Of a stretch of DNA of 64,000 nt, positions 1 through 64,000 are shown piece by piece. The position numbers and the translations under genes were made by a program. How positions within the stretch are numbered: the first letter of the stretch is position 1; every line of letters begins with the position of its first letter. This DNA is from Desulfobulbaceae bacterium. GTDB taxonomy: Bacteria > Desulfobacterota > Desulfobulbia > Desulfobulbales > Desulfurivibrionaceae. The stretch is from contig DOZO01000041.1 of the NCBI GenBank assembly GCA_003517965.1, forward strand, positions 19,526 to 83,525, given 5' to 3'. The notes under the pieces are model-generated. The model had not been told where the DNA came from. It searched no databases and was given only the letters and a program-made list of their open reading frames with translations.

Positions 1-1
1 T

Positions 2-340
2 TTGCATCTTGCTCCAGAAGAACGGAATTGGGTGGCAATCTCTTCCACCCGTGGCGCGCTCGGGCCGATCTGTTTCGGCGACCATTACTTGCCGGTGCCG
101 GATTGGATCATCGTTGATCTGCAGGCTAAAGAAGATGGGCGCGGAGCGGTTTCGCTCGCGGAACTACAGAAAAAAGAGCTGACTCCTGGCGTTGCAGTCG
201 CGGTGCGGCTTGATGATGATACCTCGACCCAGGGCCTGTTTTACTCGTTTTCTGGTCAGGATAATGTTGTGGTGCTTTTGAATTTTCTCAATCGCCAGGT
301 AAAGGCCACGCTGCCTGTGGACAGGGTGCAGCGGCAATAA
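2..340 (+). CDS. rfaH: RfaH/NusG-paralogue transcription antiterminator (5'-partial)
   Basis: End of an NGN domain (W..ISSTRG...I.FG....PVP..II..L) plus a KOW-like C-terminus (GLF......NVVVLLNFLNRQVKATLP). It lies directly upstream of an ops-like site and a polysaccharide operon. Confidence 0.8.
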   Translation: MHLAPEERNWVAISSTRGALGPICFGDHYLPVPDWIIVDLQAKEDGRGAVSLAELQKKELTPGVAVAVRLDDDTSTQGLFYSFSGQDNVVVLLNFLNRQVKATLPVDRVQRQ

Positions 341-419
341 GCTGTTCAGGCGGTGTTGGCTTTTTTTGGTTAACGCCCTGTTTTTGTTGGCCAACGGTTG
401 AACAGGTGTTCACCCGCAT

Positions 420-431
420 GGCGGTAGCATG
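420..431 (+). promoter_or_regulatory. ops-like element (RfaH loading site)
   Basis: GGCGGTAGCATG matches the ops consensus GGCGGTAGnnTG. It sits in the leader between rfaH and gmd, within the hairpin GCATG-GCGGTAG-CATGC, which is followed by CTTTTT. Confidence 0.8.
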
Positions 432-440
432 CCTTTTTAT

Positions 441-483
441 CCCCGCGCCCTCTGGGAGAGGGTAGCCGAAGGCCGGGTGAGGG
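441..483. repeat. REP-like palindromic repeat, intergenic copy (CCCTCTGGGAGAGGG...GGGTGAGGG family)
   Basis: CCCCGCGCCCTCTGGGAGAGGGTAGCCGAAGGCCGGGTGAGGG. A related copy is at 1391-1430. Confidence 0.65.
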
Positions 484-524
484 CAACATTGAGACCAGAT
501 AGCCGCATAAAGGAAATTATTGAA

Positions 525-1649
525 ATGAGCCAAACAAAAAAAGTTGCATTAATCACCGGCGTCACCGGTCAGGATGGAGCGTATCTTGCCGAGTTTCTCT
601 TGAAAAAAGGTTATGAGGTGCATGGTCTTAAACGCCGTACCTCGCTTTTTAATACGGATCGCATCGACCACCTCTACCAGGATCCGCATGAGAAAAAGCG
701 TCGTTTTTTTCTGCACCACGGAGACATGACCGACTCCAGCAGCCTGGTCCGCATCATCCAGCAAGTGCAGCCGGATGAGATTTACAACCTGGCGGCGCAA
801 AGCCATGTCGCGGTATCGTTTGAGGAGCCGGAATATACCGCCAATTCCGATGCCCTGGGCACGCTCCGGGTGCTGGAAGCGATCCGCATCCTTGGCCTCG
901 AAAAAAAGACCCGCTTTTATCAGGCCTCCACCTCAGAACTTTACGGTCTGGTGCAGGAAACTCCGCAAAAAGAAACCACCCCTTTTTATCCCCGCTCGCC
1001 TTATGCGGTTGCTAAACTCTATGCCTACTGGATCACGGTCAATTATCGCGAAGCCTATGGCATGTATGCCTGCAACGGCATTCTTTTTAATCACGAATCC
1101 CCGGTTCGGGGTGAAACCTTTGTCACTCGTAAGATCACCCGCGCCTTGGCCCGGATAAAACTTGGCTTGCAGGATTGTCTCTATCTCGGCAATCTGGATG
1201 CCAAGCGCGATTGGGGCCACGCCAGGGATTACGTCGAAATGCAGTGGCTGATGCTGCAGCAGGACAAGCCAGAGGATTTCGTCATCGCCAGCGGCGTGCA
1301 GTACAGCGTGCGCGATTTTGTCAATGCCGCCGCCAAGGAACTGGGTATGAGCATCCACTGGGAAGGCACAGGGTTGGATGAAAAAGGATTCTTCCCCTCT
1401 ACCTCTGGGAGAGGGGAAGGAGGTGAGGGTGGCAAGTGCATCGTTGCCGTTGACCCGCGCTACTTTCGCCCCACCGAAGTTGAAACCTTGTTGGGTGATC
1501 CCAGCAAGGCAAAAGAGAAACTCGGCTGGACACCCAAAATTACCTTTGCTGAACTGGTGGCAGAAATGGTGCATGAAGATTTATTGGCTGCTGAGCGAGA
1601 TGAACTGGTTAAAAAGCACGGTTATGCTGTCCTGAATTGTCACGAGTAG
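525..1649 (+). CDS. gmd: GDP-mannose 4,6-dehydratase
   Basis: [57 protein letters not shown]. Start moved to ATG 525, after AAGGA. Confidence 0.97.
1391..1430. repeat. REP-like palindrome inserted in-frame in gmd
   Basis: CTTCCCCTCTACC-TCT-GGGAGAGGGGAAG hairpin followed by GAGGTGAGGG, encoding [13 protein letters not shown]. Confidence 0.7.
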
Positions 1650-1656
1650 AGATTAG

Positions 1657-2766
1657 ATGAAGCTGCAGGATAAAATTTACATTGCCGGTCATCGTGGACT
1701 GGTCGGTTCGGCCTTTATTCGTCGTTTGAAATCAGGTGGATATATTAACCTGCTTACACGTTCACATGCGGAACTCGACCTGACCAATCAGACCGCTACG
1801 GAAGCTTTTTTCGAGCGAGAAAAACCCGATTACGTCTTGCTTGCCGCTGCCAAAGTGGGCGGCATCCATGCCAACGCCACCTATCCGGCTGAATTCATCT
1901 ACACCAACCTCGTTATCCAGACTAACGTCATTCATGCCGCGTGGAGATATGGTGTGAAACGTCTGTTGTTCCTTGGCTCTTCCTGCATTTACCCGCGCGA
2001 CTGCCCACAGCCGATGAAGGAAGAATACCTCCTCACCGGTCCGCTGGAGCCCACTAATCGTCCCTACGCCCTGGCCAAGATTGCCGGCATTGAAATGTGC
2101 TGGGCCTATAACCGGCAATACGGCACCAGGTTTATGACGGTCATGCCCACAAATCTCTATGGTCAGAATGACAACTATGATCTGAACAATTCTCATGTAC
2201 TGCCCGCCATGATCCGTAAACTTCATCTGGCTAAACTTGCGCAAACGGGCGATCTCGATGGTATCAACCGGGACGAAGCCATCCACGGCCCTATCCCGAC
2301 CGACTTGAAAGTTTCTCTGTTTGAGGCTTGCAACTTGAGTCTTGTGCCTCATCCCTTGTCGCGTGAATCTGAAGTAGTTTTATGGGGTACTGGCATGCCG
2401 CGTCGTGAGTTTCTCTATAGCGATGATATGGCGGAAGCCTGCCTGTATTTGCTGGAGCAGCCGGAAGAAAAGTTGCAGCCGCTGTTCAGCAATAAACAAC
2501 CGCCGCTGGTAAACGTGGGTTGCGGAGAAGACTTGACCATCTGTGAGTTAGCGGAGTTGATCCGGGATGTTGTTGGCTTTACCGGCAGACTTACTTTTGA
2601 TGCTGCCAAACCGGATGGGACGATGCAAAAGTTGCTGGAGGTGAGCAAGCTGAGGCAACTGGGCTGGAAGGCGAAGACCTCTTTGCGGGATGGTATTGTC
2701 TTGGCTTATGAAGGATACCTGAAAAAGTCCGCCATTATCGCCTCAAGTAAGCATGGTCTGTTTTGA
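1657..2766 (+). CDS. fcl: GDP-L-fucose synthase (with internal insert)
   Basis: [66 protein letters not shown]. Confidence 0.95.
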
Positions 2767-3039
2767 AGAGCTTGCTGTTGGGGAAAAATATGCAAGGTTG
2801 AGTGCTGTTGTGTACCATTCGCAACCGAAGCAAATGAACCCCAAACCTTGCCCCTTGACCCTCAATAAAGAGAAAAAGCATATGATCAGCCGGCTATTCA
2901 GTCAAAAAGGCCTGTGCAACCGAGGCGGATGCGGGTGTTGGTCTTGAGTGTTGTGCTGGGTGGGTAGATAGCTTGGTCAGACCCCAACTGCAAATGCGCC
3001 AAATGCAAAACCCACTCATCGTTCAAAGCTTTGGTTGCT

Positions 3040-3291
3040 ATGGAATTTAATAAGAATTTATTCTGGGATGTTCAAGTTGAGACCCTTGACCTTGAAAAGC
3101 ATGCCCGTTTTATTATCGAAAGGGTTGTTTCCAGGGGCAATCGGCAAGATTGGCAACTGCTCAAGAGGGTTTATGGAAAAGAAAGAATCAGGGATGAGGC
3201 GGTGAGGATACGATCACTGGACAAGAAGACCGTCAGCTTTTTAAGTGTCTATTTGGGATTGGAGAAAGCCGAATTCCGATGCTGCAGTTAA
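3040..3291 (+). CDS. DUF6922-like small protein (putative antitoxin partner of AbiEii)
   Basis: LFWDV....LD.EKHARFIIERVV.RG...DW..L...YG pattern. Overlaps the start of the downstream nucleotidyltransferase. Confidence 0.75.
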   Translation: MEFNKNLFWDVQVETLDLEKHARFIIERVVSRGNRQDWQLLKRVYGKERIRDEAVRIRSLDKKTVSFLSVYLGLEKAEFRCCS

Positions 3292-3911
3292 AGACTATCC
3301 ACCCGGAAACCTTTGAGTTGCTCAGGAAGCTGACGGCCGAAAAAGAGCTCGATTTTTTTGCCCTTGCCGGCGGTACTGCCCTCGCCCTGCAGATGGGTCA
3401 CAGAATCTCCATTGATCTGGATTTTTTGATTGATCAGGAATTTGACTCCTGGGGCCTGTTCGAGAGATTGAGACCATCTTTCGAAATTGACGACATATCC
3501 TCCGCGGTTAATTCGCTGTCCATGTTTATAAAGATCCGGGGATCATCGGTAAAAACCGATTTTATCCGGCACAACTATCCGAGATTGAGACCTTTGATCA
3601 TCGTAGAAGGAATCCGCCTTTTTTCGCTTGAAGATATCGCAGCCATGAAGCTCAATGCGGTTGCAAATCGAGGTGCGAAAAAGGATTTCTACGACATCCA
3701 TACCCTGCTTTCCCGCTTTTCATTGCCGGAGCTCCTTGCCTTCTTTGAGGAAAAATATCAAAAACACAACAGCTTCACGGTCACCAAAAGTCTGGCCTAT
3801 TTTGATGACGCTGATCTGGAGCCGGATCCCAGGAGTCTTATTGGGCTGACCTGGCAAGAAATAAAGGCGGACCTGCAACAGAAGTTGCGAGCGACTAGCG
3901 ATGAGCAATGA
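3279..3911 (+). CDS. AbiEii/AbiGii-family nucleotidyltransferase toxin (type IV TA-like)
   Basis: FALAGGTALALQMGHRISIDLDF, DIAAMKL.A...RG.KKDFYDI, KSL.YF.DA. Confidence 0.85.
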   Translation: MLQLKTIHPETFELLRKLTAEKELDFFALAGGTALALQMGHRISIDLDFLIDQEFDSWGLFERLRPSFEIDDISSAVNSLSMFIKIRGSSVKTDFIRHNYPRLRPLIIVEGIRLFSLEDIAAMKLNAVANRGAKKDFYDIHTLLSRFSLPELLAFFEEKYQKHNSFTVTKSLAYFDDADLEPDPRSLIGLTWQEIKADLQQKLRATSDEQ

Positions 3912-3935
3912 GCTACGAGCAGTATCTCATCGCTA
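3887..3935. repeat. Degenerate heptamer tandem repeat with inverted partner
   Basis: GCGAGCG-ACTAGCG-ATGAGCA-ATGAGCT-ACGAGCA. TAGCGATGAG (3896-3905) pairs with CTCATCGCTA (3926-3935). Confidence 0.55.
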
Positions 3936-4124
3936 CAAAAAAACTCATGCCAAAACCCAATGAGCAGGGTAGAGACCGTGTGTTCAATAGATGAACAGAA
4001 GGGCAATTCCTTAGATTGTAAGTTGCCGTCCCCTGCTTGTTATCGATTTTAAGCTGGAGGTTTTGAGTTACTTAATTTCTTTGGAGCGTCCCGGAACACC
4101 AACTCCACGGAACCCCAAACAACC

Positions 4125-4153
4125 TTGCGTTGGTCTCTATTTTGATCTATATT
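4125..4153 (+). promoter_or_regulatory. Putative sigma70 promoter of the Phd-RelE module
   Basis: TTGCGT-17 bp-TATATT, ~35 bp upstream of the ATG, which has an AAGGGGG SD. Confidence 0.5.
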
Positions 4154-4188
4154 TAAGCCAATAGGCAGATTAATTTAAGGGGGTTACC

Positions 4189-4479
4189 ATGAAAACTATT
4201 TCAATCAGTAATGATATTGTCCCGATTGCGGAGTTTAAAACAAATATTTCCAAATGGTTCAAGACTCTTCAGGTATCTGGGCATCCTCTCATTATTACTC
4301 AAAACAGCAAACCAGCTGGGGTATTGTTGTCAGCTTCGGATTACGATGAATTGGTATACCGTAAATCATTTCTTGATTCTGTCGAAAGGGGTATAGCAGA
4401 TGCAGAAGACGGGCGAATCCAAACAACTGATGAACTGCGAAAATTTCTGAAAGAACGAAGAAGCATGTCTTCCTCATGA
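4189..4479 (+). CDS. Phd/YefM-family antitoxin
   Basis: DIVPIAEFK......F........PLIITQN.KPAGVLLS...YD. ATGA overlap with the toxin. Confidence 0.9.
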   Translation: MKTISISNDIVPIAEFKTNISKWFKTLQVSGHPLIITQNSKPAGVLLSASDYDELVYRKSFLDSVERGIADAEDGRIQTTDELRKFLKERRSMSSS

Positions 4480-4763
4480 TAATAACATGGTCACGAGAAG
4501 CCAGTGAAAATCTGGTTGAGATCGAGGATTTTATCGCACGTGACAGCCGGGAGCGCGCTGTTCGGTTTGTTGATTCCCTGATCGACCATGTTGAGACAAT
4601 TTTGGCAGATAACCCGAGAAGCGGAAGAGGCGTGCCGGAAATAAGCAATCTCAATATGCGAGAGCTTATTTACCGAGGATACCGCATTGTGTATAGATTC
4701 AAGGGGGATATCTTAGAAATACTTACCGTTTTTGAAAGACATCGACAATTAAGGCTAAGTTAA
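4476..4763 (+). CDS. RelE/ParE-family toxin
   Basis: I.WSREA..NL.EI..FIA.DS...A, P.SGR.VPE, RELI...YRIVYR, ILTVFE. Confidence 0.9.
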   Translation: MIITWSREASENLVEIEDFIARDSRERAVRFVDSLIDHVETILADNPRSGRGVPEISNLNMRELIYRGYRIVYRFKGDILEILTVFERHRQLRLS

Positions 4764-4927
4764 TCTTGCGAATAGCAAAAGTCAAAGGGATGCATTCAAG
4801 CCGAACAGATTGAGGCATCCCCTCCTGATTTTCAAGAATTGTTTGAAGTTCCTCCCGCTCAAGCATGTGGGAGAAGCCCTATGCCCAATAGAAAAATAGC
4901 AAACAACGTTACCCAGATGAGCCCCGA

Positions 4928-5003
4928 AAGTCGGGAATTGCTGAAAATGAGTCATGTTAACAAAGGGAGAAAGGCTGACCTACCGAATTTTTTAGGAGCG
5001 TCT
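4928..5003 (+). repeat. 76-bp dispersed repeat, copy 1
   Basis: 67/76 identical by manual alignment to 8229-8304. The 3' 22 bp of copy 2 also recur at 4069-4090 (21/22). Confidence 0.85.
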
Positions 5004-5082
5004 CCTTTGATGCCTTTTACACGAATGTCCCCCCCGGGAACGACACGTAAAACGTGGTATGTCCTTGATTGTTCCAATAATT

Positions 5083-5101
5083 GTTGGCAATCTTTGTCAA
5101 C
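5083..5101. promoter_or_regulatory. Putative ParD operator palindrome
   Basis: GTTGGCAA-TCT-TTGTCAAC (one mismatch), ~30 bp upstream of the RHH antitoxin start. Confidence 0.5.
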
Positions 5102-5131
5102 TCATGGCATTGTGGTTGCGGAGGTACTTAT

Positions 5132-5392
5132 ATGACCACAATGAATGTTTCTCTTCCCGACCAGATGAAACGCTGGGTCGAGGTACAGGCTCATACCGGG
5201 CGCTACAGCAATGCCAGCGATTATGTTCGCGACCTTATCCGCAGAGACCAGGAGCAGACCGTCAAGATTGTTGAAATGCAGAGGCTGGTAAGCGAAGGCC
5301 TGGGAAGCGGCATCAGCGATCAGTCTATGGTTGCCATCCTAAATTTCTTCCGCTTGCAAGCGGAAGCGAAAAAGCAGGATCATGGCCTATAG
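5132..5392 (+). CDS. parD: ParD-type ribbon-helix-helix antitoxin
   Basis: MTTMNVSLPD.MK.WVE.Q...GRYSNASDYVRDLIRRDQE. GGAGG SD upstream of ATG 5132. Confidence 0.9.
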   Translation: MTTMNVSLPDQMKRWVEVQAHTGRYSNASDYVRDLIRRDQEQTVKIVEMQRLVSEGLGSGISDQSMVAILNFFRLQAEAKKQDHGL

Positions 5393-5678
5393 ACTGACGC
5401 GCAAGGCCGCTGAAGATATCAGCGCCCTCTTCAGCGAAGGTGCCCGCAAGTTTGGCTTCGGTCAAGCAGAAAAGTATCATGCCGGATTGGATGGGATCTT
5501 TCAGCTCATTTCCGACAATCCCGAATTAGCCAGAAATCGTTTGGAAATCTCTCCTCCCGTTCGTGTTTATCCCTACGGCTCGCATCTGATTATTTATCTT
5601 GTCGAAGGAAATCGGGATGTGCTGATCGTGCGGGTTCGCTACGGACACGAAGACTGGCTGGCCTCGGATCAGTCTTAA
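5382..5678 (+). CDS. parE: ParE-family toxin
   Basis: MAYRLTRKA.EDI.......R.FG..QA..Y, P.LAR.R.EI.PPVRV.P..SH.IIY, VLIVRVR.G.EDW. Confidence 0.9.
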   Translation: MAYRLTRKAAEDISALFSEGARKFGFGQAEKYHAGLDGIFQLISDNPELARNRLEISPPVRVYPYGSHLIIYLVEGNRDVLIVRVRYGHEDWLASDQS

Positions 5679-5816
5679 AGTGGCGTCTGATAAATTTCCG
5701 TTTCCCCCCCGGTGACCCCATCCTGGCCCTCCGAAACTCCCTCGGCGATAGTTCGGTATGATGTCCCCCAGAACTCTCCGAGACCCATGAAGCCCGCGAA
5801 CATATCACGTTTGTAA

Positions 5817-5845
5817 TTGAAATTATCATGATAATTTAATATAGT
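5817..5845 (+). promoter_or_regulatory. sigma70 promoter overlapped by a perfect 18-bp palindrome
   Basis: TTGAAA-17-TATAGT; AAATTATCATGATAATTT at 5820-5837. Confidence 0.6.
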
Positions 5846-5876
5846 GTTCCGAAAATATCTGTGAGGGTATGAAAAA

Positions 5877-7025
5877 ATGATCCCCCGGCGGTTGACATTG
5901 CCCCATCCAGGAGAAGAGACTTTTTTCCTCTGGGGGCCCCGTCAGACAGGCAAGACAACCCTTTTGCGTGAGAGATATCCCGACGCGTTCTGGGTCGATC
6001 TGCTGAAGGCCGAGGAATACCGGCGTTACCTTGAACGTCCTGAATTGCTCCGTGAAGAGCTCCGGGCCTATGAAAGCCCGCCGTTTGTGGTTATCGATGA
6101 GGTGCAGAAAGTACCGGCACTGCTGGACGAGGTGCAATGGCTCCATGAGAATCGCCGGGTGCGCTTTGCCCTGGCTGGCTCCAGCGCGAGAAAGGTGCGG
6201 CGCGGCCATGCCAACCTGCTCGGCGGCAGGGCTATTCGCTATGAGCTGCAGGGATTTGTTTCCATGGAATTAGGGGCGCAGTGGGATTTCGGGCGGATGC
6301 TCAATCATGGCTATCTGCCCAGTATCTATCTCGCCTCCGACCCCAAGAGGCGCTTGAATGCGTATGTGGCTGATTACCTAAAAGAAGAAATAGCCGCCGA
6401 GGGACTCGTCCGCAACCTGCCTGTGTTTTCAGGCTTTCTCAATCTCGCCTCGCTTTCCGATACGGAGCTGGTCAACTATTCCACCATTGCCCGGGATTGT
6501 GGAGTTTCCAGCCAGACCATCAAACAATATTTCACCATCCTGGAAGATACCTTGTTGGGCAAGTGGTTGCCCGCCTACCGAAAACGCCCCAAGAGAAGAG
6601 TGATCGGTGCACCGAAATTTTATTTTTCCGATGTAGGTGTGGTGAATTTTCTTGCCAAGCGGGGGAGCTTGGAGCCGGGTTCGGAGCTGTATGGTAAAGC
6701 TTTTGAAAATTGGTGTTTCCATGAGCTCAGTGCCTACAACCTGTATAGCGAATCTTTTGCCGAGCTGAGTTACTGGCGTCTGGCAAGCGGGCTTGAGGTG
6801 GATTTTGTTGTCAACGACTTGGCCGTGGTAATTGAAGCAAAGTCATCGGCAAAGATTACCACCGACCACCTGAAGGGAATCCGGGCTATAAAAGAAGACC
6901 AACCAGAGGTGGGTCGCGCCATCGTCGTCTGCCTGGAGTCAAGGCCGCGACAGACAGAGGATGGCATTGACATTCTGCCTGTGGAAACATTTTGCAACAT
7001 GTTATGGTCCGGAGAATTGTTTTAA
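5877..7025 (+). CDS. AAA_14 ATPase with C-terminal DUF4143 / PD-(D/E)XK-like domain
   Basis: Walker A GPRQTGKTT, Walker B VVIDEVQK, GSSARK, LLGGRA, PKFYFSDVG, FEN, YWR...GLEVDFV...IEAK. Confidence 0.9.
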   Translation: MIPRRLTLPHPGEETFFLWGPRQTGKTTLLRERYPDAFWVDLLKAEEYRRYLERPELLREELRAYESPPFVVIDEVQKVPALLDEVQWLHENRRVRFALAGSSARKVRRGHANLLGGRAIRYELQGFVSMELGAQWDFGRMLNHGYLPSIYLASDPKRRLNAYVADYLKEEIAAEGLVRNLPVFSGFLNLASLSDTELVNYSTIARDCGVSSQTIKQYFTILEDTLLGKWLPAYRKRPKRRVIGAPKFYFSDVGVVNFLAKRGSLEPGSELYGKAFENWCFHELSAYNLYSESFAELSYWRLASGLEVDFVVNDLAVVIEAKSSAKITTDHLKGIRAIKEDQPEVGRAIVVCLESRPRQTEDGIDILPVETFCNMLWSGELF

Positions 7026-7122
7026 CCTGACAAGACTGATTTAAATTAGCAAGATAGCAAGCAGCGTTCCCTTCTCTCCCCTTGTCACGTTGGCATGGTA
7101 AATGACTTGCTACTCAGTACAA

Positions 7123-7143
7123 TTGTATGATATGAGCATACAA
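7123..7143. promoter_or_regulatory. Putative operator inverted repeat of the wHTH-MNT gene
   Basis: TTGTATG-7-CATACAA immediately before ATG 7145. Confidence 0.45.
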
Positions 7144-7144
7144 C

Positions 7145-7732
7145 ATGAGCATATTATCTGAATTCCTCTCATCAAAAGTCCGAGCGGAACTATTGCGACT
7201 TCTTTTTGGGGCAAATAATTCGGAGTTACACATGCGCGAGATGGCAAGGCAGGCGGGCTGTGCTATCGGCACTATGCAAACCGAATTGGCGAGGTTGCGC
7301 CGCTTGGATTTGATTTTGCCCAGAAAAGATGGCAACCGCACCTATTACCGTGCCAATATTGGACATCCTTTATATTCCGAAATTCACGGCTTGGTTCTTA
7401 AAACTGTGGGGCTTGTTGACGTCTTGCGGCAGGCATTGGGGAAAAGTCCCGACATCAAATTTGCCTTTGTGTTCGGTTCCATAGCCAGGAATGAGGAAAC
7501 GGCAGGCAGTGATATTGATCTGCTGGTTATTGGCAGGCTTGGTCTGCGGGATTTAGTGGGACTGTTGACTGGGGTGTCAGAGCAGCTTGGCAGAGAAATT
7601 AACCCCCATGTCATGAGTGTTGAAGATTTAATCGCCCGCAAAGTCGACGATGATCATTTTATTACCCATGTTGTTGCTTCACGTAAAATATTCATTATTG
7701 GGAATCAGGATGAGTTTGAAACAATGGGCTGA
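7145..7732 (+). CDS. wHTH-fused minimal nucleotidyltransferase (MNT antitoxin-like)
   Basis: N-terminal wHTH (LH.REMARQAG...GT.Q.EL..L); AFVFGSIAR.E....SDIDLLVIG; LGREINP. Confidence 0.85.
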   Translation: MSILSEFLSSKVRAELLRLLFGANNSELHMREMARQAGCAIGTMQTELARLRRLDLILPRKDGNRTYYRANIGHPLYSEIHGLVLKTVGLVDVLRQALGKSPDIKFAFVFGSIARNEETAGSDIDLLVIGRLGLRDLVGLLTGVSEQLGREINPHVMSVEDLIARKVDDDHFITHVVASRKIFIIGNQDEFETMG

Positions 7733-8152
7733 TAATGGATGGCTTCGCCAACATGTGACGAGTCCAGAGGAAATCGACAACCTACTGAAGATTGTCGATC
7801 GGGATTTGAAGGATGCCAAGGAAGGCGGTGTTTCCAACGACTGGCAGTTTGGTATTGCCTATAATGCCGCGCTCAAACTTTGTGCTATTCTCTATACGCT
7901 GAAGGATACAAGGCCGAACGCACCTTGCAGCACTATCGAACTATTCAGGCTTTGCCGATAATTTTGGGGAAAGCCAGGAACCCAGACGCTCAATATATGG
8001 ATACGTGTCGTGCCAAAAGAAATATTGCCGAATATGACCAAATTGGTGTCGTAAGCAAAGGGGAGGCAGATGAGTTGATTGCGTTTGTGGAAGAATTGCG
8101 GCAGGTTGTACTGCCATGGCTTAGAGACAATCATCCTAATTTGTTGGATTGA
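7710..8152 (+). pseudogene. HEPN-domain toxin-like gene, frameshifted near 7893
   Basis: MSLKQWADNGWL...IAYNAALKLCAIL continues in another frame as YAEGYKAERTLQHYRTIQAL...CRAKRNIAEYD (RN...Y HEPN-like motif). One base appears to be missing at ATT CTC TA TAC. Confidence 0.75.
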
Positions 8153-8228
8153 CCAATCTCTTGATTTTATATCGGGAGTTATTGATACTGTCCCCGGAAC
8201 TCGTTCCACGGGATGATAGAATGTCCGG

Positions 8229-8304
8229 AAGTCGGGAATTGCTAAAAATGAGTCATGTCAACAAACGAAGCAAGGCTGACGTACTTAATTTCTTAGGAGC
8301 GTCT
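8229..8304 (+). repeat. 76-bp dispersed repeat, copy 2
   Basis: Match to 4928-5003. Ends GGAGCGTCT just before a truncated gene. Confidence 0.85.
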
Positions 8305-8307
8305 GGA

Positions 8308-8415
8308 GTAACCAAACGTTTCCTCACGCGCAAGCTGGCCGAATACGAAGATCCCCAGCAACAGATCGCCGAACTGGAAGCCGATTTAGCCCAACTTGAC
8401 AACTTGGAAGCCTGA
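8308..8415 (+). pseudogene. 3' remnant of an EPS-associated MarR-family regulator
   Basis: VTKRFLTRKLAEYED.QQQIAELE resembles, from recall, the C-terminal helix (T..FL.RK..EYE.L..EI..L) of EPS-locus MarR proteins. No N-terminus is present. Confidence 0.6.
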
Positions 8416-8521
8416 CCCTGATCCTGTGCGATTTATTCCGACCCGATTTATTCACCGATTGTTCCTGCGGAATTCCCTGCACCCAATTATACTAAAATAC
8501 CAACTTCCTCCCAATAATCCC

Positions 8522-10291
8522 GTGCAATCAACCCAACCAATCATTCAGCTACTCAGTCGTCTTTGGCTTCACATCAACCAAAGACGGCGGGTTCAGCTTT
8601 GGCTCCTTCTTTTTTTGATGATTATTTCCTCGTTTGCGGAAATTTTCAGCATCGGGGCAGTGTTGCCTTTTCTTGGCGTGTTGACCGCCCCTGAACGAGT
8701 TTTTACGCACCCAGCTCTTCAGCCATTCATTCAAATCCTGGGACTTACCTCGGCTAAGCAACTCCTGCTGCCGCTGACAATTATTTTTGGCGTGACGACC
8801 CTTATATCTGGAGCTATGCGGTTGTTGCTAATCTGGGCCAGTACCAGGTTGTCCTTTGCGATTGGGGCCGATCTTGGGGTCAGCATTTATCGCCGTACTC
8901 TTTACCAGCCCTATGCTGTACATGTGGCCCGTAACAGCAGCGAAGTGATCAACGGCATCTCAGGTAAGGCGAACGGCGTTATTTACAACAACATTTTGCC
9001 GGTCTTGACTCTGATGAGCTCCAGTGTCATGTTGTTCGCTATTCTTCTGGCGCTCTTTTCTGTTGAGCCAGTCATTGCGCTGGCAGCCTTTGGTGGCTTT
9101 GGTTTAATCTATGGCGTCATTATCTGGCTTACTCGCACCCGGAAAATTATAAACAGTCAGTATATTGCCCGAGAATCCACCAAGGTTATAAAAGCTTTGC
9201 AAGAGGGGTTGGGCGGTATTCGGGATGTCCTTATTGATGGCAGTCAGGCCACGTATTGTCATATCTACCGCAACGCTGATCTTCCGTTGCGTCGGGCTCA
9301 AGCTAACAATCAATTTGTCAGTTTGAGCCCTCGTTATGGTATGGAAGCATTGGGCATGTTGCTCCTTGCTGGCTTGGTCTATTCGCTCGCCCAGCAAATA
9401 GATGGGGTCGCCAGGGCCATTCCTGTTCTCGGAGCTTTGGCTCTTGGTGCTCAGCGGTTGTTGCCTGTAATGCAGCAAGCTTACGCTGCATGGTCCAGCA
9501 TCCAGGGTAGTCAGGCATCTCTTCAGGATACGCTCGATTTGCTCGATCAGCCATTGCCTGCTTACGCCGATCAACCTGCATCCAGACCAATATCTTTTAA
9601 GCGTCAGATTAACTTGAAGTTGCTTTCGTTTCGCTACAGCCCGGAAACCCCGTGGGTGCTCGATAACGTTAATCTTTGCATCGCCAAAGGCAGTAGGGTG
9701 GGATTTGTCGGTAAGACCGGCAGTGGCAAAAGTACGTTGCTTGATATTGTTATGGGATTGTTGTCACCTACCAGGGGAGGGATTGAAATAGATGAACAAC
9801 CCATAACGATGGATAATTATCGTGCATGGCAAGCCCATATCGCGCATGTTCCGCAAACTATCTTTCTTGCCGATAGCAGTATAGAGGAGAATATCGCTTT
9901 TGGTGTACCAAAGGAACAAATCGATCGCGAGCGCGTCAGGCAAGCAGCCAGTCAGGCACAACTTGCCGACACCATCGAAACCTGGCCCCGGCAATACCAA
10001 ACCTTTGTTGGCGAACGAGGCATTCGCTTGTCCGGCGGGCAACGTCAGCGTATCGGCATTGCCCGTGCCCTCTATAAACGTGCTGATGTTATTATCTTTG
10101 ATGAAGCTACCAGCTCGCTGGATAACGAAACCGAACAGGCCGTCATGGAAGCCATTGAAGGCCTGAGTGAGGATCTCACCATACTCATCATCGCTCACCG
10201 CCTGACTACTTTGAAAAACTGCACGCAGATAGTGGAGTTGGGCAATAGTGGTGTTCTTCGTATTGGCAGCTATAAAGAGCTTATTTCATAA
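8522..10291 (+). CDS. ABC exporter, fused TMD-NBD (PglK/MsbA-like glycan flippase)
   Basis: Multiple TM helices; GKTGSGKST; GERGIRLSGGQRQRIGIARALY; IIFDEATSSLD; IIAHRL. Start GTG 8522 is uncertain. Confidence 0.85.
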   Translation: MQSTQPIIQLLSRLWLHINQRRRVQLWLLLFLMIISSFAEIFSIGAVLPFLGVLTAPERVFTHPALQPFIQILGLTSAKQLLLPLTIIFGVTTLISGAMRLLLIWASTRLSFAIGADLGVSIYRRTLYQPYAVHVARNSSEVINGISGKANGVIYNNILPVLTLMSSSVMLFAILLALFSVEPVIALAAFGGFGLIYGVIIWLTRTRKIINSQYIARESTKVIKALQEGLGGIRDVLIDGSQATYCHIYRNADLPLRRAQANNQFVSLSPRYGMEALGMLLLAGLVYSLAQQIDGVARAIPVLGALALGAQRLLPVMQQAYAAWSSIQGSQASLQDTLDLLDQPLPAYADQPASRPISFKRQINLKLLSFRYSPETPWVLDNVNLCIAKGSRVGFVGKTGSGKSTLLDIVMGLLSPTRGGIEIDEQPITMDNYRAWQAHIAHVPQTIFLADSSIEENIAFGVPKEQIDRERVRQAASQAQLADTIETWPRQYQTFVGERGIRLSGGQRQRIGIARALYKRADVIIFDEATSSLDNETEQAVMEAIEGLSEDLTILIIAHRLTTLKNCTQIVELGNSGVLRIGSYKELIS

Positions 10292-10322
10292 GCCCCATCA
10301 ACCAACGGATCGATAAAATCTT

Positions 10323-11321
10323 ATGCTTACTAATTCATCCATCCTCATTACAGGCGGCACCGGTTCTTTCGGCAACACCTTCGTCCCCATGACCCTGGCA
10401 AAATACAACCCCAAGCGGCTGGTTATTTATTCCCGTGACGAGATGAAGCAGTGGGAGATGGCTCAGAAGTTCGAAGGAGACCAGCGGGTAAGCTTCATTA
10501 TTGGCGATGTCCGTGATAAGGATCGTTTGGCGCGGACACTGGATGGCATTGATTATGTGGTGCATGCTGCGGCGACCAAGATTGTGCCGACGGCGGAATA
10601 CAACCCGTTTGAGTGCGTCAAGACCAACATCAACGGGGCGATGAATCTGATCGATGCCTGCATTGACCGTGGTGTCAAGCGCGTGGTTGCCCTGTCTACG
10701 GATAAAGCCAGTAATCCGATCAATCTGTATGGCGCCACCAAGCTGGCTTCCGACAAATTGTTCGTTGCGGGTAATGCCTATGCCGGTACACATAACACCC
10801 GTTTTGCCGTGGTTCGTTATGGCAATGTTATGGGGTCACGGGGATCGGTCATCCCTTTTTTTATGGATTTGGCGCATACGGGTGTTTTGCCCATTACGGA
10901 TACTCGCATGACTCGTTTCATGATCACACTCGAACAAGGCGTCGAACTTGTTTGGCATGCTATTAATGACATGCAGGGTGGCGAGATATATGTCAAAAAA
11001 ATACCTTCCATGACGATTCTGGATATTGCGAATGCTGTCGCGCCGGGTGCTGATCACAAAATCATCGGTATCCGGCCAGGGGAAAAGATTCATGAGCAGA
11101 TGATTGGGGTGGAAGATGCGCCTCATACCTACGAATATGATGATCATTATAAAATACTGCCGATGATTCATAATTGGTCTGCTGATCCTTCAAGAATCAA
11201 GGGCGGCGCTAAGGTTGAAGAAGGTTTTATGTATACCTCGGACAACAACAATAAATGGATGCCAGTCCAGGAGTTGCGGGCATGGATCGAAGCAAATCGC
11301 ATCAAGATCGGTGCGGTCTGA
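10323..11321 (+). CDS. pseB: UDP-GlcNAc 4,6-dehydratase (inverting), PseB
   Basis: ITGGTGSFG, YSRDEMKQ, HAAATKIVP.AEYNP.EC, ALSTDKA.NP.NLYGATKL, RYGNV.GSRGSV, GIRPGEK.HE. Confidence 0.92.
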   Translation: MLTNSSILITGGTGSFGNTFVPMTLAKYNPKRLVIYSRDEMKQWEMAQKFEGDQRVSFIIGDVRDKDRLARTLDGIDYVVHAAATKIVPTAEYNPFECVKTNINGAMNLIDACIDRGVKRVVALSTDKASNPINLYGATKLASDKLFVAGNAYAGTHNTRFAVVRYGNVMGSRGSVIPFFMDLAHTGVLPITDTRMTRFMITLEQGVELVWHAINDMQGGEIYVKKIPSMTILDIANAVAPGADHKIIGIRPGEKIHEQMIGVEDAPHTYEYDDHYKILPMIHNWSADPSRIKGGAKVEEGFMYTSDNNNKWMPVQELRAWIEANRIKIGAV

Positions 11322-11327
11322 CAACGG

Positions 11328-12266
11328 ATGAAGCCGAATGTTCTTATCACCGGCGGCTCTGGCCTGCTTGCTCTCAACTGGGCTCTGGCGATCAGGGATC
11401 GTTATCCGGTTATCTTGGGACTGCATAAGCGTGAAATTTCTCTATCTGGCGTGCAGACCAGGAGTATTGATCTTGAATCGACCGAGCATATAATCTGCGC
11501 CTGTGAAATTGCACAACCTCAAATCATTATCCACACCGCAGGCCTTACCAGCGTGGAGCAATGTGAATCCGATCCCGGCCAGGCTCAACGTGTTAATGTA
11601 GATCTTGCTGCCAATGTCGCTAAAGCCACAGCGAAGTTGGGGCTGTCATTGGTGCATATCTCTACGGATCACTTGTTTCCCGGAATCATTCCCTTGGTAG
11701 ATGAAATATGCCCGGTTGCCCCGGTTAATGTTTATGGCAGGACAAAAGCAGAAGCCGAATCAAGGGTGCTTGAGGCTCATCCACAGGCGCTGGTGGTGCG
11801 CACAAACTTCTATGGCTGGGGCACGAGCTATCGGCACTCGTTCAGTGATGCAATAATTAAGGCACTTCGGGCAGGGAAGGAAATAACCTTGTTCCGTGAT
11901 GTGTTTTACACACCCATACTTGTGGAAACAGTTGCCCTGGCCGTGCATGAGTTGCTTGATTTGAAAGTTGGCGGGATTTTTAATGTAGTTGGTGACGAGC
12001 GTATTTCAAAATACGAGTTTGGCCTTAAACTGGCGCGAAAATTCAAGCTCGATGCCAGTCTCATTAGACCAGGATATATCACGGATCAACCTTCGTTGGT
12101 TAAACGACCACATGACATGAGTCTGTCCAATCAAAAAATTTGCAAGTTACTTGGCAGAAAACTCGGTGATGTGAAAGAGCACCTTGCAAGGCTTCAACAG
12201 CAGGAACAAAACGGGCTTGCCCAGGAATTAGCGCCTTACCCCGCCTGCGGCGGGGTTTTATCATAA
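11328..12266 (+). CDS. RmlD-like SDR (dTDP-4-dehydrorhamnose reductase family)
   Basis: ITGGSGLL, HTAGLTSV..CE, HISTD..F, P.NVYG.TK..AE, RP.DMSL. The last ~12 residues derive from inserted DNA. Confidence 0.85.
   Translation: MKPNVLITGGSGLLALNWALAIRDRYPVILGLHKREISLSGVQTRSIDLESTEHIICACEIAQPQIIIHTAGLTSVEQCESDPGQAQRVNVDLAANVAKATAKLGLSLVHISTDHLFPGIIPLVDEICPVAPVNVYGRTKAEAESRVLEAHPQALVVRTNFYGWGTSYRHSFSDAIIKALRAGKEITLFRDVFYTPILVETVALAVHELLDLKVGGIFNVVGDERISKYEFGLKLARKFKLDASLIRPGYITDQPSLVKRPHDMSLSNQKICKLLGRKLGDVKEHLARLQQQEQNGLAQELAPYPACGGVLS
12078..12229 (+). repeat. 152-bp direct repeat, copy 1
   Basis: 144/152 identical to 13827-13978. Confidence 0.95.
12238..12256. repeat. GC-rich perfect hairpin at the insertion junction
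   Basis: ACCCCGCC-TGC-GGCGGGGT followed by TTT. Confidence 0.6.
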
Positions 12267-12414
12267 GGGAACCTTGCTAATGACTTTCACAACCGTTTGA
12301 TATTAGAGAAATTATGATCTATATTGAAGATGTTATATTTCTGAAAAAGACAATGCGCTGGGATGAATTTATAGGTCAAGTTGCACAGCGGAACTATCAG
12401 GTAGATGAGCTGAT

Positions 12415-13815
12415 ATGAACAAAGCCAAACTTCTTGCCCTTCTTGCCAGTGGTGAAGATAGCCGCCATCAATTCAAGCGCGACTTTACCCATATTGATGC
12501 GCTGGCTGCGGAGCTGATCGCGTTTGCCAACACAGGAGGCGGCCGGTTATTTATCGGTGTCGCCGATGATGGCCAAGTGTCTGGACTGGATGCGACAGAT
12601 GTAGCAAGGCTCAATCAACTACTGTCGAATGCAGCCTCGCAAAGTGTCCGTCCTCCCATCAATACGGTAACAACCAATGTCAAAACCGGGCAAGGTTTGG
12701 TCATAGTGGTTAATGTGGCCGAAGGATTGAATAAGCCTTATGTGGACACACAGGGGCGTATATGGGTTAAGAGCGGGGCAGATAAACGCCATGTGACTGC
12801 ACGGGAAGAAATGCAGCGCTTGTTTCAAGCGTCTGGGCTGGTCTATGCGGATGAGGTGCCTGCCAGACCAGCGACAATCTCAGATCTTGACCTGTCCGCC
12901 TTTGCGCAGTATTTCAACCGGCGTTACCGCAAACCTGTTGAAGTAACTGGCCAGCAGCTGCCGCAGTTACTGAAAAATCTTAACCTGGTTCGTGATGGTG
13001 TTCCCAACTTGGCGGGCTTGCTACTGTTTGGTAAAACGCCCCAGGCGATCAAACCCTCCTTTGTGATCAAAGCTGTCGCCTTTCCTGGTACGGTGTTGCA
13101 TGACAACCGCTATCTGGACAGTGAAGACATCGACGGCAACCTGTTTGAACAGTACCGACGCGGCATAGCTTTTATCAAACGTAACCTGCGTCATGTTCAG
13201 GGTAATCAAGGATTCAACAGCCCGGGTCTGCTGGAAGTGCCAGAAGATGTTTTTGAAGAGTTGCTGGTTAATGCACTGGTGCATCGCGACTATTTTATTA
13301 GCGCACCCATTCGCCTTCTGATTTTTACTGATCGAGTGGAGATCATCAGCCCCGGGCACTTGCCCAATCATCTGGATGTTGAGCAGATTCGCTTTGGTTT
13401 ATCCAATCTACGCAACCCGGCATTAGCTTCACATGCGTTTTATATGCTGCCATACCGCGGCTTAGGTAGCGGCATTCCCCGTGCTACCGAGGCTTGGCCG
13501 GATATAGAGCTGATCGATGATCGGCGAGGTAATCAGTTTAAGGCTGTGATTCGCCGTCATGAGGACGGCGAAATCAATTCGCAGCCAGAGTCGCAGCCAG
13601 AGTCGCAGCCAGAGTCACTGGAAAGCAGAGTGCTACGCATACTGGCAAACAAGCCCGCTAATAAAGCCGAGATTTCTGCGCAGCTTGGACAGAAGGAGAT
13701 CTCTGGTCAGCTCAATAAAGTCATGCGCGATTTGCTGGCGGCCAAAATGATTGAGCACACCATTCCGAACAAACCGAACAGTCGCCTGCAACAATATCGG
13801 CTTTGTACGCCATGA
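12415..13815 (+). CDS. AlbA_2 (Schlafen-like) DNA-binding domain + HATPase_c_4 + wHTH protein
   Basis: GED..HQFK, AFANT.GG.LFIGV.DDG, ELLVNALVHRDY, EIISPG.LP, RNP.LA, GSGI, SQPE repeat, C-terminal P.KP.SR.QQYRL. Candidate promoter TTGATA-17-TATATT at 12297-12325. Confidence 0.88.
   Translation: MNKAKLLALLASGEDSRHQFKRDFTHIDALAAELIAFANTGGGRLFIGVADDGQVSGLDATDVARLNQLLSNAASQSVRPPINTVTTNVKTGQGLVIVVNVAEGLNKPYVDTQGRIWVKSGADKRHVTAREEMQRLFQASGLVYADEVPARPATISDLDLSAFAQYFNRRYRKPVEVTGQQLPQLLKNLNLVRDGVPNLAGLLLFGKTPQAIKPSFVIKAVAFPGTVLHDNRYLDSEDIDGNLFEQYRRGIAFIKRNLRHVQGNQGFNSPGLLEVPEDVFEELLVNALVHRDYFISAPIRLLIFTDRVEIISPGHLPNHLDVEQIRFGLSNLRNPALASHAFYMLPYRGLGSGIPRATEAWPDIELIDDRRGNQFKAVIRRHEDGEINSQPESQPESQPESLESRVLRILANKPANKAEISAQLGQKEISGQLNKVMRDLLAAKMIEHTIPNKPNSRLQQYRLCTP
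13579..13616 (+). repeat. 12-bp tandem repeat x3 (TCGCAGCCAGAG), coding SQPE
   Basis: Three perfect copies in the linker before the wHTH. Confidence 0.9.
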
Positions 13816-13826
13816 GAATCTGTGTC

Positions 13827-13978
13827 ATCACGGATCAACCTTCGTTGGTTAAACGACCACATGACATGAGCCTGTCCAATCAAAAAATTTGCAAGTTGCT
13901 CGGCAGGAAACTCGGTGATGTGCAAGAACACCTTGCAAGACTTCAACAGCAGGAACAAGACGGGCTTGCCCAGGAATT
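13827..13978 (+). repeat. 152-bp direct repeat, copy 2 (probable original 3' end of the RmlD-like gene)
   Basis: Continues ...QELQKL* with an ATGA overlap into pseC. Confidence 0.95.
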
Positions 13979-13987
13979 GCAGAAATT

Positions 13988-15160
13988 ATGATCCCTTATG
14001 GAAAACATCATATTGATGAAGAAGATATTCAGGCTGTAGTTGATGTCTTGAGAAGCGGTATTTTGACGCAAGGCCCAGTGGTGGAGGCCTTTGAACAGGC
14101 AGTGGCGCATTATACCGGAGCAAGATATGCGGTTGCGGTAGCAAGCGGCACAGCCGCCCTTCATCTTGCGGCCGTGGCGGCGGGTGTCGGCCCTGGCAGA
14201 TCGCTGGTGACTTCGCCCATTACCTTCGTTGCCAGTGCGAATGCCGCGCTTTATGTTGGCGGGCGGGTGATCTTTGCAGACATCGATCCGGAGACGATCA
14301 ACCTGTCACCGGACAGTCTCAGGAAGGCGCTGGCCGATAATCCGGATGCCCGAGCTGTTATCCCGGTACATTTTGCTGGTTTGCCGTGTGATATGATGGC
14401 CATCAAATTCGCTGCAGATCAAGCTGGGGCAATTGTGATCGAAGATGCCGCTCATGCCCTGGGGGCGACTTATCCAAGTGGAGAGCGGGTCGGCTCATGC
14501 GTTTATTCCCTGATGACGATTTTTTCCTTTCATCCGGTCAAGGCGATTGCCGCAGGTGAGGGAGGGATGATTACCACCAATGACAAGGCCATCTATCGCA
14601 AGCTTCTGCGGTTGCGCAGCCACGGGATCAACAAGCTTGACGATCCGGTTCAGCAGCCGGAGCAGGCGGAATGCGACGGCGTACCCAATCCCTGGTATTA
14701 CGAAATGCAGGAACTCGGGTTCCATTTTCGGATCACCGATTTGCAATGCGGGCTGGCGCTTTCGCAATTCAAGAAACTTGACCGGTTCATTGCACGCCGC
14801 CGCATCTTGACGAAACAATATGATGATGCCTTTGTAGGGATGCGGAATTGTCGTCCCGCCCAGAAAACTGGTCGTGACATGAGCGGACACCATTTATATG
14901 TTCTCCGAATCGATTTTGAAAAACTGGGAAAAAGCCGGGGGCAGTTGATGCGGGAACTCAAGGAGCGGCAGATAGGCAGCCAGGTGCATTACATACCCGT
15001 ACCGGCCCAGCCGCATTACCGCAGGCTTGGTTTCAGGCCCGAAGACTACCCGAACGCCCAACGCTACTATCAGGAGGCGCTGAGTATCCCACTGTTCTAT
15101 GATTTGACCGATGGGCAGCAGGAAACGATTATCTCGGTGGTCAGAGAGTTGGTGGGTTAG
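13988..15160 (+). CDS. pseC: PseC-type DegT/DnrJ sugar aminotransferase
   Basis: MIPYGKH.IDEEDI, LTQGP, SGTAALH, PITFVASAN, IEDAAHALGA, FSFHPVK.I..GEGG, RSHG, QVHYIP. Confidence 0.9.
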   Translation: MIPYGKHHIDEEDIQAVVDVLRSGILTQGPVVEAFEQAVAHYTGARYAVAVASGTAALHLAAVAAGVGPGRSLVTSPITFVASANAALYVGGRVIFADIDPETINLSPDSLRKALADNPDARAVIPVHFAGLPCDMMAIKFAADQAGAIVIEDAAHALGATYPSGERVGSCVYSLMTIFSFHPVKAIAAGEGGMITTNDKAIYRKLLRLRSHGINKLDDPVQQPEQAECDGVPNPWYYEMQELGFHFRITDLQCGLALSQFKKLDRFIARRRILTKQYDDAFVGMRNCRPAQKTGRDMSGHHLYVLRIDFEKLGKSRGQLMRELKERQIGSQVHYIPVPAQPHYRRLGFRPEDYPNAQRYYQEALSIPLFYDLTDGQQETIISVVRELVG

Positions 15161-15195
15161 TAATTGCAACTAAAGGTCTCTTGAGGGAATTAATC

Positions 15196-16254
15196 ATGTC
15201 AGCCAACAACTGGAAAAATCGCTCCGTTCTGATCACCGGTGTCTGCGGCACGGTGGGGCGAGAACTGCTTCGACAGGTGAATCAGTTCGACTGCTCACGC
15301 ATCGTGGGGATCGACAACAACGAAAGCGAACTTTTTTTCCTGAGCCAGGCCTATGCGAAGCAGGATAACGTGCGGCTCTTCTTGGGCGATCTCCGCGACC
15401 GGGACAAGATGATGCGGAAGATGCGGGGAATCGACGTGGTACTGCACGCCGCCGCCCTCAAGCATGTGATTCTCTGCGAAGAATCGCCCCGCGACGCGGT
15501 CCAGACCAACATCATCGGCATGATCAATGTTATAGATGCGGCGGAGGTAAACAATGTCGGGCGGGTCATCTTCACCTCCTCCGACAAGGCGGTTAACCCG
15601 ACCAATGTCATGGGTACCACCAAATTGATGGGGGAACGGCTGATCACCGCAGCCAATGCTCACAAGCACAAGGGTGGCGATACGGTTTTTGCCTCGACCC
15701 GTTTCGGCAACGTCCTTGGGTCGCGTGGCTCTGTTGTGCCGCTGTTCAAACGGCAAATCGCCCAGGGAGGCCCGGTAACCTTGACAGACATGGCCATGAC
15801 CCGTTTCATCATGACCTTGGAGAATGCGGTCCGGTTGGTTATGTCCTCGGTGTTTCTGGCGCACGGCGGGGAGGTGTTCGTCACCAAGATGCCGGTGGTG
15901 CGCATCGCCGATCTGGCGGAGGTCATGATCGAAATACTGGCCCCGCGTTTTGGCCATGATCCGGCCAGGATTGAGATCAAGTGTATTGGCGCCAAATCCG
16001 GGGAGAAGATGTTCGAGGAGCTGTTGAGCGAGGAGGAGATTCGTCGTACCCTTGAGTTGCGGGACTTTTTCGCAATCCTCCCCGCCTTCAAGTCTGTTTA
16101 TCACCGCATCGATTACCAGTATGAGGGCGTCCTTGCCCAGACAGTTGATCGCGATTACAACTCGCGTTCGGAAAAGCTGATGTCACGGGACGCGATCTGT
16201 GCATATCTCCTGGACAACCAGATATTAGAAGGAGAGGACGCATGCGCCTGCTGA
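15196..16254 (+). CDS. Polysaccharide biosynthesis UDP-HexNAc 4,6-dehydratase (CapD/FnlA-like)
   Basis: ITG.CGTVG, HAAALKHV, FTSSDKAVNPTNVMG.TK, RFGNVLGSRGSV, GEK..EEL. Confidence 0.85.
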   Translation: MSANNWKNRSVLITGVCGTVGRELLRQVNQFDCSRIVGIDNNESELFFLSQAYAKQDNVRLFLGDLRDRDKMMRKMRGIDVVLHAAALKHVILCEESPRDAVQTNIIGMINVIDAAEVNNVGRVIFTSSDKAVNPTNVMGTTKLMGERLITAANAHKHKGGDTVFASTRFGNVLGSRGSVVPLFKRQIAQGGPVTLTDMAMTRFIMTLENAVRLVMSSVFLAHGGEVFVTKMPVVRIADLAEVMIEILAPRFGHDPARIEIKCIGAKSGEKMFEELLSEEEIRRTLELRDFFAILPAFKSVYHRIDYQYEGVLAQTVDRDYNSRSEKLMSRDAICAYLLDNQILEGEDACAC

Positions 16255-17393
16255 TTCTTGGTGGTGACGGCTATCTCGGATGGCCGACAGCTATGCATTT
16301 TGCCGCTGGCGGCCACGAGGTATGCCTGGTCGACAACTATCTGCGTCGGCGGATCTGCCTGGAGACAAATTCTGAACCGTTGATCAACCCGCCGTCACTG
16401 CACGACCGGGTGGCTCTCTTTGGTGCGTTGACCGGTCGGCAGATTGAAGTGGCCATCGGCGACTGCGCGGACTATGAATTTCTCTCTTCTCTGGTGCAGC
16501 GGTTTCAGCCGGACACTTTAGTCCACTATGCCGAGCAACCATCCGCACCCTATTCCATGCTGGACTACCAGGCTGCCCGTCTCACCCTCGATAACAACCT
16601 GGGCGTGACCTTCAGCGCCATCTGGGCGGTGAAGGAGCATGCTCCTTCCTGTCATATCGTCAAACTCGGCACCATGGGCGAGTATGGCACGCCCAATATC
16701 GATATTGAAGAGGGCTGGATCAGCATTGAGCACAAGGGGAGGCAGGACACCTTCCTCTTTCCGCGCCAGGCAGGCAGCCTTTATCATACTACCAAAGTGC
16801 TGGACACAGACCTGCTTTGGTTCTACGTGCGCACTCACGGCCTCAGGGTTACCGACCTGATGCAGGGGCCGGTCTACGGCTTGCGCACCGCGGAGACGAA
16901 CCTTGACCCGCGACTGACGACGATTTTCAACTACGACGATATCTTCGGCACGGTGGTAAACCGGTTCGTCACCCAGGCGGTGGCGGGTATCCCGCTGACC
17001 GTCTACGGCAAAGGCGGGCAGACCCGCGGGTACCTCAATCTGAAGGACACCATCCAGTGCGTTGCGCTGGCCGCCAATACGCCTGCCGACCAGGGGCAAC
17101 TGCGGGTCCTGAACCAGTTCACCGAGAGTTTTTCGGTCAATCAGCTGGCGGAGCGGATCTGCCGGGTCGGCAACAGCTTAGGGCTGGAGGTAAAAATCGA
17201 GACACTGGAAAACCCCCGCAAAGAACTGGAGGAGCATTATTACAATCCCGCCCATAGCGGTTTGCTGGCGTTGGGACTGCAGCCTCACTACCTGACTGAC
17301 GAGGTAGCAACTGACATGTTACAAACGGTGATGCGCCATCGGGAGGCCATCGACCCGCGCAAGATCCAGCCCCGGGTTTTCTGGAAGAGATGA
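16242..17393 (+). CDS. sqdB: UDP-sulfoquinovose synthase homologue (SqdB/SQD1/Agl3 family)
   Basis: GGDGYLGWPTA, H.AEQPSAPYSM, KLGTMGEYGTPNIDIEEG, S.YH.TK, DL.QG.VYG, FGT..NRF, PLTVYGKGGQTRG, NQFTE, NPR.E.EEHYYN. Confidence 0.92.
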   Translation: MRLLILGGDGYLGWPTAMHFAAGGHEVCLVDNYLRRRICLETNSEPLINPPSLHDRVALFGALTGRQIEVAIGDCADYEFLSSLVQRFQPDTLVHYAEQPSAPYSMLDYQAARLTLDNNLGVTFSAIWAVKEHAPSCHIVKLGTMGEYGTPNIDIEEGWISIEHKGRQDTFLFPRQAGSLYHTTKVLDTDLLWFYVRTHGLRVTDLMQGPVYGLRTAETNLDPRLTTIFNYDDIFGTVVNRFVTQAVAGIPLTVYGKGGQTRGYLNLKDTIQCVALAANTPADQGQLRVLNQFTESFSVNQLAERICRVGNSLGLEVKIETLENPRKELEEHYYNPAHSGLLALGLQPHYLTDEVATDMLQTVMRHREAIDPRKIQPRVFWKR

Positions 17394-17411
17394 TTTAGCC
17401 AAGGACAGGTC

Positions 17412-18437
17412 ATGGAACGTTTCGACAGGCAGATAGAGATCGACGGGCGACTGGTCAGTGAGACCTCTCCGGTCTATGTTATTGCCGAGGCCGGGGTGGC
17501 CCATTTCGGAGTAGAAGAGAAGGCCTGTCGGCTGGTGGACCTATCGGTTGAGGCGGGCGCCGATGCGGTAAAATTCCAGATTTTCGACGTTGATGCGTTG
17601 ATCGCCCAGTCCCTGCCGGAATGGCGGGAGCGTCTGAGCTCACGCCGGCTGCCCTATGAGGCCTTCGTGCGGATCCAGGCCTATTGCCGGGAGCGGGGCA
17701 TCACCTTCTTCGCCACCGCCCACGACGAGCCTTCTCTGGAGTTTCTGACCAGCCTTGATGTGCCGGTCTACAAGGTCGGTTCCGGAGAGGTGGGCAACTG
17801 GCCGTACCTGAAGCGGGTGGCCGGTTTGGGGAAGCCGCTGATCTTTTCCACCGGCATGTACCGCCTGGAGCAGGTGGCGGAGGCCTTGGAGGCGGTGGCC
17901 GAAGCGGGCAATCGCCAGGTGGCCGTGCTGCATTGCGTGACTCGCTACCCCACGCCCCCGGAGGAGGTCAGTCTCGGCAACATTGCCCTGCTGCGGGAAA
18001 AATTCAAGGTGCTGGCCGGTTACTCCGACCATACCCACGGCTATCATATCCCCATGGTGGCGGTGGCCTTGGGGGCGCGAATCATCGAGAAACATATCAG
18101 CCTGGATTTCAACGTCCCGGATGCCAACGACTGGAAGGTTTCCTGCGGTCCCCATGATCTGGGGGAATTCATCAGGCAATTGCGTGAGGTGGAAGCGGCG
18201 TTAAGTGTGCGGGAGAGCGGGCCGACGGCGGGAGAACAGGAAAGCCTGGTCTGGGCGGGCAAGAGTCTGGTCGCCGTCCGGGGTCTTCCGGCTGGCACCG
18301 TACTGACCAAGGACGATCTGGCAGCCAAGCGGCCCGGCACCGGCATCTCTCCCGCATTCCTGGACAGCGTAATCGGCAGGACCGTCCTGGTGGATTTGGA
18401 TCGGGACGCCCTCATAACCTGGGAGTCTTTGCAGTGA
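17412..18437 (+). CDS. neuB: NeuB-family nonulosonate synthase #1 (C-terminal SAF domain)
   Basis: YVIAEAGV.H.G, GADAVKFQ, KVGSGE, STGM, LHCVT.YP, GYSDHT, IEKHI, KRPGTGI. Confidence 0.88.
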   Translation: MERFDRQIEIDGRLVSETSPVYVIAEAGVAHFGVEEKACRLVDLSVEAGADAVKFQIFDVDALIAQSLPEWRERLSSRRLPYEAFVRIQAYCRERGITFFATAHDEPSLEFLTSLDVPVYKVGSGEVGNWPYLKRVAGLGKPLIFSTGMYRLEQVAEALEAVAEAGNRQVAVLHCVTRYPTPPEEVSLGNIALLREKFKVLAGYSDHTHGYHIPMVAVALGARIIEKHISLDFNVPDANDWKVSCGPHDLGEFIRQLREVEAALSVRESGPTAGEQESLVWAGKSLVAVRGLPAGTVLTKDDLAAKRPGTGISPAFLDSVIGRTVLVDLDRDALITWESLQ

Positions 18438-19594
18438 AAAAGCGCAAAATTTGCGTGGTGATCACCACGCGCGGCAACTACGCCAAGATGAAATCGGTGA
18501 TGGCCGCCATCCAGGCCGCGCCCGACCTGGAACTGCAGCTGATCCTGGGCGGCATGGTAGTCCTGGAAAAATACGGCCGCATTCTCAACAATCTGGAAGG
18601 GCAGCAGCTGCCGGTTTCGCGGACCATCCATTTCGTGATCGAGGGTGAGAGCCTGGTAACCATGGCTAAATCGGCCGGTCTGGCAGTTACCGAGTTCGCC
18701 ACCGCCTTCGAAGACCTCAAGCCGGATGTCGTGCTGGTGATTGCCGATCGCTTCGAGTGTCTGCCCATCGCCATGGCGGCGGCCTACATGAACATCGCCG
18801 TGGCACACGTGGAAGGCGGTGAGGTCTCCGGTTCCATCGACGAGAGCATCCGCCATGCCATCAGTAAACTGGCGCACCTGCATTTTCCGGCCTCGCAAGA
18901 GGCGGCCGCGCGCATCGAGCGGATGGGCGAAGACCCGGACACCGTCTTCCTGGTGGGCGGCACAAGTATGGATGTCATCCGGCAGCTCGCTCTTACCGAA
19001 CTTGAGCCGTTGCGCGATTACATGCGTAATTACGGCATGGGGCCGCTCATTAAGTTGAATGCCGGCGAGTATCTGGTGTTGATCCAGCACCCGGTAACCA
19101 CCGAGTATGAGGCTAATCTCAGCCATATCCGCGAAACCATCGCGGCCTTGCAGGAACTGGCCATCCCCACCGTCTGGGTGCTGCCCAATATGGATGCCGG
19201 CTCGGACGGGATCAACAAGGGAATCCGAATCTTCCGGGAGAACGAAAAGCCGGATTTCATCCATTTTTTCAAGAGCCTGCCGATTGAGTTGTACGCGCCG
19301 CTGATGAAGAATGGTGCCTGTATCCTGGGTAATTCTTCCAGCGGTATCCGCGAATCCGCCTTTCTCGGCACCCCGAGCGTCAACATCGGTTCCCGCCAGC
19401 ATGGCCGTGAGCGCGGGGGCAACGTGGTGGATGTTGATTATGATCGCTGTCAGATCGTGGCGGCGGTCAAGGCCCAGATTGCCCGTGGTCGCTATGCCCC
19501 GGATCATGTCTATGGCGATGGCTTTGCCGCGGGAAAAATTGTCGATGTGCTGCGTTCGGCCGATTTCAAGATTCAGAAAACCATTACTTATTGA
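18434..19594 (+). CDS. neuC: Hydrolysing UDP-GlcNAc 2-epimerase (NeuC family)
   Basis: ICVV.T.R, DRFE, H.EGGE.SG.IDE..RHAISKLAH.HF, QHPVTTE, PN.DAG, GNSSSGI.E, NIG.RQ.GR, YGDG. Confidence 0.92.
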   Translation: MKKRKICVVITTRGNYAKMKSVMAAIQAAPDLELQLILGGMVVLEKYGRILNNLEGQQLPVSRTIHFVIEGESLVTMAKSAGLAVTEFATAFEDLKPDVVLVIADRFECLPIAMAAAYMNIAVAHVEGGEVSGSIDESIRHAISKLAHLHFPASQEAAARIERMGEDPDTVFLVGGTSMDVIRQLALTELEPLRDYMRNYGMGPLIKLNAGEYLVLIQHPVTTEYEANLSHIRETIAALQELAIPTVWVLPNMDAGSDGINKGIRIFRENEKPDFIHFFKSLPIELYAPLMKNGACILGNSSSGIRESAFLGTPSVNIGSRQHGRERGGNVVDVDYDRCQIVAAVKAQIARGRYAPDHVYGDGFAAGKIVDVLRSADFKIQKTITY

Positions 19595-20604
19595 TGCGGA
19601 AGTTCATGAAACCCGTCGCCCTCTATTACCGAATGCTCAAGTACCAGCCTGAAAATCTGGCCCGCCTGGAACGGGAATTCGAACTTGAAATACTTGATAC
19701 CCCGGCCCAGGATACCACGGAATTGTTGGGCCGGGTGGATGTGCTGTTCGCCCCCTTGGGATATATGGTTGATCAGGTCAAGATTGACGCCTGCCCGAAT
19801 TTGAAGGCGATTGTCTCCAATACAACCGGTCATCCCCATATTGACGTGGAGTATGCGCGGTCAAAGGGCATCTATGTGGCCTGCCTCAAGTTCGCCCAGG
19901 ATTTCCTGGGCAGCATCACCCCCACCGCCGAGCTGACCTGGGGCTTGATCATCGCCTTGACCCGCAACCTCTGGCCGGCCTGTCGCTCCGTGCTGGCTGG
20001 GCAATGGGATCGTCGACCCTTCGGCAGCCCGTCAATGCTTTCACGCTTGAGCCTGGGGATAATCGGACATGGTCGCCTGGGTACGCTGGTGGCCCGTTAC
20101 GGCAGGGCGTTTGGCATGACTGTCCGTTATTACGACCCATATGTGGCCTCCTCGTCGGAAGGGGCGGAACGGATGGAAAGCCTCATCGATCTGGTATCGT
20201 CCAGCAATGTGGTGACCCTGCACGTGCCGCACGAGAAGGAGACCGAGGGTATGGTCAGCCGGGAACTCCTGGCTGCCTTCAAGCCCGGTTCTTATCTGAT
20301 CAACACCGCGCGGGGCGAGTTGCTTGACTGGGGCGCGCTGTTAGATGCAATGCAATCCGGGCATCTGGCCGGGGCGGCGCTGGACGTCTTCGAGGGGGAG
20401 TTTGTGCCGGGCTTTGCTGAGCAGTTTCCCGAGCATCCGGTATTGCGCTACGCCCGTGAGCACGACAACCTCATCTTTACTCCCCATATTGGCGGTTCGA
20501 CCGTCGATGCCTGGCGGCTGACCGAGGCCCACGCCATTGAGATGGCACTGGCGCATCTGCGAGGCACCGGCAGGTTGCCCTCTGCCGAAACTTCAACCCT
20601 CTGA
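19594..20604 (+). CDS. D-isomer-specific 2-hydroxyacid dehydrogenase family protein
   Basis: TTG..HID, TAE..WGL, GIIG.GRLG, LINTARGE, GAALDV, TPHIGG.T. Start may be 19606. Confidence 0.85.
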   Translation: MRKFMKPVALYYRMLKYQPENLARLEREFELEILDTPAQDTTELLGRVDVLFAPLGYMVDQVKIDACPNLKAIVSNTTGHPHIDVEYARSKGIYVACLKFAQDFLGSITPTAELTWGLIIALTRNLWPACRSVLAGQWDRRPFGSPSMLSRLSLGIIGHGRLGTLVARYGRAFGMTVRYYDPYVASSSEGAERMESLIDLVSSSNVVTLHVPHEKETEGMVSRELLAAFKPGSYLINTARGELLDWGALLDAMQSGHLAGAALDVFEGEFVPGFAEQFPEHPVLRYAREHDNLIFTPHIGGSTVDAWRLTEAHAIEMALAHLRGTGRLPSAETSTL

Positions 20605-20616
20605 GACGATTCGAGA

Positions 20617-21378
20617 ATGACCTTGCCAGCCGGTATTACCATCGACGATGACCAGGCCATCGGGCTGATCCCCGCCCGGGGCGGCTCCAAGAGCATTCCC
20701 TTGAAGAATCTGGCTCCGGTTGCCGGCCGCCCCATGATTACCTACGTGATGGCGGCCGGTTTGAAAGCGGCGACCCTCAGTCGGGTTTACTGCTCCACCG
20801 ACCATCCTGCGATTGCCCAGGTCTGCCGGGAGGGCGGGGTGGAGGTTCTGGACCGGCCAGCGCATCTGGGCGAAGATGATACGCCCGTCATTGCAGTGGT
20901 GCGGCAGGTTCTGGAGACTGTGGCGCAGAGAGATGGGCGGATGCCGGGCCTGGTGGCGCTTTTGCAGCCAACCTCGCCTTTCTTGCTGGCCGAACATATC
21001 AATGCCTGCGTGCAGGCATTGCGGCAGCAGCCAGCCGCCGACTCGTCCCAGACCATCACGCCGGTCTTCCATAATGCCCACGCCTTTAACCAGAGGGTGG
21101 TGGAGGGCGGGCTGGTCCGCTTCCGCTTTCCGGAGGAGCGGGCCGCGGCTTACAACAAACAGCGCAAGCCCAAGCACTACGTTTTCGGCAACCTGGTGGT
21201 GACCCGCAGCCGGGCGATTTTCGAGGGCAAGGATTGTTTCGGGGCCGTCTCGGTGCCGGTGGAAATTTCGCGAGTCTATTCCCTGGATGTCGATACCGCA
21301 GAAGACCTTGATTATGCAGATTATATTGTTGCTTCCGGAAAAGTGTCGTTCCCCGGCCAGTCTCGGCAGATGATTTGA
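20617..21378 (+). CDS. neuA: NeuA-family acylneuraminate cytidylyltransferase
   Basis: IPARGGSKSIPLKN, STD, RP..L..D, LLQPTSPF, DVDT.ED. Confidence 0.9.
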   Translation: MTLPAGITIDDDQAIGLIPARGGSKSIPLKNLAPVAGRPMITYVMAAGLKAATLSRVYCSTDHPAIAQVCREGGVEVLDRPAHLGEDDTPVIAVVRQVLETVAQRDGRMPGLVALLQPTSPFLLAEHINACVQALRQQPAADSSQTITPVFHNAHAFNQRVVEGGLVRFRFPEERAAAYNKQRKPKHYVFGNLVVTRSRAIFEGKDCFGAVSVPVEISRVYSLDVDTAEDLDYADYIVASGKVSFPGQSRQMI

Positions 21379-21440
21379 AGCAGGGTTTTTCGGGAACAAC
21401 CGCTGTTCCTGCGGGTAACTTTTTTCAAAGGTCAATTGCC

Positions 21441-22775
21441 ATGGACGTAATAGGAAGTAATCGGGCGGAATCAACGAAAGTGGTCGCCGTTGTCATTCCT
21501 TCCGATATTGTGGCGAGAAAATTCGTTAACAGTGGTGCCCTCAATGTTCTTGAAAGGCAAACCAGGGTGGTTTTTCTGGCCAGCAGGGATGTGACCGTTG
21601 CTTTGCCGGGTGAAAGTGTTGTCGTTGATTTGAAGTTTATGGAGTCAGCTTTTGCCAGGCGGCTTGATCTGCTCTTCTGGTATCATTCGTTTTATGTCTA
21701 TTTGAAAAGAAACGGGCTTGAATATCGCAATACTATTAAAGCGTTGAGCATGAAATTGATGGTGCGCCGCCTGCACGAGGTGCTCTCTATGCCGATTCTT
21801 TCTTTGGTCGTCGATAAGCTGGATGAATGGTATTTTGCCCAGGATGAAAATGCCAGAGCTGCTTTGGCGACAATCAAACCTGACCTGCTGGTCACGGCAG
21901 GGTCGGCCCTTGATTCCTATTCCCATATAGTTTTAAAAACTGCCAGCAAACTGAAAATTCCCACATTGATGGTTATTTCGCATTGGGACTACTTCAGCAA
22001 AAAGGGGCTACTGAGATTCAAGCCGGACAAGGTATATGTCTGGGGCGACGACATGAAAAATTCGGCCATCAAATTCAACGAGGTGTCTGAAGCAGATGTG
22101 ATGGTGGTTGGGGCTCCGCAGTTTCAAAAATACCTTGCCGGCATGCCGGAAAAGAATGCGGCCAAGGATGAGCTCGGGTTGGATGCAGAGAAAAACTGGT
22201 TGCTGTTTCCCGGTTCGGGCATCCCCTACGACGAGCTCTCTGTCCTCAAGCGCTTAAGTGAATTGCTGGTCAGGTCGAACCGGAGTGATATCGGCATCAT
22301 CTACCGGCCACATCCCAGGGCCTGGGCCAGAAAAACCAAAGAGAAAATCAACCTGGAAGATCTGAAAAATGTGGTGATTGATAAACCGCAGCAGGGGGAG
22401 GGGCAGTCCGAAGCACATTACCAGAAACTAATTTCGGCATCCGAAGGAATTGTCTCGCCGTACTCCACCATGATCCTGGAAGGCGCACTCTGTGGATTGC
22501 CTGCCCTGTGTGTCTGTTTTTCGGATAACCTAAATATTTGGGATTTCGCCCAAGCGGAAGCCCAGGAGCATATTTGGCCCCTGCTTGAGCGGGATTGGGT
22601 CTTCTCCTGTTCAAGAAGCGAGGATCTGGAGGTGGTTTTTCTTAAATTTCTCGAAAAGATCTTCGATCCCCAGTTCAGGGTAGCCGTGAGAGGTCAGGTA
22701 AGATCCACGGTTTACTTTGATGAGAATACCTTTGCTGAAAGACTGTATGAACATATCGAGCGCGATTTTTTGTAG
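21441..22775 (+). CDS. Putative GT-B ulosonate transferase / CDP-glycerophosphotransferase-like protein
   Basis: SHWD...K, VWG..MK, VGAPQF, YRPHP, STM.LE....G.P. Lower GC than the preceding genes. Confidence 0.55.
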   Translation: MDVIGSNRAESTKVVAVVIPSDIVARKFVNSGALNVLERQTRVVFLASRDVTVALPGESVVVDLKFMESAFARRLDLLFWYHSFYVYLKRNGLEYRNTIKALSMKLMVRRLHEVLSMPILSLVVDKLDEWYFAQDENARAALATIKPDLLVTAGSALDSYSHIVLKTASKLKIPTLMVISHWDYFSKKGLLRFKPDKVYVWGDDMKNSAIKFNEVSEADVMVVGAPQFQKYLAGMPEKNAAKDELGLDAEKNWLLFPGSGIPYDELSVLKRLSELLVRSNRSDIGIIYRPHPRAWARKTKEKINLEDLKNVVIDKPQQGEGQSEAHYQKLISASEGIVSPYSTMILEGALCGLPALCVCFSDNLNIWDFAQAEAQEHIWPLLERDWVFSCSRSEDLEVVFLKFLEKIFDPQFRVAVRGQVRSTVYFDENTFAERLYEHIERDFL

Positions 22776-22884
22776 GACGGCCCGGATTGCGGGGCGCTGA
22801 CATTTACACATCCAACGACTGGCCAGTGAACTGTCGAATGGTTCGACAGGCGCGGGGCATCTCGGTAGTCAAGGAGTCGGTGAG

Positions 22885-23754
22885 TTGAAACTTGCCCTTG
22901 GTACCGTTCAATTTGGTCTACCCTATGGTATCGCCAATCAATCCGGCCAGGTCTCCCTTGCAGAAGCCAGGGAGATCCTGAAAGTGGCTGGGGCCAGTGG
23001 TATGACTATGCTTGATACCGCCGTGGTTTATGGCGAAAGTGAGCAGAGGCTTGGGGAAATTGGAGTGCAGGGCTGGCAGATTGTTTCGAAGTTGCCATCC
23101 ATCCCCGAGGGCTGTATTGATTACAGTCGATGGATTGCCGAAGCAGTTGATGGATCCTTGCAGCGGCTTAAAGTTAAAAGTCTTTACGGCCTGTTACTGC
23201 ACCGCCCGCAGCAACTTCTGGAAAGGTGCGGCGATCAGCTTTATCGCGTATTACAGCAACTCAAGCAAGATGGACTGGTTCAAAAAGTAGGCATTTCGAT
23301 CTATGATCCTTCAGAGCTCGACACCCTTTGTGGTCGTTTCCAGTTCGATCTTGTCCAGGCACCGTTTAATGTCTTGGATCGGCGTCTTATCGAGACAGGC
23401 TGGTTGACCAGGTTGGCAGAGCATGGCACCGAATTGCATGTGCGTTCGATCTTCCTCCAGGGGCTGCTTTTAATGCACCCGACTGGTCGTGACAAGAGAT
23501 TTGCTTGTTGGGGGGATCTTTGGTCCGATTGGGATAATTGGTTAAGCAATAATCGACTTACGCCTTTGCAGGCGTGTCTCCGGTATGTCTTGTCATTTCC
23601 ACAAATTAGCAAGGTTGTCGTTGGTGTCGATAGCATGTCGCAGTTACAGGAGATACTGGCAGCCGCAGCAGGCGTTATGCCGAAAATTCCGGAAGAACTA
23701 AGTAGTGGTGACATTAATCTTGTTAACCCGGCAAATTGGTCTGCACTGATTTGA
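22885..23754 (+). CDS. Aldo/keto reductase
   Basis: LALGTVQFG..YGI.N, LDTA..YG.SE, LLLH, G.S.Y, Q.P.N..D.R, RS.FLQGLL. Confidence 0.88.
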   Translation: MKLALGTVQFGLPYGIANQSGQVSLAEAREILKVAGASGMTMLDTAVVYGESEQRLGEIGVQGWQIVSKLPSIPEGCIDYSRWIAEAVDGSLQRLKVKSLYGLLLHRPQQLLERCGDQLYRVLQQLKQDGLVQKVGISIYDPSELDTLCGRFQFDLVQAPFNVLDRRLIETGWLTRLAEHGTELHVRSIFLQGLLLMHPTGRDKRFACWGDLWSDWDNWLSNNRLTPLQACLRYVLSFPQISKVVVGVDSMSQLQEILAAAAGVMPKIPEELSSGDINLVNPANWSALI

Positions 23755-23804
23755 TCCGGGATTTTAATTTGCAAATTTAAAAAATAACAGCCAAGGAAAC
23801 GAAC

Positions 23805-24806
23805 ATGTCGATTGAAATCATCGCCGAATTAGCTCAGGGCTTTGAAGGTCGCCCTGAACAGGCGCGCTTGCTGATGAAGGCTGCGACAACTGCGGGTGCG
23901 GATGCCGTAAAATATCAACTGGTATATGCTGATGAGTTGGCTACCCCGGATTATAAATACTACGAATTGTTCCGTTCTTTGGAAATGGCGGATGAAGTTT
24001 GGGTAGAACTGGCTGAGTATGCGCGGGAGTTGGGCGTTCGGCTGCACCTGGACGTTTTCGGGACGAGTAGTCTTCAATTGGCGGAGCGTCTTGAAGTGGC
24101 CGCGGTCAAGATCCATGGCACTGATCTTACCAACATCGGTCTTCTCTCCGATGTCGCAAGAAGTTCGGTGCCAAGAGTATTGTTGGGAGCTGGTGGTGGT
24201 CATGCCAATGAAATTCGACAAGCAATTAATATCTTAGCGGATAAACAGATTGTTGTCCTGCTGGGTTTTCAGGGCTATCCTACTCCTGATGAGTCCAATC
24301 AAATCGCACGAACCCGATTAGTTATCAAGAGCCTCGGGGACACTCATCAGAATGTTGTTGTTGGATTTGCCGATCATGCTCGGCCAGAGAGCCCGTTGCG
24401 TTACGCTTTGGCAGCAACGGCGATTGGCGCTGGGGCAACTGTTTTTGAAAAACATCTGACCCTTGGCAAGGTCATGAAGCTTGAAGACCACGAATCGGCT
24501 CTGAATCCTGATGAATTTTTAGAGTTTTCGCAAATTATACGGCACTGCTCAGATGCATTAGGGGAAGCGAAAGATACGGAAGATTTTGGGATGAGTGAAG
24601 TCGAAAAAGGTTATCGAAAAATGATTCGTCGCCATGTTGTAACAAGTCGTGATCTGAAAAAAGGTTCAATAATTGCTCCGACTGATATAGTACTGAAGCG
24701 TAGTTCGGCAGAGAATGTGTTGACTGATTTGGATCTAGCCTACGACAAAACGCTTAATTGCGATCTTAAAAAAAATATGCCAATAGCTACCAACGACATT
24801 ATTTAA
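23805..24806 (+). CDS. Divergent NeuB-family synthase #2
   Basis: IIAELAQGFEG, GADAVKYQ, YPT, GFADH, FEKHLT, C-terminal SAF-like region. Lacks the canonical NH.G and KI.S motifs. Confidence 0.75.
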   Translation: MSIEIIAELAQGFEGRPEQARLLMKAATTAGADAVKYQLVYADELATPDYKYYELFRSLEMADEVWVELAEYARELGVRLHLDVFGTSSLQLAERLEVAAVKIHGTDLTNIGLLSDVARSSVPRVLLGAGGGHANEIRQAINILADKQIVVLLGFQGYPTPDESNQIARTRLVIKSLGDTHQNVVVGFADHARPESPLRYALAATAIGAGATVFEKHLTLGKVMKLEDHESALNPDEFLEFSQIIRHCSDALGEAKDTEDFGMSEVEKGYRKMIRRHVVTSRDLKKGSIIAPTDIVLKRSSAENVLTDLDLAYDKTLNCDLKKNMPIATNDII

Positions 24807-24820
24807 AGAAAGGAGCTGAA

Positions 24821-25591
24821 GTGAAAAGAAAGCTTGTTGCCGCTCTTGCCTGCCGAAATCAAGGTTCTCGTCTTTATGGGAAACCTCTGCAAAATTTGGA
24901 GGTGGCCAAAGGGATTCGGATAATAGACAACATCATTGGTTGCTTGAAAGCCATTAATTGCATTGACGAGATTGTTCTCGGGATTTCTGAGGGTGTAGAA
25001 AATGAGATTTTTAAGCGTATCGCCGAAGAACAGGGGCTCAAATATATTGTTGGTGACCAGATTGACGTTTTGTCGCGACTCGTTAAATGCGGCCAGGTTT
25101 CCGAAGCTACTGATATTTTTAGGGTTACCAGTGAATCGCCATTTCTTTATTTTGAATCAGTAGAGGATCTCTGGCTGCGCCATCAAAATGAGCAAGCAGA
25201 TGTTACTTTTATGTGGAACATTATTGATGGTTCAGGTTTTGAATTTTATACGTTTGAGGCGCTTAAAGCGTCTCATGATCGAGGTTCAGCTAAGCATAGA
25301 TCTGAACTTTGTTCGCTTTATGTCCGAGAGCACCCTGAGGAGTTTAAGGTTATTAAATCAGATCCACCTCAAGAATTAATCAGAAAAGATTTGAGATTGA
25401 CCGTCGATTATCCAGAGGATCTTGTTGTCTGTCGGGCTGTTTATTTAGCATTACAAGATCAGGCCCCCCAAATAAGGGTTTCGGAAATCGTCAAATATCT
25501 TGATGCCCATCCTAAATTGGTAGAGTTAATTGCGCCGTACACAGAAGTTGGATATTCGACCATGGATCTTTGGGGAAGTCAGAATGGGTAA
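24821..25591 (+). CDS. SpsF-like cytidylyltransferase
   Basis: ACR..GSRL.GKPL, G...DVL.R, R.T...PF, G...E, RLTVDYPEDL. Confidence 0.82.
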   Translation: MKRKLVAALACRNQGSRLYGKPLQNLEVAKGIRIIDNIIGCLKAINCIDEIVLGISEGVENEIFKRIAEEQGLKYIVGDQIDVLSRLVKCGQVSEATDIFRVTSESPFLYFESVEDLWLRHQNEQADVTFMWNIIDGSGFEFYTFEALKASHDRGSAKHRSELCSLYVREHPEEFKVIKSDPPQELIRKDLRLTVDYPEDLVVCRAVYLALQDQAPQIRVSEIVKYLDAHPKLVELIAPYTEVGYSTMDLWGSQNG

Positions 25592-26891
25592 TGCCGGCCA
25601 GAAACTCTGGCAACGCGCCAAGCAAGTCATACCTGGCGGTAATATGTTGCTTTCCAAACGTGCCGAAATGTTTCTGCCTGAGCAGTGGCCCGCCTACTTT
25701 AGCAGGGCCAAGGGGTGCAAAGTTTGGGATTTGGATGGCAATGAGTTCATCGACATGTCTATCATGGGGATCGGCACCAATATTTTGGGCTACGGCCATC
25801 CCGAGGTGGATGAGGCAGTTCGTAAAACCATCGACGCCGGGAATATGTCTACCCTCAACTGCCCTGAAGAGGTTTATCTGGCTGAAAAGCTTATTGAACT
25901 GCATCCATGGGCCGACATGGCTCGTTTGGCCCGTTCGGGTGGCGAGGCCAATGCCATCGCTATTCGCATTGCTCGTGCCGCCACTGGTAAGGACAAGGTC
26001 GCTATCTGTGGTTACCATGGCTGGCACGATTGGTATCTCGCCGCCAATTTAGGCGATGAGAAAAATCTCGCAGGTCACTTGCTGCCGGGCTTGGAGCCTA
26101 ACGGTGTGCCGCTAAACCTGCGTGGTACCGTTTTCCCTTTCGCCTACAACAATTTCGCCGAGTTGGAAGCCTTGGTTATGGCGCACGATATTGGCGTGAT
26201 TAAAATGGAAGTGGCGCGCAACCATGGCCCGCAAGAAAACTTTTTGCACAAGGTGCGCCAGCTTGCTTCCGCGCACGGTATTGTACTGATTTTTGACGAG
26301 TGTACTTCCGGTTTTCGTCAAACCTTTGGCGGACTTCACAAGGAATATGGTGTTGAACCAGACATGGCTATGTTCGGCAAGGCCTTGGGTAATGGCTATG
26401 CTATTACGGCTACCATCGGTCGGCGTGAAATCATGGAAGCCGCGCAGACCACCTTTATCAGTAGTACCTTTTGGACCGAAAGGATTGGCCCGACTGCGGC
26501 GCTGAAGACATTGGAAGTGATGGAACGTGTGAAAGCCTGGGAGCAGATCACCAATGTTGGTCGGGAAATCACTGCGGGTTGGCAAGAGTTGGCGAAAAAA
26601 CATGAACTATCTATTGCTACCAGTGGTCTGTCGGCGCTGACCGGATTTTCATTCGTCAGCCCAAACGCGCTGTTTTACAAAACTCTCATAACGCAGGAAA
26701 TGTTGGGCAAAGGCTATCTTGCCGGTACCAGCGTTTATGTCTGCACTGAGCACACTCCAGATTTGGTGGCAGGCTTCTTTGAAGCTCTCGATCCTGTGTT
26801 TGCACTCATTAAGGAATGTGAACAAGGACGCGATGTGCTGGGCTTGCTCAAAGGACCGGTGTGTCATGCTGGGTTTAAGAGGTTGAATTAA
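25584..26891 (+). CDS. Class III (GSA-aminomutase-like) PLP aminotransferase
   Basis: AKQVIPGG, AKG..VWDLDGN..ID, SGGEAN, GYHGWHDW, LIFDE..SGFR, PD.A.FGKALGNG. Confidence 0.88.
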   Translation: MGNAGQKLWQRAKQVIPGGNMLLSKRAEMFLPEQWPAYFSRAKGCKVWDLDGNEFIDMSIMGIGTNILGYGHPEVDEAVRKTIDAGNMSTLNCPEEVYLAEKLIELHPWADMARLARSGGEANAIAIRIARAATGKDKVAICGYHGWHDWYLAANLGDEKNLAGHLLPGLEPNGVPLNLRGTVFPFAYNNFAELEALVMAHDIGVIKMEVARNHGPQENFLHKVRQLASAHGIVLIFDECTSGFRQTFGGLHKEYGVEPDMAMFGKALGNGYAITATIGRREIMEAAQTTFISSTFWTERIGPTAALKTLEVMERVKAWEQITNVGREITAGWQELAKKHELSIATSGLSALTGFSFVSPNALFYKTLITQEMLGKGYLAGTSVYVCTEHTPDLVAGFFEALDPVFALIKECEQGRDVLGLLKGPVCHAGFKRLN

Positions 26892-27577
26892 TGCCGAAGA
26901 CGGTTCTTGTTGTAGCTGCCCATCCCGATGATGAAGTTCTTGGTTGTGGCGGCGCCATCGCCATGTTGGTTGACCAAGGCGTGATCGTCCATGTTGCTTT
27001 TCTGGCTGATGGGGTTTTTTCCCGTACTCCCGAGCCGGGCGCCCAGTCCGAGGAGGAGCTTCAATTACGTCGTGCGACAGCACAAAAAGCCAACAAAATT
27101 TTAGGCGTTAAATCTGTATCATTTGGTGACTTCCCTGATAACCGAATGGATACCGTAGCTCTGCTTGATATAGTAAAAAGCGTTGAAGTCCTAATTGCCA
27201 AGCACCAACCAGACACGATTTTTACGCACCATGCCGGTGATTTAAACATAGATCACCGTCGTACTCACGAGGCGGTAGTTACGGCTTGCCGCCCACGGCC
27301 TGGCCATCCAGTAAAAACTTTACTCTGCTTTGAAATACCTTCCAGCACCGAATGGCAGGTGCCAGGTTCCGCGCCATTTTTTGCTCCGAACTGGTTTGTG
27401 GATATCTCGGGAACCTTGGATCGAAAAATGGCGGCGCTCAATGCCTATGCCACTGAGTTATGTCCCTGGCCTCATCCGCGATCACTACAGGGTATTGAGC
27501 ATTTGGCCAGGTGGCGCGGTGCAGTTATAGGTGTCGAGGCTGCGGAGGCCTTCATTCTGGGGAGACACTTGTCGTGA
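26891..27577 (+). CDS. PIG-L/LmbE-family N-deacetylase
   Basis: VVAAHPDDEVLG.GG, D.N.DH, S.TEW, PN.FVDI, PHPRS, AEAF. Confidence 0.9.
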   Translation: MPKTVLVVAAHPDDEVLGCGGAIAMLVDQGVIVHVAFLADGVFSRTPEPGAQSEEELQLRRATAQKANKILGVKSVSFGDFPDNRMDTVALLDIVKSVEVLIAKHQPDTIFTHHAGDLNIDHRRTHEAVVTACRPRPGHPVKTLLCFEIPSSTEWQVPGSAPFFAPNWFVDISGTLDRKMAALNAYATELCPWPHPRSLQGIEHLARWRGAVIGVEAAEAFILGRHLS

Positions 27578-29766
27578 AGGTGGTTTTTCGCGTTGATGCC
27601 TCGAATCGCATGGGTACAGGTCACCTCATCCGCTGCCTCACCCTGGCCGAGGCTTTGCGTGATCGCGGCGCGGAAACGCGTTTCATCTGCCGGGCTCATT
27701 CTGGCAACCTGATCGGAATGCTGCAACGGCAAGCCATGCCAGTTATCGGTCTGCCGGCATCTGCGCAGCTCTCAAATGTATATTCCGAGGATTACGCCGC
27801 CTGGCTGGGGGTAACTCAGATTGAAGATGCTGAGCAGAGCATCGAAGCCCTGCAAGGTGATCATGTCGATGTGCTCATTGTTGATCACTATAGTCTCGAT
27901 ATTGATTGGGAGCAAAGGCTGCGCCCGCACACTGACAAAATCATGGTGATCGATGATCTTGTCAACCGACGGCATGACTGTGATCTGTTGTTAAATCAGA
28001 ATTATTCTGCTGAAAGGGAAGATCGTTCCAGGGGATTGGTACCAGAGATTTGTCGATTGTTGTTGGGGCCAAGCTATGCGTTGCTACGGCAGGAATATGC
28101 TGCCTATCGGCGGGTCCTACGCCAGCGGGATGGACTGGTACACCGGGTGTTGGTGTTTTTTGGTGGACCTGACCCCTATAATACTACCGGCCTGGCGCTG
28201 GAGGCGCTCTCCGCGCCTGAGTTCCGGCATTTGGAAGTCGATGTGGTTATTGGGGGCACTAATCCGCATCGTGTCGCGATTGAAAAACAAATATCCATGC
28301 GGCCACGCACCAAGCTGTATGGCCCACGACCGCATTTAGCGGATTTGATGGCTCAAGCTGATCTGGCGATTGGCGCTGGAGGAGCAACAACTTGGGAAAG
28401 AATGTGTTTTGGCCTCCCAAGCTTGGTCATTTCACTTTCAGAAAATCAACGACCAGCTTGTGAAGCGCTCGCCCAAGAGGGGTTGATTTATTATCTCGGA
28501 GAATTCAGTGAGGTTCAGGCCTCGGATCTGGGCTGTGCGCTTAAGGAATGTATTGAAAATCGCGAGCATCAGCTTGCTTGTTCAATTCGAAATCAGCTTT
28601 TGGCGGATGGACTCGGAACCCTACGACTTGCGGAGGTGCTCGACCCAACTCCGACCGCTCAGCTTCGTCTAAGGCTTGCCTGCCATGATGATATGAACCT
28701 TTATTTCAATTGGGCCAATGATCACGAAGTGCGTCGGCAAGCCATCCATTCAGAACCAATTTCTTGGGCGCGGCATCAAGAGTGGTTTACGAATAAGCTT
28801 GCTGATGCGCAGAGTCATCTTTTCACCCTCATGGCCGGATCATTGCCTGTCGGGCAAATCCGTTTTGATCAGGAAGGAGATGAGGCGCGCATCGACTATT
28901 CACTTGATGCCTTGGTACGAGGCCGAGGTTGGGCGACACGCCTGGTGGCAATGGGGGCGGCATATCTGCGGCAAAGCGCACCAATCACCCTTCGTGCTAA
29001 AGTCAAGGCTGGCAATTATGTCTCTCGATCTGTATTTATGCGTCATGGCTTTAAGCAGGCACCATTGCCTCTCTGTGGGGGGGGGGATATGTGCCGTTCT
29101 ATCGCCATCATGTCGGATCGCAACAGCTGGCTGAATGCTTATCTGCCTGAATTGATTCTCAACTGGCTTGATGAGGGTCACCGGGTATTATGGGCACATG
29201 ATATTGAAGATCTTCTCCATGCAGATTTCTGCTTTTATTTGAGTTGTGGACAGATAGTGCCACCTTCCATTTTGAAGCAGTACCTGCATAATTTAGTCGT
29301 TCACGAAAGCGACTTGCCGAGAGGTAAGGGCTGGTCGCCGTTAACTTGGCAAATTCTTGAGGACAAAAATCGAATCCCTGTCACCCTGTTGGAGGCCGCA
29401 GAAAGAGTGGATAGCGGCAGGGTCTATGCCCAGGAATGGCTGGAATTTGAAGGACATGAATTAATCGACGAAATGCGTGAAAGGCAGGCGAAGGCAACCA
29501 TCAAATTGTGTAAACTTTTCGTTGATGGCTACCCGAAGATTCTTGCTGAGGCGCGTGAACAGATTGGGGCAGAGAGTTTTTATCCACATCGGCAACCCGC
29601 GGACAGTCGTTTGACTCCCACCCAATCGATTAAAGCACAGTTTGATCTGTTTCGGGTAGTGGATAATCAACACTATCCTGCATTTTTCGATCTGAATGGT
29701 CAACGCTATTTTTTGCGGATCGATAAGGCACCGCTACCTTCTGGCGAGGAGAATATGCCGACATGA
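27574..29766 (+). CDS. pseG: PseG (UDP-sugar hydrolase) + GNAT (PseH-like) + formyltransferase-like triple fusion
   Basis: FRVDAS..MGTGH..RC.TLA, VDHY, IDD, GAGG.T.WER, NQ (PseG); W.ND..VR...H..WF, GQIRF, RGRG (GNAT); HESDLPRGKGWSP..WQI...VDSG (formyltransferase). Linker LCGGGDM is a G10 tract. Confidence 0.85.
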   Translation: MKVVFRVDASNRMGTGHLIRCLTLAEALRDRGAETRFICRAHSGNLIGMLQRQAMPVIGLPASAQLSNVYSEDYAAWLGVTQIEDAEQSIEALQGDHVDVLIVDHYSLDIDWEQRLRPHTDKIMVIDDLVNRRHDCDLLLNQNYSAEREDRSRGLVPEICRLLLGPSYALLRQEYAAYRRVLRQRDGLVHRVLVFFGGPDPYNTTGLALEALSAPEFRHLEVDVVIGGTNPHRVAIEKQISMRPRTKLYGPRPHLADLMAQADLAIGAGGATTWERMCFGLPSLVISLSENQRPACEALAQEGLIYYLGEFSEVQASDLGCALKECIENREHQLACSIRNQLLADGLGTLRLAEVLDPTPTAQLRLRLACHDDMNLYFNWANDHEVRRQAIHSEPISWARHQEWFTNKLADAQSHLFTLMAGSLPVGQIRFDQEGDEARIDYSLDALVRGRGWATRLVAMGAAYLRQSAPITLRAKVKAGNYVSRSVFMRHGFKQAPLPLCGGGDMCRSIAIMSDRNSWLNAYLPELILNWLDEGHRVLWAHDIEDLLHADFCFYLSCGQIVPPSILKQYLHNLVVHESDLPRGKGWSPLTWQILEDKNRIPVTLLEAAERVDSGRVYAQEWLEFEGHELIDEMRERQAKATIKLCKLFVDGYPKILAEAREQIGAESFYPHRQPADSRLTPTQSIKAQFDLFRVVDNQHYPAFFDLNGQRYFLRIDKAPLPSGEENMPT
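29077..29086 (+). repeat. G10 homopolymer, candidate phase-variation tract
   Basis: CTCTGT-G10-ATATG at the GNAT/formyltransferase domain boundary. Confidence 0.75.
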
Positions 29767-30707
29767 TGGCTGTCCTGTTTACTGGTGGAGGTGGGGCCGG
29801 AAATGAAGCTCTGTGGCGCTTGCTCGGACATCGCTACACGCTCCATTTCGGCGATGCCGACCCAAGGTCAATTGACCCGACGATTCCGGAAGATCGTCGG
29901 CATCAACTGCCGTGGGCTTCCGATCCAGATTTTCTCGGCAAGATGGTCGATTTGTGTCATCGCCTAAACATTGACCTGCTGGTTCCAGGCGTGGATGAGG
30001 AATTGCTCGCACTGGCGCAAGGTGTGGCTGCGCTGATGCCTACTCGCTTGCTTCTACCCCATGCGGACTACGTCAAAACGATGTTGGACAAACTGTCCAT
30101 GATCCGGGCTTTATCAGAAAAGAAAGTGCAAGTGCCGGCCAGCCGGACTTTGGCTGACGATCTTGATGGCCAAAGTTTTCCCTGCATTGCCAAGCCGCGA
30201 AGCGGTAGAGGGTCGCGGGACGTTCGGGTGTTGTCTTCCAGAGCGGAAGCATTGACACTTGGCGTGGCATTGGGGCATTCTGCAGGGATGACATTATTGC
30301 AGGAAAAAATCGAAGGCATCGAATATACAGTCCAGATGGTGGCCGATACCGAATGCCATTTGTGTGCTATCGTGCCGGTCAGAATCAACATCAAACGAGG
30401 GATCACTCTTCGTGCTGAAACCGAAGCGGAACCACGAGTTATCGATGCCTGTCGAGAAATACATCAAGCCGTTCCCACTGGTGGATGCTATAATATTCAA
30501 CTGATGTTGACCCAGGAAGGGGATGTTCTTCCTTTTGAGATCAATCCCCGGATCTCAACCACATTTTGTTTGTCCGTAGCGGCAGGCATCGATCCCATTT
30601 CTTTATTTTTTGATGGTTTCCATACTGACGAAATTTTACCATTCGCTTCTGGTATTCAGTTGCGCCGCCACTGGACAAACCATTTTTTGCAAGGCATTGA
30701 TTTGTAA
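29763..30707 (+). CDS. ATP-grasp domain protein
   Basis: TGGGG, P.VDEEL, DK, KPR.GRGSR, QE.I.G.EYTV, N.Q, FEINPR.S. Confidence 0.85.
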   Translation: MMAVLFTGGGGAGNEALWRLLGHRYTLHFGDADPRSIDPTIPEDRRHQLPWASDPDFLGKMVDLCHRLNIDLLVPGVDEELLALAQGVAALMPTRLLLPHADYVKTMLDKLSMIRALSEKKVQVPASRTLADDLDGQSFPCIAKPRSGRGSRDVRVLSSRAEALTLGVALGHSAGMTLLQEKIEGIEYTVQMVADTECHLCAIVPVRINIKRGITLRAETEAEPRVIDACREIHQAVPTGGCYNIQLMLTQEGDVLPFEINPRISTTFCLSVAAGIDPISLFFDGFHTDEILPFASGIQLRRHWTNHFLQGIDL

Positions 30708-30843
30708 AATTCGAGACACTCGACGAAGTGTTGCTTGACGCAAAAGTATAGGTTTCTTACACAGACTGCTCTATGGCAATCTCTATGAGATGTTTCATGT
30801 TTGCAACGCTTCTCAGTCGCAATTGGCTGGAAAAGGTGAATGG

Positions 30844-31896
30844 ATGTCTGCAACTAATGGACAAAACAGTATAAATATCGGCGATCGTGCCGTTGGTGAC
30901 GGACATCCCTGCTTCGTCATTGCCGAGATTGGTTCAAACCATAATCAGAATTTTGATTTGGCTCGTCGCCTAATCGATGCGGCTGCCCAAGCTGGTGTCG
31001 ATGCCGTAAAATTTCAAACATTCCGTGCAGTCAGTCATTATTCAAAAAAAACACCTGGTTTCGGTTATCTGAACAATATCAACACCCATGAATTGATTCG
31101 CTCGCTGGAATTGGATCGTTCATGGCAAGCCGATTTGATGCAACATGCGAAAGAACGTGGGGTCATATTCTTCTCGTCGCCGTGTGATTCCGATGCCATT
31201 GCCGGGCTTGCTGCGTTGGGAGCACCTGCCTACAAGGTGGCGTCCTTTGACCTGACGGATGACAGTCTGATTTTTGAAATGGCGGCAATTGGGAAACCGT
31301 TGCTGCTGTCCACTGGTATGGCGACCTGGAATGACATTCAATTTGCGCTCGATGCCGCACGAAGGGCAGGTAATGACCAGATTGTTCTGCTGCAATGCAC
31401 ATCGCTTTATCCCGCGCCTGTCAACCTGAGCAACTTGCGGGCCATGGCGTCCATGCGAGCATCTTTTGGAACTTTGGTCGGTTATTCTGACCACACGATG
31501 GGTGATCACATTGCTCTCGCCGCAGTTGCCATGGGGGGCTGCATAATTGAAAGGCATTTTACCCTCGACCGAACCCTGCCGGGACCGGATCACCCCTTTG
31601 CCATCGAGCCGCACGAGATGTCCGAGATGATGAGGAAAATTCGCGAAATCGAAGCCGCGTTCGGGGATGGCTTAAAGAACGGGCCGAGACAAGAAGAGGG
31701 CGAAATGGCAGAAAAAGGCCGTCGTAGTCTTCACGCACGCGTTCCCATCACCGCTGGCCAGACCGTTGCCTCCGATATGCTGGTAGCAAAACGACCTGGG
31801 ATAGGCATCCCGCCATTTCTGAAAGCTCACGTCGTTGGGCGTATTGCCCGGACGAACATTGATGCCGACCAATGGATCACCTGGGAAATGTTTTGA
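30844..31896 (+). CDS. NeuB/PseI/SpsE-family nonulosonate synthase #3
   Basis: FVIAEIGSNHN, DAVKFQTF, KVAS, LSTGMA, LLQCTS.YP, GYSDHT, IERHFTLDR...GPDH, RRSL, KRPG.GI. Confidence 0.9.
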   Translation: MSATNGQNSINIGDRAVGDGHPCFVIAEIGSNHNQNFDLARRLIDAAAQAGVDAVKFQTFRAVSHYSKKTPGFGYLNNINTHELIRSLELDRSWQADLMQHAKERGVIFFSSPCDSDAIAGLAALGAPAYKVASFDLTDDSLIFEMAAIGKPLLLSTGMATWNDIQFALDAARRAGNDQIVLLQCTSLYPAPVNLSNLRAMASMRASFGTLVGYSDHTMGDHIALAAVAMGGCIIERHFTLDRTLPGPDHPFAIEPHEMSEMMRKIREIEAAFGDGLKNGPRQEEGEMAEKGRRSLHARVPITAGQTVASDMLVAKRPGIGIPPFLKAHVVGRIARTNIDADQWITWEMF

Positions 31897-32750
31897 GTCA
31901 GATTCTCGTCACTGGCGCCACCGGTTTTCTGGGTGGGCAAATCCTCGACATGTTGAAGAACAAGGGTGTGAATGCCTTGGGCGTAGGTCGATCAAAACAA
32001 TGCGATGTGGTTTGCGATTTGCTTGACCGTAAAGCCACAGAGGCTATGCTTGCCCAGCATCCGGATAGCCGGATTATTCATTGTGCTGCGACGGTGCCTA
32101 AAGCCCATTCTGCCTATTTAGATGAAAAAGCGGCCGATGAGAGCCTGGAAATGATTCGTAATCTCGTAGATACAGGAGGGGTACGCCACATAATTTTCAC
32201 CTCGTCCATGACCGTTTATCCCGAAGGCACCATCCTTGCGCAAGAGACAGATGCAGCCCCAATCGGCTATGGCTATGCTGGCGCCAAATTAAAGGCGGAG
32301 CAAATCCTGTTGGAATGTACAGAAGTTTCAGCAACGATCTTGCGTCTTCCCGGTCTGTTTGGGTTGCCTCGCCGAGGGGGAGTGTTGTTCAATACGGCCT
32401 TGGCTCTGGCGCGAGGTGAAACCCCCATTTTGGAAGAACACCTTCCTCAATGGGCTGCCATGCATGTGGAAGATGCGGCTGAAATATGTATTCGCGCTGC
32501 ATCTTTATCCCCAAGACATTCGCTGGTTATGAATGCAGGATATCCTGAACGCATGGCCATTTCAGACGCAGTCACTCAGCTTGCGGCTCTGTTCGGAAGG
32601 GAATTGACCGTGCCGCCACCGAAGTGGTTTTCCTTTGATCTTTCTCGTTTGCACGAATTTCTTGGCCCTGTGCGCGGGGAATTAAGCGTTCGTCTTCGTG
32701 ATCTGGCGAACTGGGTGCGTATTGAGATATGTAATGGACGCTATGCTTGA
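31893..32750 (+). CDS. NAD-dependent epimerase/dehydratase
   Basis: ILVTGATGFLG, HCAA, FTSSMTVY, Y...K..AE, LRLPGLFG. Confidence 0.8.
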   Translation: MSQILVTGATGFLGGQILDMLKNKGVNALGVGRSKQCDVVCDLLDRKATEAMLAQHPDSRIIHCAATVPKAHSAYLDEKAADESLEMIRNLVDTGGVRHIIFTSSMTVYPEGTILAQETDAAPIGYGYAGAKLKAEQILLECTEVSATILRLPGLFGLPRRGGVLFNTALALARGETPILEEHLPQWAAMHVEDAAEICIRAASLSPRHSLVMNAGYPERMAISDAVTQLAALFGRELTVPPPKWFSFDLSRLHEFLGPVRGELSVRLRDLANWVRIEICNGRYA

Positions 32751-33504
32751 AACCTTAGAAGTGATTATGCAGGAAATGGGAAATCTGCTGTTAGAGTGGC
32801 GTTCACACGGCATGACGCATGGCCGCTGGGAAGGCTCGCAGTTGAAGGCGGAGGCCGACCAACGCGCCCATGCCTTTCTCTGCGAGCGTTTGCACCGTTT
32901 TTGGCCTGGTGTTCCTGTGATCAGCGAAGAGGATGCAAGCGCGCACGCTACAGACCGGCCCGATGAATATTGGCTGATCGACCCCATCGATGGGACCGCC
33001 AGCTTCTGCAACGGTTTCGATGGGTTTGTGACGCAAGCGGCTTTTATGCAGAGGTGTAACCCGATTGTTGCGATTGTGCATGCCCCAGCACTTGGTCTGA
33101 CTTATACTGCTTCAGAGCATGGGTTCGCCCAATGCAATCACACGCCAATTTCCACGACTTTATTTGGAATACGCGCTCCGCTCCTGATTGATAACTATCC
33201 AGAGCCGCGCGGGATAGCCCGGACGCTGCTCGATGGCATCGGTTGTGGCGGATATATTGAAAGCGGCAGTATAGGTCTCAAGATTTGTCGGGTTGCTGAT
33301 GGCACGGCCGATTTGTTTGTTAAGGATGTCACCGTGCGCGATTGGGATTTGGCCCCGGCCGATCTAATTCTTGCGCGTGCAGGTGGGATACTTACTACAC
33401 TTGCTGGTGACCTTGTGCCCTATGGCGGAGGATTTGAGAGGTTGGGGTTAATTGCTGCCGCTAACCTGGAGTTAAAGACGTTGACCTTGGAATTTGTTGG
33501 TTGA
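32743..33504 (+). CDS. Inositol monophosphatase / CysQ-family phosphatase
   Basis: AD, ISEE, WLIDPIDGT.SF, GS.GLK.C.VADG.AD, WDLAP. Confidence 0.85.
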   Translation: MLETLEVIMQEMGNLLLEWRSHGMTHGRWEGSQLKAEADQRAHAFLCERLHRFWPGVPVISEEDASAHATDRPDEYWLIDPIDGTASFCNGFDGFVTQAAFMQRCNPIVAIVHAPALGLTYTASEHGFAQCNHTPISTTLFGIRAPLLIDNYPEPRGIARTLLDGIGCGGYIESGSIGLKICRVADGTADLFVKDVTVRDWDLAPADLILARAGGILTTLAGDLVPYGGGFERLGLIAAANLELKTLTLEFVG

Positions 33505-34070
33505 TGCTGGAGACCCCTCTTATTATTCTTACTAAACGTTTTATTCTTAGGCCGCTTGATGAGGGAGATGTCACTATTCGTTATGTTGGCTGGTTTTGCG
33601 AGCAGGTGGTGCAGCAGTATATTAGCGCAGCCACAGCAAGTCCAGATATCGCTGCACTTCGGCAATTTGTGGTAGAGCGTAACGGGCGGGATGATGTAGT
33701 ATTTTTAGGAATTTTTGAGAAAAAGAATGGACTGCACATCGGAAATATTAAGTATGAGCCTGTTGACTCTGTCGCGGGGTATGCTATAGGGGGTATTTTA
33801 ATTGGCGATCCGCACTGGCGAGGTATGGGCGTTGCGGTTGAGGTACTTTGGGCAAGTGCTAACTGGCTGCATAAACATCGTAACATCCGGCAAATTGTTT
33901 TGGGCGTTGACCGTGCTAATACGGCGGCCATTAACGCTTATCGGAAGGTTGGTTTTATCGAGGAATCGACAGCGTTTATACCAACTGTATTGCCAGGGTG
34001 CCTGACAATGGTTTGGCATTTGACTTCATGTGAGGGTGCGAGCTCAATAAAACCAATCACCGGACGATGA
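33504..34070 (+). CDS. GNAT-family N-acyltransferase (RimJ/RimL-like)
   Basis: Y..W, HIGNIK, GILIGD..WRG.G, LGV...N.AAI.AY.KVGF. Confidence 0.8.
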   Translation: MLETPLIILTKRFILRPLDEGDVTIRYVGWFCEQVVQQYISAATASPDIAALRQFVVERNGRDDVVFLGIFEKKNGLHIGNIKYEPVDSVAGYAIGGILIGDPHWRGMGVAVEVLWASANWLHKHRNIRQIVLGVDRANTAAINAYRKVGFIEESTAFIPTVLPGCLTMVWHLTSCEGASSIKPITGR

Positions 34071-34132
34071 GGTGACCATATAAGTCCAAAGGCGGTCTAT
34101 GTTGTTCACGTTTTTGATAATTCGAGTTAATC

Positions 34133-35764
34133 TTGATCAATAAATTGGTTTCTTTCTTCCGTAAACTGCTGAAAAGGCGCCAATGTGCCAGGTTGCGCCA
34201 CGTCATGCGTGGCTATCAGATGTTGAAGAAATCTGGCAGTATTGACCGGATAGCGAGGGTTAAACAGGCGCTGACGGAACATTGCCTGGGTCGGGTAAGC
34301 CGGAATCTTTCGGGCACGGTTATGAGGCAGGGGGCCGGGTTTGGCGAAGCCGTGATCAGGCAATATCTGCTGGTGCGGATCGGGGGGCTCAATTTAAATA
34401 AGGCCCTGCTTGTCGCGCTTGGAAAGAAGAATGGCCGGGTCGTCTTTCCTCTGCCCAAGGAGTGGCGTGAGATTCTGACGCAACATGGCTTTAAGGTCGA
34501 GCACCTTAGATCAAGCCTGCTTTGGCAACTCTACGTCGGCACCATATTTTTTTATGGCATATTGCAAATTGGCAAGATCCTGCTGGCCGGGCTTTTCTCT
34601 CGGAACGACCTGTGGCCTTTACAAAAAAACCATGTTTTCTTTACCGATCTCGGGCCGGGGAACCTGCCCCAGCAGATCGAGGGCCGCAAAAGTCATGATG
34701 TGATTTCCTGGTATCTGCAGTGGTCAGGCAGAACAACGGGAATAGCATCTGTGCATCATACGGTTCGAAATGCGCAACCTGTTTGTGTGAGCGGGGTAGA
34801 TGTGTTGCCCACTGTGCGGGTGTTGCCCGATCTGATGGGGATGCGTGCGGTTATCAGTTATGCGCTTTGGGGTATGCGAGCTATTGCCATCGCGGCATTC
34901 GATTGCCTGTGCGGGCGATGGTGGCATGCGCTGCTGTTAAACCAGGCCGCGCTTGCTGCTCAGGTTCGCGCGTTGCCCGCCGGGGCTTTGGCGCAGGAAT
35001 ACCTGTTTCATAATTCCGGCTGGATCTACAGGCCTCTCTGGACTTATGAGGCACAACAGCGCGGGTCTGAGATCACCTTTTATTTCTATTCGACCAATTG
35101 TGAGAATTTCAAGAGACCGGAAGGCTACCCTCCTTTAGCCTATGGCTGGAAAGCCATGACCTGGCCACGATATCTGGTCTGGGACGAATATCAGGCCGAC
35201 TTTGTCCGTCGGGCTGTTGGGGCGCGGGCGCAGATCATCATCGTGGGGCCGATCTGGTTTCATAGCAGTGCTGCCGAGATGCCAAGATTAGACAGACCCG
35301 GCGTGGGGGTCTTTGATGTGACACCGCATCGAGCTTCGCGTTATTGCACTTTGGGGATGGATATGGAGTTTTATACTCCAGCGGTTGCCAATCCTTTTTT
35401 AGAACATGTCAGTGATGTCCTTAATAAATATCGGCTGTTAATGTTGTGGAAAAGAAAAAGGCAAATAGGGCGTTTGGCGCATCCCCATTATGGACATTTG
35501 GCGGATCGACTGGTAGAACGTAGCCATGTGCTGCTGGTTGATCCGGATATTTCCGCCATTCGTGTCATCGAGGCAAGTGTAGCCGTTGTTTCCATGCCTT
35601 TTACTTCAACTGCCTTGATTGCCAGAGAGATGGGAAAACCATCCATCTATTATGATCCAACCGGTTTGTTGCAGGGTGATGATCGAGCCGCACATGGAAT
35701 TCCTGTTTTGTCTGGGGTAGAAGAATTGGCCGCGTGGCTTTCCGCTCACGTAACAATCCAATAA
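34133..35764 (+). CDS. Polysaccharide biosynthesis 'PFTS-motif' protein (putative transferase)
   Basis: C-terminal SMPFTSTALIA...GKPSIYYDP, FYSTN, FDV.P. Family recognised from recall. Confidence 0.7.
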   Translation: MINKLVSFFRKLLKRRQCARLRHVMRGYQMLKKSGSIDRIARVKQALTEHCLGRVSRNLSGTVMRQGAGFGEAVIRQYLLVRIGGLNLNKALLVALGKKNGRVVFPLPKEWREILTQHGFKVEHLRSSLLWQLYVGTIFFYGILQIGKILLAGLFSRNDLWPLQKNHVFFTDLGPGNLPQQIEGRKSHDVISWYLQWSGRTTGIASVHHTVRNAQPVCVSGVDVLPTVRVLPDLMGMRAVISYALWGMRAIAIAAFDCLCGRWWHALLLNQAALAAQVRALPAGALAQEYLFHNSGWIYRPLWTYEAQQRGSEITFYFYSTNCENFKRPEGYPPLAYGWKAMTWPRYLVWDEYQADFVRRAVGARAQIIIVGPIWFHSSAAEMPRLDRPGVGVFDVTPHRASRYCTLGMDMEFYTPAVANPFLEHVSDVLNKYRLLMLWKRKRQIGRLAHPHYGHLADRLVERSHVLLVDPDISAIRVIEASVAVVSMPFTSTALIAREMGKPSIYYDPTGLLQGDDRAAHGIPVLSGVEELAAWLSAHVTIQ

Positions 35765-35798
35765 GCGCTTACGTTTCTTACATGATGGAGAGGTAATT

Positions 35799-36782
35799 AT
35801 GTCCAAAGCACTGATCACTACAGTCCCTTTTGGTGATAAAAACAGGTTGCCCCTTGAACTGCTCGAAGCTTCTGACATTGAGTATCTGATCAATCCCCTG
35901 GGACGCAAGCTCAAAGAAGAAGAACTGGCAGAGATGGTGTCTGACTTTGATGTGCTGATCGCCGGAACAGAACCGATTACCGATATGGTTATGAGTCGTG
36001 CTCCGCGTTTGAAATTGATCTCCCGCGTTGGCATAGGACTCGATAGCGTTGATTTATTAGCTGCCGAGCGACGCAATATCCTGGTGAGTTATACACCGGA
36101 TGCGCCTGCCCCGGCGGTGGCTGAGTTAACGGTTGGTCTGATGCTTACCTTGTTGCGTTCGGTGCATGTTGCGAATGCTCAGATGCATCGTGGCGAATGG
36201 CATCGTTATTTTGGCCGCCGCATTCCGGAAGTAACCATCGGCATCATCGGGGTTGGCAGAATTGGTGGACGTGTGTTGCGACGTTTGGCTGGATTTGGCA
36301 CTCCGCGCGTGCTGGTTAATGATATCCATCCAAATACGAAGGTGGTGCCTGAGTTTAAGCTTGAATGGGTTGATAAAGAGGAGATATATCGTCATGCTGA
36401 TATTATCAGCCTGCATCTGCCACTGACTGCGCAGACCAAAAATATGATTCGGCGCGAGCATCTGATGCTCATGAAACCGGATGCGATGATCATTAACACT
36501 TCACGCGGTGGAATTATCAATGAGCTGGATTTGGCCGAGGTTCTTAACGCCGGTCATTTAAGCGGGGCAGCTATTGATGTTTTTGAACATGAACCTTATA
36601 ACGGCGCGCTCGCACAGATAGATCGTTGCCTGCTTACTTCGCATATGGGTTCCATGTCCATTGATTGTCGTACGCGCATGGAGATCGAGGCTACCGAAGA
36701 GGTGGTGCGATTCTTGACCGGCCAGGCTTTACAGGGGGTTGTGCCTCCGGAAGAATATAATGTGCAAAGACAGGGCCTTTGA
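35799..36782 (+). CDS. Phosphoglycerate-dehydrogenase-like 2-hydroxyacid dehydrogenase
   Basis: NP.GRKL, IAGTE, ISRVG.GLDSVD, AVAEL, GIIG.GRIG, INTSRG, DVFE.EPY, H.GS. Confidence 0.88.
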   Translation: MSKALITTVPFGDKNRLPLELLEASDIEYLINPLGRKLKEEELAEMVSDFDVLIAGTEPITDMVMSRAPRLKLISRVGIGLDSVDLLAAERRNILVSYTPDAPAPAVAELTVGLMLTLLRSVHVANAQMHRGEWHRYFGRRIPEVTIGIIGVGRIGGRVLRRLAGFGTPRVLVNDIHPNTKVVPEFKLEWVDKEEIYRHADIISLHLPLTAQTKNMIRREHLMLMKPDAMIINTSRGGIINELDLAEVLNAGHLSGAAIDVFEHEPYNGALAQIDRCLLTSHMGSMSIDCRTRMEIEATEEVVRFLTGQALQGVVPPEEYNVQRQGL

Positions 36783-36783
36783 G

Positions 36784-37674
36784 ATGAAGAAAGTTTGTGT
36801 GATCGGTGGAGCCGGTTTTCTCGGTTCCCATGTTTGTGATCAATTATCGGAGGCTGGTTATAAAGTATTGATTTATGACCGGACGATCTCTCCGTGGTGT
36901 CGTCCTGATCAATGCATGGTCAAGGCAGACATCCTTGATGAGGCGGCGCTGGATGAAGCGATTGAAGGTTGTGAGGCGGTTTACAATTTTGCTGCCATTT
37001 CCGATATAAACGAGGCGTTGGATAAGCCACTTGAAACGATTAAGGTTAATATCCTCGGTAATGCCATGGTGCTTGCATCTTGCCGTCGCCACGGGGTGAA
37101 ACGCTACATCTACGCCAGTACAGTTTATGTGCACAGCCGTGAAGGCGGTTTTTATCGTTGCAGCAAGCATGCCTCCGAACAGTTTGTTGAAGAATATCAG
37201 AGCCGTTATGGACTTGATTTTACCGTGCTCCGTTATGGCTCGCTGTATGGGCCGCGTTCTGACCAGCACAATGGGCTGTGGCGACTGGTCAAGAAAGCTT
37301 TGGAGACTGGGAGAGTCAGCTACGAGGGCAGCCCGGAGGCCATGCGTGAATATATCCATGTCGAAGATGCGGCACGGGCCAGTGTCATTGCCCTTGGGGA
37401 GGAGTTTCGCAACCAGCATGTCGTGCTGACCGGGCAAGAGCCGATGCGGGTCATGGATATGCTCAAGATGCTGGCAGAGATATTGGGGCTGCCACAGTCG
37501 GTTGAATTTATTGAATCTGATTATGCCGGGCATTATATCCGTACTCCTTATGCTTACCAGACTCGATTAGGGAGAAAATACCTTCCCCCAATGCATGTGG
37601 ACTTGGGCCAGGGATTATTGGAGTTGATCGGGGAAGTTCAAAAAGATTATTTTTCAGGAAAAAGACAGGCGTGA
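36784..37674 (+). CDS. NAD-dependent epimerase/dehydratase
   Basis: GGAGFLGSH, NFAA, AST.YV, FYRCSK, RYGSLYG, REYIHV.D. Confidence 0.85.
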   Translation: MKKVCVIGGAGFLGSHVCDQLSEAGYKVLIYDRTISPWCRPDQCMVKADILDEAALDEAIEGCEAVYNFAAISDINEALDKPLETIKVNILGNAMVLASCRRHGVKRYIYASTVYVHSREGGFYRCSKHASEQFVEEYQSRYGLDFTVLRYGSLYGPRSDQHNGLWRLVKKALETGRVSYEGSPEAMREYIHVEDAARASVIALGEEFRNQHVVLTGQEPMRVMDMLKMLAEILGLPQSVEFIESDYAGHYIRTPYAYQTRLGRKYLPPMHVDLGQGLLELIGEVQKDYFSGKRQA

Positions 37675-38519
37675 AAGAACAAATTAAAAAATTATTAAGA
37701 ATGGTCGCTCATTCCCTGATTGGCTTGAGTGTGAAAACTCGTGCTGGACGTTATCTGCTTAATCAGATGCTTGGCGCGGCGATGGAGAGGGTACGGGAGG
37801 TATCTCATGGCAATCTTAAGTTGAGACTTGCCGCTCCAAACTCGTTGTGTGACTGGCGAGCCAGCACCTTTTCGACCAAGGAGCCTGAGACGCTGGAATG
37901 GATAGACTCGATTCCAGAGAATTCGGTTTTGTGGGATGTGGGCGCTAATATTGGTTTGTATTCTGTTTATGCGGCCAAGAAGCGTGGGTGTCTGGTCTGG
38001 GCTTTTGAGCCGTCGGTTTTTAATTTGGAATTGCTGGCAAGAAATATCTACGAGAATGATTTGACGGGAAAAATATGTATTGTGCCTCTGGCCTTGAGCG
38101 ACAGTCTTGGTGCCAGCAAGATGCGTATGACTACAACGGAATGGGGTGGCGCGCTGTCAACTTTTGGCCAGGATTTTGGTTGGGATGGGGCGGCCATTCG
38201 GCAAGTTTTTGAATTTCAGACCGTTGGCTTGAGCATGGAAGACGCAATGCAGAGGTTAGCGATTCCCCAGCCTGATTACATTAAGATGGATGTGGATGGT
38301 CTTGAACATTTCATCCTTAAAGGTGGCGTGTCAGTTCTGCGTGGCATCGAAGGGATGCTGATTGAGGTTAATGATGATTTTTATGAGCAGGCGGAGCAGT
38401 GTCGAAAGTTGTTGAGTGAATCCGGACTGATTTTGAAAGAGAAGCGCCATTCAGACATAATCGGTAATTCTACCGCAGGATTTCAGAATTGTTATAACCA
38501 GATATGGATTCGCGCTTGA
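37671..38519 (+). CDS. FkbM-family methyltransferase
   Basis: KEPETLEWID, WDVGANIGLYS, AFEP, PDYIKMDVDG.E..IL.G, LIE. Confidence 0.88.
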   Translation: MKEQIKKLLRMVAHSLIGLSVKTRAGRYLLNQMLGAAMERVREVSHGNLKLRLAAPNSLCDWRASTFSTKEPETLEWIDSIPENSVLWDVGANIGLYSVYAAKKRGCLVWAFEPSVFNLELLARNIYENDLTGKICIVPLALSDSLGASKMRMTTTEWGGALSTFGQDFGWDGAAIRQVFEFQTVGLSMEDAMQRLAIPQPDYIKMDVDGLEHFILKGGVSVLRGIEGMLIEVNDDFYEQAEQCRKLLSESGLILKEKRHSDIIGNSTAGFQNCYNQIWIRA

Positions 38520-38522
38520 GTT

Positions 38523-39164
38523 ATGAGCTTTCAGTTAATCAGTCAACCAAAGACGATTTTTTGGGATTTCGATGGCGTTATCAAGGATTCAATTGAGGTT
38601 AAGACTCAGGCCTTTGTAAAGCTGTTTGCGTCTTCTGGAACCGAGGTCGCCAAACGAGTATGTGAACATCACTTGGCCAATGGTGGTATGTCTCGATTTG
38701 ATAAGCTGCCCATTTATCTTCAATGGGCAGGAGAGGATCCCAGCCCCCCTCGGGTAAGTGAATGCTGTGGTCAATTCGGACAGATGGTGTTGCAGGGTGT
38801 GGTTGATGCGCCTTGGGTGCCGGGGGCAGAGACCTACCTTCGTGTTAATCCCCATCAGCAAATGTTTGTTCTGGTTTCGGCCACGCCGCAGGATGAGCTG
38901 GAGCAAATTCTTCAAGCCCTTAATTTGACCGGATGTTTTATGGGGATTTTTGGCGCGCCGATTCGCAAGCAAGATGCAATTCGTATGATGATTACAGAGC
39001 ATGGATTGGATGCAAGTGCCTGTCTGATGATTGGTGATGCGCGGGCGGATCTTGAGGCTGCGGAAGCTAATCAAATCCAGTTTATGTTGCGACGACACGA
39101 AACCAACGCCAAGGTATTTGCCGGTTATACTGGCCCTTCAGTTAAGGAGTTCACCGCCCTATGA
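38523..39164 (+). CDS. HAD-family hydrolase
   Basis: FWDFDGVI.DS, SATP..EL, G.P..K, MIGD...D. Confidence 0.88.
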   Translation: MSFQLISQPKTIFWDFDGVIKDSIEVKTQAFVKLFASSGTEVAKRVCEHHLANGGMSRFDKLPIYLQWAGEDPSPPRVSECCGQFGQMVLQGVVDAPWVPGAETYLRVNPHQQMFVLVSATPQDELEQILQALNLTGCFMGIFGAPIRKQDAIRMMITEHGLDASACLMIGDARADLEAAEANQIQFMLRRHETNAKVFAGYTGPSVKEFTAL

Positions 39165-39928
39165 ACCGTTTGGAAAAGATCCGAGCAATACGCACGTCGC
39201 TTGGCGAAAACCGGCCGTCAATTGGCAGCTGGATGCAGATACCTGATTCTTCTGTGGCCGAGATTATGGGGCAGGCCGGCTATGACTGGGTGGCGGTAGA
39301 CATGGAGCATGGGGCGATCTCCGTGCATCAGTTGCCGGATCTCTTTCGTGCCCTGGATCTGGGGGGTGCCTTGCCTCTGGCACGACTGGCGCATGGACAT
39401 GGCAAAGATTGCAAACAGGCACTGGATGCCGGGGCTGGCGGGGTTATCGTGCCGATGGTGGAAACGGCGGCACAGTTGCTGATGGTGCGTGATGCTTGCC
39501 GCTGGCCGCCAGCCGGGACTCGTGGGGTGGGGTTTTCCCGCGCTAACCTTTTTGGGGTGCATTTTGAGGCTTATCGCGAAGAGGCACAGGCGCCCTTGTT
39601 GGTGGCAATGATCGAGCACGTTCGAGCTGTTGAGAATCTTGAGGAAATACTTGCGGTAGATGGTTTGGATGCGATCCTGATCGGTCCGTATGACCTGTCT
39701 GCTTCCATGGGGTTGACCGCAAAATTTGATGCGCCTGAGTTTATAGCGGTGCTGAACCGCATTCATACCCTGTGTGGTAAGCAGCGCATCCCCTGCGGAG
39801 TGCATGTGGTTAGGCCGGATGCTGAAGTTTTGCAACAACGGATAGTCGAGGGCTATCGGTTCATTGCCTATTCAATTGATGCGGTTTTTCTCCATTCCTC
39901 TGCCATGGCCCCAAAAGTGAGCCGGTAG
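39161..39928 (+). CDS. HpcH/HpaI-family pyruvate aldolase
   Basis: DW..VDMEHG, ALDAGA.G..VPMV, PP.G.RG.G..RA, MIE, GPYDLS.S.G. Confidence 0.9.
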   Translation: MNRLEKIRAIRTSLGENRPSIGSWMQIPDSSVAEIMGQAGYDWVAVDMEHGAISVHQLPDLFRALDLGGALPLARLAHGHGKDCKQALDAGAGGVIVPMVETAAQLLMVRDACRWPPAGTRGVGFSRANLFGVHFEAYREEAQAPLLVAMIEHVRAVENLEEILAVDGLDAILIGPYDLSASMGLTAKFDAPEFIAVLNRIHTLCGKQRIPCGVHVVRPDAEVLQQRIVEGYRFIAYSIDAVFLHSSAMAPKVSR

Positions 39929-40914
39929 TGAAAGAAGAAGAAATCCGTCCCAGAAAAGTTTTCGATGAGTATCTGCGGCTGGCTGAGCTGGATGCCGATA
40001 TGTTTTTTGCTAATTCGAGTCGGCAATCGGTCCTTTGTCCCGCCTGCGGTCAACAGGGTGTTTTTGTTTTTGACAAGCATGGGTTTTCGTATGAAGAATG
40101 CCCCGCTTGCCAGACGCTCTTTGTGAGCCCGCGTCCTCCTGCAGCAGATTTCTTTCGTTATTATCAGGAGTCAGCGTCGGCAAGGTATTTTGCGACTACT
40201 TTTTATAGTGCGACTGCTGAGTCGCGCCGGGAGAAATTGTGGCGACCTAAGGCCGAGATGGTTCGTGATGTGCTGAAGAAGCATGGAGCCGATAGTTGTG
40301 CCGTATTTGATATTGGCGGAGGATACGGGATATTTGCCGAAGAATATGAGCGTCTTACCGGGGTTGCGGTAACGATCATTGAGCCTGGCCCTGAGCTGGC
40401 CCAGATTTGCCGGGGGAAGGGCTTGGAGGTTGTTGAGTCCTTCCTGGAGCATGTTCGCGCGGAACAATTGCCGCCCAGCCCTAAGGTTTTTGCGAGTTTT
40501 GAGTTGTTCGAACACCTGCATGATTGTGTAGTTTTTCTGCAACATTTGTCCGCCTTGATGCAACCCGGGGATATTTTCCTGTTTACCACGCTGTCAGGAA
40601 TGGGGGTTGATATCCAGTCTTTGTGGAACGAGTCGAATTCAATTTCATTACAGCACCTGAATTTTTTTAATCCCAAATCGGTACAGACCTTGATTGAGCG
40701 GGTCGGGCTGCGGGTAATTTCCGTGGAGACGCCTGGGAAACTGGATATGGACATCCTTTTTAACAACCGGGCGCTTATCAAGGATCGATTCTGGCGTAAT
40801 TTGCTTGTGCAGGCATCGCCGGAAGAACGTCAGGAATGGCAAGAGTTCATTGTATCTCACGGAGTTAGCTCGCATATGTTTGTTGTTTGTGAATGTCCGG
40901 AGAAATCGAGATAA
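39928..40914 (+). CDS. Class I SAM-dependent methyltransferase with N-terminal CxxC Zn motifs
   Basis: CPAC...CPAC..L..SPRP, DIGGG.G.F, FEL.EH, HLNFF. Confidence 0.8.
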   Translation: MKEEEIRPRKVFDEYLRLAELDADMFFANSSRQSVLCPACGQQGVFVFDKHGFSYEECPACQTLFVSPRPPAADFFRYYQESASARYFATTFYSATAESRREKLWRPKAEMVRDVLKKHGADSCAVFDIGGGYGIFAEEYERLTGVAVTIIEPGPELAQICRGKGLEVVESFLEHVRAEQLPPSPKVFASFELFEHLHDCVVFLQHLSALMQPGDIFLFTTLSGMGVDIQSLWNESNSISLQHLNFFNPKSVQTLIERVGLRVISVETPGKLDMDILFNNRALIKDRFWRNLLVQASPEERQEWQEFIVSHGVSSHMFVVCECPEKSR

Positions 40915-40993
40915 CTTTATAGTTACATTCCCTGGTTTTCGTCACTTTCCGGCTTTGAGCTGGATAGTTACATAACTTTTTGAAAATACTGGA

Positions 40994-41926
40994 TTGAGGG
41001 TTGTATCCGTGTCGGTTCCTTGTAAATGTCCGTTGTGTAACGCTGGCGCGGAGAAACAGTCTGCAGTGACATCCTGTGTCTATGGTGGAGAGGGGCGGGG
41101 ACATGCCTTTTTTCATTGTGGGTCATGTGATGTGCGCTATCTTTATCCTGGGCTGACCGTAGAGGAGGAGGCGCTTTTTTACTCTGCCGAGTTTGAGGGC
41201 TTCATGGCAAGCCGGGCTGGAAGCAAGGGTGGGTGGCACAAGGCCGAGGAACATATTGCTGCCAATGAATTGACTCGCCAGCGCCGCATGAAGTATCTGA
41301 GTCCTCATCTGGAGAAGGGGTGCAGCCTGCTCGAAGTTGGCTGTTCTTCAGGTTTCATGCTTCTCCCCCTGGCGACTGCTGGGCATATGTGTACTGGTGT
41401 CGAGCCTTCCGGAGTGTTCAGTGAGTTTGTCAAGAGCCATGGCCTGGCGGTTTTTGATTCTTTGACGCAACTACAGGGGGCAGTTCCGAATGCTCGGTTT
41501 GATGTTATTTTGCATTTTTTCGTTCTGGAACATATTGCGGATCCTGTGGCTTTTCTTGAGGCGCAACTTGCTCTGCTCAAGCCTGGCGGCAAGATTATTT
41601 TTGAGATTCCGAATGTTGCTGATCCCCTGTATTCAGTCTATGACATTCCGGCCTTCGAGCGTTTTTATTGGTCGATAGCGCACCCCTGGTATTTCAGCGA
41701 GCCCTCAATGCACTACCTTCTTAATCGGCTTGGACGACCATATGAGATATTGCGTGATCAGCGTTATGATCTGTCTAATCACATGATTTGGGCGAGAGAC
41801 GGAAGGCCAGGAGGTATGGGGCGTTTTACCGGGATGCTGGGAGAAGAGTTTGAGGAAAATTATAAACAGGCGCTGATCCGTATTGGAAAATGCGATACGT
41901 TGATTGGTGTTATCAGCAAGGAATAA
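40994..41926 (+). CDS. Class I SAM-dependent methyltransferase (start uncertain)
   Basis: CPLC...C.SC, LEVGCSSG, FDVI..F.VLEHI.DP, LKPGG....E.PN, H..YF. Confidence 0.82.
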   Translation: MRVVSVSVPCKCPLCNAGAEKQSAVTSCVYGGEGRGHAFFHCGSCDVRYLYPGLTVEEEALFYSAEFEGFMASRAGSKGGWHKAEEHIAANELTRQRRMKYLSPHLEKGCSLLEVGCSSGFMLLPLATAGHMCTGVEPSGVFSEFVKSHGLAVFDSLTQLQGAVPNARFDVILHFFVLEHIADPVAFLEAQLALLKPGGKIIFEIPNVADPLYSVYDIPAFERFYWSIAHPWYFSEPSMHYLLNRLGRPYEILRDQRYDLSNHMIWARDGRPGGMGRFTGMLGEEFEENYKQALIRIGKCDTLIGVISKE

Positions 41927-41937
41927 AGCGGGCATCT

Positions 41938-42855
41938 ATGGAAAAGGAAAAAGTATTGATCACAGGAGTGGCGGGTTTTATCGGCTCTTATGTGGCATCC
42001 CGATTCTTACAGGATGGCTACGCAGTTGTTGGTGTTGATGATCTGTCAAATGGCCGTGTTGAGAATATCCCCGCAGGTCTTGATTTTATTCAGGGAGATC
42101 TTGCCCAGATATCTACAATTTCCAAAATCCCATGCGATTGTCGCAAGGTGCTGCATCTGGCTGGACAATCGTCTGGTGAGATCAGCTTTGACGATCCGGT
42201 TGCCGACCTGGAGAAGAATGTTGTTTCTACGCTCAATCTGATTCGTTACGGCATAGAGAATAAAGTTGAGTGTATGGTCTATGCCAGCTCGATGTCGGTC
42301 TATGGCGCGGTTGAGAACGAAGCAATCAGCGAGAGTCATGCCTGTAAGCCACTGTCTTGTTATGGAGTGGGCAAACACGCTGCGGAGGGTTATCTGCGTG
42401 TCTATCAGGGTAAATTGCCATTTGTTGCCTTGCGCATGTTTAATGTCTATGGGCCAGGGCAAGATATGCGCAACCTCAGACAGGGGATGGTAAGCATCTA
42501 TCTGGCGCAGGCGTTGAAAAGTGGCCGGATTGAGGTTAAGGGCAGCACTGACCGTTTTCGTGATTTTATCTACATCGATGATGTGGTCGAAGCCTGGTTT
42601 CGTGCCGCCACTTATCCTTCGGCAATAGGGCAGACACTTAATGTTGGTACGGGTGTTAAAACCACGGTAGAGACACTTCTGGGACAGGTGTGTCAGCTTG
42701 TACCGGAAAGCACTTATTTTGTACAAGGCGCAACCCCCGGCGATCAGAGCGGTATATTTGCTGATACCACGGCTTTGAGAAGTTGTTTGGGGCTGCCTTC
42801 CTTCACTCCACTGGAGGTCGGGTTGAAGAAGTTTGTCGACTGGGCTCGTCTTTAG
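41938..42855 (+). CDS. NAD-dependent epimerase (GalE-like)
   Basis: ITGVAGFIGS, DDLSNG, HLAGQSSGE.S, ASSMSVYG, Y..GK, R.FNVYGPGQ, RDFIYIDDVV. Confidence 0.88.
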   Translation: MEKEKVLITGVAGFIGSYVASRFLQDGYAVVGVDDLSNGRVENIPAGLDFIQGDLAQISTISKIPCDCRKVLHLAGQSSGEISFDDPVADLEKNVVSTLNLIRYGIENKVECMVYASSMSVYGAVENEAISESHACKPLSCYGVGKHAAEGYLRVYQGKLPFVALRMFNVYGPGQDMRNLRQGMVSIYLAQALKSGRIEVKGSTDRFRDFIYIDDVVEAWFRAATYPSAIGQTLNVGTGVKTTVETLLGQVCQLVPESTYFVQGATPGDQSGIFADTTALRSCLGLPSFTPLEVGLKKFVDWARL

Positions 42856-42892
42856 TCGGATTACTGAGATAAAAAATATTTTAGAGAGAGCT

Positions 42893-43642
42893 ATGAAGAT
42901 AATCGCACTTATTCCCGCCCGCATGGGCAGCAGCCGTTTTCCCGGTAAACCGATGGCCCTGATTCTTGGTAAGCCAATGATTGGCCACGTTTACGAACGG
43001 GTAGCTAAATCCAACTTGCTGGATTTGGTGGCGGTGGCCACCTGTGACCAGGAAATCTACGACTACATAGAATCCATCGGTGGTACGGCGGTGATGACCG
43101 GCAATCACCACGAAAGGGCTTCTGATCGTTGTGCGGAAGCGTTGTTGGAGCTGGAGCAAGTTAACAAGACGCGCTACGATGTTGTCGTGATGGTTCAGGG
43201 TGATGAACCGATGACTCATCCCGACATGATTGCCGAAGCCGTGCAACCGCTGTTGGATGACCCGGAAGTACAGGTGGTGAATCTGCTTGGCCGGATCAAC
43301 GACACGACCGAATTTGAGGACCGCAATTGTATCAAGGTGGTATGCGATCTTAATTCCAATGCGCTGTATTTTTCCCGTGAGCCTATCCCGACTCGATCCA
43401 AGGTTGATGAGGTGCCAATGGGCAAGCAGGTGTGCATTATTCCGTTTCGGCGCGATTACCTGCTGGAATACACTCGCCTGGCACCCACTCCTCTGGAAGT
43501 GGTAGAGTCGGTTGACATGATGAGGGTTTTGGAACATGGCATGAAAGTGCGTATGGCCCCCACTATACATCAGACTCAAGCGGTCGATACCCCTGTTGAC
43601 TTGAAGAGGGTTGAACGGTTAATGCAGAGTTTGAATGCCTGA
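42893..43642 (+). CDS. KdsB-like CMP-ulosonate synthetase
   Basis: IPARMGSSRFPGKP, VATCD, SDR..EA, VQGDEP, ALYFSR.PIP, LE..ES.D..R.LE, VDT..DL. Confidence 0.9.
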   Translation: MKIIALIPARMGSSRFPGKPMALILGKPMIGHVYERVAKSNLLDLVAVATCDQEIYDYIESIGGTAVMTGNHHERASDRCAEALLELEQVNKTRYDVVVMVQGDEPMTHPDMIAEAVQPLLDDPEVQVVNLLGRINDTTEFEDRNCIKVVCDLNSNALYFSREPIPTRSKVDEVPMGKQVCIIPFRRDYLLEYTRLAPTPLEVVESVDMMRVLEHGMKVRMAPTIHQTQAVDTPVDLKRVERLMQSLNA

Positions 43643-45524
43643 CCGTGAGATAGATAACGCAGACAAGGATTGTGTGTTGCTCGTCTGGGATTTGGAAGGT
43701 TTGCCGCCGGTCGGCGACTGGACGGCCGTGTTGTGGCGACAATATACGGATGAGAAAAGCCGCAAGGTTGTTTCGATTCCGGGCTTGGTCGATCAGTGCG
43801 CTGATGAGTTAAGGGCAAGATATCTGGCTTGGATATATGACCTCGGTGAAGCGCGTATTAGAGGTGGGCGCGTTGTTGATCATCTACAGATCCGGCCCGG
43901 GTTCAGCTATTGGTGGATGTCATCACTGGCGCAGAAGTTCAATATATCCGGCACATCGGGGATTGATGACGCAATCAAGCTGTTAGCCTTGGAAAGGTTG
44001 GTCAACGAACGTCAACCGCGCATCATTTTGCTGGCGACCGGCAACCAGCGACTTGCGGTTTGTGTACAGAATTTTTGCCGTAATCAAGGCATTGGTGTTG
44101 AATCTCGTTACGGGGTAGTTGCACAATCAAGAAAAAACTTCAGTTCGGTATTTCGATTTTTTCCGTATTCGTGGTGTGCCTTCATCTATCTAACTTGGTA
44201 CGTTGTCAGGGTCATTCCTTTTTTGTTACGGAGAAAGCCAACTCTTAAGTCTGCAGGGGAGGTGGCATTTATCGATGTTCTGACGCATTTGGACAGACGG
44301 GCCATCCCCGCAGGCAGGTTTTTCTCCAATTACTGGACGGAACTGATTGGCAAGTTGTCTGAGTGGCAAATTAACTCTACCTGGCTGCATCTCTTTTTTC
44401 GCCATTCTGGCATTGCCTCGCCGATCCAGGCTCAGAGCCAGGTCGAGCGCTTCAATGAAAACGCTCGGGGTGCGCAGTTCCATGCACTGATCGAACGTTC
44501 ATTGAATATCCGTGTGATCTTTAAGGCGCTGCGTGATTATTTGGCGATACGTCGGGCGAAAACTTTATTGAGTGAGATCAGTAAGATTTGCCCGGGTGGT
44601 TCCGATCTTGACTTGTGGCCATTACATGTTGAGGAGTGGAATGACTCCCTTGGCGGCAAGGAGGCAATGATTAACTGCCTGAGACTGGCGCTGTTTGAAG
44701 CTGCCGTCAGTAGCCTTGCTTGTCAGCGGATTGGCGTCTACATTGCCGAGAATCAGCCATGGGAAATGGCCCTTATTTACACGTGGAAAGCTGCCGGGCA
44801 TGGAACACTGGTCGGGACACCACATACAACTGTTCGTTTCTGGGATCTTCGTTATTACTACGACAGGCGCAGTTACGAAAGAAGGCAGACGAACGACTTG
44901 CCGATGCCGGATCTTCTGGCCGTAAACGGACCGGTTGCAAGGGATGCTGTTCTGGGAGGGGGATTTCCGGCTGATAGAGTGCGTGAGGTTGAGGCGTTAC
45001 GATTTCTTTATTTGCTCAGGACAAGGGAGCACAGTGCAACTACTTCTCCGGCCGGCAGGGGGTTGCGTGTCCTGGCCTGCGGCGATTTTCTTCCCGAGGT
45101 CAGCCGGAGGATTATTTCGTGGCTGGAAGTCGCGGCGAGCACATTACCACCTGATACGACTTACGTGTTCAAGCCCCATCCTGCTTATCCTCTGACTTCC
45201 ACTGATTATTCAGCAATGAAACTGGAAATAACTGAGGCCCCCCTGCATGATTTATTGAGTGACTGTGACGTGGTGTTTGCGAGCAATATCACCTCTGCGG
45301 TGGTCGATGCATATTGTATGGGCGTTCCCACGGTGCAGATGCGGGATGGCAGTTCCTTTAACCTCAGTCCTCTGCGGGGACTGAAAGGTATGATAAGCGC
45401 TAATACTCCTGAGGAATTGGCCGGAGCGTTGCTTGAGGCAAAAGGGCGGGCAAGTGAAGCGGGTAGACAATATTTTTATCTGGATGCTGCATTGCCGCGC
45501 TGGCGTGTTTTGTTAAGCGAATAG
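43635..45524 (+). CDS. Large surface-carbohydrate biosynthesis protein (Leptospira LIC13510-like, putative transferase)
   Basis: SYWWMS...K, SNYW, ENQPWE, H.TVRFWDLRY, VEALR, KPHP, TSA.VDA. Family recognised from recall. Confidence 0.65.
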   Translation: MPDREIDNADKDCVLLVWDLEGLPPVGDWTAVLWRQYTDEKSRKVVSIPGLVDQCADELRARYLAWIYDLGEARIRGGRVVDHLQIRPGFSYWWMSSLAQKFNISGTSGIDDAIKLLALERLVNERQPRIILLATGNQRLAVCVQNFCRNQGIGVESRYGVVAQSRKNFSSVFRFFPYSWCAFIYLTWYVVRVIPFLLRRKPTLKSAGEVAFIDVLTHLDRRAIPAGRFFSNYWTELIGKLSEWQINSTWLHLFFRHSGIASPIQAQSQVERFNENARGAQFHALIERSLNIRVIFKALRDYLAIRRAKTLLSEISKICPGGSDLDLWPLHVEEWNDSLGGKEAMINCLRLALFEAAVSSLACQRIGVYIAENQPWEMALIYTWKAAGHGTLVGTPHTTVRFWDLRYYYDRRSYERRQTNDLPMPDLLAVNGPVARDAVLGGGFPADRVREVEALRFLYLLRTREHSATTSPAGRGLRVLACGDFLPEVSRRIISWLEVAASTLPPDTTYVFKPHPAYPLTSTDYSAMKLEITEAPLHDLLSDCDVVFASNITSAVVDAYCMGVPTVQMRDGSSFNLSPLRGLKGMISANTPEELAGALLEAKGRASEAGRQYFYLDAALPRWRVLLSE

Positions 45525-45644
45525 TGCCATGAGTTGGCATTTTTTTGTCTCGGTCTTGCAGAGGCCAGTTTGGCAGTGAAGAAAGGTGGGGGCTCATATT
45601 TTGCCCCTCCCCCTGGTTCTTGAAAAGCAACAAGGTGAAGTGTT

Positions 45645-46568
45645 TTGTTGATCTCGGTAATCATCCCCACTAAAAATCGTGCCAAGGATCTGCTGGAAGC
45701 GGTTGCCTCAATCATTGTTCAGGACCGGTTGCCGGATGAGCTGATTTTGGTTGACCAAAGTGACAGCGATGCCTCCCGCTCGGCGATAGATGAAATGGTC
45801 AGGAAAGCGGGCGAACCACTATCCCTGATCTATGTTTACGATCCGCGCATCAGCGGGTTGGTGGACGCAAAAAGAGTGGGCGTCGCGAACGCAAAAGGCG
45901 ACGTGGTGTGCTTTCTCGAGGATGATGTGGTGCTGGAACCGAGCTATATCGGGCAGATGGAAAATGCTTTTGCTGGTAATCCAACGATGATGGGTTGCTG
46001 TGGCGTGATGACCAATCTGCCCAAGTTACCTTCTAACTATGTGCTGTTCTTCCACCTGTTCCATCGCGGCATCTTCCACGATCCCCGAGTGGGGGTCCAC
46101 GGACATCTTATCGGCAGGGGGGACAAGTTGATCCCAAGCAGATACCTGAGCGGTGGCACCTCTGCTTTCCGCAAGAATGTATTCGAGCAGGTATCTTTTG
46201 ATTTGGCAAATGCTTTTTTTATGCTTGAGGATATCGATTTTTCGATGCGTGCGGTAGTCGTGTTTGGCGATTGTTTTTATATCAATCCGGGGGCACGTCT
46301 GGCGCACTACATGTCGCCGGTGAATCGTGCGGTGTTGGGGAACAAATATAGGCGCAAGCTGAGGGAGTTCCTGGTGTTCTACAAGAAGCACGGAAATGGG
46401 GCCAATCAGTTGGCCGCGCTGATATGGTTGTTGACCGGGCTGGGGGCGGAGGCGATGCTTACCTCGCTGAGGGTTCGGAACCCAGATCCATTGGTTGGAT
46501 ATATCCGTGGTTTGTTGGATGGGGTCCGCTGGACAGTGTGTCGCGCAGAAGGCGTCGGCAGACCATGA
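45645..46568 (+). CDS. Glycosyltransferase family 2
   Basis: ISVIIPT.NR, VDQS, G...A.GD...FL.DD, EDIDFS.R. Confidence 0.88.
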   Translation: MLISVIIPTKNRAKDLLEAVASIIVQDRLPDELILVDQSDSDASRSAIDEMVRKAGEPLSLIYVYDPRISGLVDAKRVGVANAKGDVVCFLEDDVVLEPSYIGQMENAFAGNPTMMGCCGVMTNLPKLPSNYVLFFHLFHRGIFHDPRVGVHGHLIGRGDKLIPSRYLSGGTSAFRKNVFEQVSFDLANAFFMLEDIDFSMRAVVVFGDCFYINPGARLAHYMSPVNRAVLGNKYRRKLREFLVFYKKHGNGANQLAALIWLLTGLGAEAMLTSLRVRNPDPLVGYIRGLLDGVRWTVCRAEGVGRP

Positions 46569-47512
46569 TAGTCGCAGTCACCGGCGGGACGGGGTTTATA
46601 GGAAAGAGGCTGGTCGAGCGTTTGGTCGAGCGTGGGGACACCGTGCGGTTGCTGACCCGCAGTGTGACGCCAGGCGAAAACTCTTTGCCGATAGAGATTC
46701 ACAGGTGTGATCTGTTGACAGCCGGGGTTGCGGATATTTCGACAGTGCTGGACGGGGTGGAAGTTCTTTACCATTGCGCAGGACAGTTGAGGGAAATAAA
46801 CATCATGCGGGCGTTGCATGTCGGTGTAACGCAAAAGCTGGTTGAAGCGGCATCTGGCAGGGTTGGGCACTGGGTTCAGTTGAGCAGTGTGGGTGTGTAT
46901 GGCCCGATGACGCAGGGGGTGATCACCGAGGATTCAGTATTGACTCCGGCTGGAGAGTACGAGGTTACCAAGGCTGAATCTGATCAAATTGTTGTTGAGG
47001 CCGCAAACAATGGTGTTTTTACCTGTTCTGTTTTGCGGCCATCAAACGTGTTTGGCGCCGGGATGGCCAATCAGTCATTGTTTCGCATGATAGCCATGAT
47101 AGACCGGGGCTTGTTTTTTTATATCGGGAAGCCGGGTGCATCTGCAAATTATATTCATGTTAATAATGTGGCCGAGGGATTGATCTGTTGTGGGACTATG
47201 CGGGCTGCGAAGGGCAGGACGTACAATCTTTCGGATCACAGTACGATGGAAAAATTTATTGCCATTATTGCCAAGGCACTGGGTAAAGATGCACCGCGCA
47301 TGAGATTGCCAGAATCGGTTGTTCGCGCCCTTGTAAAATTGCTGGGAAATATTCCTGGGATGCCGCTTACCGAGGCCAGGGTTAATGCGCTGACGAGCAG
47401 GACAGTTTATCCAAACACAAGAATTGAGCGGGATCTGGGCTATCGTCATTTGGTGATCATGGAAGAAGGGCTGCTGGAGTTGGTGGCCTCATGGAGACAG
47501 TCGAGGCAATGA
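46565..47512 (+). CDS. NAD-dependent epimerase/dehydratase
   Basis: VTGGTGFIG, HCAG, LSSVGVYG, Y..TK, LRP.NVFG. Confidence 0.85.
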   Translation: MIVAVTGGTGFIGKRLVERLVERGDTVRLLTRSVTPGENSLPIEIHRCDLLTAGVADISTVLDGVEVLYHCAGQLREINIMRALHVGVTQKLVEAASGRVGHWVQLSSVGVYGPMTQGVITEDSVLTPAGEYEVTKAESDQIVVEAANNGVFTCSVLRPSNVFGAGMANQSLFRMIAMIDRGLFFYIGKPGASANYIHVNNVAEGLICCGTMRAAKGRTYNLSDHSTMEKFIAIIAKALGKDAPRMRLPESVVRALVKLLGNIPGMPLTEARVNALTSRTVYPNTRIERDLGYRHLVIMEEGLLELVASWRQSRQ

Positions 47513-48744
47513 CGAGCACTATGGCAGATAAATCAGAGACGCAGCAACCACCTGTTGTTCCGCTTGACGCACTGTTGAATGTGCGAGTTGCCCGTGTCTC
47601 GACAGTTGCCTTTTTCGTTGTTTCTCAGTTGAAACGCCAGATAGAATTACTCAGCGCCAGTGGGGCGCAAGTAACAGTGGTGACTGGCGGCGGGTCTGAA
47701 ATGGCCTCGTTGGAGGCTATTCCAGGGATAAATTGTGTCACCATTGATATCCCGCGCTCGATCTCGCCGTGGCGGGATCTGCTGGCTTTGCTTCGGTTGT
47801 ATCTGTTTTTCCGGCGCGGCCATATCGATATCGCGCACTCGACTACTCCCAAGGCCGGTCTGCTTACGGCCATTGCGGCATTCCTGGCAGGTGTACCGAT
47901 ACGGCTGCACACTTTTACCGGGCAGCCGTGGGTGAACATGAAGGGTGTCCGGCGTAGTCTGATCCGTGGGGGTGACAGGCTGATTGGCAAACTTAATACC
48001 CGTTGTTATGCAGACAGTGAAGGACAACGCCAATTTCTTGTCGAACAGGGGATAATTGACGACAAACAACTGTTCGTGATAGGGGCAGGTTCGTTGGCAG
48101 GAGTAGATGGAGAGCGTTTTAATCCGGCACGATTTTCAAACGAGGAGCTGATTGCCACCAGGCAAACGCTTGATATTCCTGAAAACGCACCGGTAATATT
48201 GTTTGTGGGCCGGATCACAGCTGACAAGGGTGTGCATGAATTGCTCGAGGCTTTTCGTGAGATTAAGGCGAGACAGAGCCGCGCGCATCTGGTGTTTGTC
48301 GGACGTTTCGATTCGGACAGCGGGATAAAGGGAGAAATTTGCCAAGATAAAATTGACAGCATTAGGGATACCCATATCGTTGGTCATACCGAATGTCCCG
48401 AGGCATATATGGCTATCGCGGATATCCTGTGCCTGCCAAGCTATCGCGAGGGATTTGGGACGGTTGTCATTGAGGCCGCAGCAATGGAGGTGCCGACGGT
48501 TGGCTCGGATATTTATGGTTTGGCTGATGCGGTGGTAAATGGTGAAACGGGAATCCTGGTGCCTCCGCGAGATTCGGCGGCGCTGGCAAGGGCGATGTCA
48601 ATATTGCTGGCCGATGAGGAACAGCGAGTGAAAATGGGGTGTGCTGCCAGACAAAGGAGCAGAATGCTTTTTGATGCAAATCTGATAAACGGGCAACTGA
48701 TTGAGGAATATGGCAATTTTTTCTGTAGCGTGGGCAAGCCGTGA
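47509..48744 (+). CDS. Glycosyltransferase family 4
   Basis: HS.TPKAGL, HTFTG, G.GS..GVD, FVGR...DKG, LPSYREGFG.V.IEAAA, GL.DAV..GETG. Confidence 0.92.
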   Translation: MTSTMADKSETQQPPVVPLDALLNVRVARVSTVAFFVVSQLKRQIELLSASGAQVTVVTGGGSEMASLEAIPGINCVTIDIPRSISPWRDLLALLRLYLFFRRGHIDIAHSTTPKAGLLTAIAAFLAGVPIRLHTFTGQPWVNMKGVRRSLIRGGDRLIGKLNTRCYADSEGQRQFLVEQGIIDDKQLFVIGAGSLAGVDGERFNPARFSNEELIATRQTLDIPENAPVILFVGRITADKGVHELLEAFREIKARQSRAHLVFVGRFDSDSGIKGEICQDKIDSIRDTHIVGHTECPEAYMAIADILCLPSYREGFGTVVIEAAAMEVPTVGSDIYGLADAVVNGETGILVPPRDSAALARAMSILLADEEQRVKMGCAARQRSRMLFDANLINGQLIEEYGNFFCSVGKP

Positions 48745-51639
48745 TTTCCAGAACTAAGCGTCTTGTGAGAAATGCCTCATTATTGAGTAAAGAATCTTTG
48801 CAGACACGTTATCTCTGGATATTTGCCTTTTGTTTCGCGACGGTTTCCTCGCTACTGTTCCAGAAATTTATGCTGCCGCTACTGCCGTCCATACATGCAG
48901 GTTCCGGCTTGCTTATGAATGACGCGGAGTACTACCATAAATCTGCGCTGCTTATTGCGGAGAATATTCGCGGGCATGGCTGGTCGGCATGGTCGATTTG
49001 GTCGGTACAAACCAATACGGGGGGTAATGTAGCCGTTCTTGCCGCGCTATATGCCATTTTTCAGGTAGACCCTGCCCTGGTTATCCCGGTTAACGCCTTT
49101 TTCCAGGCAAGCAGCGCTTTTTTGCTTCTCCTTATTGGGCGTGAATTGTGGCCCGGTCGGGCAGGCAATATTGCCGGGTTGGTCGTTGCGGTGCTTTTTG
49201 TAGTCTTTCCCTCATCGCTCAGCTGGTACAGTCAACCGCTTAAGGATTGTTACGTCATCACCGGTATGCTGCTGATTCTCTATACCTGGCTCAAGGCGCT
49301 TCATTCCTTGCCAGAGAAAGGCAGTCTGGCGGCGCTTCTTGCATGGATGTGGTTGGGCATCCTGCTGGTTGCCTTTGTTAAACTGTATTATCTCAAGCTG
49401 TTGCTTGTTGTTGCGGGAATGACTGCCTGTCTTGTGGCGGGTCATTTTCTGCGGGTGAAACATCCTCAACGTTACCGCGTTTTGTTTTTTTACTTCGTTG
49501 CTGTTTTTCTCATAGCCATAACATTGCAAATTATGCTCCCTTTTGTGAAGGAGCATAGCGAGGGGTATGCCGTATGGACCCCTGCTGTTATTGACACTAC
49601 GCAAGCGTGGCGATGGCAGGAATCACCCTGGCTGCCAGATACCCTGGAAAGATATTGGGAGACAGTAGCGAAAACCCGTGCTGGCATGATAGAGCACAAT
49701 TATCGCGTTAGTGCCGGCTCGATTATCGATGCAGAAAGAGCGCCGCAGTCAGTTTCTGAGATACTTCTGTATTTGCCGCGCGCCCTGCAGATCGCCTTGT
49801 TTGCGCCATTCCCAGATACATGGTTACAGAAGCCCAGCTTGGTTAGGTTTATCGGCGTATGCGAAACGGTGCTCTGGTATTGCATCTTTCCCGGCCTGTT
49901 GTTCGCGTTGTATTACCGGCGCACACTTGCGATGGCGGTAACCTTGTTGTTTGCCGTTTTTTTTATGACGGTATTCAGCTTTGTGACCCCAAACGTCGGC
50001 TCTTTATATCGTTACCGGTATGTCTATGAATTTATGTTGATGGTTATCGCCATTGGTGGTTGGGTTCAGTTTTTTTTGAATCATCCGGGCAAAAAAAAAA
50101 GACGCGCATCAGAAGCCTGCCCGGAGGCCTTCGCTTTGGCAGAGAGCAATAATCTGGTTCAGCACAGAGACACAAAGAAAAATCTTATCAGTGTTGCTGC
50201 TACGGTTTCTTTGCTGACACTGATCGGGGCACTGGGTTTTTTTGCCCGCGATCTCTTTATGATCCGTTGGTTTGGCGCGGGTAATGAGATGGATAATTTT
50301 TGTCTCGGTGCTTTCCATCCCGGCCGGAACGGCAATGACCCCGGTATTTTCTGTATTACAGAATGTTTCCGATCGGTTGACACAGGCAAGAGTTATCGCT
50401 TCAGCAGCGCTTTTTTTGTCGCTGCTGCTTGCCTTAGTCTCTATCCTTTTGTATTTTCTGGCGCCCTATCTATTTTCGGCGTTGAGCTGGCATTATAGTG
50501 ATGAAAAGATGGCAGTGATTCTTAAGATCATGAATATTTATTTGGTGATTCTGCTGCTCAGTGGTTTGGTAGTTACTGCCAATGCCATTCTCAATACCGA
50601 GGGGATATTGATATTTCCGACGGTGGCACAATTGGCAGTGCCGGTTGTGGTATTTATGGCACTGTTAATGTTTGGTGCGGCGCATGGGATCAATGCTGCT
50701 GCTTATGGCATGTTGGCTGGGCAAATCGTGAACCTTGTTCTGGTTGTTTATGCACTCAGGCGATGGGTATCTTTACCGTTGCTCCGGCCGGACATCTCGA
50801 TGGCGCTCCAGCAGCTACCTTTTTATCAGTATTTTATTCTTGTGGCGGCCTCACTGTCGGCTGCGCTGGTTGTCCCGGTAGCAAATGCAATAGCGGCTAA
50901 GTTGCCAGTTGGTAGTATTGCTATCATTGGTTTGGGTTTGAAGGTTGTTTTGCTGGTCACGGGCGTACTCGGGATGGGCATGACAACGGTGTTGTTACCG
51001 TATTTTTCCAATCTGGTGGCAAAATTTAATCATCATCAGGCAAGATCTGATCTGTCTTTTTTTCTATTGTTGGTAACCTTGCTCAGTGTTCCGGCAGCAC
51101 TTGTCCTGACAGTGCTGGCAGAATTCGTAACTGTTGCAGTGTTTGCAAACAGTGCGCTAAGCGAAGTAGACATACATAATGTGGTAAGAGTGATTCAATA
51201 CGGGGTGATCCAGTTGCCCTTTTTCACATGTGGGCTGGTGGCCATTAAATTCATCACCGCCTATCAGCGCACCTGGATTATCCTGCTGTCATCGCTGGTG
51301 GGTCTGGTGCTGACCGTTATTTTGGGCGTGTTTCTCGCAAAATTATTCGGGGTTGGCGGCATTTCCCTGGCCATGACATTATCGATGGCGGTTTCAGCGG
51401 CAATTCTGGTTTCTTATGCAAACTACCTCAAACATTTACCGGTTTCTGATAGTGTATTTATTGTGTTTAACTGGATTCTCTTTATTACCCTTTTTATTTG
51501 CCTGCATTATCGTGTGTATGTAGCAGCGGTAATTTCCGGAAGCGCATATCTTCTCCTGGTGGCAGGCAACTGGCATGCGATGATTGTTCATGCATACGGA
51601 GGTAAAATACCCCTTCGATATCGCTATAAAGTGGGTTGA
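48741..51639 (+). pseudogene. Polytopic membrane protein (Wzy/GT-C-like) fused to a MurJ/MOP flippase, frameshifted near 50295
   Basis: ORF1 (48741-50498) has D...Y, LKD and N.G.L.RYR motifs, then a MurJ N-terminus (LG..RD......FGAG.EMD). The MurJ body continues in the +1 frame (ORF 50272-51639: VSVLSIPAG.A..P..., LLPYFS). Confidence 0.7.
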
Positions 51640-51717
51640 CGACTGAATTCCGGCGTGTTGATACAGCAGGACGGAACATCTCGCACGCTGTGCTGCGGAC
51701 AGCGTAAGGGCTTTTGC

Positions 51718-51771
51718 ATGAAACGACTGTTTGATCTGATTCTGGCTCTTTGGGCAACGGTTGTTCTGTAG
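51718..51771 (+). pseudogene. 5' remnant of a priming sugar (phosphoglycosyl) transferase
   Basis: ATG after AAGGG gives MKRLFDLILALWATVVL*, the KR.FD signature of bacterial sugar transferases. It stops at TAGTTCAGGGGACAG. Confidence 0.75.
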
Positions 51772-51935
51772 TTCAGGGGACAGTTTACTTTTAACTATAC
51801 GCTTACTCCATAAGAAAAAGGGCGTACCGGAGGGGCCATTTTCGGGAATTCTGGGATCATTATATTTAACTCTAAGGCTCCTCGTAAGCGCTTTGTTAGT
51901 TGAACACAAAAGGATATTATTATGCGATATTTCCA

Positions 51936-52019
51936 AATGAACATCGTGAGGAGTTGATGGAGGATTGGAATCTATGTCGTGCCAAACAGCTACTCAAACA
52001 AATCAAGCCCCTGGAGTAG
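51936..52019 (+). pseudogene. 3' remnant of a DUF4160-family gene
   Basis: EHREELMEDWNLCRAKQLLKQIKPLE* fits the H..EL...W.........I.PL C-terminus. Overlaps the DUF2442 start. Confidence 0.65.
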
Positions 52020-52298
52020 TTCCCTCGGTTCCGTGGAGGATCCGTGACTTAAGTGTGTTGCCAGATTGGCAACTCTCTGTGACCGTTTAACGACGGTTTG
52101 GTTGGGACGGTGGATATTTCCGAATTAATCAATTCCCCTGCCCCAGGCATTTTTGCAGCCCTGCGGGATCCGTTATATTTTGCACAAGCCTATTTGGATT
52201 ATGGTGCTGTAGCGTGGCCTAATGGTGCCGACATAGCCCCGGAAGCTATGTATGAAGCTATTCGTCAAACAGGATTATGGCAAGTTGCTGACGTATGA
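51974..52298 (+). pseudogene. DUF2442-family gene with +1 frameshift at ~52085
   Basis: ...PWRIRDLSVLPDWQLSVT / FNDGLVGTVD...GIFAALRDP..F.QAYLDYGAV.WPNGADIAPE.MY. Confidence 0.75.
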
Positions 52299-52606
52299 TG
52301 TGGGCAAGCCAAGCGTGGATATAGTTCCGGGTACCAAGTTTCGTAAACATGGCTGCCCCTCGAACGGTTGCAGCTGGATGTTGAGGTGGTGACCAGCGTC
52401 TTCAATAGGAGTGAGGTTTTTTTGCAACAATCTTGATGTTTCTTGCAACGTATTGCTTGTTAATTGTCGGTGTAACCTCCCGTAACTAAATGATTTTATC
52501 ATTTTTAATTTCAATATGCTTGTAATGGTCTGCTTTTTGCATCTGATCTGTATGGTATCGTTATCGTTGTAAAATACACACAGAGCAGAAAAAGAGTGTT
52601 TATCAT

Positions 52607-53590
52607 ATGGATTCATTACAGCACACCATCAAAAGGCCGGTAAGCTTCGCGGGTATCGGCCTTCATTCCGGCAAGATTGCCACCCTCGCCATTTTGCCTG
52701 GTGAAGAAAACAGTGGGATTCGTTTTGTCCGCAGTGATTTGCCGGAGGCCCCGCCAACTCCAGCCTTCATGAACCGGATCGTGGATACTCGGCTTGCCAC
52801 CACTATCGCTACCGAGGATGAGGCGATGATCTCTACCACGGAACATCTGCTGGCCGCGCTTTTTGGCATGGGCATTGATAACGCGGTGGTCGAACTGGAT
52901 GGTGCCGAAGTGCCCATTATGGATGGCAGCGCCGGTCCCTTTGTGCATGTTCTTAAAAAAGTTGGTCGTCGTCAGCAGAACGCCTGTAAGTGGATGCTCA
53001 GGGTGAACAAGGAAATCTCCTATTTCGAGGGCGATTCTTTCGTGAAGATTTTGCCTTATAAAGGGTTCAAGGTCACCTGCGAGATTGAGTTTAACCATCA
53101 TTTGATCAGGAAGCAGGTTTTTTCCAGTGAATTGACGCCGCAAAAATTTGCTCAGGAGGTTGCCGGAGCAAGAACCTTCGGTTTTTTGGATCAGGTCGAG
53201 AAGCTCAGACAGAGCGGTCTTGCCCTGGGTGGTTCTTTGGAAAATGCCGTAGTTATTGACGATGATGGCATAGTTAATGCCGAAGGTCTGCGTTTTGTCG
53301 ATGAGTTTGCCAGGCACAAGGCCTTGGACGTGATTGGTGATCTGGCGCTGCTGGGTTTCCCATTGCTTGGCCATATTGTGACCAAAAAATCAGGCCATAC
53401 CCATCATTTCTCCTTGATGAAGCAACTCGCGGCTCAGCCTGAGCGTTGGGATCTTATCGCCTATGAGGAAGAAGGGGAGAGTCGGGTGCTTGAAAAAGTG
53501 GTCTTGAGCACCAAGGAGGCTGGCGACAAACTGTTGTCCTATCTGTTGCCGCCCAGCATCGCCCTTGCTGGGCAACCTTGCTTTGCTTAA
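52607..53590 (+). CDS. lpxC: UDP-3-O-acyl-GlcNAc deacetylase
   Basis: Q.TI...V...GIGLHSG, TEHLLAAL, GIDN, E.PIMDGSA, ARTFGF, GGSLENA, HKALD.IGDL, SGH. Confidence 0.96.
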   Translation: MDSLQHTIKRPVSFAGIGLHSGKIATLAILPGEENSGIRFVRSDLPEAPPTPAFMNRIVDTRLATTIATEDEAMISTTEHLLAALFGMGIDNAVVELDGAEVPIMDGSAGPFVHVLKKVGRRQQNACKWMLRVNKEISYFEGDSFVKILPYKGFKVTCEIEFNHHLIRKQVFSSELTPQKFAQEVAGARTFGFLDQVEKLRQSGLALGGSLENAVVIDDDGIVNAEGLRFVDEFARHKALDVIGDLALLGFPLLGHIVTKKSGHTHHFSLMKQLAAQPERWDLIAYEEEGESRVLEKVVLSTKEAGDKLLSYLLPPSIALAGQPCFA

Positions 53591-53617
53591 ATGATGCAAC
53601 CTCACCTGAGAGGAACG

Positions 53618-53652
53618 ACCCGCGGATGTTGCAAAACTCCGCGGGTTTTTTT
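53618..53652 (+). terminator. Intrinsic terminator after lpxC
   Basis: ACCCGCGGA-loop-TCCGCGGGT followed by a T-run. Confidence 0.7.
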
Positions 53653-53798
53653 ACGCCCGGCGCAGGGGGTGTTTTGCTGAATCCTGCTTGCAATGCAGGG
53701 AAAAATTGGTACGATGCTGCATTATCAGTATTGTTGACCAAGCATGGTCGGATTTTTCAATTTATTCATTAACAGCCCCTAAGCATGAGGAGCATAAT

Positions 53799-54635
53799 AT
53801 GGGTTTTTCAGGAAAACTTGGTTTTGTTGGCGGGGGGTTGATGGCCGAAGCCCTGATCAAGGGGATAATCGGGGCCGGGCTTGTTGAGGCAGGGCAGATT
53901 CTGGCCGCAGATCCCAGCAGTGACCGGCAGGCCTTGTTGCACAAAGAATATAAAGTGGCCACGGTTTCAGAGGCCACGGCTGTCTGGGCGGAGTGCAAGG
54001 TTGTTGTTCTCGCGGTCAAGCCTCAGGTTTTAGGGGGAGTCCTTAGAGATTCTCGAGATAAGATCAAGGCCGATCATCTGCTTATCTCCATCGCCGCCGG
54101 TATCCCGCTATCCGTGCTGGAAGGTGCAGTTTCCGGATGTGGTTGTCGGGTTATTCGGGTGATGCCCAATACCCCGGCTATTGTGCTTAAGGGCGCATCT
54201 GCTTTGAGTCCTGGCCAGGGGGTGACTTCTGAGGATATGGCTTGCGCCGCCAGCATCTTTGATGCGGTCGGCATAAGCATTGTCTTGGATGAGACCTACC
54301 TTGACGCAGTTACCGGCTTGAGCGGCAGCGGCCCGGCCTATGTGTTTACCTTTATCGAAGCCTTGATCGACGCCGGGGTTAAAGTGGGTCTGGCCCGACC
54401 TGTGGCCCAGAGTCTTGCCTTGCAAACGGTGCTTGGTTCGGTTCTCCTGGCGTTGGATGGCAACAGGCATCCTGCCGAGTTAAGGGCCATGGTAACCTCG
54501 CCCGGCGGCACAACCATTGCCGGTCTGCATGAGCTTGAAAAAGGGGCCTTCCGTTCGCTGGTCACCAATGCGGTGGAAGCAGCCACCAACCGTTCTTGTG
54601 AACTCGGTCGGCTTGTCGTTGCTGACTCCTTGTAG
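53799..54635 (+). CDS. proC: Pyrroline-5-carboxylate reductase
   Basis: GFVGGG.MA, LAVKPQ, SIAAG, RVMPNTP, TGLSGSGPAY, VTSPGGTT. GAGGAG SD before ATG 53799. Confidence 0.96.
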   Translation: MGFSGKLGFVGGGLMAEALIKGIIGAGLVEAGQILAADPSSDRQALLHKEYKVATVSEATAVWAECKVVVLAVKPQVLGGVLRDSRDKIKADHLLISIAAGIPLSVLEGAVSGCGCRVIRVMPNTPAIVLKGASALSPGQGVTSEDMACAASIFDAVGISIVLDETYLDAVTGLSGSGPAYVFTFIEALIDAGVKVGLARPVAQSLALQTVLGSVLLALDGNRHPAELRAMVTSPGGTTIAGLHELEKGAFRSLVTNAVEAATNRSCELGRLVVADSL

Positions 54636-54647
54636 ATTGGGATTGTA

Positions 54648-55484
54648 ATGGAAATCCGTAAGGTTGGGATCATCTGTAAAAAGGATTCTTCCGCCGCTCT
54701 GGGGATGAGCAGGGAACTGCTTGCCTGGCTGGGTGAACGGGGTATTGTCGCCTCAGTTGATAGCATTGCTGATGACATGGATCTGCTGATCATTCTGGGT
54801 GGAGATGGCACCTTGCTCCATGTCGCGGATCAAGCAAGTCGACTGCAAGTGCCGGTGGTCGGGGTAAATCTTGGTGATCTTGGATTTTTGACCGAAGTGG
54901 CGGTCAGCGAGCGCTATGCGGTTTTGGAAAGTATTCTGGCCGGACAGGTTGTGGTTGAGGAAAGGCTGATGCTTAAGGTCAGACTTCATCATGGCGCCGA
55001 GACGGTTGCCTGGCGTTATGCATTAAATGATGTCGTCGTTAGCAAGGGCAGCGCCGACCGGCTTGCTCAGTTGAGTACCTGGGCTGATCAGGAGTACATC
55101 ACCACCTACCGGGCGGATGGTCTGATCTTTTCCACGCCTACCGGTTCCACGGCCTATAACCTCTCCGCTGGCGGGCCTATCGTCAACCCGGCTTTGCAGT
55201 CCATCCTGGTCACGCCGATCTGCCCGTTCATGCTGGAAAGTCGTCCGGTGCTTCTCCCTGCCTCGGTTTGTCTTACCACCAGACTTGCCGAACAGGCTGA
55301 CAGGGTAAAGGTTATTGTCGATGGCCAGCCGGCCTGGGAGATGTCGGCCAACGACACCCTGGAGGTAATGGCCTCGGAAAGACCTTTGCGGCTTATCTGT
55401 TCTCCGCAGAAGGATTATTTTGAAATCTTGCGCAATAAGTTGAACTGGGGTGGTCGGGCAGGTGAGATGCGCAAAAAATCGTAA
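54648..55484 (+). CDS. nadK: NAD kinase
   Basis: LGGDGTLL, GVN.G.LGFL, ALND, DGLI.STPTGSTAY.LSAGGP, DGQ. Confidence 0.95.
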   Translation: MEIRKVGIICKKDSSAALGMSRELLAWLGERGIVASVDSIADDMDLLIILGGDGTLLHVADQASRLQVPVVGVNLGDLGFLTEVAVSERYAVLESILAGQVVVEERLMLKVRLHHGAETVAWRYALNDVVVSKGSADRLAQLSTWADQEYITTYRADGLIFSTPTGSTAYNLSAGGPIVNPALQSILVTPICPFMLESRPVLLPASVCLTTRLAEQADRVKVIVDGQPAWEMSANDTLEVMASERPLRLICSPQKDYFEILRNKLNWGGRAGEMRKKS

Positions 55485-55510
55485 GCGGTGATGGTTGCGT
55501 ATTGGAGCAT

Positions 55511-55555
55511 AAAAAAAGCGGATGCCTCTTTGCCTTGAGGCCTCCGCTTTTTTTT
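55511..55555. terminator. Bidirectional intrinsic terminator
   Basis: A7-GCGGA.GCCTC...GAGGC.TCCGC-T8 between convergent nadK and the YtxH gene. Confidence 0.8.
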
Positions 55556-55579
55556 ATGGCCAAGTTTTGCGTACGGTTT

Positions 55580-55969
55580 TTAATCCTTTCCTGCAAGTTT
55601 GTGAGACAGTGCTTCCCGCTCTTCCTGCATGGCAATCTTCCCGGCTTCAATGGCTTCGTTGAGGGTTCGTTTTTTATCGTCGAGAAATTCCTTGCCCTGC
55701 GCGGCAAGGTCTGTGCCGCGGCTGATGAGTTCCTTGCCCTTGGCGATCATATCTTTGCTTCGTTCAAGAGCGGTTTCTTTGTATTCCTCAAAATCATCAG
55801 GGAAGGTCTTGGCTCTTTCCTTTAGCTCGGCTCCATAGTCGGCCAGCCTTTCCCGGGTTTCCTGCCCTGTCCTTGGGGCGGTTAACAGGGCTATAGCTGC
55901 CCCGACAACGGTGCCGGCCAGGAAGGATAGTACTGCCGTGCTGGAATTGTCGCAGTTGTCTCTGCTCAT
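55580..55969 (-). CDS. YtxH-domain protein
   Basis: FLAG..VGAAIALL.AP..G.ETR..L followed by an amphipathic helical region. Confidence 0.85.
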   Translation of the reverse strand: MSRDNCDNSSTAVLSFLAGTVVGAAIALLTAPRTGQETRERLADYGAELKERAKTFPDDFEEYKETALERSKDMIAKGKELISRGTDLAAQGKEFLDDKKRTLNEAIEAGKIAMQEEREALSHKLAGKD

Positions 55970-56370
55970 ATCAGGCTCCTTTTTTTGGTTGTTTTTAAGG
56001 ATCGGTTGAGAAAATGTGCAAAAGTCATTATTCCGGTGCTGAAACCGCCTATTTTGCTGATAAAGGGGCTTACCGTTTCTTTGAGTATGGTGGCGGTGGT
56101 GAGCAAAATGTCTGCCGATTTCTGGGCGGTGTAGATAACCTTGTCTGTTTTTTCCAGCTTGTCGCTTAATGAAATTGAGAGGAGCTGGATTTCATGGGAT
56201 GCCTTGGTCAGGGATTTGCACAGCGGGTCAACATGCGTGTTCAAGGCATCGATAAAAACTTCAATCTTCTGCCAGGTACGTCGGAATTGGAGGAAGGTTG
56301 GAACTATGGCGACGGCAATGGCAAAAAGGCTTACGGCGCTAAGCATGGAGAAAAAATCTGAATAGGTCAA
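55966..56370 (-). CDS. DUF948-like membrane-anchored coiled-coil protein
   Basis: N-terminal TM helix then coiled coil; overlaps the YtxH start, a usual pairing. Confidence 0.6.
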   Translation of the reverse strand: MTYSDFFSMLSAVSLFAIAVAIVPTFLQFRRTWQKIEVFIDALNTHVDPLCKSLTKASHEIQLLSISLSDKLEKTDKVIYTAQKSADILLTTATILKETVSPFISKIGGFSTGIMTFAHFLNRSLKTTKKRSLI

Positions 56371-56503
56371 TTCCGTTGCTCCTGTGTGGGCCAGTAATAG
56401 TGATACAATAGCATGTGTATATCATAGAGGTGTTTGTTCAGGGCTGCAAGAAGAAAAGTCGTCAACTGTTGACGCAGGTGGTGGCCTTATGACAGATATA
56501 GCG

Positions 56504-56896
56504 TTACCTGCACGCCAGGCTGATAATCAGCGGGATAACATGTATCTTTTTGGAAACGGTCTGGGTAGTGCCGAGCTTCCAGTCGGTACAGGTAGCCTTG
56601 TCGCCCAATAGTGCGTCGATCTCCGTTACCAGACCCTTGATGTTGATGATGGGGTGGCGGTTGAACACTCCGGGCAGACCGTAGGTCAGATTGCAGGCCA
56701 GACATTTGCCTGGACGCTCGTGGAGTTCGAGGGCCAGGGTGAGGGTGTCGGCTGTCTGCTCCTTGAAAATCAGGTGGATGTCGTAGGCCCCTTCTTCGGC
56801 GTTGCCGAACAGGGCATCGAAGAAAGCGTGGGCCCGTTCGGGTGGAAAGAGGGCTTGCAGGGTTTCCGGGGTAAAAATATCCTGTGCGCTGTCCAT
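56504..56896 (-). CDS. Conserved hypothetical protein with CxxC
   Basis: LFP..R...FF.ALFG..EEGAYDI, RPGKCLACNLTYGLP.VF.RHP. AAGGA SD. Confidence 0.7.
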   Translation of the reverse strand: MDSAQDIFTPETLQALFPPERAHAFFDALFGNAEEGAYDIHLIFKEQTADTLTLALELHERPGKCLACNLTYGLPGVFNRHPIINIKGLVTEIDALLGDKATCTDWKLGTTQTVSKKIHVIPLIISLACR

Positions 56897-57030
56897 GTAT
56901 ATTTCCTTGGCCTTGAGTGAAAAAAGTTTTGTTGATGTCTGTTTGCCATGTTCAGGTACTCTACCAGTCAGGTATTAAAATTCAACTTTTTTGTCGATTG
57001 CCGCCCTACTGATGTGTTAGAGTTGCCGCC

Positions 57031-59247
57031 ATGCAACCCACCCTTTTTTCCATCGAATCAAAGTCCCCTCCCGCACGGCCTGCCAGCCAGATCAGCCGCA
57101 AGGCCTTGAACGAGGCGCAATACGAGGCGGTGACCACGGTGAACGGGCCGGTGCTGGTTATTGCCGGGGCAGGCAGTGGCAAAACCCGTACCCTGGTCTA
57201 TCGCCTGGCCCATCTGGTTGAGCAGGGCGTGCCCCCGGAGCAGATCCTGCTTTTGACCTTTACCCGCAAGGCCTCCCAGGAGATGTTGCACCGGGCCAGC
57301 TTGCTGCTGGACGATTCCTGTCGCCGGGTGATGGGCGGCACCTTCCATGCCACGGCCAATCTGCTGCTGCGCCGCTATTGCCGTCATCTCGGCTATGCGG
57401 CCAATTTTACCATCCTCGACCAGTCCGATGCCGAGGGCATCGTCAATCTGCTTAAATCCTCCTTGAATCTGGGGGGCGAGAACAAGCGTTTTCCCTCCAA
57501 ACGGGTGGTGGTCAGCATCCTGAGTAAGTCAGTGAACAAGGGCCTTGGGATCGAACAACTGGTCGAGACCGAGTATGGCCATTTTCATGATTTTGCCGAT
57601 GATCTGCAGACCATTGCCCGCCATTACCAGAAATTCAAGCTTGAACACAGCCTCATGGATTACGACGATCTGCTGGTGAATTGGCGCCGGATTCTCGAAG
57701 AGTTCCCTGAGATACACGAGGAGCTGGCCACCCGTTTCAGCCATATCATGGTGGATGAATATCAGGACACCAATCCTATTCAGGCAGCCATTGTTCGTTT
57801 GATGGCGGCGCGGTATAATAATGTGATGGTGGTGGGCGATGATTCCCAGTCCATCTACAGTTTTCGCGGTGCTGATTTTCGCAACATCATGGATTTCCCC
57901 AATCTTTTTCCCGAAACCCGGCTTATCCGTCTGGAAGAGAACTATCGGAGTACCCAGAAGATCCTTGACCTGACTAACGCCATCATCGACAAGGCCCAGG
58001 AAAAATATACCAAGACCCTGTTCACCAACATCACGGGCGGGGAAAAGCCGGTGGTTTATGGGGCCAGGGATGAGGTCGCCCAGGCCCGCTATGTGGCGGA
58101 AAAAATCGTGGCCTTGCGCAAAGCGGGTGAGCCGCTCGATGAGATGGCGGTGCTCTTTCGCTCCGGTTTTCATTCGTACAAGCTGGAGCTTGATTTGAGC
58201 CACAGGCAGATTGAGTTTGAAAAACGCGGCGGGTTAAAGCTCAACGAGCTGGCCCATAACAAGGATGTCATCTCCTATCTGCGGGTGGTGGCTAATCCCC
58301 ACGACCATCTCTCCTGGAACCGGCTTCTGCTGCAGCTCGACAAGGTGGGGCCCAAGACGGCCCAGAATATCCTGAGCCGGGTCAAGAGTGCGGATGATCC
58401 TCTGACGGCCCTTAAGCAATACCCGGCTGGAAAAACCTGGGCCAAGGGTTTGGCTGAGCTGCTGGCGATGCTCGAAGAGCTGAGGCTGCCGGGGATGGGC
58501 GTGGGTCAGATGTTTGAGCGGATCATGGACTACTACGAGCCGATCTTCGAGCGGCTTTACCACGACGATTATCCCCGCCGCCGCCGGGATCTGGACGAGT
58601 TGGGCCGGGTGATGGCTGGGTATGCGGAGTTGCAGACCTTTTTGGATGATGCCTCTCTCGATCCGCCCCAAGCCGGGGCGGTGGCGGAGGATGGGGGCAA
58701 ACGACTGGTGCTTTCCACTATTCATTCGGCCAAGGGTCTGGAATGGGACACGGTTTTTATCATCAATCTGGCGGAAGGCCGCTTTCCTTCGGCCCAGGCT
58801 GTGCTGCCGGCCCATCGGGAAGAAGAGCGTCGTCTGCTCTATGTGGCCGCGACCAGGGCCCGGAAACAGTTGTATCTGGTCTATCCGCAGGAGGTAATGT
58901 CTTACGATTCGTCATCAGCCGCGGGTGGGCCTTCCCCCTTTATTCAGGAGTTACCCCATGGCCTGACCCAGACCTCTGCGCCCCGGTTCTTTGCCTATGC
59001 AGGTGGGCAGGAGGAGCGGCATTCTGATATCCCCCCGTGCAGCTCTGGATCTCAGGCAGATTTGTCCACTCAGAGCGGGGCTGAGGCAGCCCCTAAGATC
59101 AAGCTCGGCAACCGGGTGCGGCATCCTTTCTTTGGGGAAGGTGTAGTGGAAAAGATTATCAGCCCCAAATCGGTGGAGATTTTATTCCACCGGCACGGCA
59201 GAAAAACCCTGCATCTTGATTATGCCAAGCTGGAGCTGATATCATGA
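57031..59247 (+). CDS. uvrD: UvrD/PcrA-family ATP-dependent DNA helicase
   Basis: LN.AQ, VIAGAGSGKT, TFT.KA, GTFH, VDEYQDTN, VGDD.QSIYSFRGA, LEENYRST, TIHSAKGLE, EERRL.YVA.TRA, C-terminal Tudor-like RV.HP.FG.G. Confidence 0.93.
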   Translation: MQPTLFSIESKSPPARPASQISRKALNEAQYEAVTTVNGPVLVIAGAGSGKTRTLVYRLAHLVEQGVPPEQILLLTFTRKASQEMLHRASLLLDDSCRRVMGGTFHATANLLLRRYCRHLGYAANFTILDQSDAEGIVNLLKSSLNLGGENKRFPSKRVVVSILSKSVNKGLGIEQLVETEYGHFHDFADDLQTIARHYQKFKLEHSLMDYDDLLVNWRRILEEFPEIHEELATRFSHIMVDEYQDTNPIQAAIVRLMAARYNNVMVVGDDSQSIYSFRGADFRNIMDFPNLFPETRLIRLEENYRSTQKILDLTNAIIDKAQEKYTKTLFTNITGGEKPVVYGARDEVAQARYVAEKIVALRKAGEPLDEMAVLFRSGFHSYKLELDLSHRQIEFEKRGGLKLNELAHNKDVISYLRVVANPHDHLSWNRLLLQLDKVGPKTAQNILSRVKSADDPLTALKQYPAGKTWAKGLAELLAMLEELRLPGMGVGQMFERIMDYYEPIFERLYHDDYPRRRRDLDELGRVMAGYAELQTFLDDASLDPPQAGAVAEDGGKRLVLSTIHSAKGLEWDTVFIINLAEGRFPSAQAVLPAHREEERRLLYVAATRARKQLYLVYPQEVMSYDSSSAAGGPSPFIQELPHGLTQTSAPRFFAYAGGQEERHSDIPPCSSGSQADLSTQSGAEAAPKIKLGNRVRHPFFGEGVVEKIISPKSVEILFHRHGRKTLHLDYAKLELIS

Positions 59248-60575
59248 ATTATCAGGAGGCTTGGGCCTTTCTCGATAATCTGCAATTTTTCAAGATCAAG
59301 CTGGGGCTTGAGAGTATGAGTCAGTTTCTCGAGGAGGTGGGCAACCCGCACCGGGCCTTGCGTTATGTGCATGTGGCGGGGACTAACGGCAAGGGCTCTG
59401 TTTCCACCACTCTGCGCACCATCCTGAGCATGGGGGGGTACAAGGTCGGGTTGTATACCTCGCCTCATTTAAGCTGCGTGCGGGAGCGTTTCCAGATAGA
59501 TGAGCGGTTTATCTCCGAAGAGGCATTTTCCCGGCATGCCAGTGTGATTCGGGAGTCGCTGGGAGAGCGGCAGATTACCTATTTTGAGTTTGCTACGGCT
59601 CTGGCTCTGCTCTGGTTTGCTGAGGAACAGGTGGATGTGGCCATTCTGGAAGTTGGCCTGGGCGGCAGGCTTGACGCCACCAATGTAATCATCCCCTTGG
59701 TTAGCGTGATTACTAATGTCAGCATGGATCATGAGCAGTACCTTGGTAACACCCTGGCGGCAGTGGCTTACGAAAAGGCAGGGGTCATCAAGCCAGGTGT
59801 GCCAGTGATTGCCGGGGTAGGCGCGGATGAAAGCCTGGCGGTGGTGACCCAGACCTGCCAGGAGCGCCAGGCCCCCTTGTTTCTGCTGGGGCGGGAGTTT
59901 GCGGCAATTCGGGCTCAGGAAGGAAGCTGGCAGTATAGAGGCATTGAGCATAATCATTTCTTGACGGGATTACATTGCCGTCTTAAAGGAGGGTACCAGG
60001 TTGGCAATGCTGCCCTGGCTTTGGCCGCGCTGGAAATTATCTCTGATTGTTTGCCGGTGAGCGGGGAGGCGATCCGGCAAGGGCTGCTTTCCGTGACCTG
60101 GCCAGGCCGCCTTGAATATTTCTGTCTTGAAGACGGAAAGGCAAGGGAGTGTTCAGCCGAAATCGAAACCGGTAAGGTTGCCTCTATACGCCGTTATCTG
60201 CTGGATGGGGCGCATAATCCTGCCGGGGTTGAAAGCCTCAAGGATGCCCTGGTCAGCGAATTTTACTACGACAGGCTCATTCTGGTCTGGGCCTGCATGG
60301 CGGATAAGGATATTGCCGCTACCCTTGCTACTATCGCCCCGCTGGCGGATCGGATCATTTTTACCCGTCCGGAAAGTGAGCGTTCGGCAACCCCTGAGCA
60401 GTTGATCGCTTTCCTTGGTGCAGACGGCAACAAGGCACAGGGGGTGGCAACGGTTGCCGAGGCTCTGGCCCTGGCTGCTGAGCTGGCGAACGCCGGGGAT
60501 CTGATCTGTGTGGCCGGTTCTCTTTATCTGGTAGGGGCGGCGCGCAAGATTTTGCTGGGGGAGGTGGCGCCATGA
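59244..60575 (+). CDS. folC: Folylpolyglutamate synthase / dihydrofolate synthase
   Basis: HVAGTNGKGS, YTSPHL, TYFE, EVGLGGRLDATN, DH..YLG, EKAG..K, WPGR, LDGAHN, GSLYL. Confidence 0.96.
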   Translation: MNYQEAWAFLDNLQFFKIKLGLESMSQFLEEVGNPHRALRYVHVAGTNGKGSVSTTLRTILSMGGYKVGLYTSPHLSCVRERFQIDERFISEEAFSRHASVIRESLGERQITYFEFATALALLWFAEEQVDVAILEVGLGGRLDATNVIIPLVSVITNVSMDHEQYLGNTLAAVAYEKAGVIKPGVPVIAGVGADESLAVVTQTCQERQAPLFLLGREFAAIRAQEGSWQYRGIEHNHFLTGLHCRLKGGYQVGNAALALAALEIISDCLPVSGEAIRQGLLSVTWPGRLEYFCLEDGKARECSAEIETGKVASIRRYLLDGAHNPAGVESLKDALVSEFYYDRLILVWACMADKDIAATLATIAPLADRIIFTRPESERSATPEQLIAFLGADGNKAQGVATVAEALALAAELANAGDLICVAGSLYLVGAARKILLGEVAP

Positions 60576-60868
60576 GCCTGGATGAAAATCTGTACGGTGA
60601 AGGGGTGGACGAGGAGGATATCCGGCGTGAACGTGCCAAGGCAAGAGAGATTCGGAAAAGCAGATGGTGGCAGACAAAGCTTTCCCTGGGAATCTGCTAT
60701 TATTGCGGCACCAAGACCCCGGCCAAGGAACTCACCATGGATCATATCGTGCCTCTGGCCAGGGGAGGGACAAGCAGCAAGGGGAATCTTGCCGCCTGCT
60801 GCAAGGAATGCAATAACCTGAAACGAACTATGCTGCCCATCGAATGGGATGTATATATGCAAAAGTAA
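60572..60868 (+). CDS. Small HNH endonuclease
   Basis: CYYCG, LTMDHIVPL.RGG, N....CKECN. Confidence 0.88.
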   Translation: MSLDENLYGEGVDEEDIRRERAKAREIRKSRWWQTKLSLGICYYCGTKTPAKELTMDHIVPLARGGTSSKGNLAACCKECNNLKRTMLPIEWDVYMQK

Positions 60869-60887
60869 GGGACTTAGCTGATATTAT

Positions 60888-63800
60888 ATGAATTTGCTTA
60901 GAATCACCAGCCTGCGTCTCAGAACCAGGATCATTCTTTCCTGTGCTGTTGTTGGCCTGTTAGGGCTAATTGGTTCGGCTTTGCTGCTTCCGCGGCTCAT
61001 GGAACTTGACACGCTCAAAGCGCAGATGACTGTCAAGATAAATGCCCGGCTGGAGGGCTCTCTGCAGACCGATCGTCTGGAATGGAGCTGGTTGCCCCTG
61101 CCTCATCTGAAGCTGCACAATACCCGCTTTACCAGCGCGAAAACCGCGTTTGTCGTGCCCCTGGCCAAGGTGTATCCAGACTGGTGGCCCTTGCTTCGTG
61201 GTCAGGTTCGGATCGGCAAGATTTTGTTGGAGAGTCCGGAGATTATGGTTAATGGGTTGCCGGCCTCGTTGTCCGAACCACCTGACCCTGAACTTGTCGG
61301 CCTGAAAGTGGTCATCCGCAACGGTACCTTGCAGGTTGCTCCTAACAGCCAGTGGCATTTGTTGCCACAAACTTTCTCCATGAAAGCCCTGAATGGCAGG
61401 GTGACGGCCGGTTTGGCCGCCATTGATTTTGATCTTGCCGGGGTGCCTGTGGAGGGAGGACATCTTGCGATGTCCGGCCGGTATCTGCGTGCGGATGAAG
61501 CCTATCGCGTAAAATTTGCCTGCCGCAATTTTAATCTGCATAAGGTGATTTCTTCCCTTGCCCAGGGGAAACTGGCGCTTACCGATTCTCCGCTTAATCT
61601 CACTGGCAGCCTTGAAGGCCGTGGGTTTGCAAAAATCACCGGAAAAATCGTGGGTGATTCGCTTTGTCTGCTGGCGTTTCCAAAAGATAAAAAAATCGTG
61701 CTGAATTGCGGAGTTGTTGATCTGACCTTTGCTAAAGATGGTTACGATCTGCTGTTGACGCTTAATGAAGTAGAACTGCATGAACCGGGACTGAAAATCG
61801 CAGGTACGGTTCGGCGTTCCGGTGCAGAAAATACAAATTCCGCGCCCGTGTGGCAGATTGATCTCAAAGGCGAGAATCTTGATCTAACCAAAATTCGCGC
61901 CGCTGTCCTCGCCGTGTGGGGGGAGAAGGAGATTGTCAAAGAGATTTGCGAAATCGTGCAGGGCGGCACGGTCGGCAAGGCCAGTTATGCCTTTAAGGGC
62001 AGGGCGGCTGATTTTGAATATGTGCGTAAAATGCAGGTTACAGCCGAGGATATTGATGCCACCATCAAGATTCCGGAAGTCGATCTGGTGCTTACCAACA
62101 CGACGGGCAAGATGCGGATCGAAGGCGGCATTCTCACGGTGGATGCCGATCAGGCTCAGATGGGCAACAGCCGGGGCAAGAATGGCCGTCTGCTCCTCGG
62201 TCTGCCGGATGATGATTTTCTCTTTAAACTTGATGTCGATCTTGATGCTGATCTGGCTGAGCTTCCAGAGGTTCTGGGTCGGCTTGTCGAGCACCAGCCT
62301 TTTCTCAACGAGTTGGCCAAGTTCACTGCGGTCTCGGGTCGGGCCAACGGACATTTGCATCTTGGCGATCATCTGAAAAATTTCCAGGTCGCCCTTGACG
62401 TTGCCGCCATGCAGGGTAAGGGACGCTATGCCCCTTTGGCCTCGGATTTTGTTATCGAGAGCGGGGCGCTGACTATTGCTCCGACCTCGTTGCAATGGCG
62501 GAACGTGCGTGGCTCCTATGGCAACCATGTGGTGCAAAAGACAGCCGGGCAGGTGCGTTGGCCAGACGAGGTTTTTTTCGCATGTCAGCTTGACGCGGTG
62601 TTGGCGGCTAAAGAGCTGGCAAAGGAAGACTTATCCAAGTTCAAGGAAATAAGCGGGGCTCTGCACGAAAATATCACCCGGGCGGATGGCAGGATAGAGC
62701 TGCGCAATACCACAATTTCCGGAAAGGTCTCGGAGCCTAAGCTGTGGAAGGCTGACTCGGATGTTATCTTTCAAAATCTTAGCGTGAAAACGCCGTTTTT
62801 TCCGGAAACGATACTGGTGAAACAGGGAAAGGGTCATCTTTCGCACAAGGAGATTACGGTCTCTAATGCCACCGGCTCCATCTTTGGCGATTCGTTTGTT
62901 ATGGACGCATCATTGACCTATAAGACCTTTGCCGAACTGCGGGGCAAGATATCCCTGCAAGGCAGAGTTGGGCAGAGCTTTGGCCAATGGCTGAAGAGTA
63001 AGGATTTCATTTCCCCAGACCTTTTCCCTCGCCTGCCCTTTCAGCTGGAGTCATTGCAGGTTGACCTGCAGGAAGAAAAAACCTATGTCAGGGGGATGAT
63101 CAAGCCGGAGGGCGCAGTATTTAGTCCACCTAAGGTAGATTTTTCTCTGGAACTGGCCAAGGACGATTCTCTGACCCCGCTAAACGGGATAAGTGAGCCA
63201 ACGAATTTATCTTCTGCCGAAAAAACGCAGAAAATAAATGCTAACTTACTAAAAATGGCGGCGCATGTTTACGGTGGCAAGGAAGAAGCCACGATCAGCC
63301 TGAATTTTCTGGACAAAACCAGAGAAGCTTTTCTCTTTTCCTGGAAGGGTGAATTATCCAAACAAACCGTTGATCAACTGTTGGATCAAAAAGGTCTGCT
63401 GCAAGGAAAGATCACCGGAGATTTTCAGCTTTATCTGCCTTCAGACCCCAGCAAGGTTGCTTTTTCCGGGCATCTTGAGGCCAAGGATCTGCGCTGGCTT
63501 ATGGATCAGGAGATTGAACGTTTCCTTGATATTCAGGAGCTACAGCTGGTGGGGAAAGGCAAGGATCTCCAGGTGAAGCGTCTGGCCTGTGCTTTAAATG
63601 ACAAGGAATCCGTGGTGGTCAATGGGCTGGTCTCAAGGGTGGCCAAGGGGTTTGACTTAAAGCTTGATCTTGCCTCTAAGGCCTTGTCCAGGGAAACGCT
63701 GCTTGATTTGCAGACAACCCTTAAACGGATCAAAGACAAGGAGCGCAAATCATCTGCTTCAGGAGAATCCTGGCAGACATCCTGGATCACCGGCACCGTG

Positions 63801-64000
63801 GCCTTTGCCGTGGATGAATTTACTGCCGCTCATAAAACAGGGGAGGGCGTCTTTTCAACTCTGGTGTGGCAGCCGTTCAAGGGCGAAATTAAGATTCATC
63901 CACATTGGCAGTGGTCTACAGTTATCACCAATGGCCGCCTCTGCTGCCTGGACACTACTGGCGCCTGGTTTTCCACGCCTGAGCTGGGCATAAACCATTT
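60888..64000 (+). CDS. AsmA-like / YhdP-like large periplasmic protein (3'-partial)
   Basis: ATG 60888 gives MNLLRITSLRLRTRIILSCAVVGLLGLIGSALLLP (N-terminal TM), W.WLPLPHL, then beta-rich sequence. The frame was open at the points checked, up to the window end; it is absent from the ORF track, consistent with no stop. Confidence 0.7.
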   Translation, partial: MNLLRITSLRLRTRIILSCAVVGLLGLIGSALLLPRLMELDTLKAQMTVKINARLEGSLQTDRLEWSWLPLPHLKLHNTRFTSAKTAFVVPLAKVYPDWWPLLRGQVRIGKILLESPEIMVNGLPASLSEPPDPELVGLKVVIRNGTLQVAPNSQWHLLPQTFSMKALNGRVTAGLAAIDFDLAGVPVEGGHLAMSGRYLRADEAYRVKFACRNFNLHKVISSLAQGKLALTDSPLNLTGSLEGRGFAKITGKIVGDSLCLLAFPKDKKIVLNCGVVDLTFAKDGYDLLLTLNEVELHEPGLKIAGTVRRSGAENTNSAPVWQIDLKGENLDLTKIRAAVLAVWGEKEIVKEICEIVQGGTVGKASYAFKGRAADFEYVRKMQVTAEDIDATIKIPEVDLVLTNTTGKMRIEGGILTVDADQAQMGNSRGKNGRLLLGLPDDDFLFKLDVDLDADLAELPEVLGRLVEHQPFLNELAKFTAVSGRANGHLHLGDHLKNFQVALDVAAMQGKGRYAPLASDFVIESGALTIAPTSLQWRNVRGSYGNHVVQKTAGQVRWPDEVFFACQLDAVLAAKELAKEDLSKFKEISGALHENITRADGRIELRNTTISGKVSEPKLWKADSDVIFQNLSVKTPFFPETILVKQGKGHLSHKEITVSNATGSIFGDSFVMDASLTYKTFAELRGKISLQGRVGQSFGQWLKSKDFISPDLFPRLPFQLESLQVDLQEEKTYVRGMIKPEGAVFSPPKVDFSLELAKDDSLTPLNGISEPTNLSSAEKTQKINANLLKMAAHVYGGKEEATISLNFLDKTREAFLFSWKGELSKQTVDQLLDQKGLLQGKITGDFQLYLPSDPSKVAFSGHLEAKDLRWLMDQEIERFLDIQELQLVGKGKDLQVKRLACALNDKESVVVNGLVSRVAKGFDLKLDLASKALSRETLLDLQTTLKRIKDKERKSSASGESWQTSWITGTVAFAVDEFTAAHKTGEGVFSTLVWQPFKGEIKIHPHWQWSTVITNGRLCCLDTTGAWFSTPELGINH

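Follow-up and report, generated by a model that had tools for sequence, protein, structure and literature searches.

The fused gene and its surroundings

The window (the whole stretch of 64,000 nucleotides from a Desulfobulbaceae bacterium that was analysed here) contains a gene in which a PseG-type UDP-sugar hydrolase, a GNAT acetyltransferase and a formyltransferase-fold domain are joined in one protein (Table 1). Domain profiles match residues 1–298 (PseG), 364–494 (GNAT) and 548–641 (Formyl_trans_N). The GNAT core of the fusion terminates at a conserved GF and lacks its last strand, and the reading frame then crosses a tract of ten guanines as LCGGGDMCRS. In the in-frame reading of the stretch behind the tract, SIAIM (29098–29112) forms strand 1 of the formyltransferase; in the frame of G8 or G11 the same stretch gives YVPFYR, the predicted last strand of the GNAT domain. 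The proline of this hidden strand is found in the window strain, and its relatives have serine (YVSFYR). An earlier note on this DNA had given the tract in frame, the stops at 29134 (G9) and 29150 (G11), the ATG at 29089, a PIG-L gene upstream and an ATP-grasp gene downstream; the frame features were reproduced from the sequence, and both neighbours were identified by domain profiles.

Table 1 Features of the fused gene and of its neighbours in the window.
Feature	Position	Strand	Basis
PseC aminotransferase, maker of the amine for acylation	13988..15160	+	TIGR03588, 482.1 bits (cut-off 423.5)
PIG-L family de-N-acetylase; its stop overlaps the fusion start	26891..27577	+	Domain profile
PseG–GNAT–formyltransferase fusion ORF, 730 aa, fused (G10) state	27574..29766	+	ORF reading and domain profiles
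PseG UDP-sugar hydrolase domain, aa 1–359	27574..28650	+	TIGR03590 above cut-off; 3HBN fold match
RimJ/L-type GNAT acetyltransferase core, aa 364–494, in PseH position	28663..29055	+	PF13302, 47.9 bits; models
G10 tract	29077..29086	+	G10, G11 and G8 in three related strains
Doubly read stretch after the tract	29087..29112	+	Two frames: formyltransferase strand 1 / predicted last GNAT strand
In-frame ATG, private to the window strain	29089..29091	+	ACG in 4/4 related strains
Formyltransferase-fold domain	29095..29763	+	Formyl_trans_N; fold match; His577/Asp613 invariant
TGA met with G9/G12	29132..29134	+	Frame reading
TGA met with G8/G11, giving a product of 524–525 aa	29148..29150	+	Natural counterparts P0180 and P0338
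ATP-grasp gene	29763..30707	+	Domain profile

The tract is the longest G/C run within the window. The 2.52-Mb genome has 32 G/C runs of 8 bases, 13 of 9, three of 10 and one of 15 that adjoins an N gap, so that a run of ten is rare in it; a tail of long G runs like that of Campylobacter is absent, and MutS is encoded. An assembly slip was ruled out by contigs of two sequencing runs that may have been the source of this DNA (X1 and X3) and by the contig of a different strain (X7), all of which span the tract without an indel. An assembly error is also contradicted by the homologues: a search returned 485 matches, and among the 120 listed, 102 are fusions of at least 650 residues with a located junction. 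The tract is real and no artefact.

The PseG assignment is firm at the profile level (TIGR03590, 299.6 bits against a cut-off of 153.55), and the fold search with the model of a natural short form, P0180, gave C. jejuni PseG (3HBN) as the top match (Z 29.1, rmsd 2.7, 278 residues aligned). The GNAT domain failed the cut-off of the PseH family (TIGR03585, 21.6 against 93.1 bits); a profile of the short forms matched C. jejuni PseH (4XPK) only with an E value of 0.00065, and the domain resides in a cluster of PseB, PseC, PseG and NeuB genes. The formyltransferase exceeds the cut-off of Formyl_trans_N (PF00551, 30.6 against 26.1 bits), and its His577 and Asp613 are invariant in 56 alignment rows. 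In the NxH motif of this fold, the Asn two positions ahead of the His has a catalytic role. This position has Asn in PseJ, VioF and Fmt and is replaced here by an invariant valine, V575. The sequence match to PseJ is weak (E 1e-4), and the closest solved sequence, 1ZGH, likewise has no Asn in the motif.

Around the fusion extends a long cluster for surface glycans, comprising PseC, two PseB-like, three NeuB-like, PIG-L and ATP-grasp genes. PIG-L often adjoins the fusion family in related loci; the ATP-grasp gene is not a fixed partner, since of the 35 loci mapped L041 and L043 alone have it next to the family. Taken as a whole, the glycan cluster is very large (positions 10323–45524 of the window). 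Its genes include three NeuB-like synthases, three cytidylyltransferases, two PseB-like dehydratases, NeuC and a gene like UDP-sulfoquinovose synthase. Judged from its gene content, the cluster probably leads to several nonulosonic acids. It also holds a second GNAT gene (33501–34070), which could acetylate independently.

Length variation and recurrence of the repeat

The interval 28900–29300 (401 bases) was compared with contigs of four further sequencing runs (X7, X9, X10, and X12); the best-matching runs are groundwater metagenomes. Two named proteins that cluster with the LpxC of the window carry the label Desulfurivibrionaceae. The tract is G10 in X7, G11 in X10 (depth 44.7) and G8 in X12 (depth 16.1). 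These three bridging contigs are at 93–94% nucleotide identity with 19–26 substitutions each, and the tract changes are the sole indels in the 401 bases. The X9 contig stops at the tract with low depth and X5 has no coverage there, and both were left outside the length comparison. The length is thus not invariant among close strains; the earlier note had proposed to count tract lengths in raw or amplicon reads. One length was found per sample, in assembled contigs, which cannot reveal mixtures; as no sample gave two lengths, the changes may represent slow divergence of strains. G8 and G11 yield one and the same shifted frame, whose product corresponds to the natural proteins P0180 (524 residues) and P0338 (525 residues). 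G8 and G11 are the shifted lengths seen in the window lineage, and G9 is not among its observed lengths.

The fusion is distributed widely and patchily, with source names that include Sulfuricella, Nitrospirota, Anaerolineales, Baaleninema, and Methanospirillum. Twenty-three loci had both DNA and the formyltransferase start in place, namely the window, one from a scan of species genomes, one viral contig, and 20 others. A G or C run of at least 7 bases lies at the junction in 11 of the 23 (window included), compared with 0 of 610 other 72-base windows in the same genes. The remaining junctions comprise two with G6, one with (AC)9 (L110), one with (CCAACAA)4 (L092) and eight that are repeat-free. 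No repeat is present in the one PseG-formyltransferase locus from the viral contigs (L116), and the tract is absent from the one fusion that the species-genome scan gave (L031). Five of the 23 loci are out of frame, and all five have a repeat. At GNAT ends that have no formyltransferase in place, a run of at least 7 occurs in 3 of 90, each then followed by a stub of the formyltransferase first strand. Searches of plasmids and of 100 genomes of relatives, 400 of the phylum and 400 of the class (overlapping samples) found no intact fusion.

As in a contingency locus, a repeat in the coding region sets the frame, its length varies between flanks without indels, and repeats are enriched at the site. 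A tract that varies among close strains and recurs at the same joint in many unrelated microbes is likely a built-in switch, and the presence of four kinds of repeat at a single joint suggests that mutability has been selected more than once. A role of the repeat as a selected frame switch is, in our view, highly probable. The earlier note had proposed to check whether homologues keep a G tract at this boundary and are variably split; across lineages, G or C runs are kept there in the 11 loci above, and fused and frameshifted members occur together in 9 of 29 protein clusters.

At two loci a longer GNAT of another kind is joined by the repeat to the same formyltransferase: (CCAACAA)4 at approximately 3310–3350 of L092 and C10 at approximately 6120–6135 of L063. 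These are independent versions of the switch. The longer GNAT ahead of the repeat is seemingly complete in both states, so that a choice between two enzymes is not universal; L063 and L092 seem to switch the formyltransferase alone.

A different partner is found in a genome of the same genus (L168:2496–4954; also L006), where PseG-GNAT stops after a C8 tract. The shifted frame encodes the first strand and helix of the formyltransferase and continues free of stops into a SAM methyltransferase, so that one extra C would give a PseG-GNAT-methyltransferase; the methyltransferase may have its own GTG start.

Long and short forms and the doubly read stretch

Long members and linker-shifted or frameshifted members occur together in the 9 mixed clusters (90% identity). 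These include a Limnospira/Arthrospira cluster, with P0367 long and P0372, P0375, P0378, and P0380 short; a Phormidium cluster also has both forms. In a FastTree phylogeny of 206 PseG domains, the long/short state changes 35 times against a shuffled mean of 68.5. Kin are alike in form, yet the state flips often.

The short forms carry a tail from the shifted frame. For 40 of 105 short homologues, the tail back-translates to a shifted-frame formyltransferase start with a score beyond the 99th percentile of 525 shuffles; 30 of these surpass even the best shuffle, 15 in the +1 and 15 in the −1 frame. Frame use sorts by clade: the G-tract RSIA clades use +1 (xSFYR), and the mostly C-tract LSLA clade uses −1 (VFRLP). 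The third frame is rare but present (L056, P0369, and probably P0289), P0369 coming from a record in which the gene is called in several pieces. Short forms whose tract is broken, reading GEGY or GRGY, retain the tail. By eye, the shifted tails look like the natural C-termini of relatives that are not fused, as when VVYQRVL-stop in L059 is set beside VTVYQRTL-stop in L070; a profile of 75 non-fused GNATs scored both shifted tails within approximately 2 bits and preferred neither. In six of the seven G-tract loci with Ser in formyltransferase strand 1, this Ser is TCT, which reads as Tyr in the +1 frame (the seventh is of the −1 type), compared with 11 of 73 other Ser codons in the same six domains, a post hoc count on few loci. 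T-rich codons tend to remain hydrophobic in shifted frames anyway. The two out-of-frame states are not equivalent; the short form is probably no null, and its out-of-frame tail is probably functional.

AlphaFold2 models of the natural short and fused forms (mean pLDDT 90.1 and 90.0) were compared as secondary-structure strings with block confidence, a reading that does not extend to strand pairing. In the short-form model, the strand at 472–478 has its full length and the shifted tail forms a strand at 505–510 (block pLDDT 81). In the fused model, the former strand is cut to 472–475, residues 491–508 are unstructured (pLDDT below 50 at 498–505), and 509–513 form the first strand of the formyltransferase. 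The match lists of the fold searches were filled by the PseG domain. In the available part of the description of H. pylori PseH, the order of the sheet is given as 01234576 (PMC4363471), which places the last strand inside the sheet. The models thus predict an acetyltransferase without its last strand in the fused form.

If the GNAT domain is useful only in the short form, it should decay in fusions that are unable to switch. Among the matches listed, Asn481 is retained in all 97 short forms and in all 35 fusions with GGG, PPP, or THTH linkers, compared with 12 of 20 fusions with GG or PP linkers and 19 of 47 with neither; the linker peptide serves here as a proxy for the DNA repeat and related sequences are not independent, so that p-values for this comparison and for the enrichment at the junctions are overstated. 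The ratio of GNAT to PseG identity to the nearest short form is 0.89 (GGG/PPP/THTH), 0.91 (GG/PP), and 0.72 (neither). In some repeat-less fusions (P0091, P0117), little or nothing of the GNAT domain is left.

Two groups of loci depart from these forms. In L055, L067, L074, and L078, a GNAT with a shifted-frame tail and a stub of the old formyltransferase are followed by a different stand-alone formyltransferase and PIG-L; here the switch is lost and the enzyme replaced. P0161, P0165, P0167, P0170, P0171, and P0173 are stand-alone formyltransferases of 223 residues whose initial Met lies a few positions ahead of the Gly run. They may hark back to overlapping genes from which the fusion arose, or mark a lineage in which the shifted state is truly split.

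A proposed acetyl/formyl switch and its alternatives

In the established pathway, the UDP-sugar receives its amine from PseC and is normally acetylated there by PseH, and PseG takes off the UDP; the source of this account also names PseJ as the formyltransferase of the Pse5Ac7Fo pathway and shows that PseF accepts both sugars (PMC11040635). The locus combines a tract whose length varies between strains, its recurrence at the joint, and the natural occurrence of long and short proteins. From these observations, an either/or switch between N-acetyl and N-formyl on a pseudaminic-acid-like sugar, driven by slipped-strand mispairing, is the reading that we consider probable. Slippage in the tract would shift the frame at the joint of GNAT and formyltransferase. 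The G10 state would make PseG with the predicted formyltransferase and an acetyltransferase whose last strand is predicted to be missing, presumably along with its activity; G8 or G11 would make PseG with a predicted complete acetyltransferase, and the formyltransferase would be gone. The 25 bases after the tract would serve twice, as formyltransferase strand 1 in one frame and as the last GNAT strand in the other. Both enzymes are predicted to act on the PseC-made amine of the UDP-sugar before release by PseG, and acylation at that step would give an N-formyl or N-acetyl pseudaminic-acid-like sugar in an LPS-type glycan. PIG-L may set free the second amine of the sugar, in line with a proposal made for a deacetylase-formyltransferase pair of Ca. 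Kuenenia. The third frame, reached here with G9, probably gives little or no function. Within a clone, the switching would be reversible.

Plain on/off phase variation of the formyltransferase appears unlikely, although it is compatible with all of the repeat and length-variation data. The GNAT would then be active in both states, with an incidental tail, and the fused state would give formyl or a competitive formyl/acetyl mix. The indifference of the tail profile to frame and the seemingly complete GNAT ahead of the repeat in L063 and L092 agree with this, and the decay of GNAT in repeat-less fusions could stem from its being out-competed rather than unfolded. It does not anticipate that each clade mainly uses one of the two out-of-frame states, that short forms with broken tracts preserve the tail, or that the extra strand is formed in the short model only.

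The earlier note had framed the switch as fused versus split enzyme. For both activities to persist, translation of a separate formyltransferase would start after slippage at the ATG that follows the tract, the G run acting as ribosome-binding site. That ATG is in frame, and seven stand-alone formyltransferases of 223 residues in one cluster start with Met just ahead of the Gly run, as P0357 is also called. However, the codon at 29089 is ACG in X7, X9, X10, and X12, and most formyltransferase pieces called behind frameshifted alleles have no first strand, their match to the profile starting no earlier than column 13, which makes this arrangement very unlikely. What stands of that proposal is a slippage-prone repeat that is conserved at the boundary, varies in length among strains, and takes away the formyltransferase but not PseG-GNAT, for which acetyl/formyl is the best reading.

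Even less likely is slippage of RNA polymerase or the ribosome at the tract, by which one allele would give both proteins and a mixed glycan in a ratio tuned by the DNA length. This would account for the conservation of GNAT in tract-bearing fusions, and G10 formally holds a slippery heptamer; against it, the C runs, (AC)9 and the 7-base repeat at the same joint are typical of slippage at the DNA level, and short forms with broken tracts persist. An ordinary Gly/Pro linker, with the short forms as homopolymer sequencing errors or neutral pseudogenes, is scarcely credible and already largely refuted: Gly/Pro richness is common in linkers, the runs have no recorded sequencing platform, and the third-frame case P0369 comes from a fragmented record, but the enrichment at the junctions (11/23 against 0/610) with four repeat types, the depth of the G11 and G8 contigs, the sorting of frames by clade and the full conservation of GNAT in short forms all oppose it.

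The acetyl/formyl switch has partial parallels. Among them, NgoAV-type hsdS of Neisseria gonorrhoeae carries a poly-G between two target-recognition domains, and the long and short proteins are both functional (PMC7383803, in the part available). The likeness lies in an inter-domain repeat within one gene that gives a long or a short protein with different outputs; in that system the output is the specificity of DNA methylation and here it would be glycan acylation, and the short HsdS acquires its function through dimerisation. In the present gene, a structural strand donated by the shifted frame is predicted to let each state complete one enzyme. The window gene is not a specificity subunit of Type I restriction-modification; its domains are PseG, GNAT, and formyltransferase. 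In Campylobacter, cj1295, maf1/maf7 and a C. fetus gene with a formyltransferase domain and G9–10 are listed, in the available section of PMC6321876, as phase-variable by poly-G. They share slippage in surface-glycan modification, pseudaminic acid included, and belong to host-associated bacteria; here the repeat, which arose in four types, lies inside a three-domain core pathway enzyme, and it is found in free-living bacteria as well as in proteins labelled Methanospirillum.

Aeromonas caviae FlmD joins a hydrolase and a RimL-like acetyltransferase in one PseG-PseH fusion (PMC7874193), a layout equal to that of the short form, and the part of that source available describes neither a formyltransferase nor a switch for it. 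The GNAT here scores far below the PseH cut-off. PseJ, VioF, WbkC, and ArnA have in common the formyltransferase fold and the His/Asp motif; unlike PseJ and other sugar N-formyltransferases, the enzyme here has Val for the NxH Asn, matches PseJ weakly, and is fused and probably switchable. The nonulosonic acid cluster of Ca. Kuenenia stuttgartiensis has the same deacetylase/formyltransferase gene pair and is linked with a sugar in which one amine is free and the other formylated (bioRxiv 10.64898/2026.04.20.719630); as far as the available part of this source goes, that cluster is of the legionaminic type, the link from gene to modification is inferred there, and neither a fusion nor a repeat is mentioned. 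Literature searches covering open-access text found no published account of the present switch.

Most known cases of repeat-driven glycan phase variation are on/off switches of host-associated bacteria. The present one concerns groundwater, sediment, and cyanobacterial lineages and archaeal-labelled proteins, lies inside a core pathway enzyme, and each state seems to complete a different enzyme. The acetyl/formyl switch predicts variants of a surface sugar, plausibly a phage-receptor switch, and would account for the annotation of this family as proteins of 520 and 720 residues or as broken genes. We regard as evenly poised the wider claim that this is a widespread and repeatedly evolved shared-strand switch, in which a stretch selected in two frames lets one slip exchange mutually exclusive acetyl and formyl chemistries on the same amine, in free-living bacteria and probably archaea, and whose cassette may be reused for other enzymes, as with the methyltransferase of the same-genus genome. 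Elsewhere in the window (48741–51639), a membrane-protein ORF passes an A10 run (50091–50100) into the apparent start of a MurJ-type flippase, the remainder of which lies in another frame from approximately 50290, which may represent either another slippage site or a gene with a frameshift.

Follow-up and report, generated by a model that had tools for sequence, protein, structure and literature searches.

Gene Organization of the Locus

The window (the whole 64,000-nucleotide stretch of a Desulfobulbaceae genome, G000, that was analyzed) contains a long block of surface-glycan genes. Cassettes of toxin-antitoxin type lie to its left, and the order on the right is a MurJ-type flippase gene, an epimerase scrap, a sugar-transferase stub, two right-pointing terminal inverted repeats (TIRs), a DUF4160/DUF2442 pair, an RlmA-like scrap, and lpxC-proC-nadK.

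3031–8152 (+): toxin-antitoxin-type cassettes in a stack, with left-pointing TIRs between them (Pfam)
4072–4099 (−): TIR of a second family (GGGACGCTC type); the same motif lies 5′ of a Y1-like gene in G014:C72
4985–5005 and 8285–8308: decayed copies of the GGGACGCTC-type TIR family
5749–5776 (−, pointing left): further TIR copy, marginal (12.2 bits at 5768)
5832–5859 (−, pointing left): further TIR copy (20.6 bits at 5851)
8176–8202 (−): TIR of the same family as the copy at 51769, pointing left into the nucleotidyltransferase cassette (29.5 bits at 8195)
8400–51639 (+): surface-glycan gene block, a mosaic matched only in pieces by relatives, on the outer side of both TIRs
51696–51717 (+): scrap of the 3′ end of an epimerase gene (DNA alignment to G028 and G013); in relatives this gene precedes the transferase gene, its stop overlapping the ATG
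51718–51768 (+): truncated Bac_transf (PF02397) sugar transferase, the first 17 codons of 186 aa (DNA match to six intact genes)
51769–51797 (+, pointing right): TIRYT-type TIR, seven outer bases and then GGGGACAG...AACTA, supplying the TAG (20.4 bits at 51776)
51846–51871 (+): second TIR, co-oriented with the copy at 51769 (25.6 bits at 51853)
51936–52298 (+): 5′-truncated DUF4160 remnant and frameshifted DUF2442 gene (93% identity to G018:C5; PF10387, E = 6.8e-6)
52321–52335 (+): third copy proposed in the initial annotation, unsupported as a TIR (best ungapped score −9.8 bits)
52350–52407 (+): 3′-terminal scrap of a gene for an RlmA-like methyltransferase (80% identity to G000:C81, whose protein is PF21302; matches in eight relatives)
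52408–56458 (+): lpxC-proC-nadK housekeeping block, parted from lpxK (gene order versus relatives)

A Truncated Sugar Transferase

The transferase stub starts with an ATG at 51718 and runs for 17 codons (MKRLFDLILALWATVVL) to 51768; the TAG that ends it (51769–51771) consists of the first bases of the repeat, as the initial annotation had observed. A DNA search of 41 genomes matched the stub to genes in G013, G014, G022, G028, and G001 and on contig C13 of the same genome, four of the matches ending at 51768. These six intact homologs (PF02397, with a capD-type gene next) agree in register with the stub at 40–47 of its 51 bases but at 10–12 of the following 60, whereas the C13 gene agrees with the other five at 45–52 of those same 60. 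Alignment with intact transferases of relatives, which had been proposed as a check, thus places the breakpoint at 51768, with no homology running past 51771; because homology stops there, the gene was broken by the junction and not by a nonsense point mutation. The truncation is real.

Two unbranched contigs (Logan) cross the joint with zero differences, X1 over 49913–52864 at depth 32 and X3 over 51420–52384 at depth 15; they come from separate samples and an independent assembly, and both may be the source of this DNA. Mis-assembly at the joint is unlikely, as these contigs pass it unchanged. The comparison was made without sequencing runs of small share; in it, no listed piece of the other two runs crosses 51769, and no loose end or joint at 51769 is among those listed in the read assemblies, whose contigs drop rare variants, so that absence is not shown.

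The missing 3′ part of the gene, expected beside another copy of the motif, is absent from the G000 assembly, where the only other match is a complete, separate gene on C13. That gene is the only intact PF02397 gene of the genome, resembles the stub at 40 of 51 bases, and is accompanied by capD. Given this intact transferase with capD and the patchy occurrence of the family in the genus (9 of 25 genomes), loss of the transferase at this locus was likely tolerated; taken by itself, the breakage of one redundant gene here is nothing unusual.

Identity of the Repeat at the Breakpoint

Judged by its sequence, the motif at the breakpoint is a TIR (consensus GGGGWSAS) of TIRYT Y1/HUH transposases; the consensus is contained in GGGGACAG at 51776 (+) and 8195 (−). 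A 28-column scoring matrix, trained on 48 repeats from genomes other than G000, found 18 sites above 15 bits in G000 versus none in a 2.5-Mb Markov control. The near-match reported earlier at about 8188 holds up, with one mismatch in 14 at 8188–8201 on the minus strand; the 14-mer alone is weak evidence (six matches at up to three mismatches versus 4.35 expected), and the match is backed by the matrix scores at 8195 and 51776. An account in which the stop is a nonsense mutation, the motif a chance likeness, or the joint a mis-assembly can draw on that chance-level count and on the possibility that the spanning runs are source data. It has against it the end of homology at the TAG, matrix scores beyond those of the control, and the unbranched contigs of two samples; already largely refuted, it is scarcely credible.

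The stronger copy at 51846–51871 had been overlooked. The supposed inverted copy at 52321 did not survive scoring (see list above), and since its orientation equals that of the copy at 51769, a bracket around the DUF4160/DUF2442 pair cannot close. The pair itself is decayed, as first described: 93% identity to G018 extends over 51936–52300, the 5′ end is missing, and there is a one-base frameshift near 52085, where the extra base is absent in run X7. Pfam does not recognize the 27-aa DUF4160 scrap, whose name comes from its likeness to genes of relatives.

The TIR motif has no stable fold and no hairpin (folding z-scores 0.38–0.56). The window contains no PF01797 gene, and no left-pointing partner TIR lies to the right of 51797, so there is no complete TIRtron at the locus. 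A search of genome contigs with the exact 25-base TIR pattern gave no matches. Two other candidates were rejected: GAATTCCGGCG at 51645–51655 (GAATTCCGG at 51645) scores below −12 bits as a further TIR, and the 50 bases inside the first TIR are unlike TIRYT C-termini and were discarded as a transposase tail. GAATTCCGGCG, directly 3′ of the flippase stop, looks like the abortive outer-end copies of G018.

TIRYT Genes and Their Repeats in Relatives

The TIRs of the window belong to the GGGGACAGT family, an inverted pair of which flanks a gene for a 219-aa Y1 protein (PF01797) in G001:C119, G011:C55, and G018:C4. TIRs with this core stand on both sides of 14 of the 30 Y1 loci of the genus, reading inward, and a 16-base inverted pair with the same core surrounds the Y1 gene that G000 itself carries on C80. 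The pattern TTCNGGGGACAGTWT has 35 matches in 10 of 25 genus genomes versus one for the reversed control; a related pattern has 55 matches in 50 GTDB loci from several phyla, of which seven have a Y1 gene on their inner side and one, a tandem case, on its outer side. The cognate enzyme of the GGGGACAGT family was not found in the G000 assembly (85% complete), where the best match, at 48.6%, belongs to a family with a different TIR. In G011:C55 (L097, 868–7784), ten GGGGACAGTA TIR copies lie around one intact cognate TIRYT gene located at 6534–7193. Four of the ten share one orientation and stand between DUF4160/DUF2442, Phd/PIN, and ParE cassettes next to the transposase gene; this is the best natural substrate for experiments.

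In the accessible part of the original description, TIRtrons have GGGGWSAS in inverted copies near both ends of a tyrosine-transposase gene, and solo, dimeric, and clustered copies elsewhere (Di Nocera 2013, PMC3733652). The TIRs of the window resemble these in carrying GGGGWSAS and in belonging to a family that forms inverted pairs at Y1 genes; gene breakpoints at TIRs, toxin-antitoxin stacks with TIRs between the cassettes, and duplicated outer bases find no mention in that part of the account. A later classification, as far as its available text goes, places 20 of 26 TIRYTs in TnpA-Y1 subclass 2.1, with no REP hairpins nearby and a C-terminal Bac_DnaA_C/HTH domain (Quentin 2018, PMC6006769). 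The C70 and G028 proteins (Y1_Tnp plus Bac_DnaA_C) have such an extension. A DnaA-type tail is absent by Pfam from the cognate protein of 219 aa and the C80 protein of 222 aa, which may therefore belong to subclass 2.2. The Y1-like gene of G014:C72 has no Pfam hit, its assignment resting on a match with E = 2.9e-9.

Several other arrangements were seen. Gene-less, inward-facing TIR pairs only 75 bases long occur as miniature elements in L113, L134, and L140, which belong to one gammaproteobacterial genome with many copies. At G000:C62:28500–29500, two direct TIR copies that share an upstream 20-mer bracket a RelE-like/HTH pair, beside which lies a stretch that resembles a truncated integron attC site. 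A CRISPR array directly 5′ of a Y1 gene is found at a contig end (G000:C14:57000–57350). Of the loci L191, L220, L238, and L249, three carry a GGGGTCAGATTCC-type TIR 6 bases 3′ of the transferase stop, and one has two such TIRs upstream.

Displaced Housekeeping Genes and Cassettes

The gene lpxK lies directly 5′ of lpxC in 10 of the 13 loci read in relatives; in G000 it sits on C73. The right-hand adjacency of the lpxC block is found in none of 24 relatives. A TIR was sought at the right-hand junction of the block (56458–56510) and none is there, which, with the heavy shuffling of the genus, indicates that other processes also rearrange these genomes. In G014 the same flippase region (87% identity over 3.6 kb) is followed by Y1 and AbiE genes and then by an intact transferase and capD; in G028 a complete TIRtron lies just upstream of the transferase. 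The uvrD region (window 56500–58384) is 94% identical to that of G014 and lpxC-proC about 84%, which hints at recent exchange between the two lineages. A family of 90–130-base repeats unrelated to the TIR (L104, 2550–2680; L102, 3540–3670), with about 50 copies across G000 contigs, is probably a MITE.

The stack on the left comprises DUF6922/AbiEii, Phd/ParE, ParD/ParE, and AAA-DUF4143 cassettes and a nucleotidyltransferase with a frameshifted partner, and the TIRs between them (3031–8152) are of more than one family. Close relatives of two of these cassettes, Phd/ParE in G014 (90% identity) and ParD/ParE in G011 (93%), are at other places and there not flanked by TIRs. Homology to the G014 Phd/ParE ends 21 bases outside the GGGACGCTC-type TIR at 4072–4099. 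In L163 (G011:C3), the counterpart of the ParD/ParE cassette (window 5074–5689) lies between the arms of a perfect inverted repeat of 16 bases, which has GATAAC/GTTATC cores and does not resemble TIRYT TIRs.

TIR Junctions in the Genus and a Possible Joining Mechanism

Homology of flanking DNA tends to end just outside TIRs throughout the genus. Among 67 TIRs, 30 have a homologous flank with an ending, located at −20 to −1 in 12 cases and at −40 to −21 in six, with 0–3 per 20-base bin further out; these ends were placed by BLAST, with an uncertainty of several bases, and the genomes are kin rather than independent. With wider patterns, 24 of 130 copies have an end in the interval tested (−22 to +3), most commonly at −8 to −13; the transferase junction is at −8, its break lying 7 bases outside the GGGG. 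Of 152 TIRs (a set that includes the wider phylum and neighboring copies), 29 carry their outer 8 bases in tandem copies, versus a control mean of 2.5 and maximum of 6. Other genes cut at TIRs are transposase stubs in G004 and G016, a gene in G011, and a gene in G004 cut about 15 bases before its stop; also in G004, a 5′ TIR and gene stub precede a full element, the two TIRs sharing exactly 7 outer bases. The initial view that the motif is a real recombination or insertion end is supported by its identity as a TIRYT TIR and by these flank endings.

The reading that we favor, with a probability of about 0.55, is that the repeat is a solo TIRYT TIR whose outer end was joined to the transferase gene after codon 17 by a TIRYT enzyme encoded elsewhere. 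Flank homology that stops just outside TIRs, together with outer 8 bases that often recur in tandem, would fit a one-ended process in which the TIR end is fixed and the DNA joined to it varies. HUH enzymes form a 5′-phosphotyrosine with the nicked DNA strand. From this general chemistry, we infer that one strand would be nicked about 7–12 bases outside the GGGG and that the enzyme would keep hold of the TIR-bearing 5′ end and join it to a free 3′ end. A free 3′ end nearby would yield short tandem copies and partial transposase duplications, and a distant one deletions, translocations, and captured cassettes; repeated rounds could build co-oriented stacks of TIRs and cassettes like that at 3031–8310. 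At this locus the outcome would be a transferase stub fused to a scrap pile and the lpxC block.

Some observations count against such joining. The cognate enzyme is missing from the 85%-complete G000 assembly, and the Phd/ParE and ParD/ParE cassettes lack flanking TIRs in G014 and G011. At solo TIRs unrelated DNA follows after about 16–29 inner bases, the inner flanks varying too, so a second, inner-side break needs explaining. No empty-site pair was found for the transferase junction, and the literature search turned up no data on TIRYT cleavage or joining.

Alternatively, a complete TIR-bounded element may have inserted by both ends, a later, unrelated deletion or rearrangement removing its other end together with the 3′ part of the gene and capD. 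Elements are at hand: G028 has complete TIRtrons immediately 5′ of the transferase, and G014 has a Y1-like gene in that position; a C80-type element occupies different places in four genomes at 88–97% protein identity, and the genus is much shuffled without TIRs. Yet no left-pointing partner TIR lies between 51797 and lpxC, the 3′ part of the transferase is nowhere in the assembly, and for complete elements in G004 and G015 the flanking sequences failed to map next to each other in G000. Clean two-ended insertion, moreover, would not be expected to give tandem outer duplications or partial self-duplications, and we regard this two-step history as somewhat unlikely.

A further suggestion is that the Val-Leu-Gly codons of the intact gene mimicked the outer part of the TIR and its G-run, so that the two were joined by likeness. 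RTTCHGGG does occur at the break in four of the six intact homologs, such a site being expected once per about 7 kb, and window positions 51760–51767 match 51768–51775 at six of eight bases; that probability is post hoc. Against this, TTC-N-GGG is at the break in none of 23 other junction targets, and the full 7 outer bases were added rather than exchanged in register. As a general rule the idea was rejected, being absent in those 23 junctions and in 79 distant transferases (0 strict); for this junction it is very improbable. One-ended joining by a TIRYT enzyme acting from elsewhere remains the reading that we prefer.

The Surface-Glycan Block

GGGGACA reads into the element at Y1 loci, so the glycan genes lie outside both TIRs. 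Both TIRs point away from 8202–51768, where the ends of a composite transposon would point into the cargo. No relative shares the 43-kb block, neither as the same block with the same ends nor as an empty site (12 candidates scored per genome, many genomes being incomplete). The longest match to a relative within 8202–47900 is 2.4 kb; the halves of the block match pieces in 8 and 4 of 24 genomes (again 12 candidates scored in each), and its right-hand 5 kb is 87–89% identical to G014. Inside the block, a 152-base direct repeat (95%; window 12278–12430 and 13827–13978), which may be a copy of the end of the gene upstream, surrounds a gene for an AlbA_2/Schlafen-type ATPase (12415–13815).

The initial annotation had proposed that opposite-orientation copies bracket the glycan locus and could mediate its exchange or deletion. 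Copies in opposite orientation are indeed present at both edges. Their ends point outward, however, and because no relative shares the block and the scanned glycan-locus ends of five relatives lack the repeat, exchange or deletion by bracketing has weak support at best; a swap of the entire 43-kb surface-sugar region as a single unit by these repeats is improbable.

The idea can be recast with the outward TIRs at the two edges as docking ends at which the whole surface-glycan block is deleted or replaced. In G000 every copy at the left edge faces left, and the two at the right edge face right. The glycan block of G014 has TIR-like copies of other families at both edges, likewise facing outward (an ORF at its left edge, considered as a transposase, proved to be ORF6N), and in G028, too, TIRs and a TIRtron lie between the glycan genes and the transferase. 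Set against this, the block is a mosaic common to no relative; the glycan stretches scanned in G005, G013, G016, G022, and G023 differ in content and contain no copy of the window's TIR family; and of 79 other metagenome transferase loci (459 kb) none has that family or a Y1 gene, while four loci have another TIR type. G000 and G014 also share history at the right edge (87–93% identity). With the outward geometry repeated in G014 by other TIR families, a docking role is possible but quite unlikely.

Comparison with Known Systems and Implications

TIRYT TIRs resemble REP/RAYT systems (REPtrons) in that an enzyme of the same superfamily acts in trans on dispersed, noncoding copies, and differ from them in having, in the window, neither a GTAG tag nor a hairpin. 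In one-ended transposition of IS91/ISCR elements, an HUH enzyme (Y2) acting at oriIS and terIS ends captures neighboring genes. The proposed TIRYT model would likewise have an HUH enzyme join a fixed end to variable DNA, the TIRYT enzyme being, unlike that of IS91/ISCR, a short Y1 protein with inverted repeats. Like integrons, TIR stacks have co-oriented sites that separate small toxin-antitoxin cassettes; unlike integrons, whose attC/attI sites are palindromic with R″/R′ boxes, they have no hairpin attC structure, and in other genomes the edges of the cassettes are not tied to the TIR. In the available part of a study of RAYTs (PMC5581495), duplication rate and presence on plasmids are reported to be greatest in group 1 once the IS-like group 6 is set aside.

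The repeat class is already published and the junction is real; the mechanism at the breakpoint is inferred. TIRYTs are widespread and were named in 2013, and the accessible text of the literature found gives no mechanism or role. In a literature search with most subscription journals outside its coverage, no papers besides PMC3733652 and PMC6006769 (and the preprint of the latter) mentioned TIRYT, and in the text covered none ties TIRYT TIRs to breakpoints or cassette stacks. The transferase case provides a junction resolved to within one base, a likely bound on the cut site (7–12 bases outside the GGGG), and a duplication signature. With the cognate enzyme–repeat pair supplied by G011:C55, these make the mechanism directly testable.

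In the broadest, unlikely version, TIRYTs would be one-ended genome-editing machines that attach a constant TIR end without a hairpin to nearly any DNA, giving integron-like toxin-antitoxin stacks, cut genes, and relocated housekeeping blocks, while outward TIRs at surface-glycan loci would act as docking ends for swapping or pruning phage-receptor genes. If confirmed, TIRYT joining would be a way of capturing and rearranging genes that differs from both integrons and classical insertion sequences.
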